Assembly (NCBI GenBank): GCA_963514895.1
Contig: CAUPVK010000002.1
Coordinates: 12,323 to 76,322 of the forward strand
Source: an uncultured Candidatus Saccharibacteria bacterium
GTDB lineage: Bacteria; Patescibacteriota; Saccharimonadia; Saccharimonadales; Saccharimonadaceae
Length of the DNA stretch: 64,000 nt
Direction: 5' to 3'
Positions 1 through 64,000 of this stretch are shown here, piece after piece. A program made the position numbers and the translations under genes. The notes beneath the pieces are model-generated. The model was not told where the DNA came from. It did not search any database and saw nothing but the letters and a program-made list of their open reading frames with translations. Within the stretch, counting starts at the first letter, position 1. Every line of letters begins with the position of its first letter.

Positions 1-31
1 GGCACCACGCGCGAGCAGCACACTCTACGAT

Positions 32-676
32 GTGAGCGGCAAAGAAGGTGCTCCTCACTACCATGCGCCGCGCCCAGAAGCGAACCTGCCACGGATGTCA
101 TCAGAAGTGCGTCGCCGCCATGATGAATCAGTCATGGCCTTCCCGAATCTCAATCTGAGCGAGCAAGAATACATCATTAGTGTAGTGCGTCGCCATCCAA
201 TCGGCATGCTGCCAGCGATTGTTATGTCGACCTTGATGACAAGCATTGTCTTGGCACTGATGTTTAATTACGACTATATTTTTGATCTCCTCCACCTGCC
301 AGCTTCTGCTTCTGGGTCATTTATGTTGCTGTGTATGGCGCTCATCTTGGCCTTTATTCTTGGTGGCTATGTATCGGTCTGGGTTTATACGCGCAATATG
401 TTTTATCTAACGAACGAGAGTGTTATTCAGGAGATCCAGACGAGTATTTTTTCACACACCGAGCAAACGGTTAGTCTGATGAATATCGAGGATGCCAGTT
501 ACAACCAGCGTGGTGTCCTCCAAGCAATGTTTAATTATGGCTCAATTCGCCTTAGTACGGAGGGTGACGAGACAACCTATCGCTTCTCATTCGTAGCTAA
601 CCCCAAGCAAGAAATCGCGACGCTTAATAACGCAGTAGAGGACTTCAAGAACGGCCGGCCAGTGGCAAATGACTAA
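32..676 (+). CDS. Membrane protein with bacterial PH-like (YdbS/YdbT, DUF304-type) domain
   Basis: ORF track. The pattern 'EQEYIISVVRRHPIGML' followed by two hydrophobic helices and a soluble C-terminal domain is typical of bPH_2 proteins. The start is uncertain: GTG at 32 or ATG at 95. Confidence 0.45.
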   Translation: MSGKEGAPHYHAPRPEANLPRMSSEVRRRHDESVMAFPNLNLSEQEYIISVVRRHPIGMLPAIVMSTLMTSIVLALMFNYDYIFDLLHLPASASGSFMLLCMALILAFILGGYVSVWVYTRNMFYLTNESVIQEIQTSIFSHTEQTVSLMNIEDASYNQRGVLQAMFNYGSIRLSTEGDETTYRFSFVANPKQEIATLNNAVEDFKNGRPVAND

Positions 677-695
677 TACTAGCAGCGTTGATGAT

Positions 696-730
696 AAAAA
701 ACACCGAGCAGACAAAGCTTGGTGTTTTTG
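696..730. terminator. Bidirectional intrinsic terminator between convergent genes
   Basis: The sequence is aaaaa-ACACCGAGC-agacaaa-GCTTGGTGT-ttttt. This gives a 9-bp stem with one G-T wobble, flanked by an A-run and a T-run. Confidence 0.6.
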
Positions 731-757
731 TATATCTATATTTATATAAATAGAGAC

Positions 758-1156
758 TTAGGTATTATTGCGGTTGGTCTTGGTGTAGTCTGCCTCCCGC
801 TCTAAGTTGGCAGTGAGTTTGTAGCCTTTGCACTGGTTGTCGGTGGTGCAGTCGGTGCCACTGTAGTGGTAGCTAGACTGGGCGCTGCCAAGCTTGTGGC
901 CATTTGGATCGGTAAAGAGCGATGGGTCAACCGAGCGCAGTGTCTTGCTATCGATCGTGTTAGGGTAGTGGTTATTTTTCTCAAAATATACTTCTTCCAG
1001 GCTATAGTACATTGCGTTAATGGCGGTCTTGCGCTGGTTGTCACGCTGCGTCGCTTCGGTCGCGATTTTCTCGCTGAAAAAGAGCCAGCTGCCCGTTGCA
1101 AGCAGAGCGATCACAACGATGAGCTCAATAACGGTAAATCCTTTACGTGCCTTCAT
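758..1156 (-). CDS. Type IV pilin / pseudopilin with prepilin N-terminal cleavage-methylation motif
   Basis: The N-terminus 'MKARKGFTVIELIVVIALLA' matches the class III signal peptide (G/FT.IE plus a hydrophobic helix). A TGcTATAAT box lies 6 nt upstream of the ATG. Confidence 0.8.
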   Translation of the reverse strand: MKARKGFTVIELIVVIALLATGSWLFFSEKIATEATQRDNQRKTAINAMYYSLEEVYFEKNNHYPNTIDSKTLRSVDPSLFTDPNGHKLGSAQSSYHYSGTDCTTDNQCKGYKLTANLEREADYTKTNRNNT

Positions 1157-1361
1157 GGTGTTATTATAGCATGTCTATCACGAAAAAATCTCCCTAGATA
1201 GGCCTGTTGCTGCTCAGCACTCTATATTGATCGGTCAGTGAGAAGTTGGAGATTATAAAAATAAATCGGTGATAGTCAAGGTGTTATTATTGCAAATCAA
1301 TCTCTGCGCGGACAATAGCAAGAGATTCTGGTATAATAAATTCTTGAAGGAGAGGGGACGT

Positions 1362-2384
1362 ATGACCAAACAATCGAATACGACACAAACCACAGACGAC
1401 GGCAAGCTCAAAGCGCTTGGCCTCGCGATGGATCAGATTACAAAACAATTTGGCGATGGCGCCATTATGAAGCTTGGCGAATTCCACCAGGCAGATGTAG
1501 CGGTGATTCCGTCTGGATCGCTGAGCCTCGATCTTGCGCTGGGCGGTGGCTACCCTAAGGGGCGCATTATTGAGATCTATGGGCCAGAGAGTAGCGGTAA
1601 GACGACGCTGACGCTGCATGCTATTGCTGAGATTCAGAAGCAGGGTGGCACAGCGGCCTTTGTTGATGCCGAGCATGCGCTCGACCCGAGCTATGCCAAG
1701 AAGCTTGGCGTTGATACAGACAACCTTTTGGTGTCGCAGCCAGACAATGGTGAGCAAGCGTTGGAGATTACGGAGACGCTGGTGCGGTCGAATGCCGTTG
1801 ACCTCATCGTGGTGGACTCGGTGGCAGCGTTGACGCCGCAAGCAGAAATTGACGGCGACATGGGTGATTCACACATGGGTCTCCAGGCTCGCTTGATGAG
1901 CCAAGCACTGCGTAAGCTAACGGGGATTATCAACAAGAGCAAAGCAACCGTCATTTTCATCAACCAGATTCGCATGAAGATCGGCGTAATGTTTGGCAAT
2001 CCTGAGACAACGACCGGTGGTAATGCGCTAAAGTTCTATGCCTCGCAGCGGGTGGATATCCGCCGGATTGGGCAGATTAAAGTGGGTGATGACATTCGCG
2101 GCAATCGCACCAAGGTAAAGGTGGTAAAAAACAAGATTGCGCCGCCCTTCCGCGTTGCTGAGTTCGACATTATGTATAATGAAGGCATTTCTAAGACTGG
2201 CGACATTCTGGATTTGGCAGCTACGCACGGCATTGTTGAAAAATCTGGTGCCTTTTACAAATATAACGGCGAGACTATTGGTCAAGGCCGTGATAAAACT
2301 AAGTTGTACCTGAAAGAACATCCTGAGGTCCTGATGGAAATTGATCAGAAGGTTCGCGACAAAGTGAAAGAAGGAGAAAACTAA
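1362..2384 (+). CDS. recA: Recombinase RecA
   Basis: The Walker A motif '[10 protein letters not shown]' and canonical RecA blocks ('FVDAEHALD', '[31 protein letters not shown]') are present. I chose the ATG at 1362 because aaggagagggg lies just upstream. The longer track ORF from 1269 adds a non-RecA leader. Confidence 0.97.
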
Positions 2385-2908
2385 TGCGCGCAGCAGATGC
2401 TGCATATCCAGTCGAAAAACATATGGCGTCAGTCAGTCTGGTCTTTGATGATGAGCAAAACGCGTATCTTCGCGAGTTGTCAGAAACAATGAACCTTGAC
2501 TTTGGTGAGTTTATCCCACACGTGACATTGATTAACGTGACTGAGCGGGATATGTCACGTCTCAAAGCAGCCGCTGCGGCGCTACCCGTCCTCGATAAGT
2601 TGGTGCTTGATGGAGTTAATTTCCTGCCAGATAAAGCAGGCAACTGTGTTTGGGTGGAGCTGCGCACGCAGAAAACTGCCTGGATGGTTGAGGCGCACCA
2701 GCAATTACTCGCGGCACTGGATGGTATTCATCCGGGGCTGGATATCGATGGCTTCCGCCCGCACATCACGCTTGGTTGCGTCGAGGCCGGTACGTTGGAC
2801 GACGTTAATATGAGCGCTATTCCAGGGCAACTACCGGTCATCACCGAACCGCGTGCTGCTGCTTGCTACAACGGCGTGCATGGCAAGGTGGTCGAGGTAG
2901 TCGAGTAG
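2384..2908 (+). CDS. 2H phosphoesterase superfamily protein (LigT / 2'-5' RNA ligase-like)
   Basis: It carries two H-x-T-x motifs, 'PHVTLINV' and 'PHITLGCV', at the spacing typical of 2H enzymes. The start overlaps the recA stop (TAATG). Confidence 0.6.
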   Translation: MRAADAAYPVEKHMASVSLVFDDEQNAYLRELSETMNLDFGEFIPHVTLINVTERDMSRLKAAAAALPVLDKLVLDGVNFLPDKAGNCVWVELRTQKTAWMVEAHQQLLAALDGIHPGLDIDGFRPHITLGCVEAGTLDDVNMSAIPGQLPVITEPRAAACYNGVHGKVVEVVE

Positions 2909-2953
2909 CCTCTGCCAGTAGCGAGCTCACTGTTTTCGCGTTATAATATTTTT

Positions 2954-3466
2954 ATGAAAATCACTGACATCTCTCTTCAGGCTCGCGATAACAACCGTGT
3001 TAATGTGAGTGTTGATGGCGTATACAGCTTCAGTTTGGATATCGCTCAGGTGACTGACTTAAATCTTAAGGTCTGCCGTGAATTGAGTGATGGGGAGTTG
3101 GAAGAGCTGCAAGAAGAGAGCCAATTTGGCAAGCTGTATATGCGAGCACTTGCATATTGCTTGCGGCGACCACATTCAGTTAAGGAAGTCAGGGATTATC
3201 TATGGCGAAAAACCCAGCCAGCGCTTCGTAAGAGGCAAACTGGTATGAATAATCCTGTGGTCTATTCAGAGCGGGTGGCGTCGCGAGTGCTGAGTAAGCT
3301 CCAGCAGAAAGCATATGTTAATGACGAAGCGTTTGCGCGGTGATGGGTGGAAAATCGTCAGCTCAGCAAAGGCGTAAGTCGGCGTAAATTGACGGCTGAG
3401 CTGACTCGCCTAGCGCAGCACATGCGAAAAGTAGTAACTGATATAAAGAACAACACACAGGAGTAA
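2954..3466 (+). pseudogene. recX: recX paralogue interrupted by an in-frame TGA (3341-3343) and lacking the C-terminal repeat
   Basis: The 129-aa ORF aligns by eye with the RecX at 5352-6023 ('FSLDIAQV', 'FGKLYMRAL', 'RPHS..E.RDYL'). Its '..DEAFAR*WVENRQLSKGVSRRKLTAEL' corresponds to 'DDEAFAQWWVENRHQSKGASRRKLDAEL' in the intact copy. The frame stays open to a TAA at 3464-3466. Confidence 0.6.
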
Positions 3467-4018
3467 GTGATGCATAATGATCTATGGCAGAGTTACCGCC
3501 CAAATGGAGTGCCAAAACAGGGCGAAGGCCTTACCCGCAAAGATTTGACCAAGGATACTATTGTCGCGGCAGCACATGTTTGGCTGTGGCGGCGTAGTAG
3601 TGATGGTGGGTGTGACATATTGCTTCAGCGCCGAGCTGACCAGGTCAAAAACTGGCCAGGCTATTGGGATATTTCGGCAGCAGGGCACGTGAGCCTTGGC
3701 GAGACACCACTTGATGCGGCACTGCGTGAGGCTCAAGAAGAGATTGGTATGACGCTTGATACTTCTCGAGTGAAGTTTATTGGAAGTTTGCCAAAGCGCA
3801 AATCAGCATATAGCGAGTTTCACTTTATTTACACTTATGAATACAACGATGAGCCGCTCGATATGGTTGATGGTGAAGCGGCGGCACTGCGCTGGGTGCC
3901 GTATGATACATTCCGTCAGATGATCGAGCGGCCAGAAGATGCAATGCTTGTACCGCATCGGCCACTCTATTTTGCACTGTTGATGGAAGAACTAGGACGA
4001 ATATCGCGCGAGTCATGA
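3467..4018 (+). CDS. NUDIX hydrolase
   Basis: The Nudix box 'GHVSLGETPLDAALREAQEEIGM' (GX5EX7REUXEEXGU) is present. The start is GTG at 3467 or ATG at 3470. Confidence 0.8.
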   Translation: MMHNDLWQSYRPNGVPKQGEGLTRKDLTKDTIVAAAHVWLWRRSSDGGCDILLQRRADQVKNWPGYWDISAAGHVSLGETPLDAALREAQEEIGMTLDTSRVKFIGSLPKRKSAYSEFHFIYTYEYNDEPLDMVDGEAAALRWVPYDTFRQMIERPEDAMLVPHRPLYFALLMEELGRISRES

Positions 4019-4086
4019 AATAGAGGTAGAGACCAAAGACCAAGGCAACAATTCTAAAGTCGACACCAGAGGAGCAAAAATAAAGC

Positions 4087-4704
4087 ATGGATATCGAAAA
4101 CCACTACAGAAACGACACTCCGTTTACTCGGGCAATCATCCTCCATGGACGACCAGACTATGACGAGTACTATAATATCCAGGATGACAGCCCAAGCAAC
4201 TCTCATTGGCTGCCTTGGCTCCAGCAACAATTCTTGATACGTGGGATACTAACGCAAACACCCGAGATGCCTCGCCCATACGAGCCACGCTATGAAGCAT
4301 GGTGTCAAGAATTTGCCCATCTGCCAGTGGATGAGCGTACGCTGCTAGTGGGACATAGCTGTGGTGGAGGTTTTTTGCTCCGCTGGCTGAGCGAGGGGAA
4401 TTGCCGTGTTGGCCGAGTTGTGCTGGTGGCGCCGTGGCTGGATGTTGAGGGAGAGGCGGGAGATTTCTTTCGCTTTGCACTCGACCGCGAGATTGACCGC
4501 AAAGCAGTGCACGGCATTGATGTGCTCTACTCTACTAATGACTACCCACACCTACAAAGCTCCACGGCAAAGCTCCGCTGTGAGCTACCCCAGCTGCGCT
4601 ACCATCGATTTGTCGACCATGGCCACTTCACCTTCAGTGCGATGCAGACACGAGCGTTCCCAGAGCTGGTAGAGATTTGCTTAAGAGAGGAGAAGAATAA
4701 ATGA
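4087..4704 (+). CDS. Alpha/beta serine hydrolase, YdeN/RBBP9-like
   Basis: It has the nucleophile elbow 'VGHSCGG' and a C-terminal 'DHGHF' histidine region. It sits in tandem with a paralogue. Confidence 0.55.
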   Translation: MDIENHYRNDTPFTRAIILHGRPDYDEYYNIQDDSPSNSHWLPWLQQQFLIRGILTQTPEMPRPYEPRYEAWCQEFAHLPVDERTLLVGHSCGGGFLLRWLSEGNCRVGRVVLVAPWLDVEGEAGDFFRFALDREIDRKAVHGIDVLYSTNDYPHLQSSTAKLRCELPQLRYHRFVDHGHFTFSAMQTRAFPELVEICLREEKNK

Positions 4705-5273
4705 AAATTGTAATGATTCATGGTAACGGAGGCGGTGTTGGTGATGATGTGTGGAAGCCGTGGCTCAAGGCAGAGCTAGAGGCTCGAGGTCATATGGTCT
4801 TGAGCCCGACTTTTCCTGATAATTATGAAGCAAAAGCTTCGGTCTGGCTGCCGTACCTCCGTGACGAGCTTAATGTGGACGAAGACGTTGTTTTAATTGG
4901 GCATAGCTCGGGGGCGGTTGCAGCGATGCGATATGCAGAGAAGTATCGGGTTCGGGGTAGTTTTCTGATTGGTGCTTGCTACACCGATCTCGATGATCCA
5001 GATGAAAGGATCTCTGGATATTATGATGCACCATGGCAGTGGGAGAAGATTCGCAGCAATCAACAGTTCATCGTATTGCTTGCATCGTCTGATGATCCAT
5101 GGATACCAATCTATCAGCCACGTCATATAGCGCAAAGTCTCCAATGTGAATACCATGAGTATACTGACAAAGGGCACTTCATCCCTCACGAGAGCGCAAA
5201 TGAGAATGAGTGGAAGAAGTTCCCAGAACTCCTCCAAATCATCACAAACCATATCGCAGATGAGTTACTATAA
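4701..5273 (+). CDS. Alpha/beta serine hydrolase, YdeN/RBBP9-like (tandem paralogue)
   Basis: 'MIHGNGGG', 'IGHSSGA' and 'DKGHF' match the YdeN/RBBP9 family pattern. The start overlaps the upstream stop (ATGA). Confidence 0.6.
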   Translation: MKIVMIHGNGGGVGDDVWKPWLKAELEARGHMVLSPTFPDNYEAKASVWLPYLRDELNVDEDVVLIGHSSGAVAAMRYAEKYRVRGSFLIGACYTDLDDPDERISGYYDAPWQWEKIRSNQQFIVLLASSDDPWIPIYQPRHIAQSLQCEYHEYTDKGHFIPHESANENEWKKFPELLQIITNHIADELL

Positions 5274-5351
5274 TAGATTTTGAGTGATCATTGAATTTGT
5301 ATATTTTCGCGATCGAGTGACATAGCACGCTGCACTCAGTATAATAAATAT

Positions 5352-6023
5352 ATGCCGACAGAAAAAACCTACACCATTACTGCGCTCACAGCACAGGTGC
5401 GGCATGCCGATCGAGTGAATGTATTTATCGATGGCACATATGATTTTAGCCTTGATGTGGCGCAGGTGGTGGATTGTGGCGTGAAGGTGGGGCGAATGCT
5501 GACTGAGGCCGAGCTGGCTGAGCTGCGCCGTGAGGGGGAGTTTGGTAAGCTCTACGCGCGGGCGCTCGAATACACCCTGATGCGGCCGCACAGTGCGCGT
5601 GAAATCCGTGACTATCTCCAGCGCAAAACACTGCCACGCAAATATAAACAACGCAAAACTGGCACGCTGGTTGAGAAGCCTGGTGCTTCGCCGGCGGTGG
5701 CGCAACGGGTGTTTGCGCGCCTTGAGGAGCGTGGTCATATCGATGATGAGGCATTTGCCCAGTGGTGGGTGGAAAATCGCCACCAAAGTAAGGGTGCGTC
5801 GCGTCGCAAGCTAGACGCAGAGCTACGTGCCAAGGGTGTTGCACCGGAGGTGATAAACCAAGCATTAGCGCAGTCGAGGCGGACTGATGAAGACGAGCTA
5901 GCGAAGATAATTGCCAAAAAGCGCCCCCGCTACCCAGACGAGCAAAAGCTTATCGCGTATCTCTTGCGCCAAGGCTTTGCCTATGATGATATCCGGGCAG
6001 CGTTGGCGGGTGACGAGTACTGA
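5352..6023 (+). CDS. recX: Recombination regulator RecX (full length)
   Basis: It shows three-repeat RecX organisation with 'FGKLYARALEYTLMRPHSAREIRDYL' and 'WWVENRHQSKGASRRKLDAELRAKGV'. A TATAAT box lies 6 nt upstream of the ATG. Confidence 0.85.
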   Translation: MPTEKTYTITALTAQVRHADRVNVFIDGTYDFSLDVAQVVDCGVKVGRMLTEAELAELRREGEFGKLYARALEYTLMRPHSAREIRDYLQRKTLPRKYKQRKTGTLVEKPGASPAVAQRVFARLEERGHIDDEAFAQWWVENRHQSKGASRRKLDAELRAKGVAPEVINQALAQSRRTDEDELAKIIAKKRPRYPDEQKLIAYLLRQGFAYDDIRAALAGDEY

Positions 6024-6027
6024 TGTG

Positions 6028-6630
6028 TTAGCGACGCTCGTCTGTCTTAATCGACTCTCGGGCTTGCGATGGCTTACGGAAGGGGTTAACGTATTCGCCA
6101 CTACTCATGGCTGGTTGGGTGGCCTTTTGCTCGGGCTTTTTGGTCTCAGCCTGCGACTGGACGATGATGGCATCGTTGTTGATCTCGATAATTTGTGACC
6201 GATGGATAACTAGCTCAGCATCATTCAAGCGGTGAAGCCACGAGCGCCGGACGATGAGTTGCTGAATGACAAAATTACCTGTCTCGATCGTATAATCGCT
6301 AATCTTACCGAGGCGTTGCCCGCGCTTGTCTTGGACAGTCATGCCCAAAAGGTGAAACTTGAGCTCGTAGAGGCGCTGGATCTTGATGACGTCGGTGGGG
6401 GTGATGAGCTCGTCGACAGAGTCGATAATCATACCAAGCTCGCTCATCTCACGCACATCAGCGAGGCGGAGCAGCATGGTTGTGTCGTTAGCGAATGAGC
6501 CATCTACGGTGTAGGCAACGATGGCTAGAGTTGCTGGATCGACAAGCGGCTGGGCGAGGCTGCCAACTTTGCCACCCATTTGTAAGCTCATCACGGGGTA
6601 GTTAGTGAGTGCAGATCCGAGCAGTATCAT
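6028..6630 (-). CDS. PRC-barrel domain protein
   Basis: The motifs 'GSALTNYPVMSLQMGGKVG' and the repeated 'V.D..G..LGKISDY' resemble tandem PRC-barrel modules. I chose the start at 6630 because a TGcTATACT box lies 6 nt upstream. Confidence 0.45.
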   Translation of the reverse strand: MILLGSALTNYPVMSLQMGGKVGSLAQPLVDPATLAIVAYTVDGSFANDTTMLLRLADVREMSELGMIIDSVDELITPTDVIKIQRLYELKFHLLGMTVQDKRGQRLGKISDYTIETGNFVIQQLIVRRSWLHRLNDAELVIHRSQIIEINNDAIIVQSQAETKKPEQKATQPAMSSGEYVNPFRKPSQARESIKTDERR

Positions 6631-6683
6631 ATGTGTAGTATAGCATTGCGCCGCAAAAAGCTCCACTGCGGCTGCGCAAAATG

Positions 6684-6968
6684 TTACTCAACAAATGGGT
6701 TACGCGAGCTAATTGGCAGCTGGCTAGCGCTTTGGTCGGACTCGCTGGCGGTTTTGAGTTGCTCGATTTTTTTGATGGTCGCTTGATCAATGCCATTGGT
6801 GGGCTGGGGCGGGGCAGCCTCTGACGCCTTGGAGATGGTGGTATTAAGCAAGAAGGTAATAACGGCTAGGCCACCGAAGGCAATAATAACAAAGAGAATA
6901 ATGTGGTAGCGGTGGAGAAATTTGCTACTGGCGCGCCCAAGCGCGGCGAGTGAGAGATCGCTGTTCAT
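6684..6968 (-). CDS. Small single-pass membrane protein, distal gene of the pilus operon
   Basis: It has one hydrophobic helix ('IILFVIIAFGGLAVITFLL') and a 4-nt overlap with the upstream gene. Confidence 0.4.
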   Translation of the reverse strand: MNSDLSLAALGRASSKFLHRYHIILFVIIAFGGLAVITFLLNTTISKASEAAPPQPTNGIDQATIKKIEQLKTASESDQSASQLPISSRNPFVE

Positions 6969-7606
6969 GATCGGAGATATACCTCGATGGTTAATGTGTT
7001 GCTAGTGATGCTATCGGGTGGCTGGCCCTGAGCGGTGCTGCGCGAGAGGTCAACATTGGCTATGCGCATCTTTGTCAGGCTTTGCTCGACGAGATACATG
7101 AAGGTGAGAAGTTTGCGATACTCGACGGGGTTCTTGACGGTAACAGAGGCGGTAGTCGCTTTGAGTCCAGCAATAGCAGGCAGGGATGTGCCCGTCTTGC
7201 TACTACTCGATGAGCTACTTGACGAACTGCTCGATGAGCCGCCCTTGGCATTGTCATCAGCAAAGGTGATGTCTGAAATAGTAATGCCAGCTTTGCGGGC
7301 AAAGTCATTAAGGTCGTTGATAATCTGATCTTGATATTGGTAGCTTTTGCTTTCGGCAGCGATCTTGGAGGCGCGCTCGACGGCATGATGCTGCGTTTTG
7401 AGCATCTTTTCGGTCTGGGAAAGCTCTTGCAGTTCAGACTCACTGGCGGCAGCGTGCGAGGCAACAGTGCTAGCATCGGCTGCAAAGCCATCAAGCCAGT
7501 TGTAGGCAAGGGCAAAACCACCAGCTCCAATTGCAGTAATGGCTACCAGCGACACGGCAAGGATAATCCGGAGGTTTGTCGCCGTTAGCGTGAATTTTTT
7601 GCTCAT
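6965..7606 (-). CDS. PilO-like type IV pilus assembly protein with an internal 13-residue poly-Ser tract
   Basis: It has an N-terminal TM helix and a coiled-coil region, and sits after pilN in the operon order pilM-pilN-X. The Ser13 tract is encoded at 7199-7237. Confidence 0.45.
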   Translation of the reverse strand: MSKKFTLTATNLRIILAVSLVAITAIGAGGFALAYNWLDGFAADASTVASHAAASESELQELSQTEKMLKTQHHAVERASKIAAESKSYQYQDQIINDLNDFARKAGITISDITFADDNAKGGSSSSSSSSSSSSSKTGTSLPAIAGLKATTASVTVKNPVEYRKLLTFMYLVEQSLTKMRIANVDLSRSTAQGQPPDSITSNTLTIEVYLRS

Positions 7607-8169
7607 TGTTGGCCGATTCCTTTCTTGAATGTGACACTGTAGGTTGAGGTGTAGGGATAGCTACCGGCGTCTTTGTCTTGCAGTGTGATGGATTGGAAGC
7701 TGACGCTGGAGAAGATGGCAGAGTCATTGAGGCGGTTGCGTAGAGCAATAGCATCGTTGTAGCCTTTGGCGCGGATACTCAGCGTGGTGGGGGTGCCAAA
7801 GGTGGTTGGGTCGATATTAAGCTGCTCGATGATAACGTTGGGCGGAAGGCGATCGGCAATAAGCTTGATGAGGCGGGTGTACGAGACCTGTTGGTCGAGG
7901 ATGGCTTTGGCAGTAGTGAGGTTAGCCTTGAACTCAGTAGCTTCACGCTTGACGGTGGCATATTCGGCAGTTTTGTTGTGGTTGCGCTCTACGGCGGCTT
8001 CGTTGCGGCCACGCTCGGTTGCGATGAAAAAGTACACACCGCCGATTTCAGCCAAAACGACAAAGACCAAGACAAAGAGTAGCACAACATAGCGGCGTAG
8101 CAAGGTGTTGGTGCGGCTCGCAGCGAGCTGTTTTTTATACGCTGGTGGCAATAGATTAATCATTTCCAA
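7603..8169 (-). CDS. pilN: PilN-like type IV pilus assembly protein
   Basis: The 'INLLPPAYKKQ' N-terminus plus a TM helix is typical of PilN. It overlaps pilM and the downstream gene. Confidence 0.65.
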   Translation of the reverse strand: MEMINLLPPAYKKQLAASRTNTLLRRYVVLLFVLVFVVLAEIGGVYFFIATERGRNEAAVERNHNKTAEYATVKREATEFKANLTTAKAILDQQVSYTRLIKLIADRLPPNVIIEQLNIDPTTFGTPTTLSIRAKGYNDAIALRNRLNDSAIFSSVSFQSITLQDKDAGSYPYTSTYSVTFKKGIGQQ

Positions 8170-9218
8170 ATTTCCCCACTACTGAGGCTGGCCAAGCCTG
8201 CAACACTAATATACCGAGGCCGAAACTGCTTTTGTGGCTGCTGGAGCTTGCCAAAGTCAAGCTTTTGCCATGGATTAACGACGCGCACTGGCATGACGAG
8301 GTCGTTGGTGAAGAAGTCGCCCATGCCTGGTACATTGCTACCACCACCGACGATGACGATTTGCTCGATCTTGCGCTCATCACCAATCCGGTCGTTGTAA
8401 TAGCGGATCACCTTGCGGATCTCGGTGCTGATGCGCTTGAGGCTTGGTTTGAGTGCCTCAGTGATGCCAGCTTGGCGTGGCCCAGGCGAGAGGCCATTGA
8501 GCACCTTGAGCTGGTGGGCATTCTCGAGTGTGATGTTGAGATGCTTCGAGATGTCGATGGTGAAGGTATTGCCGCCAATTGCCACCCCACCAGTCAGGCG
8601 GACGGCACTTTTATCTAGCACGGCGATGTCGGTGCTCGCTGGGCCAATATCGACGACGAGCGTGAGAAGGTTGCCAGCATCAGCGCTGTCGAGCACGCGC
8701 GCAATCGCGTTGATATTGGGCTCAACAACCACCGGTACGAGTCCCACCGCCTCGGCCGCTTGCAAACAGGCGTCGACCAGCTGCTTGGGCACGGCTGACA
8801 TCACAACGTTGAGCTGCTCTTTGGTGTGCTCGATCACTTCATAATCAACATAGAGCGAATCGAGCGGCAAGGGGATATACTGGTCGACCTCTACCTGGAT
8901 AGCGCCATCGAGGTGTGCTGCCTCTTTGGCTGGGATCATGAAGGTGCGCGAGTAGGTGCGGCTGGTTGGCACACCAATCACTACGTGATCGCTACCAAGG
9001 TTACCAATGAGATGTTCGTTGATGAGCGAGCTGAGGCGCTCGGCCAGGTAGGAGTCATCAGGGTTGTCGAGGGACGTTTGGACTTCCTTTGGGTCAAGGT
9101 CGAGCGAACCATAGCCCAGCACGAGCCAGCGCTTGGAGTCGATCGACATAATTTTGATGCCTGTCTGACTAATGTCGAGACCGATGATTGGTTTGTCGCG
9201 ATAAAATAACTTTGCCAT
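8160..9218 (-). CDS. pilM: PilM, actin-like ATPase of the type IV pilus assembly platform
   Basis: 'IIGLDISQTGIKIM' and 'VVDIGPASTDIAV' are ASKHA phosphate motifs. The size and the operon context with pilN fit PilM. Confidence 0.85.
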   Translation of the reverse strand: MAKLFYRDKPIIGLDISQTGIKIMSIDSKRWLVLGYGSLDLDPKEVQTSLDNPDDSYLAERLSSLINEHLIGNLGSDHVVIGVPTSRTYSRTFMIPAKEAAHLDGAIQVEVDQYIPLPLDSLYVDYEVIEHTKEQLNVVMSAVPKQLVDACLQAAEAVGLVPVVVEPNINAIARVLDSADAGNLLTLVVDIGPASTDIAVLDKSAVRLTGGVAIGGNTFTIDISKHLNITLENAHQLKVLNGLSPGPRQAGITEALKPSLKRISTEIRKVIRYYNDRIGDERKIEQIVIVGGGSNVPGMGDFFTNDLVMPVRVVNPWQKLDFGKLQQPQKQFRPRYISVAGLASLSSGEIWK

Positions 9219-9418
9219 GATACGTTCGTTTCCGTCATTATAGCATAAGCGATATGATAAACGCTAGCGTTTTGATGAGGATTGTCACGGATCGGTAGAC
9301 TGTTGTTCGTGGTGTGATAATGGCAAAAAAGACAGGTTGCTGGCCAGTGGCAGATCACGCCATCGGATAAAGAACTAATATGTAGCTGAAACGCCGACAG
9401 AGAATAGGGAATCCAGTC

Positions 9419-10636
9419 TTACTTAATCTGATTTGCCATATTCGAGATTGGCAACATCACCGAGGCGGCAATGAGCCCGACCATGCCGCCCATGATGACG
9501 ATCATAACAGGCTCGATAATGGAGCTGATGCCATCAATCGCGACGTCCACTTCCTCTTCATAATAATCTGCCACCTTTACAAGCACGGTGTCGGTCTGGC
9601 CGGTCTCTTCGCCAACGGAAAGCATTTGCGCCACAATGGGTGGGAAGAGTGGATTTTTTTCGATGATACTCGAGAGGTTGCGCCCATTTTTGACTTGCTC
9701 GGCAGCATCATTGAGGGCATTTTCGTAGACTTTGTTGCCCACCGCCCGGGCAGTCACGCGGAGGGACTCGAGCACTGCTACCCCCGACCCCATCAATGCC
9801 GAAAAGGTGCGAGCAAAGCGAGCAACGGCGATCTTAGTAATGATATCGTTGATTTTTGGTATCTTGAGAATGATGGTGTGGAGCCAGAGCTTACCTGCTG
9901 GTGTCTTGATATAGCGACGGAAGAAGTATATCCCCGCACCGAGCGCAGCAATGATAAAGATCCCATACTGGATGATAAACGCGCTCAGTCCGAGCATAAA
10001 CTCGGTAATGGCGGGCAGCTTGGCGTCCGGTCCGCCGAGGCCGCGCACAATGCTGCCGATTTGTGGAATAACAAAGACCATCAAGCCAAAAAAGGCGGCA
10101 ATAGTGATAACAATGAGTACGGTAGGATATGTCATGGCGCTTTTGATCTTCTTGCGCATACTGGCGTTTTTTTCTTGTTGCATGGCGAGGCGTTTGAGGA
10201 TGTCATCAAGAATACCAGCTGCCTCACCCGCACGCACCATGTTAATAAAAACGGTGTTGAAGGTCTCTGGGTGCTTCTTGAGTGCGTCGGCGAGTGCCAT
10301 ACCGCCCTCGACATCGCGTAGCAGGTCGCCCGTCACTATTTGGAGGGCTTTGCTGCTGGTATGGTCGTGCAGCGAGCCCATGGCGCGTAGCAGCGGCACA
10401 CCGGCTGACACCATGGCACTGAGCTGGCGGGTAAACATCACCAAATCTTCACTCTTGACCTTGTTGCCACCAAAGAGAGCAAAGCTGGCGCGCTTTGGCT
10501 TGACTTCTTCAGCACTAATCGGTCGCAGGCCTTGGCGGCTTAGGCTGGCTAAGGCACTGGCACGATCGGGGGCGTCAATCGTTCCATTGATGGAGTCGTT
10601 TTTGTTGGTGATGGCGATGTAGCGAAATTGTGGCAT
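9419..10636 (-). CDS. pilC: PilC / GspF-family platform protein
   Basis: It has two T2SS-F repeats, 'VRAGEAAGILD' and 'LSVGEETGQTDTVL', and three hydrophobic segments. Confidence 0.9.
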   Translation of the reverse strand: MPQFRYIAITNKNDSINGTIDAPDRASALASLSRQGLRPISAEEVKPKRASFALFGGNKVKSEDLVMFTRQLSAMVSAGVPLLRAMGSLHDHTSSKALQIVTGDLLRDVEGGMALADALKKHPETFNTVFINMVRAGEAAGILDDILKRLAMQQEKNASMRKKIKSAMTYPTVLIVITIAAFFGLMVFVIPQIGSIVRGLGGPDAKLPAITEFMLGLSAFIIQYGIFIIAALGAGIYFFRRYIKTPAGKLWLHTIILKIPKINDIITKIAVARFARTFSALMGSGVAVLESLRVTARAVGNKVYENALNDAAEQVKNGRNLSSIIEKNPLFPPIVAQMLSVGEETGQTDTVLVKVADYYEEEVDVAIDGISSIIEPVMIVIMGGMVGLIAASVMLPISNMANQIK

Positions 10637-10637
10637 G

Positions 10638-12419
10638 TTATTCCTTTGTGACGCGGAGCACTTCTTCTACAGTGGTGTTGCCGCGGATTGCTTTTATTAA
10701 TCCATCGGTGAGCATAGTGGTCATCCCCTCGGCGACGGCTTGATCTTGGATCTCGTTGCTGGTGTTGCCGCCGATAATCATCTTTTGGATTTCGCGCGAA
10801 GTGCCGAGGACTTCGTAGATACCTACCCGACCCTTGAAGCCGGTGTGATTACACTCATCGCAGCCATTTGGGTTTGGCTGCCAGAGGGCGGCGATGGTGG
10901 TGTCCGTCGTACCCCAGGGTGTCTCACCACCAACCTTTTGGACGATAGCCTGGGCCTCAAGCTGGTGGATGTAATAAAAATTTTGGCCTGGTGCAAGGTG
11001 AAAGAGGCGGACGATTTCTGCGACTTCTGTTTGGTTGGGTACATAGCTTTGGCGGCAATTCATGCAGAGGCGGCGCACCAGGCGCTGGCCCACCACGGCC
11101 TTCACCGTGCTGGCGATCAGGAAGGGCTCGATTCCCATATCAAGCAGGCGCGGCAAGCAGGTGGCGGCATTGTTGGTGTGGAGTGTACTAAATACCAAGT
11201 GGCCGGTTAGGGCAGCCTGCACACCAAGGTTGGCCGTCTCGCCGTCACGAATCTCACCCACCATGATAATGTTTGGGTCTTGGCGCAGCAGAGCGCGCAA
11301 GCCACTGGCGAAAGTCATGCCAGCCTTGCTATTGGTTTGAGTTTGGTTGACGCCGGGGATCTTATACTCCACCGGATCTTCAATGGTCGAGATGTTGACC
11401 TCGGGCGTGTTAAGCATCGACAGGACGGAGAAGAGCGAGGTAGACTTGCCACTCCCGGTCGGGCCCGTCACGAGGATCATCCCATTGGGCTCGGTCAGTG
11501 CTTGATTAATAACAGCCAGCGAATGACCCCAGTAGCCGAGCTGTTCGAGCGTCACTGCTTGGTTCGACTCATCGAGGATACGCATCACCACCTTCTCACC
11601 ATCAGCGATAGGTAACGTGCTAACGCGCAGGGCATACTGCTTGCCTGCGACTTTGATCTTAAAGCGACCGTCCTGTGGGATGCGGCGTTCGTCTATCTTA
11701 AGGTTGGAGAGGATCTTAATGCGGCTTACGAGCGCACCAAGCACATTCTTGGGTAGGCGGTTTACTTCTTTAAGGACGCCATCAATCCGGTAACGTACCT
11801 GTACGAATTGCTCACGGGGCTCAATGTGGATATCGCTGGCGTTGCTGCGGATGGCATACTCTAGTAACAGGTTAACCGTCTGGGCGATTGGTGAGTCTTC
11901 CGCTACTTCTGCTTCGGTTACTTTTTGGTTCGAGCCATCATCCTCGCGCTGGATGTCGATCACTTCCTTGAGCTCCTGCGTCACATCGCCGCGATATCCC
12001 TCAAGACACTCTAAGATGTTACTGCGCGGTGCGATGTAGACACGGGTGTTGGTGCCAATTTCCTTCTCGATAAAGTTGACGGCTTGGACATCGTCTGGGT
12101 CGTCCATTGCGAGGTGGATGAGTCCATTGGGGTCGATCTTGAAGATGACAGCGTTATACTGGCGCGCGATTCGCTCAGGGATGCGCATGAGGATGTCGGA
12201 GGGGATATCGCGGGGGTCGAGCTCGATGTAGGGGATGTCGGCGTAGGTGGCATAGAGCTTAGTGAGGGCACGCTCGTCGATGAGGTTGTTTTGCAAGACA
12301 ATATCTTGCAATCGCAAATTAGACGACGCAGCCTCACTCACCAGTGGTTGGAGCTGCTGGCTGGTCGCAGCGCCACTGCGCTCGAGAAGTTTGACGATAG
12401 TAGAATCAGATATATGCAT
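10638..12419 (-). CDS. pilB: PilB / GspE-family assembly ATPase
   Basis: The Walker A motif 'GPTGSGKST', Asp/His boxes ('MVGEIRD', 'GHLVFSTLHTN') and a tetracysteine region ('CMNC...CDEC') are present. Confidence 0.92.
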   Translation of the reverse strand: MHISDSTIVKLLERSGAATSQQLQPLVSEAASSNLRLQDIVLQNNLIDERALTKLYATYADIPYIELDPRDIPSDILMRIPERIARQYNAVIFKIDPNGLIHLAMDDPDDVQAVNFIEKEIGTNTRVYIAPRSNILECLEGYRGDVTQELKEVIDIQREDDGSNQKVTEAEVAEDSPIAQTVNLLLEYAIRSNASDIHIEPREQFVQVRYRIDGVLKEVNRLPKNVLGALVSRIKILSNLKIDERRIPQDGRFKIKVAGKQYALRVSTLPIADGEKVVMRILDESNQAVTLEQLGYWGHSLAVINQALTEPNGMILVTGPTGSGKSTSLFSVLSMLNTPEVNISTIEDPVEYKIPGVNQTQTNSKAGMTFASGLRALLRQDPNIIMVGEIRDGETANLGVQAALTGHLVFSTLHTNNAATCLPRLLDMGIEPFLIASTVKAVVGQRLVRRLCMNCRQSYVPNQTEVAEIVRLFHLAPGQNFYYIHQLEAQAIVQKVGGETPWGTTDTTIAALWQPNPNGCDECNHTGFKGRVGIYEVLGTSREIQKMIIGGNTSNEIQDQAVAEGMTTMLTDGLIKAIRGNTTVEEVLRVTKE

Positions 12420-12518
12420 AGTACTTACGCTTATTGTAGCTCATTATGCTTATGCTGACTAGAGGATAGAGCGATATTCGTATCAACGGAGGTAAGGCTG
12501 TGCTATACTAGAGCCAGT

Positions 12519-12977
12519 ATGCGTGTTATCTGTCAATCACTTACTGATACGTTACAGCTTGGGCAGCGCCTCGGCCAGGCGTTACGCGGTGGTGAGGTGA
12601 TTGTGCTAGTAGGGGATATTGGCGCAGGCAAGACGACGCTTGTTAAGGGTGTTGCGCGTGGTCTCGCCATTACCGATGATATCCAGAGCCCAACTTTTAC
12701 GATTAGTCGGCTGTATCACGGGCGCGATGATATCCAGCTTGCGCATTATGATTTTTATCGTTTAGGCGATGCAGGGGTGATGCAGCTTGAGCTGGCAGAG
12801 GCGATTGCTGAGCCCCGCACAGTGACTATCATCGAGTGGGCTCAGGCTGTAGCGGATGTCGTCCCACCCGACCACCTGACGATCACCATTACCGCACAGA
12901 GCGAGACAGCCCGCCAGCTGGATATTGAGGCTGGTGGCACCGTGTCAACCCAGCTTCTCCAGGAGGTCTCGGCATGA
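12519..12977 (+). CDS. tsaE: tRNA t6A37 biosynthesis ATPase TsaE
   Basis: 'GDIGAGKTTLVKG', 'SPTFT' and 'HYDFYRL' motifs are present. Confidence 0.85.
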   Translation: MRVICQSLTDTLQLGQRLGQALRGGEVIVLVGDIGAGKTTLVKGVARGLAITDDIQSPTFTISRLYHGRDDIQLAHYDFYRLGDAGVMQLELAEAIAEPRTVTIIEWAQAVADVVPPDHLTITITAQSETARQLDIEAGGTVSTQLLQEVSA

Positions 12978-13363
12978 TTATTTTGTGGAATAGCGCGGGG
13001 ATGGTCGTGGAGCTAACATTGGTGGATGACACTGGTACTCAGACGAGCTATGAGTGGCCAGCTGGTCGCACCCTGGCGCGTGATATGCTGGCTTATCTGC
13101 GTGATCGCTTGGCCGAGCATAGCAAGACACTGGCGGATATAACTGGCATTGGGGCGCGGTCTGGGCCGGGGAGCTTTACAGGGCTGCGGATTGGCCTGAC
13201 GGTGCTTAATACACTTGCGCACGAGCAGCATATCCCGATCGTTGGTGCGACGGGTGATGATTGGCGCGCTACCTGCCTTAAGCGGCTAGCACATGGCGAG
13301 GATGATAACATTGTCTTGCCTCAGTACGGCGCAGCTGCACACATTACCCAGCCAAAGAAGTAG
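12974..13363 (+). CDS. tsaB: Short TsaB-like protein (t6A37 threonylcarbamoyl transfer partner)
   Basis: It carries the 'GPGSFTGLRIGLTVLNTLA' motif and is translationally coupled to tsaE (ATGA). At 129 aa it is much shorter than classical TsaB. Confidence 0.6.
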   Translation: MIILWNSAGMVVELTLVDDTGTQTSYEWPAGRTLARDMLAYLRDRLAEHSKTLADITGIGARSGPGSFTGLRIGLTVLNTLAHEQHIPIVGATGDDWRATCLKRLAHGEDDNIVLPQYGAAAHITQPKK

Positions 13364-13557
13364 CTAGTATGAAGCATAAGGGTAATAAATCGTTACCTCT
13401 GTAAATAGATAGACCTTTATATTGCCAGTTGCGCAAATTGGCCAAAACGCGATACAATATACTAGTCTGTAGATAGTTTTAATGTTTGATAACACCGGTG
13501 TGGGCTGACGTAAGTCTGATGTAATAAGAACAACACATATCCGGAGAAAGGAATACC

Positions 13558-15045
13558 ATGATAGAAGTACTCTTCGCGGCGATTGGCGTGGCGCTTGGTT
13601 TTGGTGGCAAGTACGCCTACGATCGCCAGCAAACTACCAATGGTCAGCGGACAATTGACAAAGAATTGGCTCAGGCCAAACAGCAGGCGGGCGATATCGT
13701 CCTCAAGGCCAAGGACGAGGCGCTACGGATCGAGAACGAGCGCCGCCGCGCCATGCAAAAGACAGAGAATCGTTTGCTCGAGCGCGAGGCAAGCCTCGAT
13801 CGCAAACTCGACGAGCTCGATCGCCGGAGCGAGAAGCTCCGCAAGAGTGAGACAGAGGTCGACGAGCTGAAGAATGAGATCCGTGAGATTCGGGGTCGGC
13901 AGCAGGCCAAGCTCGAGAAAATCGCTGGCCTCACCAAGCAAGATGCCGCCAGCAAGCTGATGCATATGACCGAGCGTGATATCCGCCAAGACTTGACTGG
14001 CTTGGTTGATAAATTACAGCGCGAAGCAATGGACGATGCCGAGGAGAAGGCTCAGATGATCCTTGTGACTGCAATGGAGCGCATGAGTAGCGAAGTGACG
14101 GCCGAGCGCACGGTGACTGCCATTAAGCTGCCCGACGACGATATGAAGGGTCGCATCATTGGTAAAGAAGGGCGCAATATCCAGGCTCTGCAGCGAGCTA
14201 CTGGCGTTGACATCTTGGTGGACGACACGCCAGGGATGATTGTTCTCAGTAGCTTTGATCCAGTGCGTCGCCAAGTGGCACGCCTGAGTCTTGAGATGTT
14301 AATGAAAGACGGGCGGATTCACCCTGGCCGCATCGAAGAGGTTGTGGCCAAGGCAAATAAGCAAATTGACAAAGAAGTCGTGCGTGCTGGTGAAGATGCG
14401 GCGCGTGAGATTGGCGTAGCTGGTATTCCAAAGGAGCTGCTCCACCTTGTGGGTGAGCTGAAGTTTCGGACGAGCTACGGCCAAAACGTCTTGAAGCACA
14501 GTACTGAGATGGCCCAGATTGCCGGGCTAATCGCAGCAGAGATTGGGGCAGATGTACGTACCGTCAAGATCGCTACACTACTTCACGATATGGGTAAGGC
14601 AGTGACGCACAAAATGGAAGGCAAGCACCACCACATTGGAGCAGAGCTAGCCCGCAAGGCAGGCTTGAGCGAGGCAATTTGCCACGCTATTGAGGCTCAT
14701 CACGATGATATTGAAGCCACAACACCCGAGGCAATTGTTGTGCGAGTATGCGATGCAGCCAGTGCTGCTCGGCCTGGCGCGCGCAACATGAGTGCTGAGA
14801 ATTTCGTCGAGCGAATGCGCGACCTGGAGAATGTTGCGACCAGCTTCCGTGGTATCGACAAAGCTTATGCCATTAGTGCTGGGCGCGAAGTACGTGTCAT
14901 CGTTCGGCCAGAAGTAGTAGATGATCTCAGTGCCATCAAGCTCGCGCGAGATATCGCTACCAAGATTGAGAGTACCATGCAATACCCTGGTACAATCAAG
15001 GTCAACGTGATCCGCGAGACACGGGCGATTGAGTTTGCCAAATAG
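13558..15045 (+). CDS. rny: Ribonuclease Y
   Basis: It has an N-terminal TM helix, a coiled coil, a KH domain ('GRIIGKEGRNIQAL') and an HD domain ('LLHDMGK', 'AIEAHHDD'). Confidence 0.93.
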   Translation: MIEVLFAAIGVALGFGGKYAYDRQQTTNGQRTIDKELAQAKQQAGDIVLKAKDEALRIENERRRAMQKTENRLLEREASLDRKLDELDRRSEKLRKSETEVDELKNEIREIRGRQQAKLEKIAGLTKQDAASKLMHMTERDIRQDLTGLVDKLQREAMDDAEEKAQMILVTAMERMSSEVTAERTVTAIKLPDDDMKGRIIGKEGRNIQALQRATGVDILVDDTPGMIVLSSFDPVRRQVARLSLEMLMKDGRIHPGRIEEVVAKANKQIDKEVVRAGEDAAREIGVAGIPKELLHLVGELKFRTSYGQNVLKHSTEMAQIAGLIAAEIGADVRTVKIATLLHDMGKAVTHKMEGKHHHIGAELARKAGLSEAICHAIEAHHDDIEATTPEAIVVRVCDAASAARPGARNMSAENFVERMRDLENVATSFRGIDKAYAISAGREVRVIVRPEVVDDLSAIKLARDIATKIESTMQYPGTIKVNVIRETRAIEFAK

Positions 15046-15073
15046 GGGCGGACGTCTATCTCTTGCAAACAAT

Positions 15074-15108
15074 AAGCCGGTCAAGCAAATTGGCCGGTTT
15101 TTGTTTTG
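15074..15108 (+). terminator. Probable intrinsic terminator after rny
   Basis: The sequence AAGCCGGTC-aagcaaatt-GGCCGGTTT gives a stem with two wobbles, followed by tttttgtttt. Confidence 0.45.
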
Positions 15109-15468
15109 TAGATGTATCATATGAGATAAGAATGCCCAGGTGACCGAGCGAGTAATAAACCCTTGTGTGCAGTATTACATGCTTGATGAGTCTTTTTTCG
15201 CCTAAAGAGCTAATGTATTCCAGTATCCAAGCTCACAGTATCAACGTAGCAGATGCTTTTATTGTTCCTTAAGGTAAATGGCAGGAGCATGAGTAAGTGC
15301 TAAGGTGAGAGTTTTATGTAATCCCAATACCACAAAAGGATTGATATGAGCAAAACTGCGTTTTACAGTGGAGATGAAGCGAGTAGGACGTAACGCCACG
15401 CGGTGGCGCTGCAGTAAACGGTAAAGAAGAGGAGGGTGTAGCGTTTGAGATAGGTAAAACACCAAGGC

Positions 15469-16107
15469 TTACGACGCAACCTCGCCTTGTTTTTCGGCAA
15501 CAATAACGACCCGGCCAGTCTTGGCACCGCCTAAATCGCAGCTGTAGAGCGTCAGGCGGGCGTCTTCTGTTGGGGCTTCGATCTCAACACTGGTTGGTTT
15601 GACGTCAAATTTCTTGGTGATTTTGTAGTTGTAGCGTTTGCCTTGGTAGTCGGCGAGAATTTGATCGCCTAGAGCGAGCTTGTCGATATGAAAGAATGGT
15701 GATTTTTCTACTGTGCCACCAGGCGTTGGCTGGATACTAAAGCGGTGGGCTGCCACGACGAAATTGCCGCCCTTCTCAGGGTTGCCGTGGTCTGGGTAGC
15801 GCCACCACGCACCACGATCGAGGGCGAGTTTGCCATTAGTACCGTACGGGATATTAACACCGATCTTGGGAATGATAATACGATTGTCTTTGGCTGCAGG
15901 CTTGGCGAGTGTCGCCACAGTGATTGGCTTCGTAAAGTGCGGTGCAATGATCGGTGATGTAGTGAGCAGGAGTAGATACCCTCCCACTAACAAAAAGAGG
16001 ACTGCGATAGTGCCGAATATCCAGTTTGGTATCGAAATGCGCGGCATGCGCATACGCGAACGACGCGGTGCAGATGGCTGCCGCTTTGCTTTATTCATTG
16101 CTAGCAT
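15469..16107 (-). CDS. Sortase family transpeptidase
   Basis: It has an N-terminal TM anchor, 'VVAAHRFS' (catalytic His), 'LTLYSCD' (TLxTC-type catalytic Cys) and a distal Arg ('GRVVIV'). Confidence 0.8.
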   Translation of the reverse strand: MLAMNKAKRQPSAPRRSRMRMPRISIPNWIFGTIAVLFLLVGGYLLLLTTSPIIAPHFTKPITVATLAKPAAKDNRIIIPKIGVNIPYGTNGKLALDRGAWWRYPDHGNPEKGGNFVVAAHRFSIQPTPGGTVEKSPFFHIDKLALGDQILADYQGKRYNYKITKKFDVKPTSVEIEAPTEDARLTLYSCDLGGAKTGRVVIVAEKQGEVAS

Positions 16108-16394
16108 AATAACTCCTCATCTCTGTCTATTATACGGCACGAGCAGCAGCACGCCAATAGCATGACCGTCATAGTATTGGTAGATGGACTCCATTGGGTA
16201 GCTCTACTCTAGAATAGAGTGGATAGAAAACTCTTGTACTTCATCTACAATTTCATTCGATAGAGTATATAGATCAATCACTAATCTAACTCTGGTGTTG
16301 ATAGTTAAATAATGGTATCGCTTATGGCAATATCAAGAAATAACTCGCGAGCAGAGAAGTCAGCATTGAAAAGGCTAGTGTTGAGGTGTGGTAT

Positions 16395-16427
16395 AAAAAG
16401 CTACCCACCCAAAGTAGGGTGGGTAGC
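16395..16427 (-). terminator. Intrinsic terminator after eno
   Basis: On the minus strand the sequence is GCTACCCACCC-tacttt-GGGTGGGTAGC followed by TTTTT. The stem is a perfect 11 bp. Confidence 0.75.
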
Positions 16428-16457
16428 ATATAAGTAGTGCTGTTGTGGTGAGGCAGA

Positions 16458-17741
16458 TTACTGCTGCTTGAACGGCTGCGCGAGAGTGAGACTCTCGTCT
16501 GCTTCGGCAATGCGGAGTAGCTCGTTGTACTTCGCTACGCGGTCGGTGCGCGAGAGCGAGCCGGTCTTGATCTGCCCACAGCCCAGGCCAACTGCCAAGT
16601 GGCTGATTGTGGTATCCTCAGTCTCGCCAGAGCGGTGACTCATCACAGTGCGCCAGCCAGCGTTTTGGGCAAGCTGCACAGCTTGGATTGTCTCGCTGAG
16701 AGAGCCGATTTGGTTGGGTTTGACAAGGAGTGCATTGGCGGCATCTTGGTCGATCGCTTGCTGGATGAGGCTTGTATTAGTGACGAGTAGGTCATCGCCT
16801 ACCAGCTGGACGCGGTCGCCGAGGCGCTGGCGGAGCTGCTGCCAGCCCTCCCAGTCGCCCTCGGCCAGGCCATCCTCGATGCTCACAATTGGGAATTCGT
16901 CGACAAGGGCAGCGAGCCAGTCAATCATCTCGCTACTGGTCAGGCTCTTGCCTTCGCACTTTAGCTCATAGCGGCCATCATGATAGAACTCGCTTGAGGC
17001 AGCATCCATTGCAAAGACGACGTCTGTGCCAACGGTGTAGCCAGCATTGGTGATCGCTTCGCTCAGCAAGGCGAGCGGCTCGCGGTTACCCTGGCGGACG
17101 CGTGGTGCATAGCCACCTTCGTCGCCAACAGTAGTGGGGTAATCGTGTGCTTTGAGGACTTTAGCAAGAGCGTGGAAGATTTCGGTGCCCATGCGGAGCG
17201 TATCTGCAAAGGTCGTCGCACCTTTGCAGATGATCATAAACTCTTGGATATCGGTCGCAAAGGCGGCGTGCGCACCACCGTTGAGAACATTCATCATTGG
17301 CAGGGGAAGACTTGGTGTGCTGTCAGTTTGCTCGGCAATGTAGCGCCAGAGTGGTTGCTGCTTGGCATTAGCAACAGCCTTGGCAGTAGCCAGGCTAACA
17401 CTGAGGATGGCATTAGCACCGAGCTTAGACTTGTTATCTGTTCCATCAAGAGCAAGCATTGCATTATCAATCGCTTGCTGGTCGCTCGCATCGTGACCCA
17501 CCAGTGCAGGAGCGATAACGTCGTTAACATGGGCAACTGCCTGGCTTACTCCTTTGCCAGTCCACTGATTGCCACCATCGCGTAGCTCCAGTGCTTCGCC
17601 CGCACCAGTACTTGCCCCGCTCGGGACGGCCGCTCGGCCCAGCGTGCCATCAGCAAGGATGACGTCCGCTTCGACGGTGGGGTTGCCGCGGCTATCTAAA
17701 ATTTGTCGTGCTTTTATGGTTTGGATAGAGTAGTTGTTCAT
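16458..17741 (-). CDS. eno: Enolase
   Basis: '[17 protein letters not shown]', '[12 protein letters not shown]' and '[16 protein letters not shown]' are present. I chose the start at 17741 (MNNYSIQ) because a TGgTATACT box lies 7 nt upstream. Confidence 0.97.
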
Positions 17742-17981
17742 ATCTTCTAGTATACCATCGAATGGAAGGCGGTCGCTATTACCGTTAAAATAAGCATGAA
17801 TCAACTGCGAAAATTTTCATGCCAGACAAGGATATTGACAAAAGGTCATTTTGTAGATTCAAGCATTGTATTTGCTGACACACATGGTACAATATAATTA
17901 CGGCAACGGTTAATGAAGCGGAGGGTTGCAGCAACCCTGTGTTCTTCGTTTCGCACCTACACAGTAAGGAGGGCTATTCCC

Positions 17982-18362
17982 ATGACATTCAAAAAAGTAG
18001 GTATCCTTAGCGTATTGGCAGTTGGCTCAATGGCGGCGGGATCTTTGCTGTTTAATACAGCACCAGCGTCGGCAGAGAGTTTCGGGCCGACCGCCAATGA
18101 CAACGGTACGTCCGTTGTCCAATACTACGATGGGACGAAACTGTTTTGCGTTTCTGATGCAAACTACCCCGATGGCACACCTGGCACGACAGCCTTTACG
18201 GTTGCGCCAACCCAAGGTAATGGTCCCAGTTATGGCCGAATCCTTGGCGCTGGCGAGACTGGCTGTGTCAGTCTTGAGGCAGCACCAGAGGGAGCAGCAT
18301 ATCGCTACTGGCTGTTGTCTCGTACCGACGGATCAGTATACCAAGGCGATTTCGTTCGCTAA
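17982..18362 (+). CDS. Small secreted protein of unknown function
   Basis: The signal peptide 'MTFKKVGILSVLAVGSMAAGSLLFNTAPASA' is present, aaggaggg lies upstream of the ATG at 17982, and a strong terminator follows. Confidence 0.5.
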   Translation: MTFKKVGILSVLAVGSMAAGSLLFNTAPASAESFGPTANDNGTSVVQYYDGTKLFCVSDANYPDGTPGTTAFTVAPTQGNGPSYGRILGAGETGCVSLEAAPEGAAYRYWLLSRTDGSVYQGDFVR

Positions 18363-18424
18363 ATAACTACTCACTGTAAGTACCCGATATACCCAAAAAA
18401 CGAAAATGAAAACCCCGTTGTCGC

Positions 18425-18446
18425 AGCCCCCTTCCGGGGGCTTTTT
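18425..18446 (+). terminator. Intrinsic terminator
   Basis: The sequence AGCCCCC-ttcc-GGGGGCT is followed by TTTTT. Confidence 0.75.
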
Positions 18447-18534
18447 GAATCTTGAGCGATTACACAGTTCTTGCATTACTCTCTTAGTAGGTAGGTGTAT
18501 AGCACTCGCGCCAATAGTGCCGTATAATGGAGAC

Positions 18535-19185
18535 ATGACAGGAACACTTATCATCAGCCGACACGGCGAAAGCGAATGGAATCTACAAGGTAAATGGACA
18601 GGCTGGACGGATATAAGCCTCACTGAAAAGGGTAAGAGCGATACACGTCAACTCGGCGAGTTCTTGCGTGGTCGCACCATCGATGCGGTATATACTTCGG
18701 CGCTCAAACGGACGCATGAGACACTTGACGCGTTGATGGAAGGTGCAGACAACCCAATCCGCTCAGGTGATGCTGCGGTGGTGCACGCGTCTGAGCTTAA
18801 CGAGCGTGACTATGGTGACCTAACTGGCAAGAACAAATGGGAAGTTAAAGAAGAGATTGGCGAGAAGGCCTTTAATGGTATTCGGCGCGGCTGGGATTAT
18901 CCTGTACCCGGTGGTGAGACGCTCAAGGATGTGTATGAGCGCTCGATCCCGTATTTTGAGTCAGAGATCTTGCCACGGCTCCAGGCAGGCGAGACTGTAT
19001 TGATTGTGGCGCATGGCAACACAATTCGTGCGCTTATGAAGTACCTTGATCGAATCCCGGAGGAAGATATGGGCACAGTAGAGATGCCCTTTGGTCAATT
19101 ACTTGTCTACACATTTGAGCCTGGCATGGCATATCCTACTGCGTGTGATGTGCTTAAAGCAGATATTGTACCGCCCAAGGCATAA
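18535..19185 (+). CDS. gpmA: 2,3-bisphosphoglycerate-dependent phosphoglycerate mutase
   Basis: 'LIISRHGESEWN' (RHGE catalytic His) and 'VAHGNTIRAL' are present. A TATAAT box lies 6 nt upstream of the ATG at 18535. Confidence 0.9.
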   Translation: MTGTLIISRHGESEWNLQGKWTGWTDISLTEKGKSDTRQLGEFLRGRTIDAVYTSALKRTHETLDALMEGADNPIRSGDAAVVHASELNERDYGDLTGKNKWEVKEEIGEKAFNGIRRGWDYPVPGGETLKDVYERSIPYFESEILPRLQAGETVLIVAHGNTIRALMKYLDRIPEEDMGTVEMPFGQLLVYTFEPGMAYPTACDVLKADIVPPKA

Positions 19186-19317
19186 TTAAATATTGCGATA
19201 CGTTTTATAGCACACGAAGTTGATGCTTATGTGTGTTGCGTTTATATTTCTTGGATTGAACAACCGCAGGCTAGCCTTATACTTGTGAGTGGCACGTTGG
19301 CTTTGACGGTAAGAACA

Positions 19318-19349
19318 GTAGACAAATTGCTATATTGTGTGGTATGATG
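19318..19349 (+). promoter_or_regulatory. Candidate promoter for the tRNA-Pro pair
   Basis: The layout is TAGACA, then 18 nt, then TGgTATGAT (an extended -10). It ends about 17 nt before the first tRNA. Confidence 0.4.
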
Positions 19350-19365
19350 GCAAAGTCTTGTATCG

Positions 19366-19442
19366 CGGGGTGTGGCGCAGCTTGGTAGCGCGCACCGTTC
19401 GGGACGGTGAGGTCGCTGGTTCAAATCCAGTCACCCCGACCA
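19366..19442 (+). tRNA. tRNA-Pro (anticodon CGG), CCA encoded
   Basis: I folded the cloverleaf by hand. The acceptor is CGGGGTG/CACCCCG, the D stem GCGC/GCGC, the anticodon stem CACCG/CGGTG with loop TTCGGGA, and the T arm GCTGG-TTCAAAT-CCAGT. The discriminator is A, followed by CCA. Confidence 0.9.
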
Positions 19443-19489
19443 CGTCTTACTATAACAAAGAGTGGTCGCCCGTGTGATATAAAACGTAT

Positions 19490-19565
19490 CGGGGTGTGGC
19501 GCAGTTGATAGCGCGCGCGGTTTGGGACCGCGAGGTCGCTGGTTTGAGTCCAGTCACCCCGACCA
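19490..19565 (+). tRNA. tRNA-Pro (anticodon TGG), CCA encoded
   Basis: I folded the cloverleaf by hand. The acceptor is CGGGGTG/CACCCCG, the anticodon stem CGCGG/CCGCG with loop TTTGGGA, and the T arm GCTGG-TTTGAGT-CCAGT, followed by A and CCA. Confidence 0.9.
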
Positions 19566-19675
19566 TTTTTGCTTTAAGTCTTACTCTCACGCTATGGATG
19601 TTTCGGACGTAAGGCTTTTTTTATTTGCTTTGCTCTAGTCGTCACTCACTATAATGCAAAATACTTGCATGCATA

Positions 19676-19704
19676 TTGCATAGATTGGTTGACTGTTTTA
19701 TAAT
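19676..19704 (+). promoter_or_regulatory. Near-consensus sigma-70-type promoter
   Basis: TTGCAT (19676-19681) is followed by 17 nt and then TATAAT (19699-19704). It lies 10 nt upstream of a small ORF's ATG. Confidence 0.45.
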
Positions 19705-19714
19705 GACAACCATT

Positions 19715-19840
19715 ATGAGCGAAAAAAGCACCCCCGAAAACAAAGCAGATGAAATGATGTTAACGCAGAGTGAAGTTCAACAGCAGGATGACACTTGGTT
19801 TCTGAGGGCTATCGCGAAAAATAGGGATAGGCGAACTTAG
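19715..19840 (+). CDS. Hypothetical 41-aa peptide (MSEKSTPENKADEMMLTQSEVQQQDDTWFLRAIAKNRDRRT)
   Basis: I translated this ORF by hand. It is not in the supplied track, being under 60 aa. It sits directly behind the promoter at 19676-19704 and ahead of the M50-like/ABC genes. No homology is recognisable. Confidence 0.2.
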   Translation: MSEKSTPENKADEMMLTQSEVQQQDDTWFLRAIAKNRDRRT

Positions 19841-19914
19841 GAGTGCGCCGGTAACTATTCCGAAAACGAAGAAAAGGCCGATTAGACGTGTCAAAGTAAC
19901 GCAAATACCAATTT

Positions 19915-20346
19915 ATGACAGCGCTCCGCATCTGCGGGTGGAAGGCAGACAAAATTGGCATTAAAATGAACTATTTGATTTTTCCTGCATTTTACGTCAG
20001 GATGAACCAGATATTACTTCTTCCAGCCTCAGATAAGGTTCTTGTACATATCGCCGGAATTTGGGTCAATCTCGCAATAAATATGCTCCTGTTTGCACTC
20101 AACGCGATGTGGGTTCACAGTTCAGATTTAGGTCATTCGCTAGCATTCGCGGTTGTAACGCTATCCGTAAACGCGCTGCCTGTACTGAACTCAGACGGCT
20201 ATCGATGCTTGCTTGCATGGACTGATGTCAACGAACATATCGATAATCGACGGAACCCTCGATGGGTGTTTGGATTGAGAATCCTTAGTTGGATCATTGT
20301 AGTAGCCTACATTGCTCGATTTTTACTGAATTATGTGGTATGGTGA
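19915..20346 (+). CDS. M50 (site-2 protease)-like membrane protein fragment lacking the HExxH region
   Basis: 'IFPAFYVRM...LVHIAGIWVNLAINMLLF' and 'NALPVLNSDG' (the N-x2-P-x4-D-G motif of M50 peptidases) are present. No HExxH occurs in the ORF or in any upstream frame back to 19800. It is probably 5'-truncated. Confidence 0.4.
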   Translation: MTALRICGWKADKIGIKMNYLIFPAFYVRMNQILLLPASDKVLVHIAGIWVNLAINMLLFALNAMWVHSSDLGHSLAFAVVTLSVNALPVLNSDGYRCLLAWTDVNEHIDNRRNPRWVFGLRILSWIIVVAYIARFLLNYVVW

Positions 20347-20350
20347 ATAT

Positions 20351-21025
20351 ATGAATACGTTACTTGAACTAGAAGATCTGGTCGTTTCCAGGGGGAGGAG
20401 GTTCTCCCTCGCTCCGCTGACCATTCGCTTCGATCGCCCAGATATTGTGGGACTTTTTGGCCACAACGGAGCCGGAAAGACGACGTTACTGAAGGCATTG
20501 GCCGGATTGTTGCCCATTCAATCTGGTTCTGTGAAGCTCCGTAATGCGACGATCCCGACCCTACTTCCAGACGTACCATTCATTTATAAGTTCTTGAAGG
20601 TGGGATCGGTTCCCAATGTCCTAGCAGACTATTTCGAAGACTTTGATCTTGAGCGTGGCCACTCTATTATTAATGATCTATCGCTGGACAAATCGAAGAA
20701 GGTGAGTGACTTATCGAAAGGAATGGAAGAACAGTTGAATCTTGGCATGACCCTGGCTCGCCGATCGTCGGTCTATCTCTTTGACGAGCCACTAGCTGCT
20801 GTGGATCCTGTAACACGAGATCGCATGCTCGACCTTATTAAGCTACACAAGCCCGACGATGCGTTACTCATCATTAGCACTCATCTTATCGCCGGCCTCG
20901 AATCACTCTTCGACGAATGTGTTGTGCTCCATAATGGGAGAATGCTACTTCGGTTGCGGGCTTCAGATATTTCTCCGGGGCAGAGCCTGGAGATTAAGAT
21001 CAAGGAGGCAATGCTTAATGCGTGA
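20351..21025 (+). CDS. ABC transporter ATP-binding protein
   Basis: It has Walker A 'GHNGAGKTTLLKAL', a degenerate signature 'LSKGMEEQ' and Walker B 'VYLFDEPLAAVD'. The ATG at 20351 lies 4 nt after the upstream stop. Confidence 0.85.
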   Translation: MNTLLELEDLVVSRGRRFSLAPLTIRFDRPDIVGLFGHNGAGKTTLLKALAGLLPIQSGSVKLRNATIPTLLPDVPFIYKFLKVGSVPNVLADYFEDFDLERGHSIINDLSLDKSKKVSDLSKGMEEQLNLGMTLARRSSVYLFDEPLAAVDPVTRDRMLDLIKLHKPDDALLIISTHLIAGLESLFDECVVLHNGRMLLRLRASDISPGQSLEIKIKEAMLNA

Positions 21026-21773
21026 TATCTACACCGAAGCGCGCAAACACTTTGGTTTCTTCTTAGCGTGTGCATCAATTCTTTTTGGTATTTTTGTCTT
21101 GAGGGAACTTGTAGACTCATACAAATCCGTGCTCGACGTGATCTGGGTTTTCGCTGTCGTGCTAGTGTCGTCCGGTGCCACTTTCTATGTCGCTGCGCAG
21201 ATCTTTATGTTTCTAGTGCTTAAACGCGACACGCTTCTTCATCTTTCTACCCACTCGACACTGCGTAAGTTCTTTGTCAAAACGACCTCGCTCTCCTTCG
21301 GTTTTATAACGGTAGGTCTCGTGTCGCTTCTGGCAAGCACAACGATGTGGCCGAAAGATGACAGGTTAACGAAAGCGGTTGCTTACGCAGTTTGTGCTAA
21401 ATTGGTGTCGAGCATTACCTTGGTGTCTATGGCGTGGGTTCTCGGGGCAGTTACTGCCCACTTCAAGGGATTCTATTCGCGACTTCTTACCTATGCGGGT
21501 GGATTTGCTGTGCTAATTGGTTCACAGATTGCCGTATTGTGGCGTGTGGCAGATCTGGGCGGAACTACGTGGATGATCGGAGGCTCTACCTCATTTGCTG
21601 GTTATCCTGTATATTGTGGGCCATTAGCGATCTCGATCGGAACTCCATTTTCCTTTAAATTAACGGAACCTTACGTTCTTGGTCTTGGCTTAAATCTGAT
21701 TTGGATCGTGTTGGGCCTGTTTGTCATTCTGCTACAATCTCGTCGACACCGCGCGAGCCTTCGAGCCAGGTGA
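21018..21773 (+). CDS. Polytopic membrane protein (possible permease partner of the ABC ATPase)
   Basis: It has about 6 hydrophobic segments. The ATG at 21018 overlaps the ABC gene's 3' end and is preceded by aaggagg. No family motif was recognised. Confidence 0.45.
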   Translation: MRDIYTEARKHFGFFLACASILFGIFVLRELVDSYKSVLDVIWVFAVVLVSSGATFYVAAQIFMFLVLKRDTLLHLSTHSTLRKFFVKTTSLSFGFITVGLVSLLASTTMWPKDDRLTKAVAYAVCAKLVSSITLVSMAWVLGAVTAHFKGFYSRLLTYAGGFAVLIGSQIAVLWRVADLGGTTWMIGGSTSFAGYPVYCGPLAISIGTPFSFKLTEPYVLGLGLNLIWIVLGLFVILLQSRRHRASLRAR

Positions 21774-21919
21774 GTTAATCATATCCCATGATTGGGACTT
21801 AACCTCTGTTGCTTGGACACCTTCCCGGTAGCCACACAGCAGTCCTCGGAACTCATGTTCATATACATTCTATGGATGTGTCTTAAGGGCTCACGCCGAG
21901 TCATACGCTGCGTCTGGCC

Positions 21920-22672
21920 TCAGTTCACCCATATCCTTACTAACGCCCAGCTTTTGGGTGGTGTGCTTAACCATCCCGAGCTGTAGGCCTGCCACACCCG
22001 CTCTTGGAAGGCAGGGTCAGCTGGGTCGGTGCGTAGCGTCTTTCCTGTCTCCTTGAGGTGCCGCGCCACCGTGGTGCGGTGGAAGCCAAAGCGTGTGGCG
22101 ATCTGCGCCACCGTCTGCCCCGCCTGGTGGAGCACCACCAGCTCTTCCACCAACTGCGCACGCAGGTAGCGGTTGATCCGCCGTGGCGGGGTGGCGGGAG
22201 ACGTGGTAGCTGGCGCGGGTGTCCGCACTGCTGAACCTTCGGCTGGCTGATGAGAAATGGGCATCGTTGAGCCTGCGACGGGCTGCGTTACCGTGGTGGC
22301 TTCTGCTGGCGTGCCTAGCTCTCCATTCTGCCCAGAGGTTTCTGTGCCAGCCATAGTGGCGGAGCTTGGTAGAGCACCTAGGTCTTCATCTTGTTCATGC
22401 TTCTCTGCGACCGTCCTGGCAGCCAGGGAGTCTACATCGTCCTCCTGCTCAGGCTCCTCCACGCTGTCCGCGTCGGCAGTATTTACTAGGGCGCTGCTCG
22501 CCCGGTTGCCTTGCTCAGTGTCCGTTCTGCCAGCCACGTCTAGCGAACTGCCAGGTTCCTCCGCCGGTGAAGAGCCGCGTCCCGTCGGCACTACTGCAAG
22601 GTCAACGACGCCGATCACATACCGCCAGCACGCCTCCCATTGCTTTGAGTGGGGTAGGGAGAGGGCGACCAT
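21920..22672 (-). CDS. Helix-turn-helix protein with an acidic/Pro-Thr-rich N-terminal region; probably a 3'-truncated foreign gene
   Basis: 'EELVVLHQAGQTVAQIATRFGFHRTTVARHLKETG' is an HTH (resolvase/sigma-r4-like). A second repeat starts at 'ERVWQAYSSGW' and then runs into unrelated low-GC sequence. The segment is strikingly GC-rich. Confidence 0.5.
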   Translation of the reverse strand: MVALSLPHSKQWEACWRYVIGVVDLAVVPTGRGSSPAEEPGSSLDVAGRTDTEQGNRASSALVNTADADSVEEPEQEDDVDSLAARTVAEKHEQDEDLGALPSSATMAGTETSGQNGELGTPAEATTVTQPVAGSTMPISHQPAEGSAVRTPAPATTSPATPPRRINRYLRAQLVEELVVLHQAGQTVAQIATRFGFHRTTVARHLKETGKTLRTDPADPAFQERVWQAYSSGWLSTPPKSWALVRIWVN

Positions 22673-22752
22673 ATTTTGTAAGTGATTGTGATCTGGCTCG
22701 TGTGGCCAGATTATTATTTTGGTAATACTGCAGCAGTAAGAATAAAACTAGT

Positions 22753-23331
22753 TTACTTTTTTAGTGATTTTTCTCTTTGCAAAGCAAGAAAACTCCCGAC
22801 AATGAACAAGCAAATACTTATCGCAATAACTACAAACGCGACCTTTGTCCATGGTGCAAGAAACGACATATCTTCTCCTCGGTCGGCCGCATTGAGTTGG
22901 GTAACAAATGACCACACTGAGAAGCTTGTCGCACCAAAAAATAACGCTCCGCTCACTACCATAAGCCAGTGACTGAATCGTGACGGTGCACCAACATAGA
23001 CAAGCGAGAGAAATACAACGACCACGCAAAGAGAGACGAAGACTAATGGGAAAAGGGGCCACAATACAACAAACGCAATTATGGCAATCCACCACGCTGC
23101 TGCTTTACTCGCTCCATGTCCACCAAGGAGTAATGCCCCTATATCGCGCAGGCGCAGTCGCCACCCCATTGCCAGCGCGGCACGCGCAATATGATTGCGC
23201 TCGGGTGGGGTTGTTGCAGCAAGGTCGGCGTGCCACTCACGTGTATAGTGCTCACGTTGGCTATACGGGACAAGTTTGATTGCTCGTGCTAGGGTGTGAT
23301 TGGCTCTGTCTGGTTGTTTTTGGTGTGTCAT
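22753..23331 (-). CDS. Membrane protein encoded downstream of padR
   Basis: It has a cytoplasmic N-terminal region followed by about 4 TM helices. It overlaps the PadR gene's 3' end. The arrangement resembles PadR-associated membrane partner proteins. Confidence 0.45.
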   Translation of the reverse strand: MTHQKQPDRANHTLARAIKLVPYSQREHYTREWHADLAATTPPERNHIARAALAMGWRLRLRDIGALLLGGHGASKAAAWWIAIIAFVVLWPLFPLVFVSLCVVVVFLSLVYVGAPSRFSHWLMVVSGALFFGATSFSVWSFVTQLNAADRGEDMSFLAPWTKVAFVVIAISICLFIVGSFLALQREKSLKK

Positions 23332-23638
23332 ATCCTACTCCTTTCGAGCGTTGTTGCTTAGTAACTTTGGTACTGAGCTTGAGTTTTTGCTGTACCCAGA
23401 CGCGGCCAGCTGGTGTGAGAACATAGAGCCGTCGCCTTGGGCCAGCCCTCCTGGAATCATCATCCCAACGCGACTGCACGAATCCTTCACGTTCGAGGCG
23501 GTCAAGGAGCGGATAGACTGTGCCAGTTGGCCGCTCAGCACGCCGTGATAACTGGAGCCCCCATACATCCTCTGTTGCACAATAGAGTTGGTAGAGAACA
23601 TCCTTAGTGGCTGGTGTCAGGCGAAGGTATATACTCAT
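23261..23638 (-). CDS. PadR family transcriptional regulator
   Basis: 'TGTVYPLLDRLEREGFVQSRWDDD....RRRLYVLTPAG' is the PadR winged-helix signature. I chose the start at 23638 (MSIYLRL). Confidence 0.8.
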   Translation of the reverse strand: MSIYLRLTPATKDVLYQLYCATEDVWGLQLSRRAERPTGTVYPLLDRLEREGFVQSRWDDDSRRAGPRRRLYVLTPAGRVWVQQKLKLSTKVTKQQRSKGVGYDTPKTTRQSQSHPSTSNQTCPV

Positions 23639-23645
23639 ATTTCTA

Positions 23646-23674
23646 ACTCTACATGGATAGAGATACAATGTCAA
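23646..23674 (-). promoter_or_regulatory. Promoter of the padR operon (leaderless-type)
   Basis: On the minus strand the layout is TTGACA, then 17 nt, then TAGAGT, then 7 nt, then the ATG. Confidence 0.5.
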
Positions 23675-23800
23675 GTGACAGAAAATATAACTATCAAACA
23701 TCCTCTTTAGTTAGGGCGTAGCTCTGTTAATTAAAAAAACAGTGGTAAAATTGCACACCATAGCATCAGTTTGTGCTGTCGTGTATAATGACCAGTAGTT

Positions 23801-24454
23801 ATGGTAGCGCAGTCTTCTCAGCCAGCAAAGTCAAAGGAGCAGCTCAAGCAGCCACGGCCGCGGCGGTTTGCGCTTTTGGTGACGCATTTCTGTGCGTCGA
23901 TGGGGTATCTCTTTTGCTTGCTGCTATGGGTGTGGTGTGCAATGCAGCTGCTCTACCCATACATCACGCGAGATAAGGCGCTTTGGGTTATACCAGAGCC
24001 GCATGATCAGCCAGAGATCACACTTCCACAGGGTGTGCCCTCGGGAGCAGACTTGCCGCAGCCAGTAGCGATTGCACTCGTGGCGATCATCACCATCGGT
24101 ATGATTGGGTGCGGCCTCTATATGCTGGTTATGCTGCCACGCAATATAGCTAAAACAGGCGAGCGCGTAGTAAAAAAGACAACGAAGGCAGTTGCGCCCC
24201 TGGCAACAAAAACCCATCAGCCAGTAAGCAAGAAGCAGCATACTATCCTCAATACGCGCATTGCGGCAGGCATTAAGATGCTGGCTTGTGTCGTGCCAGT
24301 GATTGTTCTAATGATCTGGCCGGGTGCGGCGCCATTGTCGCAGCATGTGGTGCGGATCGTTGCAGTGTTTTGCGCTGGCATGGCATCCTTGAGTTTTTTA
24401 CTCCAGTATGCGCTGGCGCGGATGCTTGGTGTGCCTGATACGCTCCTCAAGTAA
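23801..24454 (+). CDS. Hypothetical polytopic membrane protein
   Basis: The ORF track shows 4 hydrophobic helices. A TATAAT box lies 11 nt upstream. Confidence 0.45.
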   Translation: MVAQSSQPAKSKEQLKQPRPRRFALLVTHFCASMGYLFCLLLWVWCAMQLLYPYITRDKALWVIPEPHDQPEITLPQGVPSGADLPQPVAIALVAIITIGMIGCGLYMLVMLPRNIAKTGERVVKKTTKAVAPLATKTHQPVSKKQHTILNTRIAAGIKMLACVVPVIVLMIWPGAAPLSQHVVRIVAVFCAGMASLSFLLQYALARMLGVPDTLLK

Positions 24455-24475
24455 TTATTATATTATTCTGACATA

Positions 24476-24506
24476 ACAATACCTCTGCCAAGAGCAGAGG
24501 TATTGT
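24476..24506. terminator. Strong hairpin between convergent genes
   Basis: ACAATACCTCTGC-caaga-GCAGAGGTATTGT forms a perfect 13-bp stem. No clear U-tract is present on either side. Confidence 0.5.
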
Positions 24507-24517
24507 GAGGATGAGTG

Positions 24518-24757
24518 CTATCCTTGCGGTGGGAAGGGATCCTTCTTGGGTGGGACGGTATCGGCATCGCGATACTGGGCGCTACCGTCGGCACGCTGGA
24601 TCCTGAGCTCGCCACCACCGTGTTGGCGCATGTAGCGCCTGGTTTGGTCGATGACTTCCTCCTGGGTAGTGCCCACAAAGTGGACGCGGCCAGTGCCGTC
24701 GGCGACTGCCTGGTAGCCTTTGAGTTTGTTACCGCTAATCGTAAAATTTTGTGCCAT
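24518..24757 (-). CDS. DUF2188-like small protein
   Basis: '..GGGELRIQRADGSAQYRDADTVPPKKDPFPP' resembles the DUF2188 C-terminal pattern. A gaggag RBS lies before the ATG at 24757. Confidence 0.55.
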   Translation of the reverse strand: MAQNFTISGNKLKGYQAVADGTGRVHFVGTTQEEVIDQTRRYMRQHGGGELRIQRADGSAQYRDADTVPPKKDPFPPQG

Positions 24758-25075
24758 GGAGTACTCCTCGTGCGGCTTTAACGATATTGGTATGCAAGGT
24801 GCCAACCCTGCCTCCTTCTAGCCTAATACAAGATTGCTGATGAGGCAAATTGGTGCTACGAGAGAATAACAAATTGAAGTTATTTAAAGTAGGGAAATAA
24901 TGGCTTGATATATCATGATTAGGATTAATGGTGATATCTGAGTACCTCTATGTAGTCGAAGTATAGTATACAACATTAGTGACTCATAATTATGGATAAA
25001 ATTGCTATGACATATATGCGATATAGCTAAAGTGTGCTATAAATATAAGCATAAGAGTATTTCGGAGGGGGAATA

Positions 25076-27079
25076 ATGAAACGATGGGGATTGAGCGTCG
25101 TGCTGCTGTGCGGTGCACTCTATGGGCTGGCGATAGCTCCGCCAGTGCGGGCGAATACATCGCTGTGCGGCACAAATGATCAGCTATTCAGAGCGGTGCG
25201 TCGGCCACTAGCGACTGACTCAGCACCAGCAGCGCGTGCGATGGCATGGCTCAAACAGATGATGGAGCCAAAGCGTAACCAGGGTGATGGTAGTACCATT
25301 ACGCCAGCACAAGCCTATGGCTTTGATTACCAAGCAAAGGTGAGCGGGCGCTTCGCACTTGCGCATTCGCGACAAACCGAAAGTGCGACGCCACTGACGA
25401 TTCCTCATGCTGCGCACGCTGCCGAAGGCTACCGTGGTACGGTGAAGGGGACGGCACCAACGGGGGCGAACCCACGCGAAGTGCGGGCGTATCTCTACAG
25501 CGATGCTGAATATGAGCAGCCAGCTGCTATACCCGCAGTAGTGCAGCCGGATGGCACATGGACGCTTGACCTCTCACCTGTTAATCCGGCGTTTGCGGGG
25601 TCATGGCACTTCCGGCTATACGACAAAGTGACGGGGCAGCAGATTGGTGAGAGCTGGCCGCGACCTGTGACGTATAAGAATCTGGAGGTGCAGCTCTACG
25701 CGGTATCTGATAAAGAATACCTCCAAGCTACGCAGCCAGCCCAGGCAGATAATACCTTTAGTTTCGATGCAGTAGGTAAGGGGCATAAATTAATTCGCCT
25801 CTATGACACGGCAACCAAAACTATCATTGCCGAGTATTTCAAGCCAGAGCTGGTGGGGCTGATTCGCTCGTACGAGTATGCACCAGGTCAAGATGGCTAT
25901 GGTACGCCGCGTGAGTCGTATAGCTATGTGTATGATCAGTCGCTGGCGCTACTCGTGGCGATTGGTGCGGATGATCGAGCAATGGCGGATAAGCTCGTGC
26001 ATGGCCTAAGCGCAATCCAAGTCAAGACGGGTGAGCAGAAGGGGGCCTTCCCGGCGAGTGCGCACCAGCTTGATTATACAGGGATTCAGCAGCCGATTTA
26101 TTATACTGGTGGCATTGCCTTTGTGCAGTATGCGCTCATCCGCTATATGGAAAAATATGGCGACCAACAAGGGGTGCGCCAGATGATCCGTAATACCTTC
26201 CGCTGGCTCGAGACGATGAAGACGACGACTGGCGATGCTGCCGGGCTATTCCGCGGCGGAGTGCGGATTGACAATGGCGTCAAGAAGGATATTGCGTGGC
26301 ATGCCACCGAGCACAACACTGACATGTGGCATGTGTATGAGCGAGCAGCCCGCGTGCTGGGTGATAAGCAGTACGTTCAGAAGGCAGATGAACTTGCCAA
26401 AGTAACGGTGGCAAAGCTATGGAATACAACCGAAGGGCGATTTAACCAAGGATACAACGACAGCAGCAAGGCGCTTGATACAACAAGCTGGGGCTCGATC
26501 TTTCTCAATGCGATTGGCGAATACGACAAAGCTAAGCAAGCCCTTGATCACACTGCCACCTACAAAACAACTGATGGCACCGCAAAAGGCTATACGCCGT
26601 ATTTGACGGGTAACTACGTGCCAACCGTATGGTTTGAGGGGACGTATGGTGTGGCACAGGCATATAATATCGCTGGGGACGCAGCCACGGCGCGGGCAAT
26701 CTTGGCAGATACTTACCCAGCGCAGCGGCCAAACGGTGCATGGCAGTACGCCTCCAAGGCAGATCTGCCAAATGAACTAACCAATGCAAACTCAGTGGCA
26801 TCGACAGCGTGGTATGTGTTGGCGGCCAGCTACCCAGAGGTGATTTGGTCGGAATGCCGCGCAGCACTAGCGACAAACCCGCTCGATCCAAGCGCACCCA
26901 ACCAACCCACTCAACCAGCCAAGCAAAGCCAATTCCACGGCCTCTTGGCCGACACTGGTATATCACTGTGGCAGTTTGTCCTCGCGACAGCAGCGCTGCT
27001 CGCTGGCGGGATGCTGGCAGCACGCTATGCACGACGACGTGATGCTGGCTACTTCAACCCACGAAAAGTGCTTGATTGA
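25076..27079 (+). CDS. Cell-wall-anchored surface protein with an LAxTG sorting signal; the central region may be an (alpha/alpha)6 glycoside-hydrolase-like fold
   Basis: It has the signal peptide 'MKRWGLSVVLLCGALYGLAIAPPVRA'. The C-terminal 'LADTG' (26945-26959) is followed by a hydrophobic helix and 'RYARRRD'. The 'YVYDQSLALLVAIG' type repeats suggest a toroid fold, though this is weak. Confidence 0.7.
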   Translation: MKRWGLSVVLLCGALYGLAIAPPVRANTSLCGTNDQLFRAVRRPLATDSAPAARAMAWLKQMMEPKRNQGDGSTITPAQAYGFDYQAKVSGRFALAHSRQTESATPLTIPHAAHAAEGYRGTVKGTAPTGANPREVRAYLYSDAEYEQPAAIPAVVQPDGTWTLDLSPVNPAFAGSWHFRLYDKVTGQQIGESWPRPVTYKNLEVQLYAVSDKEYLQATQPAQADNTFSFDAVGKGHKLIRLYDTATKTIIAEYFKPELVGLIRSYEYAPGQDGYGTPRESYSYVYDQSLALLVAIGADDRAMADKLVHGLSAIQVKTGEQKGAFPASAHQLDYTGIQQPIYYTGGIAFVQYALIRYMEKYGDQQGVRQMIRNTFRWLETMKTTTGDAAGLFRGGVRIDNGVKKDIAWHATEHNTDMWHVYERAARVLGDKQYVQKADELAKVTVAKLWNTTEGRFNQGYNDSSKALDTTSWGSIFLNAIGEYDKAKQALDHTATYKTTDGTAKGYTPYLTGNYVPTVWFEGTYGVAQAYNIAGDAATARAILADTYPAQRPNGAWQYASKADLPNELTNANSVASTAWYVLAASYPEVIWSECRAALATNPLDPSAPNQPTQPAKQSQFHGLLADTGISLWQFVLATAALLAGGMLAARYARRRDAGYFNPRKVLD

Positions 27080-27822
27080 ACATTCTTGCTATCAATCCCT
27101 TTGTCTTTCAAAAACTTCTTCATTACCTTTACATCGTCAGGCTGTCCAGCTAAGAGATACTGAGCCTGATTGCCATATTTATTGATTACCTGTGCAACGT
27201 GCTCTTGGCTCTGGGCAAGATTGGCATTGGTCTCATAGGCCATATCGGCTGTTTTATTTGCTAATTCCGAGAGCTCCTTGTCAAAGACCGTTACTCCCTT
27301 GTCTAAATGATAGAGAACGATGGGGCGCTTACCAGCCCACTGCCTGATAATTGGTCGCATTGCCGAGATACCGACATCAGATGCAAAGCAGACCAGTGGC
27401 TCATTGCTGTCTGTAACTGACAAAGAAGAGTCTAGCCAACTCATCTCAACCTTGCTGCCTGCTGGTAGGCTCGTCAAAGCTTTTTTATAAGGACTACCGC
27501 TATTATGGGTCACTATGACGATTTCATTATCCTCAGGGCTAGAAGCAATGCTCAGCCAACGGCTTGTTTGATCACCCGTACGGTTATTCTTTGTGCCATC
27601 AGCTGCACTTGGTAGTGTAATCTTGGCGTAGGAGCCAGCGTTCCACGTCATATTAGTAGGCTTTGCCAGGCGAATGACGTGGAGGTCGCCGCGAGGGTTT
27701 TCGATGGACGTGACCGATAACGTTTGGCCTCTCCCCAAGTAGGCGATGATGCCCCAAGTAATAATGCCTATAACCACAAGAATAGCTATAACGATGATAA
27801 CCATTTTTTTACCCCTTTTCAT
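27049..27822 (-). CDS. Membrane-anchored ferredoxin-NADP reductase-like (FAD/NAD-binding) oxidoreductase
   Basis: It has an N-terminal TM helix, 'RWLSIASSP' (an RxYS-type FAD motif), 'LVCFASDVGISAMRPII' (NAD-binding GxG-like) and C-terminal 'LAGQPDDVKVMKKFLKDKGI'. It lies downstream of a TetR gene. Confidence 0.5.
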   Translation of the reverse strand: MKRGKKMVIIVIAILVVIGIITWGIIAYLGRGQTLSVTSIENPRGDLHVIRLAKPTNMTWNAGSYAKITLPSAADGTKNNRTGDQTSRWLSIASSPEDNEIVIVTHNSGSPYKKALTSLPAGSKVEMSWLDSSLSVTDSNEPLVCFASDVGISAMRPIIRQWAGKRPIVLYHLDKGVTVFDKELSELANKTADMAYETNANLAQSQEHVAQVINKYGNQAQYLLAGQPDDVKVMKKFLKDKGIDSKNVQSSTFRGLK

Positions 27823-28384
27823 TATGTAAAATACCTTTCGCAAAGGTAGTGGCAAGTACTTCTAGCGTCCTACCGATACCCGGAAAATCGCTTTCCGTGA
27901 TATGTATATCCATGTAGTAAAACAAATTATAAACCTGTAAAATATCCTGAATCTTCTCCTCTGAATGTCCTTCCGCCACCATACGATTAGTAAAGGTTTC
28001 GACTAAAAACTGATGAAAGGTATTGGTGGCTTTGCCTTTGCCCGAAGAATAGTGGCTGCGCAGTGTGCGAGAGATGGCTGGGTTATGCCATTCCGCCAGG
28101 ATTTTATTGGACGAAACCAGGCTACGTGACTGCTCAAAAATCTGTCTCACAAGTTCAACCAAGTCCTGCTGCCAATCGATATCATCCATCATTGCCTGGC
28201 GAACGCGGTCGTTCTCCTCAATGTACACATCCAGAAAGATAGCTTCCTTGCCGTCGTAGTAATTATAAAAAGAACCAACTGCTACGCCAGCACGTTTTGC
28301 AATTTCTGAGATCCCGGCCTCTTTATAACCCTTTTTTGAGAAGACGTCATAGGCAGCTGTTTTTAATGCTTGTTTCTTGTCCAA
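27809..28384 (-). CDS. TetR/AcrR family transcriptional regulator
   Basis: The HTH 'KGYKEAGISEIAKRAGVAVGSFYNYYDGKEAIF' is present. The apparent start is a TTG preceded by aaaggaga. Confidence 0.85.
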   Translation of the reverse strand: MDKKQALKTAAYDVFSKKGYKEAGISEIAKRAGVAVGSFYNYYDGKEAIFLDVYIEENDRVRQAMMDDIDWQQDLVELVRQIFEQSRSLVSSNKILAEWHNPAISRTLRSHYSSGKGKATNTFHQFLVETFTNRMVAEGHSEEKIQDILQVYNLFYYMDIHITESDFPGIGRTLEVLATTFAKGILHNEKG

Positions 28385-28413
28385 TGCTCGTAATCTCCTT
28401 TATTGTAATACTC

Positions 28414-28441
28414 TGAATGAATAAATTTTTATATTCATTCA
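28414..28441. promoter_or_regulatory. Candidate TetR operator (perfect 10-bp inverted repeat)
   Basis: TGAATGAATA-aattttta-TATTCATTCA lies 30-57 nt upstream of the TetR start. Confidence 0.5.
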
Positions 28442-28596
28442 TAGTATATTAAAACAATAACGAATCTGTCAATAGGGAGGTTTTCTTGATTATCTTTTAC
28501 TTGGCAGCTCGATTGTGAGCTTACCTCATTAAACGCCCTGTGGCCTGGATTGAGTGTGATTCAGCAAAGATCAACACCTGAAATAACGAGAGTGCG

Positions 28597-29226
28597 TCAT
28601 TGCCCCTCTATCTTATCCATCAGTTTCGTCAGCTTCACGCCACCGTACATCCAGTGGTCAGCGCCGCGGTATGCACCGGAGTTGTTGACTTCGCCGCGTT
28701 GGGTGTAGATCAGGCGGGTGAGGGCAGACAGGCGCCAGGTTTTGCCGCCGTAGGATACCTCGCGTGGGCCGGCTACAACGGCGGTGATAGTTGGGTCTTT
28801 GATAAAGTGGATGCTCGCGCCCTTTTCAATACCCTTTTTATAAAAGCTAAAGCGCTGATCTTGCTGGTGCGCGGTGGTAACGGCTTCGAACGAGTCGGCC
28901 TTGCTAGCGAATTGAGTTGGCTTTGGGTAAATTTGCGTGCCATCAAGGGCAAGCAGCAGCCGCTGGATAAGATATTCATCGAGCGCAAAGAACTCACTCC
29001 GGCCAATGCGGTGCTTGCTAAAGACTTCGTGCAGGAGCTGCTCCTTTTTGTGGTAATTATCTACCTCAATGGCGACCAGCCGCTGCAACCCAGTGATATT
29101 AGAATAGCCGTTGGACTCAAGATACTGCATGCGCGCCTCGAAGCGGTCGGTGCTGGTCTTGCCAATCTTGACCAAGCCATCAATGGCACTGGTCATAACA
29201 TAAATCACTCCGCGCGGCTCGGACAT
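28597..29226 (-). CDS. GIY-YIG-like T5orf172/MUG113 domain protein
   Basis: 'GVIYVMTSAIDGLVKIGKTSTDRFEARMQYL......LLHEVFSKHRIGRSEFFAL' fits the T5orf172 pattern. The C-terminal half was not identified. It is divergent from hsdM. Confidence 0.5.
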   Translation of the reverse strand: MSEPRGVIYVMTSAIDGLVKIGKTSTDRFEARMQYLESNGYSNITGLQRLVAIEVDNYHKKEQLLHEVFSKHRIGRSEFFALDEYLIQRLLLALDGTQIYPKPTQFASKADSFEAVTTAHQQDQRFSFYKKGIEKGASIHFIKDPTITAVVAGPREVSYGGKTWRLSALTRLIYTQRGEVNNSGAYRGADHWMYGGVKLTKLMDKIEGQ

Positions 29227-29292
29227 GGTTTTATTGTAGCAGACTATGGGGTAGGGGAACAGTATTCTAGATAAATCTGCTATAATTCCCTT

Positions 29293-30771
29293 ATGAATAT
29301 GAGGGATCTTGAAAGGCAGCTGTGGGCTGCAGCGGATAAATTACGGGGTAATATCAGCTCGTCGGATTATAAATATGTTGTGTTGGGGCTAATTTTTCTG
29401 AAATATGTTTCAGATGCGTTTTCGGCGCGGTATCAGGCGGCGGTTGATGACAATTATGATCCCGAAGATCGGGATTGGTATCTGGCGGAGAATGTTTTTT
29501 GGATTCCCAAGGAGGCTCGCTGGGAGCACCTCGTGGCAAGCGCCAAGCAGCCAGAAATTGGCGTATTGGTTGATAGCGCCATGGAAGCAATTGAACGCGA
29601 CAATCTAAGTTTGAAGGGCGTTCTGCCGAAAAATTATGCTCGCGAAGCTCTAGATAAACGCCGCCTGGGTGAGCTTATCGATTTGTTTACAAACATCACA
29701 TTTGACACTGCTAGTTCTAAAGATTTGCTTGGTCAAGTCTATGAATATTTTATGGGTATGTTTGCCGACAGCGAGGGTAAACACGGCGGCGAATTCTACA
29801 CGCCGCGCTCCATCGTCAAGCTGCTGGTAGAAATGCTTGAGCCATACAGCGGGCGTGTGTACGACCCATGTTGCGGTAGCGGCGGTATGTTCGTCTGGAG
29901 CGAGAAGTTTGTCGAGGAGCATGCTGGACGTGTCAGTGATATCGCGGTGTATGGCCAGGAGCTCAACGAGACTACCTGGCGATTAGCGAAAATGAACATG
30001 GCAATTCGCGGAATAGATGCAAATATCAAACGCGGCGACACCTTGATGGATGACCAGCTTCCCGACCTGAAAGCGGATTATATCTTGGCCAATCCACCGT
30101 TTAATATTAGTGACTGGGGTCAAGAACATTTGCAGACTGACCCACGCTGGAAGTATGGACTGCCGCCAAAGGGTAATGCTAACTTTGCGTGGATTCAACA
30201 TATGATTCACCATTTGAGCCCGCGCGGTACGGCAGGCTTTGTGTTGGCAAACGGGAGCATGAGCAGCCAAACTGGCGGTGAAGGTGATATCCGTAAGCAG
30301 TTAGTGCTCAATGATATGGTTGACGCTATCGTCACGCTGCCGAGCCAACTGTTTCTCAACGTAGCTATACCGTGCTGCCTCTGGTTTGTGTCGCGTGATC
30401 GCGCCAATCGTCACGGCAAAGTACTGTTCATTGATGGGCGTAATTTGGGCAAAATGGTAACCCGTCGCAACCGCGAGCTGACCGAAGAAGATATTGCCAG
30501 GGTAGCGAAGACATATCATGACTACAAAACCGCCAGTGCGAATTACACTGACCAGCCGGGTTTCTGTAAAGTCGCTGATCTAGAAGAAATCAAGCAGCAT
30601 GATTATGTACTGACACCTGGCCGCTACGTGGGCATTGAAGAAACTGAGGAAGATGATGAGCTGTTCACTGAGAAATTTGCCCGGTTGACAGCTGAGCTAG
30701 AGGGTCAGTTTGCGAAGAGCCGCGAGCTAGAGGCGAAAATCAAGGTCAATTTGGAGAAGATCAAACTATGA
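29293..30771 (+). CDS. hsdM: Type I restriction-modification system, N6-adenine DNA methyltransferase subunit
   Basis: It has an HsdM N-terminal domain ('[10 protein letters not shown]'), the SAM motif '[11 protein letters not shown]' and the catalytic 'NPPFN'. Confidence 0.93.
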
Positions 30772-30801
30772 ATCTTCAAGGGGAGCTAAGCACTGGGGCG
30801 A

Positions 30802-30822
30802 CTATAAAGAACTTCTTTATAG
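30802..30822. promoter_or_regulatory. Perfect palindrome between hsdM and the next gene
   Basis: CTATAAAGAA-c-TTCTTTATAG lies 31 nt after the hsdM stop. It could be a hairpin attenuator/terminator or a protein-binding site. Confidence 0.4.
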
Positions 30823-30910
30823 TACAGTGGTTTTATATTAAAAAGACTCACCTTGTAGTTAAATTAGCACAAAGCTATTCTCGTCCGTCGGTTTCATTCG
30901 GGGGTGGTTT

Positions 30911-32119
30911 GTGAATAAAAAATACTCAATAGAATTTGCCGTAGAGGCTTCGACTGAATTCAAAGCGATCAATCGTCTCAAAGACCTAGGCGTAAGTCAT
31001 GCCGATGAGGCGAAGCTATCCGACCTCGATCGGCAGGCCGGTCTCTTCATGATTAAGGTATCGATGCTAGAGTCTGAAATGACCGATGAGGTGTATCATA
31101 AGATATCTAAGGCAAAAGACGTCTTCATACTTTCTGATGAACTTTCGGCTGCTCGGGGTGAAAAAATCTTACAGCTCACACTGGTGATTGAAAGGCAGCT
31201 TAAGAAGTTGCTTGTCTGCATAATCCCAGAGATAGAAAAGGTTTTGATAGATATCATTAATAATCATCAAAAACATGGCATAAAATCAACACCCACAGGG
31301 ATAATCGAGTGGTGTCAAAAGATTCATGATTTTTCATTTGGTGAGCTTCCGGGCGTTCTAGAGGAAGATATATCACGGCTTGCTAGGGAAAGGCTTAATA
31401 CGGGAGATGCCATGCTGTTGCTAATAGCAGAGTCGAAAGATTTTGATAACCTAAAGTTACGGGCGACAAATTTATTTGAGACCAGGACAGTTTGGAATAG
31501 TATTTGTTCTATTTTGGAAAGCCCTGTGCAGTACGAGCATATATCTGGAGCTTTGAATAAAGTTATAGATGCACGCAATAAAGCGGCGCATCAGAGCATA
31601 ATAACCAAAAAAATACTCGACCAAACTAGAAAAAATCAGAAACACATAATGTCACGCATTGGTACTATTAAGAGCACCTACCGTGAAAACCTAAAGGTGA
31701 ACATGGAGCAGCTAAGTAAGTCTATGAAAGCTATCATGGATTCTGTAGCAACGATTGATCCTATGATATTTACCGAATATCAAAAACATATTTCTCAGAC
31801 ATTTCGACCTCTTACCGAAGCTGTTGCTAGATTGAAGCTAAATATTACCTCGCCAGAATTCAAAAAAAATGTTACATATAATTCAGAAATCCAGTCTCAG
31901 TTATCGAAAGCCACTGCCGAATCTCTTAGAAACATGAAGTCCTTGCAAGTGTATAACGATATTGCTAGAGAGCTGGCAAAAAATAATTTCACTAGGTATT
32001 TGCAAAATTCACTAAGCGAGATAGACAGAATACAGCCAGATATTCAGAGACTACTTGATACAAAGGGGACAAGAGGGGGTGATGAGGCGGCAGAAAAAGA
32101 TGAGGAGCAGAAACAATGA
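30911..32119 (+). CDS. Uncharacterised protein with a HEPN-like (Swt1-type) R-x4-H motif, embedded in the Type I R-M operon
   Basis: This is a 402-aa ORF with a GTG start. 'FGELPGVL...VWNSICSIL...LNKVIDARNKAAHQSI' is present, with the R codon at 31574-31576 and the H codon at 31589-31591. The all-helical, coiled-coil-like C-terminal half ends in an acidic tail. The stop overlaps the hsdS start (ATGA). Confidence 0.5.
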   Translation: MNKKYSIEFAVEASTEFKAINRLKDLGVSHADEAKLSDLDRQAGLFMIKVSMLESEMTDEVYHKISKAKDVFILSDELSAARGEKILQLTLVIERQLKKLLVCIIPEIEKVLIDIINNHQKHGIKSTPTGIIEWCQKIHDFSFGELPGVLEEDISRLARERLNTGDAMLLLIAESKDFDNLKLRATNLFETRTVWNSICSILESPVQYEHISGALNKVIDARNKAAHQSIITKKILDQTRKNQKHIMSRIGTIKSTYRENLKVNMEQLSKSMKAIMDSVATIDPMIFTEYQKHISQTFRPLTEAVARLKLNITSPEFKKNVTYNSEIQSQLSKATAESLRNMKSLQVYNDIARELAKNNFTRYLQNSLSEIDRIQPDIQRLLDTKGTRGGDEAAEKDEEQKQ

Positions 32120-33156
32120 TGCAGATTGTTTCGCTCTCCGATGCAATTACCTTGCAGCGTGGGTTTGACTTGCCCACCTCACAACGTAGACAGGGTAAAT
32201 ATCCAGTCGTAGCGTCTACCGGAACAACTACGACTCATGATAAGTTTAAGGTAAAAGGTCCAGGTGTGGTTATTGGTCGCTCTGGCAGTATTGGTGGTGG
32301 TCAATATGTCGAAAGTGACTTTTGGCCCCTAAATACTACACTTTGGGTCAAGGATTTTAAGGGTAATGATGAGAAATTTATTTATTATACTCTTAAGTCT
32401 TTAGACTTTTCTAGCTTTAACGTAGGTGCAGCTGTACCTACGTTAAATAGGAACCACTTGTCGGCGCTAAAAGTGCGCATTCCTGACGTAGATAAGCAAA
32501 AGAAAATTGCCAATATCCTCGGCAGTCTTGATGAAAAAATCGAGCTCAATCGCCGCATGAACAAAACCCTCGAACAGCTCGGTCAAGCTCTCTTTCGTCA
32601 TTATTTTGTTGATAAAGCTAGGCAGAGTAATGGCAATATACAGACTATACCTTTAGGAAAAAAGCTTCATCCAAAAAGAGGCAGAAGCCTTCAAGCTAGA
32701 GATATGATTTGTGGTGACACGCCGGTTATTAGCGGTGGACTGAAGCCAGCCGGATTTCACAATGAAGCAAATACGACCGCGCCAGTTATCACGATAAGTG
32801 CATCTGGAGCAAATGCTGGTTTTGTATCTGTCTGGGGTGAACCAGTTTGGTCGGCAGACTCTTCGTATATTGACTCAACAATTACCAAATATGTCTATAC
32901 CTACTATTTATTCCTCAAGAACAAGCAAAAAGAGATATACGATATGCAAACTGGCTCTGGTCAGCCGCATATTTATCCAAAGCACATAGAGCTTTTGGAG
33001 ATTGCTGATTTATCAGAATGCGAGTTTAATGATTTCGAGCAGAGAGTACGACCATTGTTTGATATGATACATGAAAACAAGAAGGAAATAGATTATTTAT
33101 CCAACATTCGTGATTTGCTTTTACCAAAACTAATTTCCGGAAAGATTAAGATATGA
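32116..33156 (+). CDS. hsdS: Type I restriction-modification system specificity subunit
   Basis: Two target-recognition domains are separated by the conserved helical spacer 'IANILGSLDEKIELNRRMNKTLEQLGQALF', and it ends with 'IRDLLLPKLISGKI'. Confidence 0.85.
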   Translation: MMQIVSLSDAITLQRGFDLPTSQRRQGKYPVVASTGTTTTHDKFKVKGPGVVIGRSGSIGGGQYVESDFWPLNTTLWVKDFKGNDEKFIYYTLKSLDFSSFNVGAAVPTLNRNHLSALKVRIPDVDKQKKIANILGSLDEKIELNRRMNKTLEQLGQALFRHYFVDKARQSNGNIQTIPLGKKLHPKRGRSLQARDMICGDTPVISGGLKPAGFHNEANTTAPVITISASGANAGFVSVWGEPVWSADSSYIDSTITKYVYTYYLFLKNKQKEIYDMQTGSGQPHIYPKHIELLEIADLSECEFNDFEQRVRPLFDMIHENKKEIDYLSNIRDLLLPKLISGKIKI

Positions 33157-34442
33157 AACGCACAAAAGCACAAATAGACAATTTATTAGACGATATAGCG
33201 CAATTTACCATAGTGCTAAGCAGTAGTAATTATAGTATAAACTATGGACCCAAAAACCTAAATTTCTCATCTTTCGAGAGAAGTATCGATGAAAATCTTA
33301 AATACTGGCACGATAAAAAGGGAGGCCAAGGCTTTTATGAGGAGTGGAAAAACCTCAAAAATAAATTTAATAGTATTAAAGAACATTTAGAGGCCGTTAG
33401 CGATAGCCCTGAATCAAAAGGTAATCTATCAAACTATCTATATAGTCATTTATCCAATGACAGAGTCGATAATAATGGAAAGCATACATATAGATTATCT
33501 GTAAATAGCCCTATTATCTCTGACGCAAATTGGCAATCCATAGACAGATTCATAGATTTTTATCTTGACCGTGTAGATGATGGTAGAGAATTACCAGACG
33601 CAATACGAAGGTACGTAGAGTTATGCAAAACTCCAATTCAGGTAGGAAATAGCCTATATCAAAGTTCAAATTATTCATATTATCCTGCGTTATTTATACT
33701 AAAAAATGAATTATCGCCTAAAAATGTAAGTATTAAGAATTTTGAACAAAAGACGCTACGGCCAGCGCAAGATAAGCTAGAGCAGTTGTTGCAAGAAGCT
33801 GGCGAGAACCAACAAGAAATAACCCATTTTATAGAAGAGAAGCATAAGGAAGTCCAGGATCAAGTTGATAAGAATATCGCTGAGATGGACGACTACAAAT
33901 TTAAAGTCAATGATTGGGAGACGAAAAAACATAAAAAACTGGATGTACTGGAAGATACTTATAGAAAGAAGTTGCAGCTTGAAGCGCCGGAAGTGCTTTG
34001 GAATGAACGGTCTGAAAAGTATAGAAAAAGAGCCAATTGGTGGACTGTAGGCTTAGTTCTTGCGGCGATTATCTTGTTGCTTGTCATCGCCTGGTTTGTC
34101 CATTCGCTTCATGAATTCCCAAAGGGGATTACTGAAAAAGTACCATTCTTGTCGCAGCAAGTACTTTTTATTGGTGTCATTTCTTTCTTTGTTTATATCA
34201 TACGCGTCATAGTAAAAATCGTTATGTCAAATCACCACATTGCAATGGAGTATGAACAAAAAGCGGCATTGACGAGGTTTTATCAGGCGTTAACCTACAA
34301 AGGGATTGAGGTAGACGATAACGAGAAGTTAATCATCATGAGCGCTCTATTCTCTAAAGCTGACACCGGTTTGGTTAAAACGAGTGAATCTGTTGACTTG
34401 GATAGCGTCTTGGGATTGATTACAAGGAATTCTGGAAAATAG
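33153..34442 (+). CDS. Uncharacterised protein with a C-terminal two-TM module, embedded in the Type I R-M operon
   Basis: This is a 429-aa ORF. The N-terminal ~290 aa are soluble, Lys/Glu/Asn-rich with a coiled coil. Then come 'ANWWTVGLVLAAIILLLVIAWFV' and 'VLFIGVISFFVYIIRVIVKIV', followed by a ~70-aa tail. The start overlaps the hsdS stop (ATGA). Confidence 0.55.
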   Translation: MKRTKAQIDNLLDDIAQFTIVLSSSNYSINYGPKNLNFSSFERSIDENLKYWHDKKGGQGFYEEWKNLKNKFNSIKEHLEAVSDSPESKGNLSNYLYSHLSNDRVDNNGKHTYRLSVNSPIISDANWQSIDRFIDFYLDRVDDGRELPDAIRRYVELCKTPIQVGNSLYQSSNYSYYPALFILKNELSPKNVSIKNFEQKTLRPAQDKLEQLLQEAGENQQEITHFIEEKHKEVQDQVDKNIAEMDDYKFKVNDWETKKHKKLDVLEDTYRKKLQLEAPEVLWNERSEKYRKRANWWTVGLVLAAIILLLVIAWFVHSLHEFPKGITEKVPFLSQQVLFIGVISFFVYIIRVIVKIVMSNHHIAMEYEQKAALTRFYQALTYKGIEVDDNEKLIIMSALFSKADTGLVKTSESVDLDSVLGLITRNSGK

Positions 34443-34528
34443 ATATAAGTGTTATAATGATGTGAAAATGATCAATAAAACATAAAATACGTTACCTGAA
34501 GAAAATACTCTAAATTTTAAAAGCCTAT

Positions 34529-37500
34529 ATGACCGAATCTCAAATCGAACAATACGCGCTTGATATTCTAGCTAATCTTGGCTGGCAAGTTTTACATGGG
34601 TCAGATATTGGTCCGGATGGTGCTATGGCTGAGCGTGAGCTGCGGCAGGTAGTGCTGCTGGGGCGGCTGTATGGTGCCCTGGTGCGGCTCAATCCACACA
34701 TTCCAGAACCAGCTTTAAATGAAGCGATGCGGCGTTTAACGCAGATTAGTAAGCCAAGCTTGATCGAGAATAACCACGTTTTTCATCAACTGCTGGTGGC
34801 TGGTGTGCCGGTGCAGTATCGCACATCGAGTGGCGAAGTGAAACACGATATCGTGCGGGTGGTTGATTTTACCTCGCCAAAAAACAATGATTTTGCGGCG
34901 GTGAATCAGCTGACGGTTCTGCAGGGTGACTATAATCGCCGGCCGGACATTGTGCTATTTGTGAATGGCTTGCCGCTGGTGGTGATTGAGCTGAAAAATG
35001 CGGCCGACACGAAGGCGAATTTGGCGGCAGCGTATCAGCAAATCCAGACGTACAAGCGAGAGATTAGTGATCTGTTCCGCTTTAATGAATTATGCGTAAC
35101 GAGCGATGGACTAGAGGCGGAGATGGGCACGATCACCAGTCCGCTGGAACGAATGATGCCATGGAAGACGATTGATGGTGAGAAGGAGGTTGGCAATGTG
35201 CCGATGCTGGGAGTGTTGCTGCGTGGTGTGTGCACGCCTGAACGCTTGCTGGATGTGGTGCAGAATTTTATCGTATTTGAGCATAGTGATGGTGACAAAT
35301 TGATTAAGAAAGTAGCTGCTTACCATCAATATTGGGTGGTAAATAAGGCGCTTGATCGGACGCTGGCAGCCAGTAGTGAACGCGGCGACCAGCGGGCTGG
35401 CGTAGTCTGGCATACGCAAGGGTCGGGCAAGAGCTTGAGCATGGTGTTTTACACTGGCAAGCTGATGAAGTCGCGCGATTTGCACAACCCGACCATCGTG
35501 GTGGTGACGGATCGCAATGATCTTGATGGTCAATTATTCGGTACGTTTAGTGCTTGTCGCGAGCTACTGGGAGAAGATCCAAAGCAAGCTAATTCACGGA
35601 GTGAACTCAGGAAGCTGTTGCAGCGCGAAGCAGGTGGAATTATCTTCACAACAATCCAAAAATTCTCGCCTGAGGGTGACGAAGATAAATTACCGATTTT
35701 GACTGATCGACGCAATGTTATCGTGATGGCAGATGAGGCCCATCGCAGTCAATATGGCTTGAAGGCACATGTCCGAGCTAGTGATGCTCAGCTGGTGTAT
35801 GGTTATGCCAAGTATATGCGCGATGCCTTGCCGAGTGCGAGCTACATTGGCTTTACGGGTACACCGATTGAAACGGATGACAAGTCAACGCCAGCGGTGT
35901 TTGGCGACTATATCGATATTTATGACGTCGAGCAGGCGGTGAAAGACGGCGCAACGGTGCCGATTTATTATGAGAGTCGGCTGGTTGATTTGAACATGGA
36001 CGAGGCAACGCGGCAGTGGCTGGATAAGGAAGTTGATGATTTGCTGGAGGGCGAAGAATTGAGCCGTCAGGATGCACTGAAGGCCGAGTATGCACAGAAA
36101 GAAGCCATCGTTGGTAATAGTGAGCGGCTGAATACTATCGCTTTGGACATTATTCAGCACTTTGAGGCTCGGCAAGGCGTCCTGAGTGGCAAAGGTATGA
36201 TCGTGACGATGAGCCGCAGTATTGCGGCTGATTTGTATGAAAAAATTGTGGCGTATCGGCCGGATTGGCACAGTGACGATGACGCACGCGGCGTAGTAAA
36301 GGTGATTATTACTGGTAGTGCTAGTGACCCTGACCATTTGCAACCGCATATTCGTAACAAGCAGCGGGTAAAGACGATCGAAAAGCGCATCAAAGATCCG
36401 AACGATCCGCTTGAATTGGTGATTGTATGTGACATGTGGCTGACAGGATTTGATGTGCCGAACATGCACACCATGTATCTGGATAAACCGCTCAAAGGGC
36501 ATAATTTGATGCAAGCGATTGCCAGGGTGAATCGAGTGTTTCCTGGGAAAACCGGCGGTTTGGTGGTTGACTATCTGGGTGTAGCGGGGGCGCTGCGCGA
36601 TGCTATTTCTGACTATACACGGAGCGGTGGTCAAGGCGTACCACAGCTTGATATTGCTGAGGCGGTGGCACAGATGCAGATGCGTTACGAGGTGGTGCGC
36701 GATTTGTTTGGTAACTTTGACTATCAACGATATTTTACCGCACCAACCGACCAACAGCTACAGATTATCTTGGATGCAGAGGAATATATTTTAGGATTGG
36801 AAGATGGTGAGAAGCGGTTGAAGCAGCATGTTTTGGAACTGAGTAAAGCATTTGCATTGGCGATGCCGAGGCCCGAGGCGCTGAAAATTCGCGAAGAAGT
36901 GGCGCTCTTCCAGGCAATAAAAGCTCGGCTGGAGAAAGTGTCCAGCTCGGCGGTGGTGACTGATGCTGAGTATCGCAGTGCGCTGAAACAAATTGTTGAT
37001 AAAGCAATTGCGCCAGTCGGTGTGGTCGATGTGTTTGAGGCGGCAGGGCTCAAAAAGCCGGAATTGTCGATTTTAAGTGATGAGTTTTTGGCCGAAATTC
37101 GTCATATGGAGCGCAAGAATTTGGCGGTGGAGGCGTTGCAAAAGCTGCTCGCTGATGAAATTAAGCTACGATTTTCGCGCAATTATGCCAAGGATACGAA
37201 GTTCTCAGACTTGCTGAGTCAAGCCTTGACACGGTATAGAAATGGGACAATTGAGGCCGCGCAAGTGATAGAGGAGCTGATTGCTATCGGCCAGGAAGTG
37301 CGCCAAACTGTCGAGAATGGAACGATTGACGGCCTCAGCGAGGATGAGGTTATCTTTTATGACGCGCTGGTTGAAAATGGTAGTGCTCGCGAAGTACTGG
37401 GTGATGCGCAGCTGCGTGATATCGCAAAAGTGTTACTAGAGCAAGTGCGTCGTGATGCCACGATTGACTGGGCAGAGCGTAAAAATGTTCAGGCAAAATT

Positions 37501-37660
37501 GAGGGTTAACGTCAAAAAGACGTTGGCAAAATATGGCTACCCACCAGATCAGCAGGCGCTAGCAACTGACATGGTACTAGAACAAGCTAAGCGCTATGGT
37601 AACGAGTGGAGTCAAAGACGCGCGGCGTATGATGCTGGTGGAGCGAGTCTGCTTGATTAA
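34529..37660 (+). CDS. hsdR: Type I restriction enzyme, endonuclease/translocase subunit
   Basis: It has an N-terminal PD-(D/E)xK region ('PDIVLFVNGLPLVVIELK') and SF2 helicase motifs 'HTQGSGKS', 'VMADEAHRSQ', 'FTGTP' and 'QAIARVNR'. Confidence 0.93.
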   Translation: MTESQIEQYALDILANLGWQVLHGSDIGPDGAMAERELRQVVLLGRLYGALVRLNPHIPEPALNEAMRRLTQISKPSLIENNHVFHQLLVAGVPVQYRTSSGEVKHDIVRVVDFTSPKNNDFAAVNQLTVLQGDYNRRPDIVLFVNGLPLVVIELKNAADTKANLAAAYQQIQTYKREISDLFRFNELCVTSDGLEAEMGTITSPLERMMPWKTIDGEKEVGNVPMLGVLLRGVCTPERLLDVVQNFIVFEHSDGDKLIKKVAAYHQYWVVNKALDRTLAASSERGDQRAGVVWHTQGSGKSLSMVFYTGKLMKSRDLHNPTIVVVTDRNDLDGQLFGTFSACRELLGEDPKQANSRSELRKLLQREAGGIIFTTIQKFSPEGDEDKLPILTDRRNVIVMADEAHRSQYGLKAHVRASDAQLVYGYAKYMRDALPSASYIGFTGTPIETDDKSTPAVFGDYIDIYDVEQAVKDGATVPIYYESRLVDLNMDEATRQWLDKEVDDLLEGEELSRQDALKAEYAQKEAIVGNSERLNTIALDIIQHFEARQGVLSGKGMIVTMSRSIAADLYEKIVAYRPDWHSDDDARGVVKVIITGSASDPDHLQPHIRNKQRVKTIEKRIKDPNDPLELVIVCDMWLTGFDVPNMHTMYLDKPLKGHNLMQAIARVNRVFPGKTGGLVVDYLGVAGALRDAISDYTRSGGQGVPQLDIAEAVAQMQMRYEVVRDLFGNFDYQRYFTAPTDQQLQIILDAEEYILGLEDGEKRLKQHVLELSKAFALAMPRPEALKIREEVALFQAIKARLEKVSSSAVVTDAEYRSALKQIVDKAIAPVGVVDVFEAAGLKKPELSILSDEFLAEIRHMERKNLAVEALQKLLADEIKLRFSRNYAKDTKFSDLLSQALTRYRNGTIEAAQVIEELIAIGQEVRQTVENGTIDGLSEDEVIFYDALVENGSAREVLGDAQLRDIAKVLLEQVRRDATIDWAERKNVQAKLRVNVKKTLAKYGYPPDQQALATDMVLEQAKRYGNEWSQRRAAYDAGGASLLD

Positions 37661-37905
37661 TGCGAGGCTCCATGAAAATCCCCACCACTATCAAACCCAA
37701 CTCCCGCCACCGCGAAGAAGTTGTGGTGGGTAGCGACGGCACGTATATCATCTACACCAAGGCGCCGGCAATTGAGGGCCGGGCGAACGCGGCGGCCATT
37801 AAGCTGTTGGCTAAGCATTTTGGTGTGAGCAAAAGCCAGGTTCGACTGTTGCGCGGGGCGACATCGAAGTATAAGGTATTTGATATTGACGGCATAGTTC
37901 TATAA
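37660..37905 (+). CDS. DUF167 (YggU-like) protein
   Basis: 'YTKAPAIEGRANAAAIKLLAKHFGVSKSQVRLLRGATSKYKVF' matches the DUF167 core. The first ATG overlaps the hsdR stop (TAATG). An alternative ATG lies at 37672. Confidence 0.65.
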   Translation: MRGSMKIPTTIKPNSRHREEVVVGSDGTYIIYTKAPAIEGRANAAAIKLLAKHFGVSKSQVRLLRGATSKYKVFDIDGIVL

Positions 37906-38235
37906 AACACACAGCTGGCTCGGCACAGAGTACCTAACAAAAATGACAATATAGCTTTTGTGAACAGTATATCGCCAAGGATTCTAGCGCATATAATGTA
38001 CACGAGAAAAGTGAGGCGCGATAAAACGCTGGAACGTAAATTACCGAATATCTACGCCTTCCTTCCGCAAGAGCTTGCCTCGTCTTATCTCATTAGATAA
38101 AGCGACGACAACACCATCATTAATCCGATAAGTATTTCATATAGTGCATTAATCTGCTTTTACAATGCTGACGTGCACAAGCGCAGGAAGGAAGAGTAAG
38201 ACACTCAAAAAATCTTAATATTCAGGTGTATATTT

Positions 38236-39750
38236 CTACGGATAATTGACACCTGGCACAGTTTTGCCCAATAGCGTCTGCACGGTGACGAAGCGATAGC
38301 CTTGCTGCTTGAGCGTGCTGAGGATGCAGGGCACGGCATTGACAGAGGTGGGATGGATGTCGTGCATGAGGATGATAGCGCCTGGCCGTGCACCAGCGAC
38401 AGCACGGTTGCAGACAATGGTGCTATTGCGATCGGCCCAGTCGCGCGTATCGACTGACCACAAGATGGAGGCCATACCGCGCTGGCGCAGTTGCTCGAGA
38501 ATGACACTATTTACTGCGCCATATGGTGGGCGCATGATAGTCGGTGCAACGCCTGTTGCTTGGGCAATAGCATTGTTGGTTCGGTCGATCTCGCTGCCGA
38601 TTGCTTCTGCACTATACTGTGGCAGAACCGGATGGCTCCACGAGTGATTCCCGAGCTGGTGACCACTGGTATGGATACGGCGCACGACGTCAGCACGAGC
38701 TGCAACTTTGCTGCCGATCATGAAGAATGTGCCTTTTGCGCCGTACTGGTCTAGGGTGTCAAGTAGCTCATTAGTATATGGCCCAGGCCCATCGTCGAAG
38801 GTGAGGGCAATGCAGGCTTGAGCGCACGATCGAGAAGGCGCTGGTGTGGCTGGCACGGGGGCAGCAATTGGTTTTGGCTGTGGTTTTGGCAGAGCAGGGA
38901 TAGTCGCAATCTGCCGCGCCTGGGTGGTTTGCAATGCAGCGAGGATACTCGTGAAGGGGAGAGAGATCGTCATTGTACCATAAGATGACGGCACGAGCGC
39001 AGCTTGGCCAAAAGGCCAGGCAAGCGCATTATCATTGGTGATAATGAAGTTGGTGAGTGCATCCTCTGTGACCATTTCGCCAAGATCGACGGCTGGCTGC
39101 TGGCGCTCGGCAATCGTGGCAGCAACGGAGCGCTGTGCCGCATCAATGATGGTGCGCAGGTATGCGGTATTGCCACCAACGAGGTCGCGCAGGGTGATAG
39201 CCGCGCCCGTCTGCTTGTTGAATGTCCAAAATCGGGTGAAGCTGGCGGGGTGAGCACCGTGAGTGTCTTGGTTAGCTTGAATAATAACGGATAGGGCAGC
39301 ATTGGTATTATGGGTAATTTGGTAGCTGATTGCCTCGGTCATTGGTCGGTGGAAGGTGCGGCCAGCTGCGACGCTTTGGCGAAACTCATGATCGAGCTGG
39401 TCGATGGCGCTCGCGATAGTAGTGTCGATCGTGTTATTGCCTGTCAGTGGGTATTCGAGCGAGACGTTTTCTTTAGCAGAGGTGCGGCTGACCAGCTTCG
39501 AGCGAATACCTTGGTAGTGCGAATCGACGAAGGAGTATTTTTCATCTGTTTTGTCGGTTGTGCGCGCGGCTGGTGGGGAAGGCTGTGGTGCAGTAGGTCG
39601 CACCACATGGACGATAATAAGGGTAATAATGAGGCCACATAATGCACAAGCAAGTAGCGCAAGCAAAATGACCATGCGGCGCCGCGCTTGGGTACAGCGT
39701 TTGTGGTGCCGCTGCAAGCGTGATGCTGGTGAGGGAGATTGACGCTCCAT
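38236..39750 (-). CDS. Polysaccharide/peptidoglycan deacetylase (NodB domain) with an N-terminal TM anchor and a DUF3298/DUF4163-like domain
   Basis: 'IALTFDDGPGPYT', 'GNHSWSHP' and 'MRPPYG' are NodB motifs. A TGcTATACT box lies 6 nt upstream of the ATG. Confidence 0.85.
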   Translation of the reverse strand: MERQSPSPASRLQRHHKRCTQARRRMVILLALLACALCGLIITLIIVHVVRPTAPQPSPPAARTTDKTDEKYSFVDSHYQGIRSKLVSRTSAKENVSLEYPLTGNNTIDTTIASAIDQLDHEFRQSVAAGRTFHRPMTEAISYQITHNTNAALSVIIQANQDTHGAHPASFTRFWTFNKQTGAAITLRDLVGGNTAYLRTIIDAAQRSVAATIAERQQPAVDLGEMVTEDALTNFIITNDNALAWPFGQAALVPSSYGTMTISLPFTSILAALQTTQARQIATIPALPKPQPKPIAAPVPATPAPSRSCAQACIALTFDDGPGPYTNELLDTLDQYGAKGTFFMIGSKVAARADVVRRIHTSGHQLGNHSWSHPVLPQYSAEAIGSEIDRTNNAIAQATGVAPTIMRPPYGAVNSVILEQLRQRGMASILWSVDTRDWADRNSTIVCNRAVAGARPGAIILMHDIHPTSVNAVPCILSTLKQQGYRFVTVQTLLGKTVPGVNYP

Positions 39751-39851
39751 ACCGCTAGTATAGCAAAATAATGAGCATAAGCGCCATAGATATGATGATT
39801 ATGCTCGCACCTATTGCACCAGCGCAGCCTATGGTATAATTTAGGCAGAAT

Positions 39852-40280
39852 ATGGGACCACAACAGCCGCGATTCAATAGTTTTCCCGAGCAACCTCGGG
39901 CAAACAACCAGAATATCTACCGTTCGCCGGCGCCTCAGGCGCACGAGCGGCTTCCTGCGCTGATGCCCGAGCGTCGGAGCGAGCAACAGCCCGCTGACAC
40001 GCATGAAATGATGCCGATGGTCCCGCAGAGCCTCACGCTGCCAGCTCTGCCTACCACAGTTATTGCTGCGCCACAGCCCGACCCAGATACGACCGTTACA
40101 GCTGCTCCTGCAACTGCTGCAGACGAAGATCTGATTGAAAAAGACTGGGTTATCAAGCTCAAGCAGATCATTAAGGATACCCAAGATGACCCTTACCAGC
40201 GCGAACAGCAGGTTAGTGCTCTGCAGCGCGACTATATCTACAAACGCTATGGGCGCAAAATTGGCGCAACGGAGAACTAG
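39852..40280 (+). CDS. Hypothetical Pro-rich protein preceding the VirD4-like ATPase
   Basis: The ORF track supports it. A TGgTATAAT box lies 11 nt upstream, and the stop abuts the next ATG (TAGATG). Confidence 0.4.
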   Translation: MGPQQPRFNSFPEQPRANNQNIYRSPAPQAHERLPALMPERRSEQQPADTHEMMPMVPQSLTLPALPTTVIAAPQPDPDTTVTAAPATAADEDLIEKDWVIKLKQIIKDTQDDPYQREQQVSALQRDYIYKRYGRKIGATEN

Positions 40281-43200
40281 ATGAATACCGTCACCACTTT
40301 CATTATTGTTTTTGGCTCGGCCGGCCTTATTCTTATCATCTTGTTTGTTGCTTTCATCGTCTATCGCAACAGTATGCGCGAGGCCAAGAATTACGAGCGA
40401 GGCCTCAAGATGGTGCCGATTCTCATCCACTTGCCGCCCGCTAGTGACGATATCGACGGTGGTGGGCGCGACAAGCGTGACCTCACAGAGGAGGTGCTAT
40501 CGCAAGCCCAAGTGATGTACAACATCATTGCGAGTACCAGCACCAAGGGCTTTATGAGCCGGATCTATGGGCAGCGCCATGTGTCATTTGAGATTGTAGC
40601 ACGCGAGGGTCTGGTGTATTACTATGCAGTGGTGCCAACAGTGCTGACGGACACAGTGCGCCAGGCAATTGCTGCAGCCTACCCATCGGCACGGTTAGAG
40701 GAGGTGTCGGAGCACTCAGTGTTTAGTAAGGTGGGTAAGGCGAGTGGGACGATTGGTGGTGAGTTTACTCTGCGCAAAGAATTTATTTACCCGATTTCTA
40801 CCTATATGGAGTCTAAGCGCGATGCGTCGCGGGCGCTGCTCAATGCAGTGTCTTCGGCTGGGCGCGAGGATGGGGTGGGAATCCAATTTTTGATCCGCCC
40901 AGCGTATGAGAAGTGGACGAAGCGCTCTATCTCGGCTGCTGAGCAGATTGTCAAGAACAAGGGTGAGAAAAAGAGTAGTGGCGGCAGTGGCCTCTCGGCG
41001 CGTGATGTTATGCAGGCACTATGGAAGCCGCCTGAGGCAAGTGACAAGAAGGAATTCCAAGCCGAAAAGCCGCTCAGTGCGGTGGAGCAGGCTAAGGTTG
41101 ATGCTATCCAAGAAAAGATTCGCTACCCCGGCTATGAGGTAATGATCCGCGTGGTGGTATCGTCCAACACGGCGGCGCGCTCACAGGTGCTGCTCAAGAA
41201 TATTGTGGCGGCGTTTGCACTGTTTGATTCGCCGAGCTTTAATGGCTTTAAGTTTCACCTTACTAAGAATGTCGATGAGCTCGCGACAGCCTTTATCTTC
41301 CGATTCTTCCCGCAGGCAAATAGCCGCGATATCCTCAACTCAGTCGAGCTTGCCACTCTCTTTCATTTGCCAGACCAAAATAGCATTCCTACCTCGCAAG
41401 TCAAGCGCCAGATGAGTAAGCAAGTCGATGGCCCAACAGAGGTGATGGAGACGGGGCTATTGCTCGGCTACAATGAGTTCCGCGGCGTGCGCAAGCCGAT
41501 TCGCCTGGCCGATAAAGACCGTCGGCGTCACATCCATATCATTGGTCAGACGGGTGTAGGTAAGTCGGTCTTGCAAGAGAACTTAGCCTACCAGGATATG
41601 CTGGCGGGGCGGGGTTTTGCCTTGGTTGATCCACACGGTGACCTGGCTGAGGCATTGCTCGCCAAGGTGCCACGTGATCGGGTAGAGGATATTGTCTACT
41701 TCGACCCAGGTGATATGAGTAACCCGATTGGTCTTAATATGTTTGAGTTCGACCACCCTGACCAGAAGGACTTCTTGGTGCAGGAGGCGATCAACATGCT
41801 GTATGGCTTGTACGACCCAGGTCACACTGGTATCGTTGGGCCACGCCTCGAGCACATCTTCCGTAACTGTGCGTTGCTGCTGATGGCTGATCCTGCGGGT
41901 GGAACGTTTGTTGATGTGCCAAAGCTGCTGGTGGATGAGCAATTCCGCAATGCTAAGCTCAAATACGTAACAGACCGGCAGGTGCTCGACTTTTGGACGA
42001 AGGAGTTCCCAGCCTCGCAGCGCTCCAACGAAGCTGGTGATTTGATTAGCTGGGTGATCTCCAAGTTTGGTCCATTCATTAGCAACGATGCGATGCGTAA
42101 TATTATTGGTCAGACTAAGAGTGGCTTTAATTTCCCTGAGATTATGAATAACAACAAGATTTTGCTTGTTAACCTCTCCAAAGGTAAGATGGGTGATCTC
42201 AACTCGAAGTTGCTTGGTATTATCTTTGTCATGAAGTTCCAGGCGGCGGCAATGGCTCGGGCTAATATCCCCGAGCACGAGCGCAAGGACTTTACACTCT
42301 ACGTTGACGAGTTCCAGAACTTTGCCACCGATAGCTTTGAGACGATCCTTAGTGAGGCACGTAAGTATCGCTTGAGTTTGGTTTTGGCCAACCAGTTTAT
42401 GACGCAGCTCAAGGAAGAACTACGCGAGGCTATCCTTGGTAACGTTGGTACAACCATTACCGGCCGAATTGGTACGACCGATGCTGAGATTATGGTCAAG
42501 CGCTATACGCCTGTCTTTACTGCTGAGGATTTGACCAAGCTACCAAACTTTGAGTCGGTCTGTGTGGCGCAGATTAATGGCACGCCGTCAGCGCCATTTA
42601 GTATGGCGTGGATTCCGCCAATGGGCGAACCAAACCAGCAGTTGAGCGATGCCCTCAAGAAGCTTTCGGCCGCGAAGTATGGCCGGCCGCGTGACCAAGT
42701 GGAACGCGATATATCTGCCCGTATTAGTGTGCAGCAACCTAGCCAGCCAGCAGCCGGAGCAGGGCGCTCAGGAGGCGCGGCTGGTGGTGGGTCGTCTTTC
42801 CTCGATGAATGGCTTGCAAAGCGTAAGCAGATGAATGGAAAGAAACCGCAATCGGCGGCAGCACCATCGAGCGCGCAAGCCTCACGGCCCGGTAGTCCAG
42901 CCGCTCGACCAACTCGGCCACAAACCACACCAGCTTCCTCAGCTCAGCCATTGCGTGCCCAGCCAGCCATGCCGCCAGCTTCTTCATCCTCTCAAGTACC
43001 ACGGCCACAGCCAGCTAGCACTCCCCGCACTATGCCAAATCCAAGCGCGTCATCTCCATCGTCGGCTGCTCAGCCTACTCCACCACCGTCGCCAGCGGTG
43101 CAGGATGCGCTGGATAGAGCACGCCATGCTGCGCGGCCCAATATCCTTGGTGGCCAGCAGACCGAGGCGCGTGCTCAGTCTGCTCCACCGGTTGCACCGT

Positions 43201-43331
43201 CGCCCGTTCCCGAGCCAGCTATGCCATCGCCAGAAGAGCTAGAGCGCGAAGCCTTGCGCCGCCAAGGCACTCTCAACACGCATGGCGACCTGAGCGGCGA
43301 GCCACAGGAAGTGTCGATTAAGTTACATTGA
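40281..43331 (+). CDS. Membrane-anchored TraD/VirD4/HerA-type P-loop ATPase with a long Pro/Ala/Ser-rich C-terminal tail
   Basis: It has an N-terminal TM helix, Walker A 'IIGQTGVGKSVL', 'VDPHGDL', Walker B 'LYVDEFQNF' and 'LSLVLANQF'. The last ~200 aa are low complexity. Confidence 0.7.
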   Translation: MNTVTTFIIVFGSAGLILIILFVAFIVYRNSMREAKNYERGLKMVPILIHLPPASDDIDGGGRDKRDLTEEVLSQAQVMYNIIASTSTKGFMSRIYGQRHVSFEIVAREGLVYYYAVVPTVLTDTVRQAIAAAYPSARLEEVSEHSVFSKVGKASGTIGGEFTLRKEFIYPISTYMESKRDASRALLNAVSSAGREDGVGIQFLIRPAYEKWTKRSISAAEQIVKNKGEKKSSGGSGLSARDVMQALWKPPEASDKKEFQAEKPLSAVEQAKVDAIQEKIRYPGYEVMIRVVVSSNTAARSQVLLKNIVAAFALFDSPSFNGFKFHLTKNVDELATAFIFRFFPQANSRDILNSVELATLFHLPDQNSIPTSQVKRQMSKQVDGPTEVMETGLLLGYNEFRGVRKPIRLADKDRRRHIHIIGQTGVGKSVLQENLAYQDMLAGRGFALVDPHGDLAEALLAKVPRDRVEDIVYFDPGDMSNPIGLNMFEFDHPDQKDFLVQEAINMLYGLYDPGHTGIVGPRLEHIFRNCALLLMADPAGGTFVDVPKLLVDEQFRNAKLKYVTDRQVLDFWTKEFPASQRSNEAGDLISWVISKFGPFISNDAMRNIIGQTKSGFNFPEIMNNNKILLVNLSKGKMGDLNSKLLGIIFVMKFQAAAMARANIPEHERKDFTLYVDEFQNFATDSFETILSEARKYRLSLVLANQFMTQLKEELREAILGNVGTTITGRIGTTDAEIMVKRYTPVFTAEDLTKLPNFESVCVAQINGTPSAPFSMAWIPPMGEPNQQLSDALKKLSAAKYGRPRDQVERDISARISVQQPSQPAAGAGRSGGAAGGGSSFLDEWLAKRKQMNGKKPQSAAAPSSAQASRPGSPAARPTRPQTTPASSAQPLRAQPAMPPASSSSQVPRPQPASTPRTMPNPSASSPSSAAQPTPPPSPAVQDALDRARHAARPNILGGQQTEARAQSAPPVAPSPVPEPAMPSPEELEREALRRQGTLNTHGDLSGEPQEVSIKLH

Positions 43332-43417
43332 TAAACGCTTAATACAGGTGATAGAGAACACAAGCGACAAGTACGATATTTTTCGACGTTCGTTACCATG
43401 TGTATTATACTAAGTCT

Positions 43418-43894
43418 ATGAAAACGCACTACACTTTACTGGAACTAAGCCAAGGTTGGCGGTATGTCGGCGACGATTGGGAACTGGATTCTGATAACAT
43501 AACCTGCCGAAACAAGCTCACGTCTGCAATGACAACGTTCGGTGCCGACGACACATGCCCCTGGTGTATTGAACTTGGAGTAGAACGGACACTTCCGCGT
43601 GAGGCGGGCGTGCCCACTCCTTACCCTATAGAAGGCGGTCGCTACGTCCTTACCGTTTGTTCGCCGTCGTTCGTTGATGATCCACGTGGCAAGTGGTACT
43701 TTGAAGACGATAATGAGGCAAAGCCTCTGATTATGAGTACGCTTGACTACGACGCCATCACTGAGTTTGTTGAAACAAAATTAAAGGAGTATACGTTCAC
43801 GTCCACACCTGACGATCCGTATGGAGACGATGTCGAATTTCGTAACGTCACGAAGCACTGGCTTTATGATGTCGACTGGAACGATTACCACTAA
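43418..43894 (+). CDS. Hypothetical acidic cytoplasmic protein
   Basis: The ORF track supports it. I chose the ATG at 43418 because a TATACT box lies 6 nt upstream. No motif was recognised. Confidence 0.4.
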   Translation: MKTHYTLLELSQGWRYVGDDWELDSDNITCRNKLTSAMTTFGADDTCPWCIELGVERTLPREAGVPTPYPIEGGRYVLTVCSPSFVDDPRGKWYFEDDNEAKPLIMSTLDYDAITEFVETKLKEYTFTSTPDDPYGDDVEFRNVTKHWLYDVDWNDYH

Positions 43895-44114
43895 TGGATT
43901 TTCGCTATTTTCATTCGCATGTAGTGATAATAGCTGAGGGACTTGAGAGGGGTAACGGAAAGGGTTACTTGTTATCCGTTTGCTTTAAGGATGAGTTATT
44001 TCGCTCCAGTGACCTCAGTAGTGGGCCTTGGGAATTGTTAATTTATACTAGGTCTATTCAACTATGATATATAATAAATTAATCAAATAATTTTAAATAC
44101 GTTATGGAGTGTCT

Positions 44115-44603
44115 ATGGAAACTCAACTAACTGGCGCAATCACAAACTATTTCGAACTAGTTGGAAAAAACAAAGCAGAAATTGAAAAGGCGGTTAGTGC
44201 TGCTACAAACGGACTAGCAACCGACCCGATCATCAAGGACACTGAACCAGACTTTCTTCCAGTTGATTTGACTGAATCGTATTGGTTGTACTATAACGCA
44301 GGCCTCGAACTGCAGTTACGTGATGATATCCTCGTCGTTGTTTCCCTGTATCTGCAGGAAGACAATTTCTACAAAGCTCCCTTTTCTCCGCTTTCTCATC
44401 AGTTACTAGATTCACTACCAAATACAGCTACAATACAGGAGGTTACTGACATATTTGGACCTCCTGACTTTGAAGGAGGGCTCGCAGGACGTAAGAATCT
44501 GCAATACAGACTAGATCACGGGAAGTTCATCGTATTTCGCTTTAATCGTGAAGGCACCTTATGGTCGGTTCAATTTGGATTGACTCGCATCTTGAGGTAT
44601 TAG
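44115..44603 (+). CDS. Hypothetical protein
   Basis: The ORF track supports it. The ATG at 44115 lies downstream of ggag. No motif was recognised. Confidence 0.35.
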   Translation: METQLTGAITNYFELVGKNKAEIEKAVSAATNGLATDPIIKDTEPDFLPVDLTESYWLYYNAGLELQLRDDILVVVSLYLQEDNFYKAPFSPLSHQLLDSLPNTATIQEVTDIFGPPDFEGGLAGRKNLQYRLDHGKFIVFRFNREGTLWSVQFGLTRILRY

Positions 44604-44829
44604 ACTAGTTTAGGTAGCTGACAAAGGTAAATTGATTTGATGGGCTCGATCGTGGTATCGTTCACTCATGACGTATGTAGCCACCGTCGTTCAGGTACTT
44701 CTCTCTAGCCTGAGTGATCTTCCTCTAGAGTATTGAAGTTTGATCAATAGGGTACTATTTCACATGAGGAGTGTGGGTAATAAGTGAATGAATCATGTTG
44801 TTGATCGAGCAGTAATTTGCAGAGGCAAA

Positions 44830-45456
44830 CTACACATTCCGCTGACCAAGCATCATCATGCGCACAAAGTCAAAGGCGAGGCCGCAGAGCCAGCCGAGAG
44901 CGAAGGCGGCAATGGATTCGGCACCGGAGAGTGGATAGCCGTTGAAGCGGGCGATGAGGTAGATAGCTAGAGTGAGTACGAAGGCGGCAATGGCACCAGA
45001 GAGCAGTGCATTGGGCCGGGCAACGGTATTGCCAGTGACTTCGCTTGCTTTCTCGATGGCTGGGTTATGGATGACTTTGCTAAAGGCGCGGCTCGAGGGT
45101 GAGAGCTGGGATTGGACGGCTGCCATGGTTTTATCGAAGCGTTCTTGCTGGGCAGCTGGGCTGGTTTGACGTTGGCGCTCGGCGCGTTGTTGTTCGCGGG
45201 TTTCGCGCTGGCGGCGCTCAGCTTCGGCAGTGGCTCGTTTTTGCTCGGCAGCTTGCTCGTAGACTTGCTCGGCTTCGTGGCGAGCGGCCCGAAGGGTTTC
45301 GTGTCGCTGACGCGTTTCGCCCTGGAGGCTGGGGTGCTCTAACTGGCGGTGTTCGCCAGATTGACGTAGGGCGGTTAGCTGCTCAGCACGTGATTGCTCG
45401 ATGGTTTGCTCGGTGCGGCGCTCAGATTGGCGCTTAGTGGTAAATCGTTCTGCCAT
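44830..45456 (-). CDS. Hypothetical membrane protein with an Arg/Glu/Gln-rich coiled-coil N-terminus
   Basis: An aaggaga RBS precedes the ATG, and there are two C-terminal TM helices. Confidence 0.5.
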   Translation of the reverse strand: MAERFTTKRQSERRTEQTIEQSRAEQLTALRQSGEHRQLEHPSLQGETRQRHETLRAARHEAEQVYEQAAEQKRATAEAERRQRETREQQRAERQRQTSPAAQQERFDKTMAAVQSQLSPSSRAFSKVIHNPAIEKASEVTGNTVARPNALLSGAIAAFVLTLAIYLIARFNGYPLSGAESIAAFALGWLCGLAFDFVRMMMLGQRNV

Positions 45457-45470
45457 TGGTTTCTCCTTGG

Positions 45471-47090
45471 TTAGATTGTTCCGACATTAAAGTTGCGGCG
45501 TACGAGGCGGATCTCGGTGCTGAGCTGGCGCGAGCGGGCGTAGAAGAAGACTACCACTGCAAGGACGATGCCGGCAAAGATGATATTCTCGCTGCTACCA
45601 GTGTGGGGCAGTTCCGTCACGACTTGCTCGACGACGCGCTTCTCGGCGGGGCAATCTACCTTCGTACTGAGTGTGTTGCCAAAGGTGTTATCGATACGGC
45701 AATCGTAGGAGGTTGCATTGCTGGTGCCAGTACCCATCGAAGGAATCTGGTCTTTGAGCTGGACGGTAAATTGCCGCTCTTGGCTCTCGCCTGGCTTGAT
45801 CTCCACAGCTGGCCAGCTGAGGATGGTTGCATCGATGCTGGCGCTTTGGTTGGTGTCTTTGGCAAGTGTGCCGCCACCAGCGTCAACGACCGTAGCGTAT
45901 TGGAGGACATCGCCGAGGTTGTCACTAAAGGTGAATTTCTCGGCGTTGAGGCCTTTGTTGGTGACGCTGAGCTTGTAGGTAATGCGGTCGTGGGCTTTGG
46001 CGGTGACGGTGGTCGTCTCAGCACTGTTTTGGGTAAGGTTGTGGCCGCTCTTGGTCTGGACAAATTTGGCAGCACAGGTCTTATCTTCGAGCCAGAGGGT
46101 GTTGTTGCCTGGGCAAGGCTGACAGCGAGCATCATCTTTGAGCAGGGTAGGATTGACCGGGCAGCGGGCGGGTGCAGCAATGACGAAGGTCTTGGCACAG
46201 GCCTCGCTGGTGCGGTCGCCCAGAGAGGTCTTGACAGTGAGGACGACGCGGTACGAACCGGGCGTTTTCTCGCTGTAGCTGACGGTAGGCGTACTGCTCT
46301 CGAGTGTTTTGGCGAGCTTGCCATCGCGGTAGACCTGGAAGACATAGCCGGTGATGGTAGCGCCATGCTGGGCAGATGCTGCAGCGGTGAACTGGTAGGT
46401 GGTGTCGTTCTTGTTGATGACAAGGCCACTACAGCTTGCCACTGGCGTTGGCTTGATGACAGATGGCGGCGTGCTGCAGTTTGGGTAGGTACCGACCTGG
46501 CCGGGTGGGCAGACAGGTGCGGGTGGCACTGTCTGGGTGATGAGGTTGCCGCAGTTGAGCATAATGGCGAACCAGCCAAACTTTGCTGAGTGGCCAACGA
46601 ATGCCCGGTAGGTGAAGTTCCCCCACAGGTGGTGTGGTCGGTAGTAGAAGTTGCGCATTCCACCTTGCGCTGCCTTCACAGAATACACACCTTCGCCCTG
46701 AGCAGCGCTAAAGTGCGGTGTCATTCCCCACGAGTAGGTGTTCTCGGTGCTCCGCCGGGTTTCGAGGCGAGTTGTCGCCTGCTGCAGCTCAGCACGGGTA
46801 ATGCCAATGGTACTGTAGAGGTCGCGGATGTTGTTGGTGTTGGCGTCGTAGTGCGCCATGAGCTGCGAGCCATTGCTAATTCCGCCGTAGATCATATCGC
46901 TTGGGTCGGCGGCGTTAGCTGATTCTGGTGGCGCAAGCAGCGTGAATGACTGCACGACGAGTGCGAGCGCAGTAAAGATCAGCCCCAGGCGGCGCGTCGC
47001 CTCCTCTTTGCGTAAGCGCTTCGCGTAGAAACCCAGTTGGCCGACGATCGCCGGGCTGAGCGATAAGTTTGATACGAGTTTCCGAAACAT
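45471..47090 (-). CDS. LPXTG cell-wall-anchored surface protein
   Basis: It has an N-terminal signal/TM ('LGLIFTALALVVQSF'). The C-terminal 'LPHTG' (45597-45611) is followed by a hydrophobic helix and 'ARSRQ'. The Cys-rich, Ig-like repeat-looking middle region is a weak call. Confidence 0.7.
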   Translation of the reverse strand: MFRKLVSNLSLSPAIVGQLGFYAKRLRKEEATRRLGLIFTALALVVQSFTLLAPPESANAADPSDMIYGGISNGSQLMAHYDANTNNIRDLYSTIGITRAELQQATTRLETRRSTENTYSWGMTPHFSAAQGEGVYSVKAAQGGMRNFYYRPHHLWGNFTYRAFVGHSAKFGWFAIMLNCGNLITQTVPPAPVCPPGQVGTYPNCSTPPSVIKPTPVASCSGLVINKNDTTYQFTAAASAQHGATITGYVFQVYRDGKLAKTLESSTPTVSYSEKTPGSYRVVLTVKTSLGDRTSEACAKTFVIAAPARCPVNPTLLKDDARCQPCPGNNTLWLEDKTCAAKFVQTKSGHNLTQNSAETTTVTAKAHDRITYKLSVTNKGLNAEKFTFSDNLGDVLQYATVVDAGGGTLAKDTNQSASIDATILSWPAVEIKPGESQERQFTVQLKDQIPSMGTGTSNATSYDCRIDNTFGNTLSTKVDCPAEKRVVEQVVTELPHTGSSENIIFAGIVLAVVVFFYARSRQLSTEIRLVRRNFNVGTI

Positions 47091-47262
47091 GATGTACCCC
47101 CATAGACCATCGATGTTAGCTAAATGTTCTATGTATATTCTAGCAATGTGTTGCACGAAATGCAATTGTTTATTGGTTGTGCTTACTGATACATGATGTA
47201 GAAGCTGTGGCGTAGCTTGTCTCATTTGACAATAAGCTCCAACCTAGAGAATAATATGGAAT

Positions 47263-47709
47263 ATGGCTCGCTCTGTTCGCTCACACCATCCCGATGACTT
47301 CGCGCTCAATGTTGCGCATGATGAGCTCGATCTCTTTCGCTGGTTTCTCTTGGTGTATCTGCTGGGCAAGCCGATTCAATCACCGGTGGCGGTGCAGACC
47401 TGGCGTCTCTTGGTGGAGCACCAGCTTGATACGCCGTGGGCGTTGCTTGCGGTGGAGCGCAGACGCCTCGTGCGGCTGCTGGATGAAGGCAAATACACGC
47501 GCTATGATGAGAAAACAGCGACGGCGCTGCGACTCTGTGCACAGCAGCTGATTGACTGGTATGATGGCTCGCTGATGCTGCTCATCGATAGTAGCTCGGA
47601 CGAAGCTGAGTGCGCCAAACGTCTGCAAACATTCTATGGCGTCGGTCCAAAGACGGCGGAGATTTTCCTGCGCGGCGTTGCTGAGTTATTTGCTCAGCGT
47701 GTGGAATAA
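47263..47709 (+). CDS. Helix-hairpin-helix (HhH-GPD/endonuclease III-like) domain protein
   Basis: 'FYGVGPKTAEIFLRGV' is a HhH motif. No catalytic Asp/Lys assignment was possible. Confidence 0.35.
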   Translation: MARSVRSHHPDDFALNVAHDELDLFRWFLLVYLLGKPIQSPVAVQTWRLLVEHQLDTPWALLAVERRRLVRLLDEGKYTRYDEKTATALRLCAQQLIDWYDGSLMLLIDSSSDEAECAKRLQTFYGVGPKTAEIFLRGVAELFAQRVE

Positions 47710-47744
47710 GCGGTTGTCGGATAATAAAAATAAAGGAGTAATAA

Positions 47745-48755
47745 ATGTTCGATACATTTCGGAAAATAGGACAGAGCGGAGCGCAGTGGAGTCGGCGGCA
47801 CTGGCGAGGGTTGATAGTGATTGTAGTGATTATCATGGGGCTGTGGCTCAATAATACGAGTCTCTTTGTGCCAACGCAGCACCCACGGATACTCGCTCAC
47901 CGAGGCTTGGCACAGACCTTTGACTACAGCAAGGTTGGCAATGACACCAACACTGCAGCCATTATGGATAAACCCGAGCACCCCTATCTTGAGAATACAA
48001 TCCCGTCAATGCGCGCTGCCTTTGATCATGGTGCGGATGTGGTAGAACTTGACCTCAAGCTCACGAAAGATAAGCAACTCGCGGTATTTCATGATGCAAC
48101 ACTAGAATATCGCACAGAAGCCAAGGGCGAGATTGGCAATTACACTATGGCTGAACTTAAGCAGCTTGACATTGGTTATGGCTACACGGCGGATGGCGGC
48201 AAAACCTTCCCATTCCGTGGCAAAGGTGTGGGCTTGATGCCCACGCTTGATGAGGTGCTGACGGCCTTTCCGCACAAAGATCTTCTTTTGCATGTTAAGG
48301 ATGGCAACCACCAGACATACGAAGTGTTGTGGGGAAAGCTCCAGGCAATGAACCCTGAACGCTTCAAACAAATAACAGTCTACGGTAATGACGATGGCAT
48401 TGCCTGGCTGCGCCAACAAAGCGCTACGCTGCGTCTCTGTTCCAAGACAATGATGAAAGCCGGTTTGCTGCGGTACTTGGCGGTTGGCTGGACGGGTTAT
48501 GTGCCGCACGAGCTGCACAATATGGAGCTGCACATTCCGCGGCGCTATGCACCACTGCTATGGGGCTGGCCAGGTAAGTTTGTTGACCGGATGGCGGCGG
48601 TAAACACGCGAGTAATGTTGGTCGAAGGCGATGGACAGTGGTCAGCTGGGTTTGATACAGCGGAGAGCGTGACGCAGATACCGCCACAGTTTGGCGGGTA
48701 TGTCTGGACGAACCGGATTGACCGGGTGCAGCCAGTGTTGGCACAGCGGCGCTGA
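47745..48755 (+). CDS. Glycerophosphodiester phosphodiesterase family protein, membrane-anchored
   Basis: 'ILAHRGL', 'ENTIPSMRAAFDHGADVVELDLKLTKDKQLAVFHD' are GDPD motifs. An N-terminal TM helix is present. Confidence 0.8.
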   Translation: MFDTFRKIGQSGAQWSRRHWRGLIVIVVIIMGLWLNNTSLFVPTQHPRILAHRGLAQTFDYSKVGNDTNTAAIMDKPEHPYLENTIPSMRAAFDHGADVVELDLKLTKDKQLAVFHDATLEYRTEAKGEIGNYTMAELKQLDIGYGYTADGGKTFPFRGKGVGLMPTLDEVLTAFPHKDLLLHVKDGNHQTYEVLWGKLQAMNPERFKQITVYGNDDGIAWLRQQSATLRLCSKTMMKAGLLRYLAVGWTGYVPHELHNMELHIPRRYAPLLWGWPGKFVDRMAAVNTRVMLVEGDGQWSAGFDTAESVTQIPPQFGGYVWTNRIDRVQPVLAQRR

Positions 48756-48903
48756 GTGTTGTATGTTTGAGCACAAAGCGTGTCGAAAGCGGGCGGTATG
48801 CTCATTCTGCTCTTTTTTAGTAGGTATAGAAGAGCGAATCACTATTGTAACACATTTACATTAGCTTTCATCTGTGCGATAATCTTAGTGAAGGAGAAGT
48901 ATA

Positions 48904-50229
48904 ATGCACACACAATTTGATGCACTGATTATTGGTTTTGGTAAGGCGGGCAAGACGCTAGCGGTAGCGCTCGCTGGGGCGGGTCAGCGGGTAGCGCTGG
49001 TGGAGCAGTCGCCGCAGATGTATGGCGGGACGTGTATTAATATTGCGTGCATTCCGACCAAGACGCTGGTGAGTGCAGCAGCGGCTGGCCAGTCGATCGA
49101 CGAAGCGTTTGCGCGCAAGACAGCGGTCGTAACCAAGCTTAATAGCAAGAACTACCACATGCTTGCGGATAACCCGGGCGTGATGGTTATCGATGGCAGT
49201 GCGTCGTTTGTTGATGCGCACACGGTGAGCGTCCAGGCGGGTGAGGAGCGTATTGAGCTGCAGGCAGAACGGTTGTTTATTAATACCGGTGCAGTGCCGG
49301 TGATGCCAGCGATTGCTGGCATTGAGCAATCGGCCCATGTCTATACCAGTACAGAGGTGCTCAACCAGCAGCTGAAGCCACGGCGGCTAGCGGTGATTGG
49401 CGCTGGGCCGATTGGTCTCGAGTTCGCCTCGACCTATGCAGCTCTTGGCACAGAGGTAACGCTCTACCATCGCCGGGCGCAGCTGCTTCCGCACGACGAG
49501 CCATCTGTTGCTCAAGCAGTTGCTCAGGCTCTGGAGGCGCAGGGTATAACACTCGTGCTTGCATCAGACATACAACAGGTGCGCGATACAGACCACGGCG
49601 TTGCTGTGATACGTGGCGGTGATGAGCAAGTATACGATGCCGTGCTTGTGGCCGCTGGCCGCCGGCCTAATACCGGCCAGCTTAGCCTTACCGCCGCTGG
49701 CGTGAAGACTGATGAGCGCGGCGCTGTTGTCGTTAATGACCATTTGCAAACCACCCAACCACATATCTGGGCGCTGGGCGATGTCAATGGTGGGCCACAG
49801 TATACCTATGTGTCGCTTGATGACTTTCGTATCGTGAAGAGTCAGCTCCTTGGTGATGGTAGCTATACGCGGGCTCAGCGTGCAGTATTGCCTCATGTGA
49901 TATTTATGCAGACACCACTGGCGCGTGTTGGCCTAACCGAAGCAGCAGCTCGCGCGCAGTATGGCGATGATGTGAAGGTTAAAGAGCTGCCAGCAATGGC
50001 GGTGCCGCGCATGCATGTTGATAATAAAACAACGGGGTTACTCAAAGCAGTGGTCCAGCCATCGACAGGCCATATTCTTGGCGCGACGCTCTTTTGCCAG
50101 CAGGCTCCAGAGGTGATTAATATTATCAAAACAGCGATGGATGCTGGATTGCCCTATACTACGCTGCGCGACCAGATCTTTACTCACCCAACGGTGAGTG
50201 AGGCGTTGAATGACCTATTTGCGCTTTGA
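48904..50229 (+). CDS. rclA: Class I pyridine nucleotide-disulfide oxidoreductase, RclA/YkgC-like
   Basis: 'IIGFGKAGKTLA', the redox CxxxxC 'GGTCINIACIPTK' and the C-terminal dimerisation 'HPTVSE' are present. The 441-aa length and N-terminal block recall E. coli RclA, from memory. Confidence 0.7.
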   Translation: MHTQFDALIIGFGKAGKTLAVALAGAGQRVALVEQSPQMYGGTCINIACIPTKTLVSAAAAGQSIDEAFARKTAVVTKLNSKNYHMLADNPGVMVIDGSASFVDAHTVSVQAGEERIELQAERLFINTGAVPVMPAIAGIEQSAHVYTSTEVLNQQLKPRRLAVIGAGPIGLEFASTYAALGTEVTLYHRRAQLLPHDEPSVAQAVAQALEAQGITLVLASDIQQVRDTDHGVAVIRGGDEQVYDAVLVAAGRRPNTGQLSLTAAGVKTDERGAVVVNDHLQTTQPHIWALGDVNGGPQYTYVSLDDFRIVKSQLLGDGSYTRAQRAVLPHVIFMQTPLARVGLTEAAARAQYGDDVKVKELPAMAVPRMHVDNKTTGLLKAVVQPSTGHILGATLFCQQAPEVINIIKTAMDAGLPYTTLRDQIFTHPTVSEALNDLFAL

Positions 50230-50338
50230 TTTTTATAGTTTGCAAAGTTTGAGACTTACATCGCAGGTAATTGACAACGCTACCACATATCTCGTACAAT
50301 AGAAATCCTAGACAATAAGGAGAACACATGTCAAATTC

Positions 50339-50356
50339 AGAGAGAGAGAGAGAGAG
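50339..50356 (+). repeat. (AG)9 dinucleotide microsatellite
   Basis: Read directly from the sequence: agagagagagagagagag, beginning 11 nt after an ATG (50328) that is preceded by taaggag. Confidence 0.95.
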
Positions 50357-50439
50357 CCTTAACAGACAATGCTAAGCAGATAGATGCTAGTGAAGCTGCG
50401 GTTGAGCATGACGATCAGCAACGTACCCGCGCTATAGGA

Positions 50440-50802
50440 GTGGTGGCAGCAAAAGGAACTGAAATGGTGCCGGTTATTTCTCGTTTTAAAGACTGGCAGG
50501 AGAAAAGGCGGGAAGAAAAGTGGAAGAAACGGGCAGCTGCCTACAAAGAAGCGAGGAGAACTCTTTATGGTCCAATAGTAGACTATGTGTCTTTCGGTCT
50601 TCGTGGTGCTCGCCCAGGAACAATGATTAATGTTCCGCGAGTATTCCCCGCTACTCGGACACAAGTAGCCTACGAGGAGAGAATGCGCCAACAATTGATG
50701 ACTCCAGAGGGGCGAAAACAGCACAACGACCTTCTCGAATTCCTTACACAGGAAGATGAAAAAGAGCGGCGTTCTTGGGAGCAGCAAGATCAAGGCGAAT
50801 AA
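50440..50802 (+). CDS. Hypothetical Lys/Arg/Glu-rich protein whose reading frame is open upstream through the (AG)9 tract
   Basis: The track ORF has a GTG start. I checked by hand that the same frame is open back to 50275. It is out of frame by +1 with the RBS-equipped ATG at 50328. Confidence 0.35.
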   Translation: MVAAKGTEMVPVISRFKDWQEKRREEKWKKRAAAYKEARRTLYGPIVDYVSFGLRGARPGTMINVPRVFPATRTQVAYEERMRQQLMTPEGRKQHNDLLEFLTQEDEKERRSWEQQDQGE

Positions 50803-50853
50803 CAACCTTATAGCCATCAAGTAGTAAAACTTCCGTAGCTATGGGAATGACAA

Positions 50854-51426
50854 CTATGCCGCTCGAAATTCATACACAAACGCACCTGTCTTTTGTGAGA
50901 GACAGATGACATCTAGGTTGGGTGAGCTGTGTTTATCTGGGAGTGTTTGACCAAGATAATAGAAGCGAATGATACACGAGCTATCTGAGGCAGCGGCCGA
51001 GCTCAGCAGAGTACGCGCGTGGCCAGACATCTGCTCTGAAGAATCAAGCGGTAATGTGCGCCCAAGCCGTGAATATGCCATCCACCCCGTGCAACCAAAC
51101 TTGCAATCGCGAAACGGCTGGCTAGCGAGCAGACGCTGACGTGCGGCGTGGTCGGTGATAGTGCCGATGACGATGCCGCCTGGCCCATCAATATTGATAA
51201 ACTCACCGCGGCTCAGGGTAATGTCGAGCGACTGCGTGGCCTCGCTTTTCACTCGCTGCGCGAGTTCCTTCGTTGCGTTCGTCCAGAGTGGCTCGGGTCG
51301 CACTGCGTGCAAGACAGCGCTCATGCTAATGCCTACCACGACCAGCAGAATTATCACCACAAGCGGCAGCCATATATGGCGGAGAATAGTGAGAAGCCTG
51401 ACGAGTGTATTGCGCATGTATTTCAT
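50854..51426 (-). CDS. Hypothetical membrane-anchored exported protein
   Basis: It has the N-terminal TM 'IWLPLVVIILLVVVGISMSAVL'. A TATACT box lies 6 nt upstream of the ATG. It lies downstream of the SipW-like gene. Confidence 0.4.
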   Translation of the reverse strand: MKYMRNTLVRLLTILRHIWLPLVVIILLVVVGISMSAVLHAVRPEPLWTNATKELAQRVKSEATQSLDITLSRGEFINIDGPGGIVIGTITDHAARQRLLASQPFRDCKFGCTGWMAYSRLGRTLPLDSSEQMSGHARTLLSSAAASDSSCIIRFYYLGQTLPDKHSSPNLDVICLSQKTGAFVYEFRAA

Positions 51427-51511
51427 GCATATAGTATATAGCAGGCGCTGGATGCTTGCAATGGGAGCAAAACGATGTAATAGCTAAAGATATGTTGTCG
51501 CGCTGCGTGCG

Positions 51512-53185
51512 CTATTTTGTGCCAGCAAGGTAGATTTCTTGCACCTGAGCATCATTCAGCGCGGTGGTGTGGACAGCCCCAAACTGCATCATGCCAGTGA
51601 AGAATGTGTTTGTGCTGTTGATGGGTGTGCCATCGCCATTACGCCACTCGCTAAAGCGCCCACAGCCAAACTTCCAGTAGCCGCGGAAGTTTTGGGCCTG
51701 CGTGACGCTTGGGTCGTGAGCAACCAGTGCACCATCGGCATAGAGCCGCATACCTTGTGGTGAGAGTGAGGCAGCGACGTGGTGCCACTTGCCATCGGCG
51801 TAGTTTTTGCCAGCTGGTGAGAAGATTGAGCGCGTGGCATTAGGCCACACTGCAAAGGCAATGCGCCCTTGCTTATCGAGAAAGAGGACGCGGTCTAAGC
51901 TTGGGTCGGCACCATTGTCTGGTGTACTGGCAAAGCCGGCGATGCGCCCATTATTGAGCCCGTATTGATTGGTATTAAACCAGACAGAGAGGGTAAAAGG
52001 GTTGGGGTTATCAACCGGTGTGGGGTAGGCGAGACAGGTATCTTTAAAGAGGGTGCTGCGCACACGGTCGCGGCGACAGGCATATGATTGTGAACCATGA
52101 GCAGCGGCCGTGCGCGTGAGCCAGGCACCCTTATTGTTATTACCAGATAGGTCGCGCTCGGTAGTGCCAGTATCGAAGAATGTCATGCCGTAGATAAAGA
52201 GCGCTTGCGAGGGGGCAGTGAGCTTGGTGGCATCAGTGCAGTTGTAGAGCACGGGGCGCGCAGTATTAGCACTGTTGCGGATCGTACCGGAAAACGCCCC
52301 GCTTGTTAGATAAAAATTATGAAAGATAATAAAGCATATCCCCACCAGGGTAATAATTGCTGCGACGATGACAGAGGTGACAGGCAATGGCTGTGGTGAG
52401 CTATCGGCTGCGACAGGCCGAGATAGCTGGCGAAGGCCGTAGAGCATGAGGCCAAAGGGGATAAGACAAATGAGCATAATACACAAGACGACCCACGCTG
52501 TGTAATGAATCGTTGGCATGAAAAAATACTGCCCATGGCTATTTTGCACTGAGACGGTAATGGTAGCATCTTGGCCGGGGTAGAGCACTGTACCGACTGC
52601 GTCAATTGGGAAGACGCCAGTATTAACGATGTGCATAGTCGCGCCTTCATTGGACGGCAAAACACTGAGCACACTAAAGTTGATCCATGGATGAAACCAC
52701 AGTGACACAGCGCAAAGCACCAGCGTCATGCCAATAATCCGATAATACCAGCGCCACGTTGGGCGAGCTCGGCGGGTGGCTAGATGGATGATGAGCCAGC
52801 CGATTACCACCCATGGCGCCATCAGCCATACCCAGCCAAGCCATGGGTTGATGAAAATTGCTTTGCCAATGATGGCGCTGTGCTCAATGGGGAGTGGATC
52901 AGCCGCGTGGTTGAGGTCGCCCTTGGTGAGGATACGCTGGTTGGTGATAGACTGTATCCGATGAGTATACGTCCGGCCGTGGCGTCGGAAGGTGATGATA
53001 TCGCCGGGGTGGTAGCTGCTAGCTGGCTGGGCAATGACGAGCGAGCCAACTGGCGCGGCAGTAGCCATGCTTGGCGTTGTGACGAAAAAGATACGCATGC
53101 CGAGCGCCATCATCACGGCAACGAAGCCTCCAAGACAGAGGCTTAGGATAGTGATGATAATTATTCGTTGCCGCGGCATGCGCAT
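51512..53185 (-). CDS. SipW-type (S26B) signal peptidase I fused to a polytopic linker and a C-terminal LamG/concanavalin-like domain
   Basis: The peptidase motifs are 'VTTPSMATAAPVGSLV' (catalytic Ser), 'YTHRI' (His) and 'TKGDLNHAADP'. Then come about 5 TM helices. The C-terminal 'WHHVAASLSPQGMRLYADGALV...FTGMMQFGAVHTTALNDAQVQEIY' is typical of Laminin_G_3. Confidence 0.65.
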   Translation of the reverse strand: MRMPRQRIIIITILSLCLGGFVAVMMALGMRIFFVTTPSMATAAPVGSLVIAQPASSYHPGDIITFRRHGRTYTHRIQSITNQRILTKGDLNHAADPLPIEHSAIIGKAIFINPWLGWVWLMAPWVVIGWLIIHLATRRARPTWRWYYRIIGMTLVLCAVSLWFHPWINFSVLSVLPSNEGATMHIVNTGVFPIDAVGTVLYPGQDATITVSVQNSHGQYFFMPTIHYTAWVVLCIMLICLIPFGLMLYGLRQLSRPVAADSSPQPLPVTSVIVAAIITLVGICFIIFHNFYLTSGAFSGTIRNSANTARPVLYNCTDATKLTAPSQALFIYGMTFFDTGTTERDLSGNNNKGAWLTRTAAAHGSQSYACRRDRVRSTLFKDTCLAYPTPVDNPNPFTLSVWFNTNQYGLNNGRIAGFASTPDNGADPSLDRVLFLDKQGRIAFAVWPNATRSIFSPAGKNYADGKWHHVAASLSPQGMRLYADGALVAHDPSVTQAQNFRGYWKFGCGRFSEWRNGDGTPINSTNTFFTGMMQFGAVHTTALNDAQVQEIYLAGTK

Positions 53186-53203
53186 CGTCCTACTCCAGAG
53201 GAA

Positions 53204-53857
53204 TTACGCGCCAAATGTCCACGTCAGTGGTTGCGAGACCTGCAGACCTTGGTAGGTTGGGCCAGCGCTGGCGTCGAGTGACACCTCAAAGGTGATTGGC
53301 ACACTCTCGCCTGCATTGATGGTTGCTTTGCTGAGCTTGGCGAGCAGGTCGATAGCACCGCCTGCTTGCAATTGTGCGGCAGTACCCGTAAAGAGTGTGC
53401 TGCTGCCTGATTTGATAGCCACCTTGACTTTGCTACACAAGTCTGTTGCCGAACCCGCCATTGAAGCACCAGCGACAGACGATTGGCTACATGTGCCAGG
53501 GTTGAGGCTAAAGGATGTTGCGGCTACGCTTCCGGTGTTTTGCAGGGTGATGTTGGTTGTTTGGGCTGGCCCACCAGCAACAAGTGGTGTGCTTGTACCA
53601 CCATATTTGTTAATAGTAGAGCAGGTAGCAGAGTTCGTCGTCGCACCAGCGCCATCTGTGCTATTGCAGGTGTAGGTGCCCGACGTCTCCTTCATGGTGA
53701 GTGTACCGGTTGAGGCGCTGTTAACGGTGTTTTGGATGCTTGCCGCAAAGCCTGCAAAGGTTGGCGTAAAGGTAAAGGCGACCAGCAGTGCACCCACAAT
53801 CCCCGTTGAGATAAGGCCAATCCGTTTTTTACCCTGGCCAGTTTGAGTTGCAATCAT
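53204..53857 (-). CDS. TasA/camelysin-like exported protein with a SipW-cognate (alternate-type) signal peptide
   Basis: 'KKRIGLISTGIVGALLVAFTFTPTFAGFAASIQNTVNSASTGTLTM' fits the SipW-dependent signal and mature N-terminus pattern. The body is Thr/Ser/Gly-rich beta-type. An aaggggg RBS precedes the ATG at 53857. Confidence 0.55.
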   Translation of the reverse strand: MIATQTGQGKKRIGLISTGIVGALLVAFTFTPTFAGFAASIQNTVNSASTGTLTMKETSGTYTCNSTDGAGATTNSATCSTINKYGGTSTPLVAGGPAQTTNITLQNTGSVAATSFSLNPGTCSQSSVAGASMAGSATDLCSKVKVAIKSGSSTLFTGTAAQLQAGGAIDLLAKLSKATINAGESVPITFEVSLDASAGPTYQGLQVSQPLTWTFGA

Positions 53858-54292
53858 AAAAATCCCCCTTATGGTTATATTAGCTATCAGTGTACCAAAA
53901 GCATGAGCGTTATACAAGACGGTAGATCGCTGATTGTTGTATATACTGTTATATTAGCCATCCCTCCTTTGGGGCAATAGAAGGATTGATTGAGTATTTT
54001 CTGCGGATTGGTCTCTTCCGTGGATGCCAAAAGCCTGATGAAGAAGGCAACAGATTTTTCTCGATGTATAGCAGAGTAGCGAGAGAAAGGTTACTACACC
54101 AGATTGTCCTCGTATGGATATGGCATGGCTGTACCTCTGTTTTTACTATAGGCTAATGCGAGAGAGCTGGTTGCTATACACCCTATTACCAGTCTCGCTG
54201 CGCAGCCGTTTCCAAACCTGCTATAATAGAATATGAGTAGAAAGTAAAGAGGCGTTATCGTTCAGGATAGCGCGAGCGGAGGTCGGAGCGAT

Positions 54293-54865
54293 ATGGCAAT
54301 CAGTCAGGCGAAACTAATTCAGGCAGCGCGGCGGGTCTTTGCCCAGGACGGCTACAAGGCGGCATCGATCGTGGAGATTGCTCAGGTGGCGGGCATTGCG
54401 GTGGGTGGTGTGTATTTGCTCTATCCGTCTAAGCTGGAGCTCTTCCTTGCGGTGTATTGTGCGGAGGACGAGAAGACGAAGAACCGGATCGTCGGGCGGA
54501 TTGATTGGTCGCAGCCGCGGGCGGCTTTTGCAGCCTATCTACGTGCCACGACGCAAGCCATGCGGCGTAATAAAATCCTCGCCGAGTGGCAGAGTGATGT
54601 GCCTGGCGAGCAGGTGCGCCAAGCCTACCAAGACGAGGCCAAGCAAGCAGAGGCGGGTAATAGCCTGGCAATGCGTGGTGAGTTCTTTGCCGAGCAGGTG
54701 CAGCAGTGGCGGCGCGATGGCATACTGCGGCCAGGCGCGACCGACCAGATAATTAGCGAGCTCTTTACAGCAGTGGCGGCAATCGACGCACTGGAGGGTA
54801 TCGCACCAAAGACGATGCGGTTTATGGTTGATGCGGTGCTTGAGCAGCTGTTTGTCAGTGAATAG
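54293..54865 (+). CDS. TetR/AcrR family transcriptional regulator
   Basis: The HTH 'DGYKAASIVEIAQVAGIAVGGVYLLYPSKLELF' is present. Confidence 0.8.
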   Translation: MAISQAKLIQAARRVFAQDGYKAASIVEIAQVAGIAVGGVYLLYPSKLELFLAVYCAEDEKTKNRIVGRIDWSQPRAAFAAYLRATTQAMRRNKILAEWQSDVPGEQVRQAYQDEAKQAEAGNSLAMRGEFFAEQVQQWRRDGILRPGATDQIISELFTAVAAIDALEGIAPKTMRFMVDAVLEQLFVSE

Positions 54866-54898
54866 TCGTCGCCATACGTCGCTATAAAATAATGAACG

Positions 54899-55885
54899 AT
54901 GCAGAACGCAGAAGCGAACCTGTCGTATTATTTGCAATTATCACCGCTTCATCGTATACTTATCACTAGTATGTTGCAATATCTTCGTTCGAGTGAGGCA
55001 GATCAGACGATTACGCCGCGTGATACGCTGCGGGTTGGGTCGTGGCTGCGCTGCGAGAAGCCCAGCAGTGAGGAGATCGACAAGCTCCTGGCGCTTGGTA
55101 TGGACGAAAACATCATCAAAGATGCGCTAGACCCGCACGAGGTGCCACGTGTTGAGTTTGAGGATGAGTGGACGTATTTGATTGCCCGCCTGCCTGATAC
55201 AGACGATGATTTTAATGACTTTACGACGCCGATATTGTTTGGTATTCACAAAAATTATGTCGTGACGCTCTCGCGTGATAGCCTGGGCCGGCTGTGGCAG
55301 CCTTTCGTCGACAAAACACGGATGAATACGGCGCGGCGGATTGAGCTCGTGGTGGCAATGATCGAGGCGGTGTCGCTGCAGTACCAGCGGCGAGTGGCAA
55401 CGATCAACCGACAAATGCGAGCAGCAACGGACGACCTCCATACGCTGCGGGCGCGCGATATCGTGACGCTGACCGAGTATGAACGCAAGCTCAACGATTA
55501 CCTCAATGCGCTGGTGCCAATGAACTGGGCGATTGAGCGCTTGATGGCAAACCGCAGCCTCCGCCTCAAAGAGGATGATAAGGATGATGTGGAGGATATC
55601 TCGATTGATTTGGAGCAGGTGATTGCACGTTGTAAGTCGCTCCTGCGCACCATCACTAATGTGCGTGATAGCTACCGCGCCGTGATGGACACACGCCTGA
55701 ATGAGACGATTCGCTTACTAACGGTGATCACGGTGGCGCTGACCATCCCAACGATGATCGCTGGGCTCTATGGCATGAATGTGCCTGTGCCCGGGGCGGA
55801 CGACCCGACGATGTTTTGGAAGATTACCGCTGTGAGTGTGATAGCCGCCATGGCAACCGGGTATTATTTCTTGCGCCGGCGGTAG
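54899..55885 (+). CDS. corA: CorA-family magnesium/cobalt transporter
   Basis: It has two C-terminal TM helices with the 'YGMNV' (GMN) signature. The start may be the internal ATG at 54971. Confidence 0.85.
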   Translation: MQNAEANLSYYLQLSPLHRILITSMLQYLRSSEADQTITPRDTLRVGSWLRCEKPSSEEIDKLLALGMDENIIKDALDPHEVPRVEFEDEWTYLIARLPDTDDDFNDFTTPILFGIHKNYVVTLSRDSLGRLWQPFVDKTRMNTARRIELVVAMIEAVSLQYQRRVATINRQMRAATDDLHTLRARDIVTLTEYERKLNDYLNALVPMNWAIERLMANRSLRLKEDDKDDVEDISIDLEQVIARCKSLLRTITNVRDSYRAVMDTRLNETIRLLTVITVALTIPTMIAGLYGMNVPVPGADDPTMFWKITAVSVIAAMATGYYFLRRR

Positions 55886-55888
55886 GGG

Positions 55889-56599
55889 TTATTGCACCCC
55901 ACCTGCTTTAAGCAATGTCTTTAGCCCGTGCTTGCCGCCACCAAAGCCGCTGGTGGTGTAGTCGTTGACGATCATGTAGGGCAGGCCAGTGACGCCGAGC
56001 TTGAGAGCGCGGCTGGTGTTTGTGGCAATGTCGTCTTTGTGTTTCTCGTTTGTCACGCAGTCGCGGAAGGTCTCGACGTTGAGTCCAATCGCTTTGGCCG
56101 ATGTTTCGAAGTAGCTGACGGGGAGGAGCGGAATTTCTTTGGGTACGGCAACGCCTTTGACGCCAATGCCTTTGTCAAAGTAGTCAGCTTTGATGCGGGG
56201 CACAATGTGGTGTGTGTATTCCCAATATTTATGCTGGTCGGCTGCGCAAAATGCTGCCTCGGCACCACGTTCGGTATTGGGCACAATATCTTTGAGAACG
56301 GCAACAATCCGGTGTTCGTAGCGCAGTTTGCCCGACTTGATATACTGCTGGAAGTCTGCAGTGTTCGTGGCAGCCTCGACCTGGGCGCAGAATGAGCAGA
56401 AGTAGTCGGTGTAGTCAACGAAGACATTGGGCGCAGTGTGGCTACCCTGCGACATGGCGCTTTGCCATGGTTCACCTTTGCCAATATGCTTGTTGGGTGG
56501 GCGGTTGATGAGATTGTAGGCGAAGAGGCTGATGATTGTGACGACGACAATCCCAAGCATGATATGGATTAAGCTAACCCCTGTTTGTTGTGACTGCAT
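55889..56599 (-). CDS. DsbA-like thioredoxin-fold thiol:disulfide oxidoreductase, membrane-anchored
   Basis: It has an N-terminal TM helix, the active-site 'FCSFCAQ' (CxxC) and a C-terminal 'VTGLPYMIVND' (cis-Pro loop). Confidence 0.7.
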   Translation of the reverse strand: MQSQQTGVSLIHIMLGIVVVTIISLFAYNLINRPPNKHIGKGEPWQSAMSQGSHTAPNVFVDYTDYFCSFCAQVEAATNTADFQQYIKSGKLRYEHRIVAVLKDIVPNTERGAEAAFCAADQHKYWEYTHHIVPRIKADYFDKGIGVKGVAVPKEIPLLPVSYFETSAKAIGLNVETFRDCVTNEKHKDDIATNTSRALKLGVTGLPYMIVNDYTTSGFGGGKHGLKTLLKAGGVQ

Positions 56600-57197
56600 G
56601 ATACTCCTCCTGCTGAGCTAATGTTATGTAAATGGCGGCAATCTGGCCCGATCGATAGAGCGAAAAGAGGCTGAGCCCAAGGGCAATGACAAGCACAATG
56701 GTGCTGGCAACTGTCGCGGCTGAAGCAGCGGCTGCTCCCGAGAAAAACACTGCCACGATGGGGAGAATGAGTGATGTACCACAGGGCACGCAGCCCAGGC
56801 CAATTGCCGCCGCGACGGAGGCAATACCACTAAGACCGAGTTGCTGGGTGGTTTGCTGGTTGCGCTTGTTGCGCCGGGCGGTGAAGATAATAAGCGTGAG
56901 CGATATCCCTTGCAGTATTGAGACAAGCACGAGCAGCGCACCCGTCAGTGATGTCGCGGCCTGCCGAGCAATCTCTATAAACATCGTCCCAATGACGCCA
57001 AGTTTATCGATAAGCGGCAGACGAGACATAAGCAGCGCGCCATAGAATCCACCGTTAGTTAAGAGAAAAATTAGCCAGGCAAAGCCGAGCGCGCTAACTA
57101 GCGCTCCTGCCGCATAGCGCGGCTGGCGCAGCACCTGACTAATGCCGCTTAGGGCAGTGGGGATAGTATGGCGTAGCGAAGAAAGGCGATGTTTCAT
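56574..57197 (-). CDS. Polytopic membrane protein with an intramembrane CxxC ('GCVPCG')
   Basis: It has about 5-6 TM helices and only two Cys, both in 'GLGCVPCGTS'. The 3' end overlaps the DsbA-like gene start by 26 nt. A TGgTATAAT box lies 10 nt upstream. Confidence 0.45.
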   Translation of the reverse strand: MKHRLSSLRHTIPTALSGISQVLRQPRYAAGALVSALGFAWLIFLLTNGGFYGALLMSRLPLIDKLGVIGTMFIEIARQAATSLTGALLVLVSILQGISLTLIIFTARRNKRNQQTTQQLGLSGIASVAAAIGLGCVPCGTSLILPIVAVFFSGAAAASAATVASTIVLVIALGLSLFSLYRSGQIAAIYITLAQQEEYHAVTTNRG

Positions 57198-57254
57198 CAG
57201 TGTCTTTATTATACCACTGAGCGCTATAGCCCTCTGTGGTTATCCTAGTGATGG

Positions 57255-57887
57255 CTACTCTGTAACGCCATAGCCAAGTAGGCCAGTATAGTTGCGCTGC
57301 TGATTAGCAAAAACACGTATCTTGTTATTCTCATTGCCGCCAACAGTGGTGAGCATGCCATCATCATTGCGCAGGACAATGTGCGTATGGTCGCCAAAGA
57401 CGGGCGAAGCGCGGTAGATTGCTATGTCGCCAGGGCGGGGCTGGTAGCCGCTATCGGCTGGCTTGAAGCGGCCTGCTGACTCGTAATACTCACGCAGCGT
57501 GAAGGTACCCGGAATACGCCAGCTACCAGTGTGTGGGTTCTTGAGCGGCGCACCAGCTTGCTGCATTGTCCAGCTAACGAAGTCGGCACACCATGCTTCG
57601 TGCGCTCCTTGGCTATATTTCGTACCAGCGGGCTGAGCGGCAAACTCTGCCTGGGTAAGCTGGATGACCTTGCGGCGAGTAGGGCTGAGGGCTTGCGTGT
57701 TGACCTCAGGAAACTGAGCTAGCCCTGGCGAACGATCGAGCGTGGCCACATGCGACGTACCTTGGAGTTTGTAAAGAATCTTGCGCCAGCCAATCGCTGT
57801 GCCGACGATGCCGCCAATAACGAGAAGGAGGGCAAGGCAGATGGTGATAATGGTTGCTCGGTGGCTAAGAGGGAATAATCGTTTCAT
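57255..57887 (-). CDS. CHAP-domain peptidoglycan hydrolase, membrane-anchored
   Basis: 'EAWCADFVSW' (catalytic Cys) and 'GDHTHIVL' (His) are present, with an N-terminal TM helix. I chose the ATG at 57887 because a TATACT box lies 6 nt upstream. Confidence 0.75.
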   Translation of the reverse strand: MKRLFPLSHRATIITICLALLLVIGGIVGTAIGWRKILYKLQGTSHVATLDRSPGLAQFPEVNTQALSPTRRKVIQLTQAEFAAQPAGTKYSQGAHEAWCADFVSWTMQQAGAPLKNPHTGSWRIPGTFTLREYYESAGRFKPADSGYQPRPGDIAIYRASPVFGDHTHIVLRNDDGMLTTVGGNENNKIRVFANQQRNYTGLLGYGVTE

Positions 57888-57996
57888 ACGTATAGTATAC
57901 ACCGCATGGTAATGAGATGCTTATTGGTTAGTTGCTGTTTGGATGGCAGGAGAGGTGTTTTGGGCTATCGATGATATGTGTTTATTTGCACACTAC

Positions 57997-58911
57997 TTAT
58001 AACTCGGATAAATCAGTAAAATAAGTAAGTTCTTGCGCATTACGATATCCAAGCAACTGAGAAACTTCCTCATCCTTGAGCTCTGCATAGGCCTTATCAG
58101 CTTCTCGCTGTCCGATAACTTTGGCCTCTTCTTCTTGCTTTGCTGTTAATTTATCTTTGGCTTGTTTTTCTGCAAGGAATGCATGCTCGGCATAGAATGC
58201 GGCAAGGGGTGGGTCGATAGCTTTTGCGAGGTCTTTTTCTAGATCTTCTCGAGCTGATGGTCCTATCCGCGTGATAGGTCGTGCAGCGCGGTCCTCTTCA
58301 TAGGCAAGGGCTAAGTCACGCGCTTTGCCTCCCATAATATGCTCAATAATTGTTGCAGTAGCCTGGTCCTTTTCTTTAGTAGAGAGCCGATAAGGAGGTT
58401 CTGTTGCTCGGTTTTCTGCAGACACACGAAGGGATACTTTGTTATATGTTGCAGTAACATTCTCGTAGTCCGTACCAAGCAGCTTTTTTATACGGAGAGT
58501 TTGATGAAGCGCTAGTAAATGTACGAGCGGGTCACAATGCTTAAGTTCAAGACCTTCCCTTGCGAATACTGTGAATATGCCGCCTATACTTCCGAGTGTC
58601 GCACCAGCCATACTAGTAGTAGCAAAGAGGGGGAGGTTTTCCATTGCATGACTAATATCACTTACGCTATCGTATATGACACAATTTACAGCACAAACGC
58701 CAAGTGCCATTGATCCTAACATAATCTCTTTAGATGCATTATGCTCGAAATACTGAGTAGCCTCTGGTAATACTTTCCCTTCTTCTAAGAAACACGCGAG
58801 AGCATCTTGGTCAACTTTGTCAATTTTTTCCTGAGGGCAGTTCGCCCAATAATGACGAAAATCTTTCTCGAAATCTCGATCATTGTAGCGAGGATATGAT
58901 ATAAGTGCCAT
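57997..58911 (-). CDS. Hypothetical protein with two central hydrophobic helices
   Basis: An aggaga RBS precedes the ATG. The segment is low GC and no motif was recognised. Confidence 0.45.
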   Translation of the reverse strand: MALISYPRYNDRDFEKDFRHYWANCPQEKIDKVDQDALACFLEEGKVLPEATQYFEHNASKEIMLGSMALGVCAVNCVIYDSVSDISHAMENLPLFATTSMAGATLGSIGGIFTVFAREGLELKHCDPLVHLLALHQTLRIKKLLGTDYENVTATYNKVSLRVSAENRATEPPYRLSTKEKDQATATIIEHIMGGKARDLALAYEEDRAARPITRIGPSAREDLEKDLAKAIDPPLAAFYAEHAFLAEKQAKDKLTAKQEEEAKVIGQREADKAYAELKDEEVSQLLGYRNAQELTYFTDLSEL

Positions 58912-59128
58912 CGTGGTCTCCTAACGAATAACTATGTAACACTACTATCTATCGTAGAAGGTGGTTGCGCTACTGTCAAGGTTATATATTGTTCATCTTT
59001 CGCTTTCCTTTTCTCTATGCTATAATCCAGCCTAACGGATGGTTGGCTCATAACAATATAATGCCCTGGGAGTGATTTAAGCAGAGGCCTGTTTAGGTGT
59101 GGGGCTCGTAGTATAAGAAAGGAGTTGT

Positions 59129-59893
59129 ATGACTCAAACCAAACCAATTATAACAGTGGATGGCTTGACCAAAGCCTATGCCGGTACGCCAGTAGTGGAT
59201 GGGATATCCTTCACGGTTAAGACGGGCGAGATTTTTGGCTTGCTGGGGCCCAACGGCGCTGGTAAGACCACGACACTAGAGATGCTCGAGGCGCTGCGGT
59301 CGATTGATGCTGGTCAGGCGACCATTGACGGCATTGATGTCGCCAAGCAGCCCAAGCAAATTAAGCAGATCATTGGCATTCAGCTGCAGTCGACCACCTT
59401 TTACGATAAGCTGACTCTGCGTGAGCAGCTACGCATGTTTGCCAGCCTCTACGGCCAACGCGTTGATGCTGATGCTTTGCTAGAGAAGGTGCAGCTCAGT
59501 GCCAAGGCGGGCAGCTATGTCGAGCAGCTCAGTGGTGGGCAAAAGCAGCGCTTTGCGATTGCTGCGACGCTTGTGAACCAGCCCAAGGTGCTCTTTTTGG
59601 ATGAGCCGACTACGGGCCTGGACCCGCAAGCACGGCGTAACCTGTGGGAGCTGATCAAGACGATTCGCGATGAAGGCATTACCATTGTGCTCACTACTCA
59701 CTATATGGATGAGGCCGAGCTGCTGTGTGATCGCCTGGCGATTATGGATGCGGGCAAAATTATCACCATCGATACGCCGCAGCATCTTATCGAGCAGCTG
59801 CTGGCCCGCGGCTTTACCAAGCAACAAACGGTCGAGCCCGCTAACTTAGAGGATGTGTTTATTGATTTAACCGGCAAGGCCATTCGGGAGTAG
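59129..59893 (+). CDS. ABC transporter ATP-binding protein (ABC-2/DrrA-like exporter)
   Basis: It has Walker A 'GPNGAGKTT', the signature 'LSGGQKQR', Walker B 'LFLDEPTTGLD' and an H-loop 'TTHYMDE'. Confidence 0.9.
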   Translation: MTQTKPIITVDGLTKAYAGTPVVDGISFTVKTGEIFGLLGPNGAGKTTTLEMLEALRSIDAGQATIDGIDVAKQPKQIKQIIGIQLQSTTFYDKLTLREQLRMFASLYGQRVDADALLEKVQLSAKAGSYVEQLSGGQKQRFAIAATLVNQPKVLFLDEPTTGLDPQARRNLWELIKTIRDEGITIVLTTHYMDEAELLCDRLAIMDAGKIITIDTPQHLIEQLLARGFTKQQTVEPANLEDVFIDLTGKAIRE

Positions 59894-61012
59894 ATGATGC
59901 GAGTCAAGTCATATTGGATTGGAGTATATGGGCAGGTGCGCGCCCTGCAAAAGCGCTTTATGCGTGATGGGATGTCGCTGTTTTTCACCTTTTTGTTCCC
60001 ACTAATATTCCTCTTGGTGTTTGGTGCGATTTTTAATAACCAAACCACCAGCTTTGATGTGGCGATTATTAACCACTCGAAGAGTGAATTTGCCAAGCAG
60101 TTTGTGGAGCGGGCCAAAGCAAATAACGATACGACGCTCAAAGTAAAGGACGTCAAGGATATGCAAGAAGCGCGCGAGAAGCTGAAGCACTCGGAGCTCA
60201 GTGGCATCATTGAGCTGCCAGCCGACTTTGGCACCGTGACGCCGGCTCAGGGGCGTCCAAGCGGCACTTTGCGCGTGCTCTACGCGAAGGGCTCGGAGCA
60301 GTCTGGTAATACGCTAACGGCTATTATGGGGCAGATTATTAATGGTATTAATAAGGGTATGGGCCAGCCCGAGCCACCGCTAAAGGTTGCAGGCCAGGCT
60401 GTGGGCGATGAGCAGCTCAAGACCTTCGACTATACCTTTACTGGCCTGCTGGCCTTTAGTTTGCTGAGCATGGGGATCTTTGGCCTGGCTAACCAGATGC
60501 CGACGGAGAAGCAAAAAGGCTCCTACCGGCGTCTTCGAGCGTCGCCCTTTACAGCGGGGCAGCTGATCCTGGCAATGGGCATCCACTACACGATTGTATC
60601 GCTGCTGAGTGCCGCTATGATGCTGGCGGTCGGGATGAGTGTCTTCCACTTCAACATGCGTGGTGACTGGCTACTGGCCGTGCCGTTTCTTACGCTGTCC
60701 GCGCTGCTGATGGTAGGGTTTGGCTTGCTGGTTGGCGGCTGGGCCAAGAATGAGAACCAGTCGGCACCGCTGGGTAACCTGGTAGCCTTCCCGATGATGT
60801 TTCTTTCTGGCACCTTCTTCCCATCCTTTATGTTCCCGGAGTGGCTGCGCACGCTGAGCCAGTTCGTCCCGATGACACCTGTGACTGATGGTCTGCGCCT
60901 CATTATGACCGAGCATGCCAGCCTGGCAGAGGTGCTGCCATACGCTGGCGCTGTTGGCCTATGGATGCTGGTGGTGTACATAGCGGCGATAAAGCTATTC
61001 CGGTGGGAATAA
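59894..61012 (+). CDS. ABC-2 type transporter permease
   Basis: The TM1 - large extracytoplasmic loop - 5 TM topology is typical of ABC-2 permeases. The start abuts the ATPase stop. Confidence 0.8.
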   Translation: MMRVKSYWIGVYGQVRALQKRFMRDGMSLFFTFLFPLIFLLVFGAIFNNQTTSFDVAIINHSKSEFAKQFVERAKANNDTTLKVKDVKDMQEAREKLKHSELSGIIELPADFGTVTPAQGRPSGTLRVLYAKGSEQSGNTLTAIMGQIINGINKGMGQPEPPLKVAGQAVGDEQLKTFDYTFTGLLAFSLLSMGIFGLANQMPTEKQKGSYRRLRASPFTAGQLILAMGIHYTIVSLLSAAMMLAVGMSVFHFNMRGDWLLAVPFLTLSALLMVGFGLLVGGWAKNENQSAPLGNLVAFPMMFLSGTFFPSFMFPEWLRTLSQFVPMTPVTDGLRLIMTEHASLAEVLPYAGAVGLWMLVVYIAAIKLFRWE

Positions 61013-61040
61013 CGAAATAACGAACAAGAGGAGGGGGGAG

Positions 61041-61628
61041 ATGCGTCGAAGCACGCAGGTGATAATAGCAGGGGTGGTTATTGTTGTAACTATCAGCCTG
61101 GTTGGCGCGGCGTGGTATCTTCAGCAACATCGCTCCCAGCCTGCAAGGCAGACAGACGCTGCGAGGTTTCAAGCAGAGTACCCACGGGTTGCGGCAGATA
61201 ATCGCTTTGTCTACGCACGTGATGTTGCTGTGCTCGATATGCTAGAACATGGCACGGGCGTGGTGTTTCTTGGCTACCCGCAGTGTCCGTGGTGCCAGCG
61301 GCTGAGCGAGTATGTTGACCAAGCAGCCCGTGCTGAGGGTATTGCTACGATTCACTATCTCAACATTCGTCAGGCACGTGCTAGTAAGAACGAGACATAC
61401 CAAAAGCTGGTGGCGCATCTTGCGCCTTACCTCAGTAAGGATGAGAACGGCCAACCGCGGATTTTTGTGCCTGATGTGACGATCGTAAAGGGCGGGTCAA
61501 TCGTGTGGCGCTACAAAGAAGAGCCAACTGGCGATAGTGCTATCACCCCCGATCGGTATTGGACTGCAGAGCGGGCTCAGCGGGTGGTTACGCAGCTGCG
61601 GCGTGCAATCCAGACGATGAAGTACTAG
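61041..61628 (+). CDS. Membrane-anchored thioredoxin-fold protein
   Basis: It has an N-terminal TM helix and 'YPQCPWCQ' (CxxC). A gaggagggg RBS is present. Confidence 0.6.
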   Translation: MRRSTQVIIAGVVIVVTISLVGAAWYLQQHRSQPARQTDAARFQAEYPRVAADNRFVYARDVAVLDMLEHGTGVVFLGYPQCPWCQRLSEYVDQAARAEGIATIHYLNIRQARASKNETYQKLVAHLAPYLSKDENGQPRIFVPDVTIVKGGSIVWRYKEEPTGDSAITPDRYWTAERAQRVVTQLRRAIQTMKY

Positions 61629-61686
61629 ACTGGGTACTATACAGATAATAAAGAAGAAATACTGCCACTATGACAGAGGAGATAAT

Positions 61687-61995
61687 ATGACATATCAATT
61701 CATTCAAGATGCATACCAAGCGCGGCGCGGTGGGTCGTCGCGGGTGCTTGATGTGTGCTGCGAAGGCTGCACTAAGCACGTGACGTTTTACCAAAAGGAT
61801 GGCCCAGGTTCGCTGCGGCGCATGTATGTCGACCGTTTTATCGATATGACTCCAGCTGGTGATGAGCTATGCTGCCCGCACTGCCAGCGCGTCCTTGGTA
61901 TTCTCATCACGTATGCCAAGGAAAACCGCCTGGCCTATCGGCTTTTTGTCGATGCGGTGACGAAGCGGATTGTGCCGCGTCGGCAGGTAGGGTGA
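61687..61995 (+). CDS. Small zinc-ribbon protein
   Basis: The Cys pairs 'CCEGC' and 'CCPHC' are about 45 aa apart. A gaggag RBS is present. Confidence 0.4.
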   Translation: MTYQFIQDAYQARRGGSSRVLDVCCEGCTKHVTFYQKDGPGSLRRMYVDRFIDMTPAGDELCCPHCQRVLGILITYAKENRLAYRLFVDAVTKRIVPRRQVG

Positions 61996-62079
61996 TATAA
62001 CTCCTACGCCCAGTTGTTGGCTAGTTTGTATACTTGCTACAATATAAAAAGAATTGCAAACTAGAAAAAGGGGCATTCT

Positions 62080-62592
62080 ATGAGCGACTATACACCAGAT
62101 TTTCGTGCTTACCCGACTGACCAGGCAATTGATATTATTCGAGCGATTGCTGAGCATCGATGGCCCATGACCGTCGAAGAGGCTTTCTCGCTGCGAGACC
62201 AGTTCGGCTGGACGCCCGCTCCCGACGATGGAAGATTTTTCGTTACCCACGTCAGCAACGGAGAAGAAGACGGTCACATAAGCTTAGCCGTCAGCAACAA
62301 TAAGTATGTATCCAGAATCGCTTTCCGCTTGACTAGCCTTGCCCCCTCGGATCCAGGTCCGGAAATTAGGGCATTGATACAGTCAGCCCGCTCAGACTAC
62401 GTTGCTGGACTTACATCACTGTACGGGGCCGCAACCCCCGGCCATAGCAGCAAAGTAGAAACTTTGTCTTGGTATTTGCCGTCATGTGCGAGTGTCGGTT
62501 TAGGAGTCGCCACAAGACTCGTTTCCGCGACAATTGAATCGCCAGCGATGACTGATCTTACCGAAGCTGAAGAGAAGTATTTCGCTCAGTAA
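62080..62592 (+). CDS. Hypothetical protein
   Basis: The ORF track supports it. An aaaagggg RBS is present. No motif was recognised. Confidence 0.4.
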   Translation: MSDYTPDFRAYPTDQAIDIIRAIAEHRWPMTVEEAFSLRDQFGWTPAPDDGRFFVTHVSNGEEDGHISLAVSNNKYVSRIAFRLTSLAPSDPGPEIRALIQSARSDYVAGLTSLYGAATPGHSSKVETLSWYLPSCASVGLGVATRLVSATIESPAMTDLTEAEEKYFAQ

Positions 62593-62658
62593 ACAAACCC
62601 AAACTGCATAACATCGAGAGCGTCGAGTACCGTCAGTGGGATAATCATTCTCTACTGT

Positions 62659-64000
62659 CTAATCATCCGCATGCTTGGTGGTGAGGGTGCGCTGGGGCAA
62701 GAAGAGGGCAACAAGAAAGCCGGTGGCCATAAGCGCGGCGCTGATGATAAAAATCTGGTGCAAGGAGTCGCTAAAGGCATTGAGAATGCGCGTGGTGTAG
62801 TCGTCTTGCTGCTGGCTTAGCTGCTGCTGGGCACGTGCGCGAGCTGGAGCAGGTAGCTGGGCCATGCCTTTGGCCGCACCCTGACTGATGGCGTCGCGTT
62901 GGCTGTTGATGCGCAGTAGGGTATCGGCATTAAGCTCACCATCGAGTTGCCGAGCAGCCTGTGGCGTGCGGCGCAGCGTCTGGATGTAGGGAATTTGATT
63001 GACATCGCCAAGGCTGTGCAGAATGCCACTAGTGAGCACGCCCGCAAAGATAGCCGTCCCCACCGTCGAGCCAAGCCCGCGGAAGAGCTGTACGCTTGAG
63101 GTAGCAGCACCAAGATCCTGCTGGCGGAATTCATTTTGCACCGCGAGAGTAAGGATGGGCATACACATCCCCATGCCAAAGCCAGTGAGTGCCATAATGA
63201 TTGCCTCGTGCCAGTAGGGTGAGGTGGGCTGAAGCGTGATAAGCGAGAGAATACTTGCTGCGGTGATGGCGCAGCCGATGACGATATAGCGCTTGTATAC
63301 ACCCGTCCGGCTGATGATTTGCCCCACGCCAATAGAGCTGATCATCATCCCGCCTACCATTGGTAGGAGCATCAGGCCAGCCTGAGAGGCAGTCGCACCA
63401 AAGACTTGCTGGTTAAACTGCGTGAGGTAGAGGATTGCCCCGAGAAAAGCGGCACCAAAGAGTAGGCTAATGAGCATAATCAGGCGGTAGGTGGGGTTGC
63501 GGAAGAAGCGGAGAGGGAGGATGGGCTGAGCGGCTTTGCGCTCAAGCCAGAGGAAGATACCACTTGCAAGGGCGGCAATAGCCAGTAACACGCCCTTGAT
63601 GAGAGTAAGGCTCGTGCCACGGTCGATGACGCTCTTGAAGACCATCTCCGTATTGTCTACTGCCAAGACAAGTGCCGCCAGGGCAATGGTGATAAAAAGA
63701 GCGCCGAGGTAGTCTGGCTTGTGCTGGCTGTCGTGCTTGATTTGTGGACAATAGCGGATGATGAGAGCGGTGGCGATGACGCCAATTGGCACATTGATAA
63801 AGAACGTCCAGCGCCAGTCGGTTGTGACGCCAAAGATGGTCGCACCATCGGTTAGCCAGCCACCAAGCAATGGCCCCGCTACCGAGCTCATGCCAAAGGT
63901 CGCACCGATGAGCCCCTGCCAGCGGCCCCGCTCTTTGGGTGTAAAGAGATCGCCGACAATAGTAAAGGCGTTGGCGGTGATAATGCCGCCACCAATTCCT
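62659..64000 (-). CDS. MFS transporter, DHA2 (EmrB/QacA-like) family; the 5' end lies beyond the window
   Basis: It has many TM helices. The frame stays open upstream of the track ORF to the window edge and encodes 'GIGGGIITANAFTIVGDLFTPKERGRWQG' (an MFS motif C/antiporter region). Confidence 0.85.
   Translation of the reverse strand, partial: GIGGGIITANAFTIVGDLFTPKERGRWQGLIGATFGMSSVAGPLLGGWLTDGATIFGVTTDWRWTFFINVPIGVIATALIIRYCPQIKHDSQHKPDYLGALFITIALAALVLAVDNTEMVFKSVIDRGTSLTLIKGVLLAIAALASGIFLWLERKAAQPILPLRFFRNPTYRLIMLISLLFGAAFLGAILYLTQFNQQVFGATASQAGLMLLPMVGGMMISSIGVGQIISRTGVYKRYIVIGCAITAASILSLITLQPTSPYWHEAIIMALTGFGMGMCMPILTLAVQNEFRQQDLGAATSSVQLFRGLGSTVGTAIFAGVLTSGILHSLGDVNQIPYIQTLRRTPQAARQLDGELNADTLLRINSQRDAISQGAAKGMAQLPAPARARAQQQLSQQQDDYTTRILNAFSDSLHQIFIISAALMATGFLVALFLPQRTLTTKHADD

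Follow-up and report, generated by a model that had tools for sequence, protein, structure and literature searches.

Our analysis indicated, with a probability of about 0.7, that the locus is an intact Type I restriction-modification (R-M) operon of a human-oral Saccharibacteria (TM7) bacterium with a Nanosynbacter-like genome, in which two slots hold exchangeable anti-phage genes. The organism assignment was based on a Candidatus Nanosynbacter MAG containing a 97% identical locus. In the window, the whole 64,000-nucleotide stretch of DNA analyzed here, the operon runs in the order hsdM, ORF2, hsdS, ORF4, and hsdR, with all genes on the + strand and tightly packed, with two short spacers.

29293-30771, + strand: hsdM, Type I N6-adenine DNA methyltransferase, 492 aa (Pfam N6_Mtase 1.3e-113, HsdM_N 6e-26; PADLOC MTase_I 3e-206)
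30768-30914, + strand: 48-aa ORF in the 139-nt spacer between hsdM and ORF2, annotated by gene callers; shares ATGA with the hsdM stop and GTGA with the ORF2 start
30911-32119, + strand: ORF2, 402 aa, GTG start, unnamed HEPN-like predicted RNase; cargo of the hsdM-to-hsdS slot
32116-33156, + strand: hsdS, specificity subunit, 346 aa, two target-recognition domains (Pfam Methylase_S, two stretches)
33153-34442, + strand: ORF4, 429 aa, AbiZ/DUF6161 homolog, membrane-acting abortive-infection protein; cargo of the hsdS-to-hsdR slot
34443-34528, + strand: AT-rich 86-nt spacer between ORF4 and hsdR, 22% G+C, with TGTTATAAT at 34450-34458
34529-37660, + strand: hsdR, restriction subunit, 1043 aa (Pfam HSDR_N 1e-47, SWI2_SNF2 3.7e-80, T1RH-like_C 4.9e-114; PADLOC REase_I 1142 bits)

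Organization of the operon

The gene order and coordinates proposed in an earlier sequence-only reading were borne out by the ORFs and the sequence, including the 4-nt ATGA overlaps at the ORF2/hsdS junction (caATGAtg, 32116-32119) and the hsdS/ORF4 junction (atATGAaa, 33153-33156), and Pfam agreed with its naming of the three hsd genes. The HsdM translation shows NPPF and DPCCGSGG motifs, and that of HsdR a PD-x13-ELK nuclease motif and a DEAH box. The G+C content was 0.37-0.41 in ORF2, hsdS, and the AbiZ gene (ORF4, 0.37 versus 0.50 for hsdM and hsdR), compared with 0.49-0.50 in hsdM and hsdR.

Both spacers that had been described were present, although the 139-nt gap is exactly bridged by the 48-aa ORF. 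Across relatives, this ORF changes with 0-1 synonymous versus 2-5 non-synonymous substitutions; the 51-aa and 54-aa ORFs at the equivalent spot in two related loci (L020 and L026) have no similarity to it, and in L027, which is devoid of a spacer ORF, hsdM overlaps ORF2 directly. Judging from these comparisons, the 48-aa ORF is probably non-coding. In the 86-nt spacer, TGTTATAAT constitutes an extended -10-like motif, and the spacer may possibly be a candidate hsdR promoter that moves together with the AbiZ cassette. Homology to loci without AbiZ restarts only at 34527/34528, while the AbiZ-cassette alignment with L011 extends to 34462; a strict consensus promoter scan reported no + strand promoter in the spacer.

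ORF4 is a homolog of AbiZ

The sequence-only reading had taken both genes beside hsdS as uncharacterized, which holds for the 402-aa gene but not for ORF4. By sequence comparison, ORF4 is a full-length homolog of AbiZ, a named single-gene abortive-infection protein, with matches to PADLOC AbiZ (1.1e-48; residues 44-417 against profile positions 30-388 of 398), Pfam DUF6161 (1.4e-54; cut-off, 27 bits), and a lactococcal plasmid DUF6161 protein (27% identity; E, 4e-33). The two-helix module suspected at its end was located as follows.

34038-34226, + strand: ORF4 transmembrane hairpin, residues ~296-320 and 333-358 (Kyte-Doolittle 19-residue windows peaking at 2.9 and 2.4)

A further ~70 residues follow the two helices. 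The Lactococcus lactis AbiZ, reportedly described by Durmaz and Klaenhammer in 2007, shares with ORF4 a near end-to-end PADLOC match, the membrane hairpin, and the segment SNHHI-x-EY-x-QKAALT, the latter two being conserved in the alignment with the lactococcal homolog. ORF4 differs from the lactococcal family in its ~27% identity and in being embedded in a CPR Type I operon, whereas the plasmid AbiZ homologs examined stand alone. AbiZ works as a single gene, bringing about premature lysis together with a phage holin (PMC13064643), and by analogy the ORF4 product would act as a two-helix membrane protein that, with a phage holin, lyses infected cells prematurely.

ORF2 is most likely a HEPN-family protein

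ORF2 has no family in Pfam, NCBIfam, or PADLOC, and its PHROGs matches were only at chance level. Its own family comprises 47 clusters at the 90% identity level, and 115 representatives were recovered at the 50% level; the five named genome loci all belong to Patescibacteria (four Saccharibacteria and one Nomurabacteria). The protein consists of an ACT-like N-terminal domain, a helical core with E-x3-K and R-N-x3-H, and a clade-specific helical tail, a C-terminal extension of ~115 residues with a charged tail.

30911-31138, + strand: ORF2 N-terminal domain, residues 1-76, beta-alpha-beta-beta-alpha-beta, ACT/ferredoxin-like (AlphaFold2 model block, pLDDT 71-92)
31190-31204, + strand: E94-R-Q-L-K98, fitting the HEPN E-x3-[KR] acidic motif
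31574-31591, + strand: R222-N-K-A-A-H227, R-[N/D/H]-x3-H motif, predicted HEPN catalytic site

The R-x4-H motif that the sequence-only reading had pointed to was recovered as RNKAAH (residues 222-227), placed in the model where helix 209-226 ends and loop 227-232 begins. E94, R222, and H227 are invariant in 65 ORF2-related sequences with identity down to 16%, and E94, K98, and N223 are invariant within the close family. ORF2 was regarded as HEPN-like because the motif form and helix-end position agree with the published HEPN definition, which includes the E-x3-[KR] acidic motif (PMC3710099), and because the recurrent sub-threshold matches of its relatives fall on HEPN models only (in Pfam, RiboL-PSP with 7 members, Swt1 with 6, Abi_2 with 4, DUF3644 with 3, and Cthe_2314 with 1; in PADLOC, AbiD, DUF3644, HEC-08, Csx1, and Cas13a). 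With ORF2 itself, no HEPN Pfam model attained its gathering score, none of the Abi2/AbiD/AbiF and Swt1-like/RiboL-PSP models matched at an E of 0.01 or better, a Foldseek search with the good core model (pLDDT 85) hit no solved HEPN structure (best E, 0.5), and profile searches of PDB sequences found nothing. Collectively, these comparisons suggest that ORF2 is most likely a HEPN-family protein not previously described and a predicted metal-independent RNase. Its N-terminal domain, for which Foldseek against the PDB returned TM1266 (2nzc; probability, 0.99; E, 0.07) and the ACT domain 3ibw (probability, 0.94), both with weak E-values, is possibly a sensor or dimerization module.

Alternatively, ORF2 could be a non-catalytic accessory of the operon (for example, one that regulates restriction or modification, alleviates restriction, or senses a ligand) or a toxin-like addiction module stabilizing the locus. 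In favor of these readings, its N-terminal domain resembles ligand-binding ACT/PII-like folds, its core matches no solved HEPN structure, its long helical C-terminal region and charged tail could be a protein-interaction module, and the gene is kept while its neighbors change. We regard both as improbable, since E94, R222, and H227 remain strictly invariant throughout a very divergent superfamily, a pattern typical of active sites rather than scaffolds, and ORF2 has neither an HTH DNA-binding domain as in R-M controller proteins nor an adjoining conserved small antitoxin-like gene, while its neighbors are almost wholly defense effectors.

Turnover of cargo in the two slots

Comparison of related loci revealed that the content of both slots varies. 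The hsdS-to-hsdR slot holds AbiZ, Schlafen with AbiLi/RloB, Shedu with an S24 peptidase, DRT UG13b, DUF6119, PIN, a Ppl-like protein, an OLD-type ATPase-TOPRIM, or AbiZ with an HExxH protein, whereas the hsdM-to-hsdS slot holds ORF2 alone or with RhuM, Fic, NYN, DUF4357, AbiU2, an AAA_15 ATPase, or a Ppl-like protein. The slots have borders precise to the base, namely the stop of hsdS and the start of hsdR, and turnover occurs among closely related oral strains. Homology to L005 and L006 stops within hsdS at 32615 and restarts at 34528, one base before the hsdR ATG. The hsdS gene is itself a mosaic, with 32497-33156 being 89% identical to L013, and its second target-recognition domain (TRD2) is exchanged independently of the cargo. 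The cassette borders showed neither recombination sites nor repeats. From the breakpoints, we infer that cargo may be swapped via homologous recombination, with the conserved hsd sequences serving as flanks.

These data bear directly on the proposal of the sequence-only reading that the two genes form a pair tied to the specificity subunit through translational coupling, making hsdS, ORF2, and the 429-aa gene one obligate system. The ATGA overlaps at both hsdS junctions, the same arrangement in near-identical contigs from several samples, and one further ORF2-hsdS-AbiZ locus (L011; AbiZ, 79% identical) are in line with it. However, beside an ORF2 that is 96-97% identical, AbiZ is replaced by Schlafen and AbiL in L005, by Shedu and an S24 peptidase in L006, and by other defense genes in L012. 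The divergent ORF2 loci carry about a dozen different cargo sets, with DRT, OLD, PIN, DUF6119, or Ppl-like genes and none with AbiZ, whose homologs on the plasmids examined are solitary. The 4-nt overlap with the hsdS stop recurs for Schlafen, DRT, DUF6119, PIN, Ppl-like, and OLD cargo; being generic to any downstream cargo, it is no proof of functional partnership and does not separate partners from passengers. ORF2 was enriched beside R-M genes, but ORF2 and AbiZ were not enriched beside each other. The neighborhood data, together with the independent swapping of TRD2, largely refute the obligate composite, to which we assign hardly any probability.

A requirement of the R-M lineage for ORF2 was ruled out, as operons with 89% and 81% identical HsdM hold unrelated genes between hsdM and hsdS. 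In 13 of 13 Type I-embedded architectures of the clade with at least 40% identity, ORF2 occupies the position between hsdM and hsdS in their orientation. The sample was small, with about 14 distinct ORF2 architectures and two HsdM lineages lacking ORF2, for the most part on metagenome contigs. ORF2 keeps this slot even in a second Type I family, with HsdM sharing just 31-32% identity, which is more consistent with a specific functional tie between ORF2 and the enzyme than with pure passenger status.

Such a tie could take the form of a guard resembling PrrC, in which the HsdM/HsdS methyltransferase core would bind and silence ORF2 until a phage anti-restriction protein disabled the enzyme, releasing ORF2 to cleave tRNA or other RNA. 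This would make the protein a functional partner of the enzyme, with AbiZ still an independent cargo. Besides the conserved position, the ORF2 homolog in L026 adjoins another helicase-nuclease/methyltransferase system, but relatives at 23-25% identity and the Nomurabacteria homolog do not adjoin R-M genes, and other cargo often separates ORF2 from hsdM or hsdS. ORF2 changes much faster than HsdM (synonymous versus non-synonymous codon changes, 13 versus 13 for ORF2 and 137 versus 16 for hsdM), as expected under phage counter-measures, yet ORF2 alleles only 48% identical accompany HsdM and HsdR that are 94-96% identical (L013/L014), which argues against a tightly co-evolving interface, as do the above operons lacking ORF2 against the guard itself. 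PrrC provides a precedent (PMC3710099), and the HEPN catalytic motifs of ORF2 resemble it, but ORF2 is devoid of the ABC ATPase domain, the regulatory half of PrrC. On balance, a guard of this kind appears unlikely, and we favor independently exchangeable cargo.

Relation to known defense systems

PrrC, encoded in the EcoprrI Type Ic R-M locus and related to RloC, is like ORF2 a HEPN-type RNase gene inside an hsdMSR operon on the same strand. The prrC gene lies between hsdS and hsdR, unlike ORF2. The ORF2 protein carries a 76-residue ACT/ferredoxin-like N-terminus and has no ABC ATPase domain, and neither PADLOC nor Pfam searches detected any similarity between its sequence and their PrrC models. 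PrrC is a second, suicidal defense line behind DNA restriction (PMC3710099) and is almost exclusively embedded in Type I R-M systems (Payne et al., 10.1101/2024.01.29.577857), which the embedding of the ORF2 clade resembles. The models most often touched by distant ORF2 relatives, below curated thresholds, are the single-protein HEPN effectors Abi2/AbiD/AbiF and Swt1-like/RiboL-PSP, which are among the many HEPN families embedded in R-M operons (PMC3710099 Table 1). Relative to these, ORF2 has an extra N-terminal alpha/beta domain and the C-terminal helical extension, and its family, where organisms are named, is confined to Patescibacteria.

Extra ORFs also vary among hsdM, hsdS, and hsdR in the Type I loci of Campylobacter jejuni, where they are called rlo ("restriction-linked ORF") genes, in different organisms and from different gene families than those of the window operon. 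The RloB family, which bears this name, was cargo in L005 and L017. The "guilt by embedding" survey of RefSeq genomes (Payne et al. 2024 preprint, 10.1101/2024.01.29.577857) describes diverse known and candidate defense genes lying within Hma, BREX, DISARM, and Type I R-M systems, 96.7% of them in the orientation of the host system; genes embedded in Type I R-M are usually such defense genes. The cargo of the loci compared here includes several of its candidates, among them PDC-S05/RhuM and PDC-S57, whereas no PADLOC-DB v2.0.0 model recognizes ORF2.

We propose that the Type I R-M operon is a scaffold in which anti-phage genes are embedded and exchanged independently of one another. DNA restriction would form the first line of defense and two suicide or dormancy effectors the second, with ORF2, we infer, being activated on infection as an RNase that halts translation. 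Joint expression is probable because the genes share one strand and are closely spaced. The sequence-only reading was right in kind in recognizing a Type I R-M operon with embedded abortive-infection-type genes, one HEPN-like and one membrane-acting. Rather than a new paired system, the locus quite probably represents a new example of a known arrangement, layered defense by gene embedding, in a CPR bacterium.

Organization of the Type I operon and its surroundings

The ORF listing reproduced exactly the gene order and coordinates of the operon read earlier from the sequence, and a 4-nt ATGA overlap was confirmed in the sequence at both junctions of hsdS. All five genes lie on the same strand:

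29293-30771, + strand: hsdM (ORF listing; Pfam, PADLOC)
30911-32119, + strand: ORF2, 402 aa, GTG start (ORF listing)
32116-33156, + strand: hsdS (ORF listing; Pfam, PADLOC)
33153-34442, + strand: 429-aa ORF (ORF listing)
34529-37660, + strand: hsdR (ORF listing; Pfam, PADLOC)

In Pfam, HsdM combines a methyltransferase domain (N6_Mtase, 1.3e-113) with the HsdM_N N-terminal domain (6e-26), and HsdR joins an N-terminal nuclease to an SF2 helicase motor (HSDR_N, 1e-47; SWI2_SNF2, 3.7e-80; ResIII; T1RH-like_C). HsdS has two target-recognition domains, as indicated by Methylase_S in two stretches (Pfam) and Specificity_I (1.4e-109 in PADLOC). The translations contain NPPF and DPCCGSGG motifs in HsdM and PD-x13-ELK (PD-(D/E)xK nuclease) and DEAH motifs in HsdR; these predicted catalytic motifs are those of an intact enzyme.

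Divergent from hsdM lies a T5orf172/MUG113 (GIY-YIG-like) gene (28597-29226, - strand) that matched the PADLOC candidate PDC-S57 (4.5e-51) and may be a further defense gene beside the operon; a T5orf172 gene is also found downstream of hsdR in L018, one of the loci compared with the window (L numbers). At the opposite end, a DUF167/YggU-family gene (37660-37905) overlaps the hsdR stop codon by 1 base. Its homolog is likewise situated 3' of hsdR in L013, and DUF2779 or YgjP-like genes are found there in other loci. The presence of a DUF8128/TraG-D_C (type IV coupling-protein-like) gene a few kb past hsdR in both the window (40281-43331) and the divergent L017 (18871-19176) suggests a conserved neighborhood or a conjugative-element context.

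The 429-aa gene encodes an AbiZ homolog

The HMM searches proposed for the two uncharacterized genes were performed with Pfam and PADLOC, identifying the 429-aa protein as AbiZ/DUF6161 and leaving ORF2 without a family. The sequence-only reading had not recognized the 429-aa gene, which thus belongs to a named family: the protein scored 185 bits against Pfam DUF6161 (cutoff, 27) and 1.1e-48 against PADLOC AbiZ, with residues 44-417 on profile positions 30-388 of 398. It shares 27% identity over 277 residues (E, 4e-33) with a lactococcal plasmid DUF6161 protein, in an alignment that takes in the membrane hairpin and a conserved segment following the hairpin. The anticipated two-helix membrane module was located by hydropathy as two strongly hydrophobic helices (~296-320 and 333-358) aligned with those of the lactococcal homolog, and two transmembrane helices in the C-terminal part are a feature of AbiZ. 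AbiZ acts as a single gene in abortive infection and is believed to bring about premature lysis in concert with the phage holin (PMC13064643); this early lysis of infected cells, with a smaller phage burst, is known from the lactococcal protein alone (PMC13064643). DUF6161 homologs on Sutcliffiella, Lactococcus, and Vibrio plasmids are solitary, with neither a conserved partner nor R-M neighbors, which fits the single-gene trait of AbiZ and speaks to genomic autonomy only.

ORF2 probably represents a new HEPN family

At normal thresholds, searches of Pfam, PADLOC, and NCBIfam left ORF2 unmatched, and its PHROGs matches were at chance level. The ORF2 family comprises 47 clusters at 90% identity, all unnamed; an exhaustive profile search yielded 115 representatives at the 50% identity level. 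ORF2 was tested against the HEPN hallmarks of the published superfamily definition. Only E94, R222, and H227 are invariant over 65 family sequences, down to 16% identity. The R-x4-H motif noticed in the initial reading is RNKAAH at residues 222-227, and R222-N223-K-A-A-H227 agrees with the hallmark R-x4-6-H followed after R by a polar residue (N/D/H), N223 being invariant in the close family. E94-R-Q-L-K98 corresponds to the upstream E-x3-[KR] hallmark (wider consensus, VExxLR). The AlphaFold2 model predicted a helix (209-226), a loop (227-232), and a second helix (233-250), placing the motif at the helix end and loop start, as well as a helical insert (105-199) that separates the motif helix from the helix of E94 and corresponds to the HEPN insert hallmark.

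None of the curated HEPN profiles matched ORF2 above threshold; the two sub-threshold models, HEPN_Cthe2314 (E, 0.035; 14.5 bits versus a cutoff of 27.1) and RiboL-PSP (E, 0.43), both cover the motif region, and the best HEPN-profile match among its relatives was weak (1.8e-5 to Abi_2). When the 65 members were scanned singly with Pfam, the families matched by more than two members were HEPN families (RiboL-PSP, 7; Swt1, 6; Abi_2, 4; DUF3644, 3) and the CHAP fusion domain (4) only. No PADLOC model recognizes the family, and its weak PADLOC matches were mostly to HEPN-type models (AbiD, DUF3644, HEC-08, Csx1, and Cas13a). Because the hallmarks are present and the weak matches are to HEPN models, ORF2 is probably a new HEPN family with a predicted fold, nearest to the Abi2/Swt1/RiboL-PSP group, and a putative metal-independent RNase.

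A Foldseek search of the PDB with the ORF2 core model (pLDDT, 85) gave no significant match, including to the four-helix up-down fold of solved HEPN structures, and with the whole model the N-terminal domain alone was matched. This domain (residues 1-76) is modeled as a beta-alpha-beta-beta-alpha-beta, ACT/PII-like arrangement (Foldseek probability up to 0.99, at E of ~0.05-0.08 only). Sequence profile searches of the PDB with alignment A1 and with A2, an alignment of distant ORF2 relatives, returned chance-level matches only, and a viral library search for the ORF2 fold returned nothing. In A2, four distant superfamily members are fused to a CHAP peptidoglycan-hydrolase domain (best E, 1.4e-14), which would not be expected of a HEPN-like protein.

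ORF2 loci and the content of the two slots

ORF2 loci were gathered from genomes, metagenomes, and exact-protein look-ups, and their neighbors were then annotated. A Candidatus Nanosynbacter MAG contains a locus with a 97% identical ORF2, less similar relatives occur in further Saccharibacteria MAGs and in a single MAG of Nomurabacteria, and identical contigs were present in human metagenomes; searches of E. coli genomes and plasmid collections recovered nothing related to either the locus or ORF2. Within the clade of at least 40% identity, ORF2 lies between hsdM and hsdS in 13 distinct architectures, the Nomurabacteria locus being the sole one without an R-M neighbor. Relatives at 23-25% identity are not R-M-linked, and a profile-based protein search for distant relatives recovered mostly the same family, with neither of the two distant members placeable on contigs situated in an R-M locus. 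At L026 (1199-9494), ORF2 lies 3' of SecA, with a Ymh-type HEPN gene, a PLD/SNF2 helicase-nuclease, and an Eco57I/MmeI-like methyltransferase after it; this locus links it to a restriction-like system of another type.

Gene order in the window and in the ORF2 loci compared with it
Window: hsdM-ORF2-hsdS-AbiZ-hsdR
L011: ORF2-hsdS-AbiZ-HExxH protein-small membrane protein-hsdR
L005: hsdM-ORF2-hsdS-Schlafen-AbiLi-RloB-hsdR
L006: hsdM-ORF2-hsdS-Shedu-S24 peptidase-hsdR
L007: hsdM-ORF2-AbiU2-hsdS-DRT UG13b RT-258 aa
L008: hsdS'-hsdM-ORF2-Ppl-like-hsdS-Schlafen/ATPase
L013: hsdM-RhuM-241 aa-ORF2-hsdS-DUF6119-hsdR
L014: order of L013, with PIN in place of DUF6119 after hsdS
L015/L019/L020: hsdS'-hsdM-NYN-ORF2-AAA_15 ATPase-hsdS-hsdR
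L016: hsdM-ORF2-hsdS-281 aa-hsdR
L017: hsdM-130 aa-228 aa-ORF2-hsdS-AAA_15 ATPase-RloB-hsdR
L018: hsdM-Fic-163 aa-ORF2-AbiU2-hsdS-Ppl-like-hsdR
L027: hsdM-ORF2-hsdS-OLD-type ATPase/TOPRIM-hsdR-GmrSD
L028: hsdM-DUF4357-ORF2-251 aa-hsdS-RT-...-hsdR

The slots between hsdM and hsdS and between hsdS and hsdR hold cargo of at least 15 families, some known and some not. Several cargo genes of 100-280 aa belong to no Pfam family (L029, 10485-11500; L017, 7917-9004; L013, 7625-8350; L028, 4087-4842; L037, 10748-11503; L016, 11345-12190), and that of L016, the one also scanned with PADLOC, had no match there either. By "guilt by embedding," they are candidate defense genes of Patescibacteria.

ORF2 and AbiZ as independent cargo

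Outside the window group, L011 alone combines ORF2 with AbiZ, which is absent from L005, L006, L012, and all divergent ORF2 loci; the cargo already differs among loci with 96-97% identical ORF2. The proposal of an hsdS-coupled pair therefore fails on co-occurrence across divergent loci: in the proposed neighborhood comparison, ORF2 is found in R-M loci in 13 architectures, but the two genes are not enriched together. The overlaps had also been taken to mean partners rather than passengers. However, the same 4-nt overlap with the end of hsdS is found where the following gene is Schlafen, RT, DUF6119, PIN, Ppl-like, or OLD cargo; as read from these junctions, it is a property of the slot and not evidence of partnership.

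The converse comparison started from HsdM, whose lineage (over 120 clusters with at least 79% identity) is far commoner than ORF2, and sampled two HsdM proteins (89% and 81% identical) at eight listed places each. The slot between hsdM and hsdS holds 103-aa and 234-aa genes in the former loci and DUF3800 and a 68-aa gene in the latter. No ORF of these 16 loci matched the ORF2 profile, which argues that ORF2 is also cargo and not a subunit of the enzyme in this lineage. The 103-aa and 234-aa genes were considered as a split ORF2 and rejected, since they lacked a match to this profile.

PrrC and RloC offer an alternative, in which ORF2 would be a guard tied to the R-M enzyme, which would hold it inactive until a phage anti-restriction factor frees it. 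Like them, ORF2 is embedded in Type I R-M loci (the 13 architectures, with L026 beside another R-M-type system), and it keeps its slot across two unrelated Type I families: in L008/L015, HsdM is only 31-32% identical to that of the window, with a 41-42% identical ORF2 in the same slot. However, the N-terminal ABC/Rad50-like ATPase of PrrC/RloC is absent from ORF2 in Pfam and PADLOC searches, its place being taken by the 76-residue ACT-like domain; close relatives of this HsdM do without ORF2; and near-identical scaffolds accommodate very divergent alleles, ORF2 being just 48% identical in L013/L014, with HsdM and HsdR 94-96% identical to those of the window. We consider such a guard unlikely. 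Similarly unlikely is its elaborated form, a CPR/Patescibacteria-specific, ATPase-less version of the PrrC principle, in which a HEPN RNase with an ACT-like sensor would dock on HsdM/HsdS of at least two unrelated Type I families and fire when a phage disables restriction. If true, it would constitute a portable guard module for the most abundant restriction system of tiny, largely CRISPR-less episymbionts.

In our preferred reading, based on gene content and comparison of loci, a Type I R-M scaffold carries two putative abortive-infection-type cargo genes that are independent of each other, one for an AbiZ homolog and one for a new HEPN-like protein. The suggestion of effector genes within the operon thus holds for the embedding of two genes of this type, but they are independent cargo and not one composite system.

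Mosaic structure and cassette exchange

The window aligned with L005/L006 at 29273-32615 and again from 34528, 1 base before the hsdR ATG, with everything between differing. In the first block, hsdM shows ~11% base differences, nearly all synonymous, and the spacer and ORF2 ~2%; codon changes are 13 synonymous and 13 nonsynonymous in ORF2 versus 137 and 16 in hsdM. The codon pattern and low DNA divergence of ORF2 suggest recent transfer of its segment together with relaxed or diversifying selection. The second half of hsdS (32497-33156) recurs in L013 at 89%, without AbiZ. G+C content is 0.49-0.50 in hsdM and hsdR, 0.40 in ORF2, 0.41 in hsdS, and 0.37 in AbiZ. On the simplest reading, cargo would be swapped by homologous recombination, with conserved hsd sequences as flanks, in addition to the well-known shuffling of hsdS recognition domains. 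A search for repeats and recombination sites at the cassette borders found only short, chance-level repeats.

Breakpoints of hsdS shuffling fall at 32497-32615, with TRD1 common to L005/L006 and TRD2 to L013. Just upstream is a near-perfect 16+16-nt palindrome (32416-32447), which may be due to chance or be a recombination-prone site.

The 139-nt gap between hsdM and ORF2 is filled exactly by a 48-aa ORF (30768-30914), annotated by gene callers, that overlaps the hsdM stop (ATGA) and the ORF2 start (GTGA). A conserved, coupled micro-gene was rejected here: substitutions among relatives, of which just 2-5 inform the coding judgment, are nearly all nonsynonymous, the 51-aa and 54-aa ORFs at the equivalent position elsewhere are unrelated, and L027 has no spacer whatever. 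The comparison suggests that the 48-aa ORF is noncoding.

The 86-nt spacer before hsdR (34443-34528) has 22% G+C and contains TGTTATAAT at 34450-34458, spotted by eye. A promoter and terminator consensus scan found fewer promoter-like sites than in shuffled sequences, with none on the + strand in either spacer. An Rfam scan of 28000-39000 (E up to 0.1) detected no RNA family, so that nothing in the spacers points to a riboswitch or an RNA antitoxin. The AbiZ-cassette alignment with L011 extends to 34462, and non-AbiZ loci realign only at 34527/34528. Judged by these borders, the AT-rich spacer is part of the AbiZ cassette and not of hsdR, and every cargo cassette may come with a separate signal for hsdR expression.

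Precedents and biological meaning

The principle is not new: Type I loci with nested abortive-infection genes are known from PrrC onward, and the present locus is another case of this arrangement. The rlo genes of Campylobacter are another long-known case of extra genes in Type I operons. PrrC is long established as such an extra gene, R-M operons are a listed setting of many HEPN families (PMC3710099), and a systematic survey of abortive-infection genes embedded in Type I loci appeared in 2024 (10.1101/2024.01.29.577857). No earlier description of the present locus was found in the literature searched. What is new here is a HEPN-like family unrecognized by the libraries, the CPR setting, and the clear turnover of slots among related strains.

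CPR bacteria such as Saccharibacteria have genomes of less than 1 Mb. They are almost wholly without CRISPR-Cas (PMC4742961), and Type I is their most abundant restriction class (bioRxiv 10.64898/2026.07.13.738296). This single operon shows how a small genome packs layered immunity and how oral strains exchange second-line effectors at base-precise borders, making the locus a source of defense candidates and a natural example of cassette turnover.

Follow-up and report, generated by a model that had tools for sequence, protein, structure and literature searches.

Layout of the operon

The gene that we analysed lies in a type I restriction-modification (R-M) operon of Candidatus Nanosynbacter (Saccharibacteria), a very small bacterium of the mouth, within a window of 64,000 nucleotides, by which we mean the whole stretch of DNA under study. 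It begins with a GTG codon and has hsdM and hsdS as its neighbours (Table 1); a preliminary description of this DNA had already placed the reading frame between these two genes, and the Pfam and PADLOC calls on both flanks bear this out. We refer to it below as the HEPN gene. A strong Shine-Dalgarno sequence, GGGGGTGG, stands immediately 5' of its start, while at the other end its stop codon and the start codon of hsdS overlap in the junction sequence ATGA, and the gene is translationally coupled to hsdS. The DUF6161/AbiZ-like gene that follows hsdS is a second embedded gene of defence type in the same operon.

Table 1. Positions of the genes, domains and sites described in the text, numbered from the first nucleotide of the window.
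Feature	Positions	Strand	Remarks
hsdM, type I R-M methyltransferase subunit	29293..30771	+	First gene of the operon; Pfam N6_Mtase 1.3e-113, HsdM_N 6e-26; PADLOC MTase_I 3e-206; GC 49%
hsdM-HEPN spacer	30772..30910	+	139 nt; contains gene-caller ORF of 48 aa (30768-30914)
Palindrome ACTATAAAGAA-C-TTCTTTATAGT	30801..30823	.	Perfect, AT-rich, 11-bp arms; 110 nt upstream of HEPN start
HEPN-domain protein	30911..32119	+	402 aa; below threshold for all Pfam, NCBIfam and PADLOC families
N-terminal alpha/beta domain	30911..31138	+	aa 1-76; beta-alpha-beta-beta-alpha-beta, ferredoxin/ACT-like; secondary structure from AF2 model
HEPN domain	31139..31666	+	aa 77-252; H1 with E94, H2, ~80-aa insert, H3 ending R222-N-x3-H227, H4
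Predicted catalytic motif R222-N223-K-A-A-H227	31574..31591	+	Codons verified; R and H invariant in 82 sequences
C-terminal helical region and acidic tail	31667..32116	+	aa 253-402; hypervariable; low-confidence model, pLDDT 34-73
hsdS, specificity subunit	32116..33156	+	Pfam Methylase_S 2.5e-22, two stretches; PADLOC Specificity_I 1e-109
DUF6161/AbiZ-like gene	33153..34442	+	Between hsdS and hsdR; Pfam DUF6161 1.4e-54; PADLOC AbiZ 1.1e-48; GC 37%
hsdR, restriction subunit	34529..37660	+	Pfam HSDR_N, SWI2_SNF2, T1RH-like_C; PADLOC REase_I 1142 bits

The spacer between hsdM and the HEPN gene contains a short reading frame that is called as a gene in public assemblies and that might be taken for a small antitoxin. 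We reject it in this role and consider it probably spurious, because the small upstream ORFs of other lineages (L026/L027; 51 and 54 aa) show no similarity to it and most lineages leave no room for such a gene. Indeed the spacer itself is missing in L007, where the genes overlap, is reduced to 42 nt in L015, and in L020, L023 and L024 there is coding sequence upstream instead. Nor did we find an antitoxin or immunity partner for the HEPN protein. The spacer contains no promoter- or terminator-like site, no Rfam match and no tandem repeats, and its RNA fold is weakly more stable than that of shuffled sequences (z = -2.06).

The palindrome within the spacer is unique in the window even when three mismatches are allowed, none being expected by chance. 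Across 328 kb, related palindromes were seen in L008 and in L022/L025/L026, each time just 5' of the HEPN gene, and at no other place. The base changes between lineages are symmetric, and spacer and palindrome occur together in just 3 of the roughly 11 operon architectures that we describe below. The palindrome could be an operator, or it could form an RNA hairpin.

Domain layout and HEPN homology

The protein is built of three modules: an alpha/beta domain at the N-terminus, which is conserved, the HEPN domain, into which a large insert is set, and a helical region at the C-terminus that evolves fast. Across the superfamily the N-terminal domain is as well conserved as the HEPN core; Y62 is also listed as invariant there, and D76 as nearly so. 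Foldseek returns weak ACT/PII-like matches for this domain (2nzc_B, prob 0.98, E 0.15), and a profile search with it alone, looking for fusions to other effectors, returned just two short fragments. The HEPN domain, when modelled by itself with AF2, reaches a pLDDT of 92.8 and a pTM of 0.85. In the numbering of that model, H1 spans residues 2-27 and H2 29-43, the insert 55-123, H3 133-150, ending in R146..H151, and H4 157-174. Judged on the order of its modelled secondary-structure elements, this helix topology agrees with the published definition of HEPN domains (PMC3710099). The insert consists of about 80 residues of short helices and includes FSFGELP and W195.

Both the N-terminal domain and the insert had been overlooked in the preliminary description, which quoted three peptides and saw in them the order of Gly/hydrophobic, Trp and RNxxAH motifs of Swt1-like HEPN domains. 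All three do occur in the protein (FSFGELPGVL, aa 141-150; RTVWNSICSILE, aa 192-203; LNKVIDARNKAAHQSI, aa 215-230), but the Gly/hydrophobic and Trp motifs lie in or beside the insert of the HEPN domain. Its account of the remainder of the protein was accurate, in that the motif is followed by some 170 residues of predicted helices, with the acidic tail GGDEAAEKDEEQKQ. Mean identity is 49-61% elsewhere in the protein but 27% over aa 301-385, and in the relatives P0074, P0079 and P0119 the C-terminal helical region is replaced by a CHAP domain.

Taken alone, the R-x4-H string does not go beyond chance, because 39% of shuffles of the 402-aa protein contain one; the more restrictive R-[NDH]-x3-H appears in 5.8% of them. 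What makes the motif significant is its conservation among relatives. The two residues singled out in the preliminary description, R222 and H227, are encoded exactly where it put them (cgc at 31574-31576 and cat at 31589-31591) and are unchanged in an alignment of 31 close relatives. When the comparison is widened to 82 diverse relatives at 13-48% identity, E94, R222 and H227 are the only invariant columns. Residue 223 is N in 63 of these 82 sequences, D in 16 and H in 3, and the family thus carries the R-x4-6-H with a polar N, D or H after the arginine that features in the HEPN definition (PMC3710099). We also considered a second R-x4-H, RKNQKH at 240-245 (R240-H245), as the catalytic motif and ruled it out, R240 not being conserved.

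How does the protein relate to the known branches of the HEPN superfamily (Pfam clan CL0291, as defined in PMC3710099)? The 402-aa protein itself reaches none of the curated Pfam HEPN thresholds. Its matches to HEPN_Cthe2314 (PF18730; E 0.035, 14.5 bits where the cut-off is 27.1) and to HEPN_RiboL-PSP (PF18735; E 0.43) are both sub-threshold and centred on the motif, in the R-x4-H region, and the N-terminal domain of RiboL-PSP is lacking here. It has no match to Abi_2 (PF07751), for which the top relative, P0103, reaches 23.0 of the 25.6 bits required, and it matches no family of PADLOC-DB v2.0.0 at E<=0.01. Among the 82 relatives, on the other hand, there are 31 matches to HEPN-clan models, 14 of them to HEPN_Swt1, 8 to HEPN_RiboL-PSP, 5 to Abi_2, 3 to DUF3644 and 1 to Cthe2314. 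Two distant relatives, P0145 (30.3 bits) and P0158 (30.0 bits), exceed the HEPN_Swt1 gathering cut-off of 27.5 bits, and the family profile (A1), run against 1.84 billion proteins, recovers both of them (E 3.9e-8 and 3.4e-4, respectively). Moreover, when hhalign aligns the core-family domain (A3) with the Swt1-positive clade (A4), the motifs fall into register (probability 98.5%, E 1.9e-15). These comparisons establish homology to the HEPN superfamily. The label "Swt1-type" given in the preliminary description holds at the level of the Abi2/Swt1 clade, by transitive homology, whereas for the 402-aa protein itself it does not, there being no match to HEPN_Swt1 (PF18731) even at E<=10.

Foldseek searches of the PDB, with the whole model and with the domain only, gave no match at E<=0.001. 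The highest TM-score for the domain fell to an Abi2-type HEPN, PbAbiF (8vz6), and is non-significant (TMq 0.45, prob 0.47, E 0.88); the HEPN proteins Csm6 and AF_0298 are among the matches with E above 2. A domain-only search of BFVD gave no significant match. With the whole model, the PDB yielded only weak ACT/PII-like matches of the N-terminal part and long-helix noise, which we set aside. Neither the full-family HMM profile nor that of the HEPN domain found anything credible among PDB sequences; we judged the one match, a glutamate racemase on the C-terminal helices (E 0.013), to be spurious. The original HEPN reading is therefore supported by the conserved motif and by profile matches among relatives, whereas structure search contributed no significant match.

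On this sequence evidence, the reading frame most likely encodes a domain of the HEPN ribonuclease type that belongs to the Abi2/Swt1 clade and whose predicted active-site signature, E94...R222-N-x3-H227, is intact. Like the HEPN domains of that clade (HEPN_Swt1, Abi_2, AbiD/AbiF and Ava_2192-like; PMC3710099), it has R-[NDH]-x3-H where helix 3 ends, carries an acidic residue in its N-terminal helices, has H2 and H3 separated by a long insert, and occurs in R-M operons and defence islands. Some distant relatives score above the HEPN_Swt1 cut-off and one comes close to that of Abi_2, whereas the 402-aa protein stays below threshold for both models. It differs from the clade, too, in its extra N-terminal alpha/beta domain and its variable C-terminal helical module (CHAP in relatives); no conserved upstream ncRNA like that of AbiF was found, and unlike Ava_2192 it has no AAA+ ATPase.

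Family extent and genomic setting

The HEPN protein has 47 close homologues and belongs to a family of 117 representative clusters (50% identity) in the library of 1.84 billion proteins, the names of the clusters being uninformative. This is an unannotated family, for which there is no Pfam, NCBIfam or PADLOC model, and its members combine N-terminal domain, HEPN domain and variable tail in a distinct architecture. A related-locus search with A1 found loci in 5 genomes and 6 metagenome contigs and none on viral contigs; in this search the close subfamily is restricted to Saccharibacteria/Patescibacteria.

The position of the gene is conserved. Wherever the flanks of a close-subfamily locus are long enough to tell, in about 11 architectures from Saccharibacteria, the HEPN gene occupies the hsdM-hsdS slot and hsdR follows downstream; this slot spans two type I families with just ~35% identity between their HsdM proteins. 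Other cargo often intervenes between the HEPN gene and hsdM or hsdS (L007, L008, L020, L022-L024). The defence and toxin cargo of the same operons includes RhuM, Fic, NYN, PIN, an OLD-like ATPase, RloA/B and Schlafen/AlbA_2, as well as reverse transcriptase, AbiU2 and DUF6161/AbiZ. The linkage of the family to R-M is not universal, since distant relatives (L009-L014 and L027) lie outside the M-S slot.

The HEPN gene, hsdS and the DUF6161/AbiZ-like gene form a low-GC exchangeable cassette that is framed by the conserved hsdM and hsdR. The GC content of the cassette is 37-41%, against 49-50% for hsdM and hsdR, and across operons that share 94-95% identity in HsdM and HsdR, identity in the HEPN protein is 50%. 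The hypervariable C-terminus and the divergence of the HEPN protein are as expected of an arms-race gene.

Function of the embedded HEPN protein

What might a HEPN protein do inside a type I R-M operon? Our preferred reading, to which we give a probability of about 0.6, is that it is a latent abortive-infection RNase embedded in the operon. The protein would be a self-inhibited ribonuclease, probably acting as a dimer like other HEPN nucleases, that some phage cue switches on. Once activated it would cut cellular and/or phage RNA and bring about growth arrest, so that abortive infection, co-expressed and co-transferred with the R-M genes, would serve as a second line behind DNA restriction. 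In EcoprrI, the anticodon nuclease gene prrC lies between hsdS and hsdR, whereas the slot used here is that between hsdM and hsdS. HEPN genes embedded in R-M operons, with PrrC as the paradigm, provide the precedent (PMC3710099). PrrC and RloC resemble the present case in that a HEPN gene is nested in a type I hsdMSR operon and is expected to act as a latent second defence line (PMC3710099; bioRxiv 10.1101/2024.01.29.577857). PrrC, however, has a regulatory N-terminal ABC-ATPase, whereas searches of the protein described here with Pfam, NCBIfam and PADLOC reveal no such domain and its N-terminus is the 76-aa alpha/beta domain; nor was any sequence similarity to PrrC or RloC detected with Pfam or PADLOC.

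A further parallel is HEC-08, a DUF3644-type HEPN that is likewise encoded by a single gene embedded in a multi-gene immune system and that was validated through mutation of its motif histidine, the histidine of R-x4-6-H being essential for defence (Payne et al., bioRxiv 10.1101/2024.01.29.577857). The three relatives that match DUF3644 here do so weakly. HEC-08 differs in its zinc-finger-like C-terminus and in being found in Hma systems of cultivable bacteria, whereas our close subfamily is confined to Saccharibacteria/Patescibacteria and has no PADLOC model. HEPN RNases nested in R-M operons have been a known theme since PrrC, the HEPN survey of 2013 and the guilt-by-embedding study of 2024, and our finding adds a member to this theme, not a concept.

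The conserved slot also invites a more specific reading, in which the protein is a PrrC-like guard that does without the ABC-ATPase. Binding to HsdM2S (or HsdR2M2S), through either the alpha/beta domain at the N-terminus or the variable helices at the C-terminus, would silence the HEPN domain, and a phage anti-restriction factor of the Ocr/Stp type that disables R-M would cause it to fire. The strict hsdM-hsdS position across some 11 architectures and two very different type I families argues for such a guard, as do the coupling to hsdS translation, which favours co-assembly, the failure of our search to find a separate antitoxin, and the precedent of PrrC (PMC3710099; bioRxiv 10.1101/2024.01.29.577857). 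However, the protein has no ATPase or other recognised sensor module, and the disparity in identity between HEPN and HsdM/HsdR noted above is hard to square with a conserved interface, unless that interface is formed by the N-terminal domain. Moreover, other cargo often separates the HEPN gene from hsdM or hsdS, distant relatives function outside R-M loci, and the movement of HEPN and hsdS as one cassette can also account for the conserved position; we consider a guard unlikely. A bolder proposal, which we put forward as speculation, is that the protein is a dedicated guard of type I R-M and that HEPN and hsdS are a swappable pair, whereby DNA specificity and backup toxin would diversify together, with the palindrome as a shared regulatory site.

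Membership of the Abi2/Swt1 clade raises another prospect, an AbiD/F-like type III toxin-antitoxin system in which a small structured RNA from the upstream spacer, with its hairpin of 11-bp arms, would neutralise the HEPN protein, and the R-M operon would be a mere landing site. AbiD/F toxins do have an upstream ncRNA antitoxin (PMC13064643), and the top structural neighbour of our domain is an ncRNA-bound AbiF (8vz6); the restriction of the palindrome to the 5' side of the HEPN gene in three lineages, its symmetric base changes and the somewhat better folding of the spacer than of shuffles point the same way. Yet spacer and palindrome are absent from most architectures, the spacer shows none of the tandem repeats, Rfam match or promoter-like site that were looked for, the z-score is weak, and a dyad-symmetric operator explains the palindrome equally well; we regard this system as improbable. 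The protein could, finally, be non-catalytic and have no part in defence, acting as an RNA- or nucleotide-binding or regulatory R-M accessory (in hsdS expression or methylation timing, for example), or it might not have a true HEPN fold at all. Inactive HEPN domains are known, eukaryotic Swt1 among them (PMC3710099), and the lack of significant matches in the Foldseek and PDB profile searches, together with scores under every Pfam threshold for the 402-aa protein, would be in keeping with this. But inactive HEPNs lose R-x4-6-H, whereas here the arginine, the histidine, the polar residue after the arginine and the upstream glutamate are all kept over deep divergence. Several independent HEPN-clan models match the relatives, the profile-profile comparison stands at 98.5%, and the neighbouring genes are overwhelmingly of defence or toxin type; a non-catalytic role is in our view very improbable.

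Saccharibacteria are ultra-small epibionts, and to our knowledge CRISPR is largely absent from them. In these organisms, type I R-M operons appear to be platforms for stacked, exchangeable abortive-infection cargo, of which we take the HEPN protein, as a probable latent RNase, to be one item. More generally, its fixed M-S position over two R-M families offers a tractable test of PrrC-type guard logic without an ATPase.

Conservation and HEPN homology

Our analysis indicates that the protein encoded between hsdM and hsdS is a homologue of HEPN proteins. The R-x4-H string alone says little, since it is present in 39% of composition-preserving shuffles of the protein and occurs a second time (RKNQKH, residues 240-245, window 31628-31645) 18 residues after the first; the case for HEPN therefore rests on conservation and homology. 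The preliminary description had proposed a Swt1-type HEPN domain with R222 and H227 in its motif; the peptides that it quoted are all found in the protein, and the codons that it named are exact (R222, cgc, 31574-31576; H227, cat, 31589-31591). A word-indexed search gave 47 homologues, down to 41% identity, and in the alignment of these R222, N223, A225 and H227 do not vary. When 1.84 billion representative proteins were searched by profile, 117 clusters emerged. We aligned 82 diverse members at full length, whose identity to the window protein is 13-48%. No column is invariant there except E94 and the two residues singled out earlier, R222 and H227; D76 and W195 come close, and position 223 takes only N, D or H. 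The combination of E94 with R222-[NDH]-x3-H227 reads, at the level of sequence, as the canonical HEPN signature. In the second string R240 varies within the close subfamily, which rules the string out as a second HEPN motif. K241 never changes there and H245 hardly does, and on helix 4 this conserved pair may border the active-site region.

No Pfam, NCBIfam or PADLOC model matched the window protein at threshold; at loose thresholds HEPN_Cthe2314 (E 0.035) and HEPN_RiboL-PSP (E 0.43) both fall over the R-x4-H region, with no other relevant matches. A per-protein Pfam scan of the 82 members found HEPN_Swt1 in 14, HEPN_RiboL-PSP in 8, Abi_2 in 5, DUF3644 in 3 and HEPN_Cthe2314 in 1, unrelated helical families giving only scattered single matches. 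Two distant members exceed the HEPN_Swt1 gathering score of 27.5 (P0145, 30.3 bits; P0158, 30.0 bits), and the relative P0103 comes near Abi_2 (23.0 versus 25.6 bits) over almost the whole model. Moreover, hhalign aligned the core-family HEPN domain, represented without any distant member, to the distant Swt1-positive clade (seven members, six with HEPN_Swt1 matches) at 98.5% probability (E 1.9e-15), and the two R-x4-H motifs align with each other. Thus the proposed Swt1-type homology holds through the profiles of the relatives and this comparison, whereas the window protein itself lies below the HEPN_Swt1 threshold. We regard it as a homologue of bacterial Abi2/Swt1-clade HEPN toxins that probably acts like them.

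Predicted structure and domain layout

HEPN domains are built from two alpha-hairpins, often with an insert separating H2 from H3, and their motif closes H3 and leads into the H3-H4 loop (PMC3710099). A domain-only model from a trimmed alignment (pLDDT 92.8, pTM 0.85) predicts two long helices, the first with E94, an insert of short helices of about 80 residues, a third long helix ending exactly at R222...H227, and a fourth helix, an order that corresponds to the HEPN arrangement. The full-length AlphaFold model (pLDDT 75) places a beta-alpha-beta-beta-alpha-beta domain at residues 1-76 and a well-modelled helical domain at residues 77-250, followed by poorly modelled C-terminal helices. Foldseek searches of both models against PDB or BFVD gave no significant match, and no PDB relatives were found by sequence profile. 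The sole domain match with appreciable TM-score, PbAbiF bound to ncRNA (8vz6; TMq 0.45, prob 0.47, E 0.88), is suggestive only; AbiF is an Abi2-type HEPN toxin from the clade to which the profiles point.

The N-terminal domain weakly resembles ACT/PII-like ferredoxin folds (Foldseek; 2nzc_B, prob 0.98, E 0.15), and a profile of this domain alone matched P0163, a stand-alone 97-aa protein on a 37.8-kb contig (E 4e-14), perhaps a free-standing copy of the domain, perhaps a truncated gene. Three distant relatives (P0074, P0079, P0119) keep the N-terminal and HEPN domains and carry, in place of the C-terminal helical module, a CHAP (cysteine peptidase/amidase) domain at about residues 290-385 (E 1e-10 to 1e-14). 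Such a HEPN-CHAP fusion is unusual; in one source a protein of this type bears the name 'surface antigen'.

Operon context and possible cassette exchange

The type I R-M system around the HEPN gene is complete. GTDB genomes contain a locus 97% identical to this one, by which the organism is recognised as Candidatus Nanosynbacter (Saccharibacteria/TM7). The HEPN stop overlaps the hsdS start as ATGA, and the hsdS stop overlaps the start of a DUF6161/AbiZ-like gene, the second embedded abortive-infection-type gene of the operon.

Coordinates of features in the window and of related palindromes at other loci
Feature	Coordinates	Strand	Details
hsdM	29293-30771
Palindrome	30801-30823		perfect, AT-rich, ACTATAAAGAA-C-TTCTTTATAGT, 11-bp arms, 110 nt upstream of HEPN start
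HEPN ORF	30911-32119	+	intact, 402 aa, GTG start preceded by GGGGGTGG
hsdS	32116-33156
DUF6161/AbiZ-like gene	33153-34442	+	429 aa, between hsdS and hsdR, PADLOC AbiZ model E 1e-48
hsdR	34529-37660
Related palindromes, lineage one	L008 7906-7924 and 7957-7975
Related palindromes, lineage two	L022 5951-5969; L025 3094-3112; L026 2974-2992

hsdM is directly preceded, on the opposite strand, by a T5orf172/MUG113 (GIY-YIG-like) gene (28597-29226, -), annotated from identical public loci; a 224-aa plus-strand ORF competes with it for this stretch. Beyond it come a TetR-family gene and a 667-aa ORF (25076-27079, +) with no Pfam or NCBIfam match.

Throughout the close subfamily, the order hsdM, HEPN gene, hsdS, with hsdR downstream, is found in every locus with enough flank. 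This position is kept in about 11 distinct operon architectures, and in two type I families so far apart that identity between their HsdM proteins is only about 35%; more distant relatives occur outside it, and a search of viral contigs found none of the family. Other slots of the close-subfamily operons hold varied defence or toxin genes (AbiU2-like HEPN, reverse transcriptase, Schlafen/AlbA_2, RloA/RloB, RhuM, Fic, NYN, PIN, an OLD-like ABC-ATPase/TOPRIM protein, DUF6119 and DUF6161/AbiZ), the hsdS-hsdR slot in other lineages being occupied by DUF6119, PIN, RloA/B, Schlafen, reverse transcriptase or a 281-aa protein.

At three loci a second, unrelated HEPN gene, AbiU2-like or Ymh/PF09509, lies immediately downstream of the homologue (L007 9202-9891, L024 7294-7932, L027 2377-3102), so that two different HEPN proteins stand side by side. 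At L027 the homologue (P0042, 1199-2380, 44-47% identical) is followed by the Ymh HEPN gene rather than hsdS and then by a 1099-aa PLD-nuclease/SNF2-helicase fusion, a different restriction-like context; a 329-aa ORF upstream is truncated where the contig ends.

When the window is compared with L020, another locus carrying a homologue, identity is 94-95% for HsdM and HsdR but 74% for HsdS and only 50% for the HEPN protein. Mean identity falls to 27% in the distal C-terminal helices of the HEPN protein, as against 49-61% in the rest. The block of spacer, HEPN gene, hsdS and DUF6161 gene (30772-34442) has a GC content of 37-41%, compared with 49-50% for hsdM/hsdR and 51% for the window overall. 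The HEPN gene is fast-evolving or swapped between operons, and the low GC of the block together with the divergence from L020 suggests a swappable specificity-plus-cargo cassette within a conserved hsdM...hsdR frame.

Proposed mechanism and alternatives

What might such a protein do? The explanation that we find most probable, at roughly 0.6, is a latent HEPN endoribonuclease that serves as an effector of abortive infection. Embedded in the operon, the RNase would form a second line of defence, expressed together with the type I R-M system and transferred along with it. Our data show the homology, the catalytic signature, the domain architecture, the conserved position and the behaviour of the block as a cassette, whereas we infer RNase activity, dimerisation, toxicity, trigger and target from what has been established about HEPN toxins (PMC3710099), about PrrC and about HEC-08, a HEPN defence that is likewise embedded (bioRxiv 10.1101/2024.01.29.577857).

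AbiD/F-type HEPN toxins form type III toxin-antitoxin systems neutralised by an upstream ncRNA (PMC13064643), and we therefore inspected the 139-nt hsdM-HEPN spacer. Its palindrome has no second copy in the window, even when three mismatches are tolerated, and chance alone would give none there. In two other lineages the homologues have related palindromes 29-54 nt upstream, of the form ACTAT-W-AAGAA-N-TWCTT-W-ATAGT and with base changes that are symmetric, and in the 328 kb of DNA examined the motif was found only immediately upstream of the HEPN gene. The palindrome is real and specific but not general to the family; it may serve as operator, RNA hairpin or recombination site. The spacer itself is missing altogether in most architectures, its fold z-score is only -2.06, and it gave no Rfam, promoter or terminator signal. 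A 48-aa ORF reported there by public gene callers (30768-30914, +) overlaps hsdM at its stop (ATGA) and the HEPN gene at its start (GTGA); since the small ORFs in the corresponding place at L026 (51 aa) and L027 (54 aa) resemble neither it nor each other, it is probably not a gene. An AbiF-like RNA-antitoxin system, for which the PbAbiF match and the palindrome might speak, seems to us quite improbable; the conserved ncRNA of AbiF is lacking here.

A guard of the PrrC kind, in which the R-M complex would physically silence the HEPN protein, is consistent with the conserved position within type I operons, but PrrC has an ATPase and the window protein does not; we think it unlikely, though worth keeping in view. 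That the role is non-catalytic or not of HEPN type we would hardly expect: although by their own thresholds the protein is no member of Pfam HEPN_Swt1, Abi_2 or the PADLOC families, it retains all three invariant residues.

That R-M operons can harbour embedded HEPN genes for defence is already well documented. What is new here is an unannotated, Patescibacteria-centred family with its own N- and C-terminal modules, putatively a latent endoribonuclease; more doubtfully, it might represent an ATPase-less guard of type I R-M systems that moves with hsdS as a cassette.

Follow-up and report, generated by a model that had tools for sequence, protein, structure and literature searches.

AbiZ of Lactococcus lactis, a 432-aa protein encoded on pTR2030-type plasmids (PADLOC model PDLC02354), is an abortive-infection protein that acts on lysis. 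According to the summaries given in PMC6356687 and PMC13064643, AbiZ accelerates the lysis of cells expressing holin and lysin, increases the permeability of holin-expressing cells and leads to premature lysis with a small burst. This mechanism rests on one study (Durmaz and Klaenhammer, 2007, summarised in PMC6356687), and a preprint (10.1101/2024.10.26.620412) gives a differing account, with a block of early transcription and an N-terminal anchor. Two other systems combine an effector with type I restriction-modification (R-M) genes. The prrC gene of the EcoprrI type IC locus lies between hsdS and hsdR, and the defence there is layered, with suicide coming after restriction (PMC12707154); the PrrC protein, which is soluble and combines an ABC-ATPase with a tRNA nuclease, is held by the R-M enzyme and senses the inhibition of that enzyme. 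In Ronin (RonA plus an HsdMS decoy), the gene for a membrane-targeting effector, a 61-aa single-helix peptide, is tightly linked to hsdS/hsdM, usually without hsdR, and the system also adjoins BREX (bioRxiv 10.1101/2023.04.06.535777). Finally, a small helical hairpin is the presumed membrane-active module of the two-TMD class II holins (N-in/C-in), RexB and SLATT-domain effectors.

We analysed a window of 64,000 nucleotides (CAUPVK010000002.1:12323-76322, GCA_963514895.1) from an oral Candidatus Saccharibacteria genome; positions are counted from its first letter and all features lie on the + strand. The original prediction had pointed to a 429-aa ORF between hsdS and hsdR, and this ORF (33153-34442, ATG start, hereafter named abiZ) was found exactly as claimed. 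The gene is chromosomal and the order in the window is hsdM, orf402, hsdS, abiZ and hsdR, so that abiZ has the place that the effector gene occupies in PrrC-type guardian loci. The hsdM gene (29293-30771) encodes a type I methyltransferase subunit of 492 aa (Pfam N6_Mtase, 380 bits; HsdM_N, 92 bits), 85-96% identical in related loci. In the slot between hsdM and hsdS lies orf402 (30911-32119), a variable cargo ORF of 402 aa whose 3' end overlaps the start of hsdS by 4 nt. It showed a weak HEPN_Cthe2314 match (E=0.035) and carries ARNKAAH, compatible with the Rx4H motif; no match was obtained in PADLOC, NCBIfam or PHROGs. This HEPN-like protein was considered as a partner of the abiZ product and rejected, as orf402 is missing from all 103 related loci fetched. 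The type I specificity subunit, HsdS (346 aa, 32116-33156), matched Pfam Methylase_S in two stretches and PADLOC Specificity_I with 365 bits, and the TGA stop of its gene overlaps the ATG of abiZ (ATGA). The hsdR gene (34529-37660) encodes a full-length restriction subunit of 1043 aa (Pfam HSDR_N, SWI2_SNF2, T1R_D3-like and T1RH-like_C), which completes the hsdMSR set, in contrast to the usual Ronin arrangement.

An extended -10-like motif, TGCTATAAT (29278-29286), identified from the sequence motif only, ends 6 nt before the hsdM ATG. It is a putative promoter of an hsdM-orf402-hsdS-abiZ unit, the mRNA of which would possibly be leaderless, and it was unlisted in a generic sigma-70 scan because it has no -35 match. 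Another extended -10-like motif, TGTTATAAT (34450-34458), located 8 nt past the abiZ stop and conserved in all short-spacer orthologous loci (the window, L001, L009 and L010), may act as a separate hsdR promoter. No terminator-like sites were detected between hsdS, abiZ and hsdR. The hsdM-hsdS transcription unit probably ends with abiZ, for which co-transcription with hsdS would be expected.

The protein, whose family the original prediction had left unnamed, was assigned by profile searches. It matched the PADLOC AbiZ model with E=1.1e-48 and 164.5 bits (aa 44-417 versus positions 30-388 of 398) and Pfam DUF6161 with E=1.4e-54 and 185.2 bits, the cutoff being 27 bits (aa 208-412 versus positions 12-214 of 216). 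DUF6161 takes in lactococcal AbiZ itself, which was among the 51 diverse relatives scanned, all 51 of them carrying this domain. BLASTP aligned aa 149-417 with WP_032398699.1 of plasmid pUCCL629C (E=4e-33, 27% identity); the latter is a lactococcal AbiZ by its 552-bit full-length score on the AbiZ model and may differ from the published pTR2030 AbiZ. The N-domains of the two groups were aligned with hhalign over 175 columns (95.7%, E=9.6e-9; alignments A4 versus A7). Although few residues are shared with lactococcal AbiZ (27% identity across the C-terminal two thirds, about 11% for the N-domain), homology extends over the full length, the sizes are much the same (429 and 432 aa), and both proteins have a common order of N-domain, long helix, two transmembrane (TM) helices and a tail of the form EYxQKAALTxFY...LFSxxDTGLxK. 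These matches place the abiZ product, over its full length, in the AbiZ (DUF6161) family; it belongs to no housekeeping membrane family. The earlier reading of the protein as an abortive-infection effector, soluble at the N-terminus and with a C-terminal membrane module, is thus supported: the AbiZ founder, which has been characterised experimentally, has the same architecture. Because it is homologous to AbiZ from end to end, PADLOC-type annotation would flag the protein, and the locus adds no new kind of system; the family was already known, and the novelty is confined to the host and the operon setting. The lactococcal gene is carried by a Firmicute plasmid and is solitary, with its own flanks and with an LlaJI-type restriction enzyme and AbiA in the neighbourhood but non-adjacent, whereas abiZ lies on the chromosome of a member of the Saccharibacteria (Patescibacteria/CPR) and is translationally coupled to hsdS in a type I operon. 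Weak DUF2207_C matches, all under the cutoff, were seen in 30 of the 51 members, and the PHROGs search with the abiZ product returned one weak match, to a family of unknown function.

The first 290 aa contain 10.3% Lys, 8.6% each of Asn, Ser and Glu, and 7.9% Asp, a composition for which the earlier description as Asn/Lys/Glu-rich is fair. Residues 1-190 (33153-33722) form a cytoplasmic alpha/beta domain, modelled alone by AF2 with pLDDT 90 and pTM 0.85; it is presumed to be a sensor or regulatory domain, and neither a catalytic-looking motif nor a known structural relative was found for it. A long charged helix follows (aa 194-275, 33732-33977), single and continuous in the AF2 model. The coiled coil proposed for this region was borne out as a long charged helix, but not as a coiled coil, the heptad signal being weak (29% hydrophobic residues overall and 39% hydrophobic a/d positions in the best register). 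Next comes the pre-membrane motif LExTYxxKLxLEAPxxxW with a basic flank (aa 279-295, 33987-34037), recognised by conservation: among the 51 diverse members P279 is invariant and L266, Y270 and L274 are at least 90% conserved, and the flank before TM helix 1 has 5 basic versus 2 acidic residues. The Kyte-Doolittle peaks at aa 296-316 (TM helix 1, 34038-34100, mean hydropathy 2.56) and aa 332-350 (TM helix 2, 34146-34202, mean 2.06) closely match the two TM helices predicted at about 297-320 and 338-360, and both segments are helical in the AF2 model. Because the 15-aa loop between them is neutral, while the flanks on the cytoplasmic side are basic, charge bias gives an N-in/C-in hairpin.

The cytoplasmic C-terminal part (aa 351-412, 34203-34388) consists of a juxtamembrane amphipathic helix and a tail, defined by the conserved residues R351, K355, S359 and H362 and the motifs EYxQKAALTxFY and LFSxxDTGLxK. 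In the 51 diverse members H362, G406 and L407 are invariant and K355, S359, T374, Y377, F400, D404 and K409 are at least 90% conserved; R351 is invariant in closer sets of relatives. The conserved polar residues of the helix fall in a 100-degree arc, forming a polar stripe, and the hydrophobic moment of helix 347-366 is 1.19. The tail had been described as conserved-looking; its segment EYEQKAALTRFYQALTYKG is in fact the best-conserved motif of the family, with Y367 and K370 invariant and E366, Q369, A372, T374, R375, F376 and Y377 at least 90% conserved.

Structural searches did not connect the protein to another fold. The whole AF2 model gave no fold match in the PDB (best E=1.1), an absence shared with lactococcal AbiZ (PMC13064643), and in the viral structure library BFVD the best E was 0.018 with low TM-scores. 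The N-domain alone gave no PDB match either (best E=1.4, TM up to 0.24), and a PDB sequence-profile search returned SNAP-25 only (E=0.27), a helix artefact. The SLATT two-helix module was considered and rejected at the sequence level: NCBIfam SLATT_1 scored 13 bits (E=0.062) against a 41-bit cutoff, the Pfam scan of the 51 diverse members at E<=1 gave no recurrent SLATT match (0 of 51), and the Foldseek match to a SLATT protein was weak (E=0.18, TM 0.16-0.21). Holin families were absent from the Pfam matches of the abiZ product and of the 51 members. The protein thus shares with class II holins the helical hairpin and, by charge bias, its N-in/C-in topology, but no sequence or profile similarity to holins or SLATT proteins, and holins have no counterpart of its large cytoplasmic N-domain or conserved cytoplasmic tail. 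PrrC, ABC-ATPase and nuclease families were absent from its Pfam, PADLOC and NCBIfam matches. A phage origin was also rejected, no relatives having been found in IMG/VR or INPHARED (GenBank phages).

A word-indexed search yielded 762 homologues at E<=1e-3, and an exhaustive search 1,967 clusters at 50% identity. Comparison with orthologues gave a dN/dS of 0.14-0.28 for abiZ, with purifying selection in all three protein regions; these values, together with the many homologues, rule out a chance ORF. The dN/dS of abiZ is several-fold above that of hsdM and hsdR, its synonymous divergence is below that of these flanking genes, and its GC content is 0.37, versus 0.51 for the window. The window and nearly all relatives keep the 429-aa frame uninterrupted. 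The orthologue in locus L010 is broken into two ORFs, which indicates that abiZ can be lost.

The comparison of Saccharibacteria loci concerned the conservation of the gene in related hsdMSR operons, on which the original prediction had been made to depend. In all 15 dereplicated Saccharibacteria clusters hsdS lies directly upstream of abiZ; the ATGA overlap is present in nearly all related loci, in which the upstream GGAG motif is also kept. Against its counterparts in related loci, HsdS itself reaches only ~33% identity, but the gene's last ~35 codons and the junction are conserved. Conservation therefore holds for the loci that carry abiZ, but hsd operons of this type do not always include the gene. 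In orthologous operons (HsdR 77-89% identical) DUF6161 is absent and the same slot contains Abi_C, DUF3644, a 226-aa protein of unknown family or HTH-Panacea, and the slot occupant after hsdS often overlaps hsdS by 4 nt. A role of abiZ as core subunit was rejected on these grounds: since orthologous hsd operons carry other genes in the slot, abiZ is interchangeable cargo, and in this hsd lineage Abi-type genes can be exchanged for one another at the post-hsdS position.

Outside this clade the contexts are more varied. The genome-contig search, run with a single protein query, gave matches in Saccharibacteria only, and the metagenome census, built from a 12-sequence alignment, recovered relatives at about 27-88% identity only. 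In streptococci and other taxa the relatives are solitary, located at the 3' end of type II, IIG or III operons, or found inside BREX, which 545-aa AbiZ-like variants adjoin, as Ronin does. No R-M gene was nearby in 27 of the 46 informative non-Saccharibacteria clusters, the neighbours being housekeeping or mobile-element genes, and on the plasmids examined every copy was solitary. Copies of the Saccharibacteria clade are always coupled to hsdS, whereas near relatives occur by themselves, beside housekeeping genes or on plasmids. Type I toxin genes (PepG1 and a holin-like toxin) occur near relatives on two plasmids. A methylation-based defence gene precedes 9 of the 10 tightly coupled copies outside Saccharibacteria (EcoRI-type, NgoPII-type, BpuJI-type plus Abi_C, type IIG and BREX PglX). 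Co-oriented R-M genes were found at position -1 in 4 of 26 clusters and at -2 in 5 of 26, and never at +1 or +2. In other bacteria, methylation-based defence operons of five kinds recurrently have AbiZ relatives at the 3' end, a pattern that we did not find described in the literature searched. N-domains that are 50-61% identical adjoin EcoRI-type, NgoPII-type or type III partners, or none; the N-domain as an adaptor for one R-M type was rejected, as the identities do not follow partner type.

By analogy with lactococcal AbiZ, we consider it fairly probable that the abiZ product is an autonomous abortive-infection effector of the AbiZ family, which would cause premature lysis as a second layer of defence beside restriction. 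The hairpin would anchor the protein in the cytoplasmic membrane and leave in the cytoplasm the ~190-aa globular N-domain, the ~80-residue charged helix, and the conserved amphipathic juxtamembrane helix with the tail. The protein might stay inert until late infection, as the lactococcal case suggests, and then join a phage holin, or another membrane-acting phage product, in an early permeabilisation of the membrane; lysis before completion of the virions would make the burst collapse. Given the translational coupling of abiZ to hsdS and its probable place at the end of the hsdM-hsdS unit, the type I R-M enzyme and the abiZ product would be synthesised jointly, and the latter would meet those phages that escape restriction. 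The invariable coupling to hsdS in this clade and the recurrent attachment 3' of R-M and BREX operons elsewhere, both of them tighter than simple co-location in a defence island, could nonetheless reflect a functional dependence beyond an autonomous effector.

Such a dependence could resemble that of PrrC or Ronin: HsdM/HsdS, or the attached methylation-based system in other hosts, would hold the protein inactive, and a phage anti-restriction factor disabling that system would free it to permeabilise the membrane, so that the failure of restriction would be sensed instead of a late phage product. The position of abiZ is that of prrC (PMC12707154), the unbroken adjacency to hsdS, with the ATGA overlap in nearly all loci, and the probable membership in the hsdM-hsdS unit, not the hsdR unit, speak for this scheme, and Ronin offers the precedent of an hsdS/hsdM-linked membrane effector triggered by Ocr and ArdA (bioRxiv 10.1101/2023.04.06.535777). 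The methylation-based gene before 9 of the 10 tightly coupled copies elsewhere and the strictly upstream location of co-oriented R-M genes point in the same direction. Against this, variation in the N-domain does not follow the type of partner, which makes the binding of a specific R-M subunit hard to reconcile; solitary copies prevail outside Saccharibacteria and are the only kind on the plasmids examined, lactococcal AbiZ is treated as a single-gene system in reviews (PMC13064643), and the unrelated genes in the post-hsdS slot are what a cargo hotspot would predict. Sequence similarity to PrrC or RonA was also absent; AbiZ-like proteins are, unlike PrrC, membrane proteins with relatives in R-M-free contexts and, unlike RonA, have two helices in a protein that is here 429 aa long. 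Control by the R-M enzyme seems unlikely for this locus. We regard as quite unlikely the broader version, according to which AbiZ-family proteins 3' of type I, II, IIG and III R-M and BREX operons would be generic guardians, membrane effectors freed when phage anti-restriction factors neutralise the upstream system, with a shared HsdMS sensor in Saccharibacteria-type hsd operons, into which effectors such as AbiZ, Abi_C and DUF3644 could be plugged at the post-hsdS position. If it were true, the PrrC/Ronin principle would reach a large family of wide distribution, and episymbionts of ultra-small size as well.

The absence of a recognisable enzymatic domain in a membrane-anchored protein would also suit a function without killing, namely superinfection exclusion or a block of DNA entry, or a role that serves the operon, such as an addiction-type module stabilising the hsd cassette. 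For the latter, the low-GC cassette was apparently exchanged more recently than the hsd backbone, which fits selfish spread, and the toxin genes near relatives on the two plasmids could be read in the same way. Superinfection-exclusion genes usually reside in phages or prophages, however, and searches of IMG/VR and INPHARED revealed no relative carried by either. No antitoxin-like partner is conserved beside abiZ, and the homology is to a protein with an abortive, premature-lysis phenotype in the summaries cited above (PMC6356687; PMC13064643); we judge these functions very improbable. That abiZ is at present a decaying or inert passenger, functionless in this genome, is extremely improbable: the interrupted L010 orthologue, the dN/dS in excess of hsdM and hsdR and the orthologous operons without abiZ would agree with it, but the intact frame, the purifying selection and the conserved start/stop overlap with its GGAG motif argue against it.

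An autonomous AbiZ-type effector at this locus would place an abortive-infection membrane protein in Saccharibacteria. These bacteria are episymbionts with genomes under 1 Mb, and to our knowledge almost nothing is known of their phage biology. The pattern of attachment makes it testable whether AbiZ-type proteins are independent of restriction or guard it. In this genome, the defence share amounts to about 8.4 kb in the hsd operon alone.

An ORF of 429 aa with an ATG start, described in the original prediction, is present at positions 33153–34442 of the forward strand, within a co-directional row of genes that runs from hsdM to a DUF167 gene. On this strand, hsdM (29293–30771; N6_Mtase, 380 bits) is followed by orf402, a 402-aa ORF (30911–32119), by hsdS (32116–33156; Methylase_S), by the 429-aa ORF, by hsdR (34529–37660; HSDR_N, SWI2_SNF2 and T1RH-like_C) and by the DUF167 gene (37660–37905; DUF167). 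The TGA stop codon of hsdS overlaps the ATG of the ORF in an ATGA junction. No terminator-like site was found between hsdS, the ORF and hsdR. One extended −10 motif of the TGnTATAAT type, TGTTATAAT (34450–34458, forward strand), lies 8 nt past the stop codon of the ORF and is conserved in all short-spacer orthologous loci. Another motif of this type, TGCTATAAT (29278–29286, forward strand), ends 6 nt before the hsdM ATG, and a leaderless hsdM mRNA would arise from this putative promoter. The two motifs suggest two transcription units, with the ORF as the predicted last gene of the hsdM-hsdS unit.

The family, left unnamed in the original prediction, was identified as AbiZ/DUF6161 by PADLOC and Pfam profile matches. 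The PADLOC AbiZ model matched the protein over nearly its whole length (E=1.1e-48), and Pfam DUF6161 was matched with 185 bits against a cutoff of 27 bits. A protein of the lactococcal dairy plasmid pUCCL629C, encoded near AbiA and a LlaJI-type restriction enzyme, matched the AbiZ model end to end (552 bits) and is 27% identical to the Saccharibacteria protein over aa 149–417 of the latter (E=4e-33). The N-terminal domains of the two proteins have diverged beyond the reach of BLAST, and they were aligned by profile-profile comparison (175 columns, probability 95.7%, E=9.6e-9). These profile matches and the N-domain alignment therefore identify the protein, at the sequence level, as a full-length AbiZ homologue, beyond the mere carriage of a membrane module. 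The family comprises 1,967 clusters at 50% identity (E≤1e-3), and DUF6161 was present in all 51 diverse members scanned. The closest homologues (77–99% identical), where their source is named, belong to Candidatus Saccharibacteria, either oral taxon 488 or uncultured MAGs of oral or gut origin, and the next tier, at about 40% identity, to Streptococcus sobrinus, S. suis and metagenome contigs; no relative was found in phage collections. In Pfam, DUF6161 has no assigned function, and a preprint from 2025 stated that no homology to known defence proteins was detectable for a DUF6161 family of Pseudomonadota (10.1101/2025.01.08.631966). Since the lactococcal AbiZ itself contains DUF6161, this status is an annotation gap.

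Hydropathy analysis located two membrane-spanning segments at aa 296–316 and 332–350. The flank before TM1 contains five basic and two acidic residues, the inter-helix loop (15 residues) is neutral, and the segment after TM2 has two basic residues but lacks acidic ones; under the positive-inside rule, this charge bias predicts that the N-terminal 295 and C-terminal 79 residues are cytoplasmic. The N-terminal region is rich in Asn, Lys and Glu, as had been stated. The coiled coil proposed there corresponds to a single 80-residue helix (aa 194–275) in the AlphaFold2 model, so that a long helix is retained, but it is highly charged and its heptad periodicity is weak. Conservation across the family is concentrated in four places, which bears out the conserved-looking tail noted earlier: the motif LExTYxxKLxLEAPxxxW, which precedes TM1; a polar stripe that follows TM2 directly (R351, K355, S359, H362, E366 and K370), every residue of which falls inside a 100-degree arc of an amphipathic helix; and the motifs EYxQKAALTxFY and LFSxxDTGLxK. 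In the full-length model the N-domain is confident (pLDDT about 90) and is accompanied by the long helix and by a hairpin of helices modelled with medium confidence; modelled alone, the N-domain gave a pLDDT of 90 and a pTM of 0.85. Fold searches gave no significant match in the PDB (best E: full-length model, 1.1; N-domain, 1.4) or, with the full-length model, in a viral structure library (best E=0.018). Most invariant residues of the N-domain are aromatic or hydrophobic, and none suggests a catalytic role. A faint resemblance to SLATT was dropped, having no support in the Pfam scan of 51 diverse members.

Related loci were drawn from genomes and metagenomes and dereplicated at 95% AbiZ identity. 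In all 15 informative Saccharibacteria clusters hsdS lies immediately upstream of abiZ; the 4-nt ATGA overlap is retained in nearly all of them (the exception being locus L024), and a GGAG-like motif is found about 10 nt upstream of the abiZ start. This junction is conserved although identity among the hsdS genes is only about 33%, a divergence that fits swapped target-recognition domains, as expected, and the segments flanking abiZ are variable. The gene is not a core part of the operon, a possibility ruled out by orthologous operons that house HsdR orthologues 77–89% identical and lack any DUF6161 gene. In these the slot directly after hsdS and before hsdR holds Abi_C (L107; overlapping hsdS by 4 nt and hsdR by 1 nt), DUF3644 (L106; 4-nt overlap on each side), a 226-aa unknown (L104) or an HTH-Panacea module (L105), the last two with gaps to their neighbours. 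For L003, L004 and L006, three of five loci compared, the dS of abiZ to its orthologues was about 0.5–0.6, whereas in the same pairs that of the flanking hsdM and hsdR was 1.4–2.9 or too saturated to estimate, which points to a cassette exchanged more recently than the flanking hsd genes. The low dS and low GC content (0.37 in abiZ, 0.49–0.50 in hsdM and hsdR, 0.51 in the window) suggest that the hsdS-abiZ core was recently exchanged horizontally inside a conserved hsd backbone. The dN/dS of abiZ (0.14–0.28) indicates purifying selection, which is stricter in hsdM and hsdR (0.03–0.055).

Outside Saccharibacteria, 46 informative clusters were analysed, and the counts of R-M neighbours among them are lower bounds, owing to the limited seed set for R-M recognition and to many short contigs. 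A co-oriented upstream gene was found within 60 nt in 10 clusters, and in at least nine of these it came from a methylation-based defence system: an EcoRI-type endonuclease plus methylase, a C5-methylase plus NgoPII-type endonuclease, a BpuJI-type operon followed by Abi_C, a type IIG MmeI/Eco57I-like enzyme, or the PglX-like methylase of a BREX locus, where the gene of a 545-aa AbiZ variant has pglX on one side and, on the other, genes for an OLD-family ATPase and an AAA-PD-(D/E)xK protein together with pglZ. Two further copies follow type III Mod-Res operons at wider spacing, and the S. sobrinus copy lies inside a type I hsd island. Among the 26 clusters with at least three genes visible on each side, co-oriented R-M genes occupied position −1 in at least four and −2 in at least five, and positions +1 or +2 in none. 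No R-M gene was recognised within four genes of 27 of the 36 loosely spaced copies, which neighbour housekeeping genes or a mobile-element primase-helicase, and distant plasmid-borne members stand alone.

[quoted passage not shown] AbiZ carries no assigned functional domain. In the best-supported reading, the 429-aa protein is probably, though by no means securely, an autonomous AbiZ-type abortive-infection effector; in several lineages, methylation-based defence operons would repeatedly have captured such a gene at their 3' end, and the Saccharibacteria abiZ occupies a swappable effector slot after hsdS. The main rival, a guard of restriction of the PrrC/Ronin type (PMC12707154; bioRxiv 10.1101/2023.04.06.535777), draws on the position of the gene and its tight coupling to hsdS; it is unlikely, given that stand-alone relatives exist and that the N-domain is indifferent to the type of partner. 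N-domains 50–61% identical accompany EcoRI-type, NgoPII-type, type III or no partners, which means that the N-domain does not serve as an adaptor dedicated to one R-M subunit. For an autonomous effector, co-expression with the restriction enzyme would provide two layers of defence and, by analogy with AbiZ, the outcome would be premature, holin-linked lysis. Both the AbiZ family and, in general terms, the occurrence of Abi genes inside hsd loci were already known. What is new is the host phylum for an AbiZ-type gene, the fixed translational coupling of abiZ to hsdS, the evidence that the slot after hsdS is interchangeable and the recurrence of AbiZ relatives as 3' attachments to five kinds of methylation-based defence operon, a pattern that we did not find described in the searchable literature.

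Several of the related loci showed further arrangements. The BREX-like loci L095–L100 (e.g. L098, 3906–12855; L096, 252–8023) carry a longer AbiZ variant (544–566 aa) with an additional N-terminal extension of about 120 aa, in the order PglX-like methylase (1248 aa), AbiZ-like protein (6-nt gap), OLD-family AAA_15/TOPRIM ATPase (26-nt gap), AAA-ATPase_like plus PD-(D/E)xK protein and PglZ. L059 and L092 (3665–9287) contain a C5-methylase, a BpuJI endonuclease, a second C5-methylase, Abi_C and the AbiZ-like gene, with gaps of 2–17 nt, i.e. two different Abi-type genes in series after one BpuJI-type R-M system. In S. sobrinus and relatives (L013–L015, L035 and L052) the type I hsd island is crowded with other modules, in the order hsdR, DUF6290/ParE toxin-antitoxin pair, HicAB, AbiZ-like gene, reverse transcriptase (RVT_1, 543 aa), 196-aa unknown, hsdS, HAD-like protein, Fic, PemK/MazE and hsdM. 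Two plasmids of Lactobacillales (L012, 3903–4046; L102, 6802–6918) each have a small type I toxin gene, PepG1 in one case and a 'putative holin-like toxin' in the other, within about 1.3 kb of the DUF6161/AbiZ gene, a proximity that may be coincidence. In L010 (8001–9284), a locus of a Saccharibacteria MAG, the abiZ orthologue aligns over its whole length but is broken into two ORFs of 204 and 218 aa; it is either a pseudogene or an assembly error.

Cargo varies at three or more positions in the hsd operons of Saccharibacteria/Patescibacteria (L104–L107, L001–L011, L022–L028): between hsdM and hsdS (RhuM/PDC-S05, PifA-like KAP NTPase, HATPase_c protein and unknowns), directly after hsdS, often with a 4-nt overlap (AbiZ, Abi_C, DUF3644 or the 226-aa unknown), and before hsdR (AbiL (RloA/RloB), HTH-SocA_Panacea, M78 peptidase and PIN-like genes). 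Between hsdM and hsdS in the window, orf402 overlaps the hsdS start by 4 nt; it had no match in PADLOC, NCBIfam or PHROGs, its only match being a weak one to HEPN_Cthe2314 (E=0.035), and its ARNKAAH sequence fits the Rx4H HEPN motif. Found in none of 103 related loci, it looks like a unique cargo of that position and is possibly an uncharacterised HEPN effector. Upstream of hsdM, a divergent gene (28597–29226, reverse strand) encodes a T5orf172/MUG113 (GIY-YIG-like) protein with a match (E=4.5e-51) to PDC-S57, a candidate defence family in PADLOC; it is kept at 96% identity in L001 and therefore belongs to the syntenic locus.
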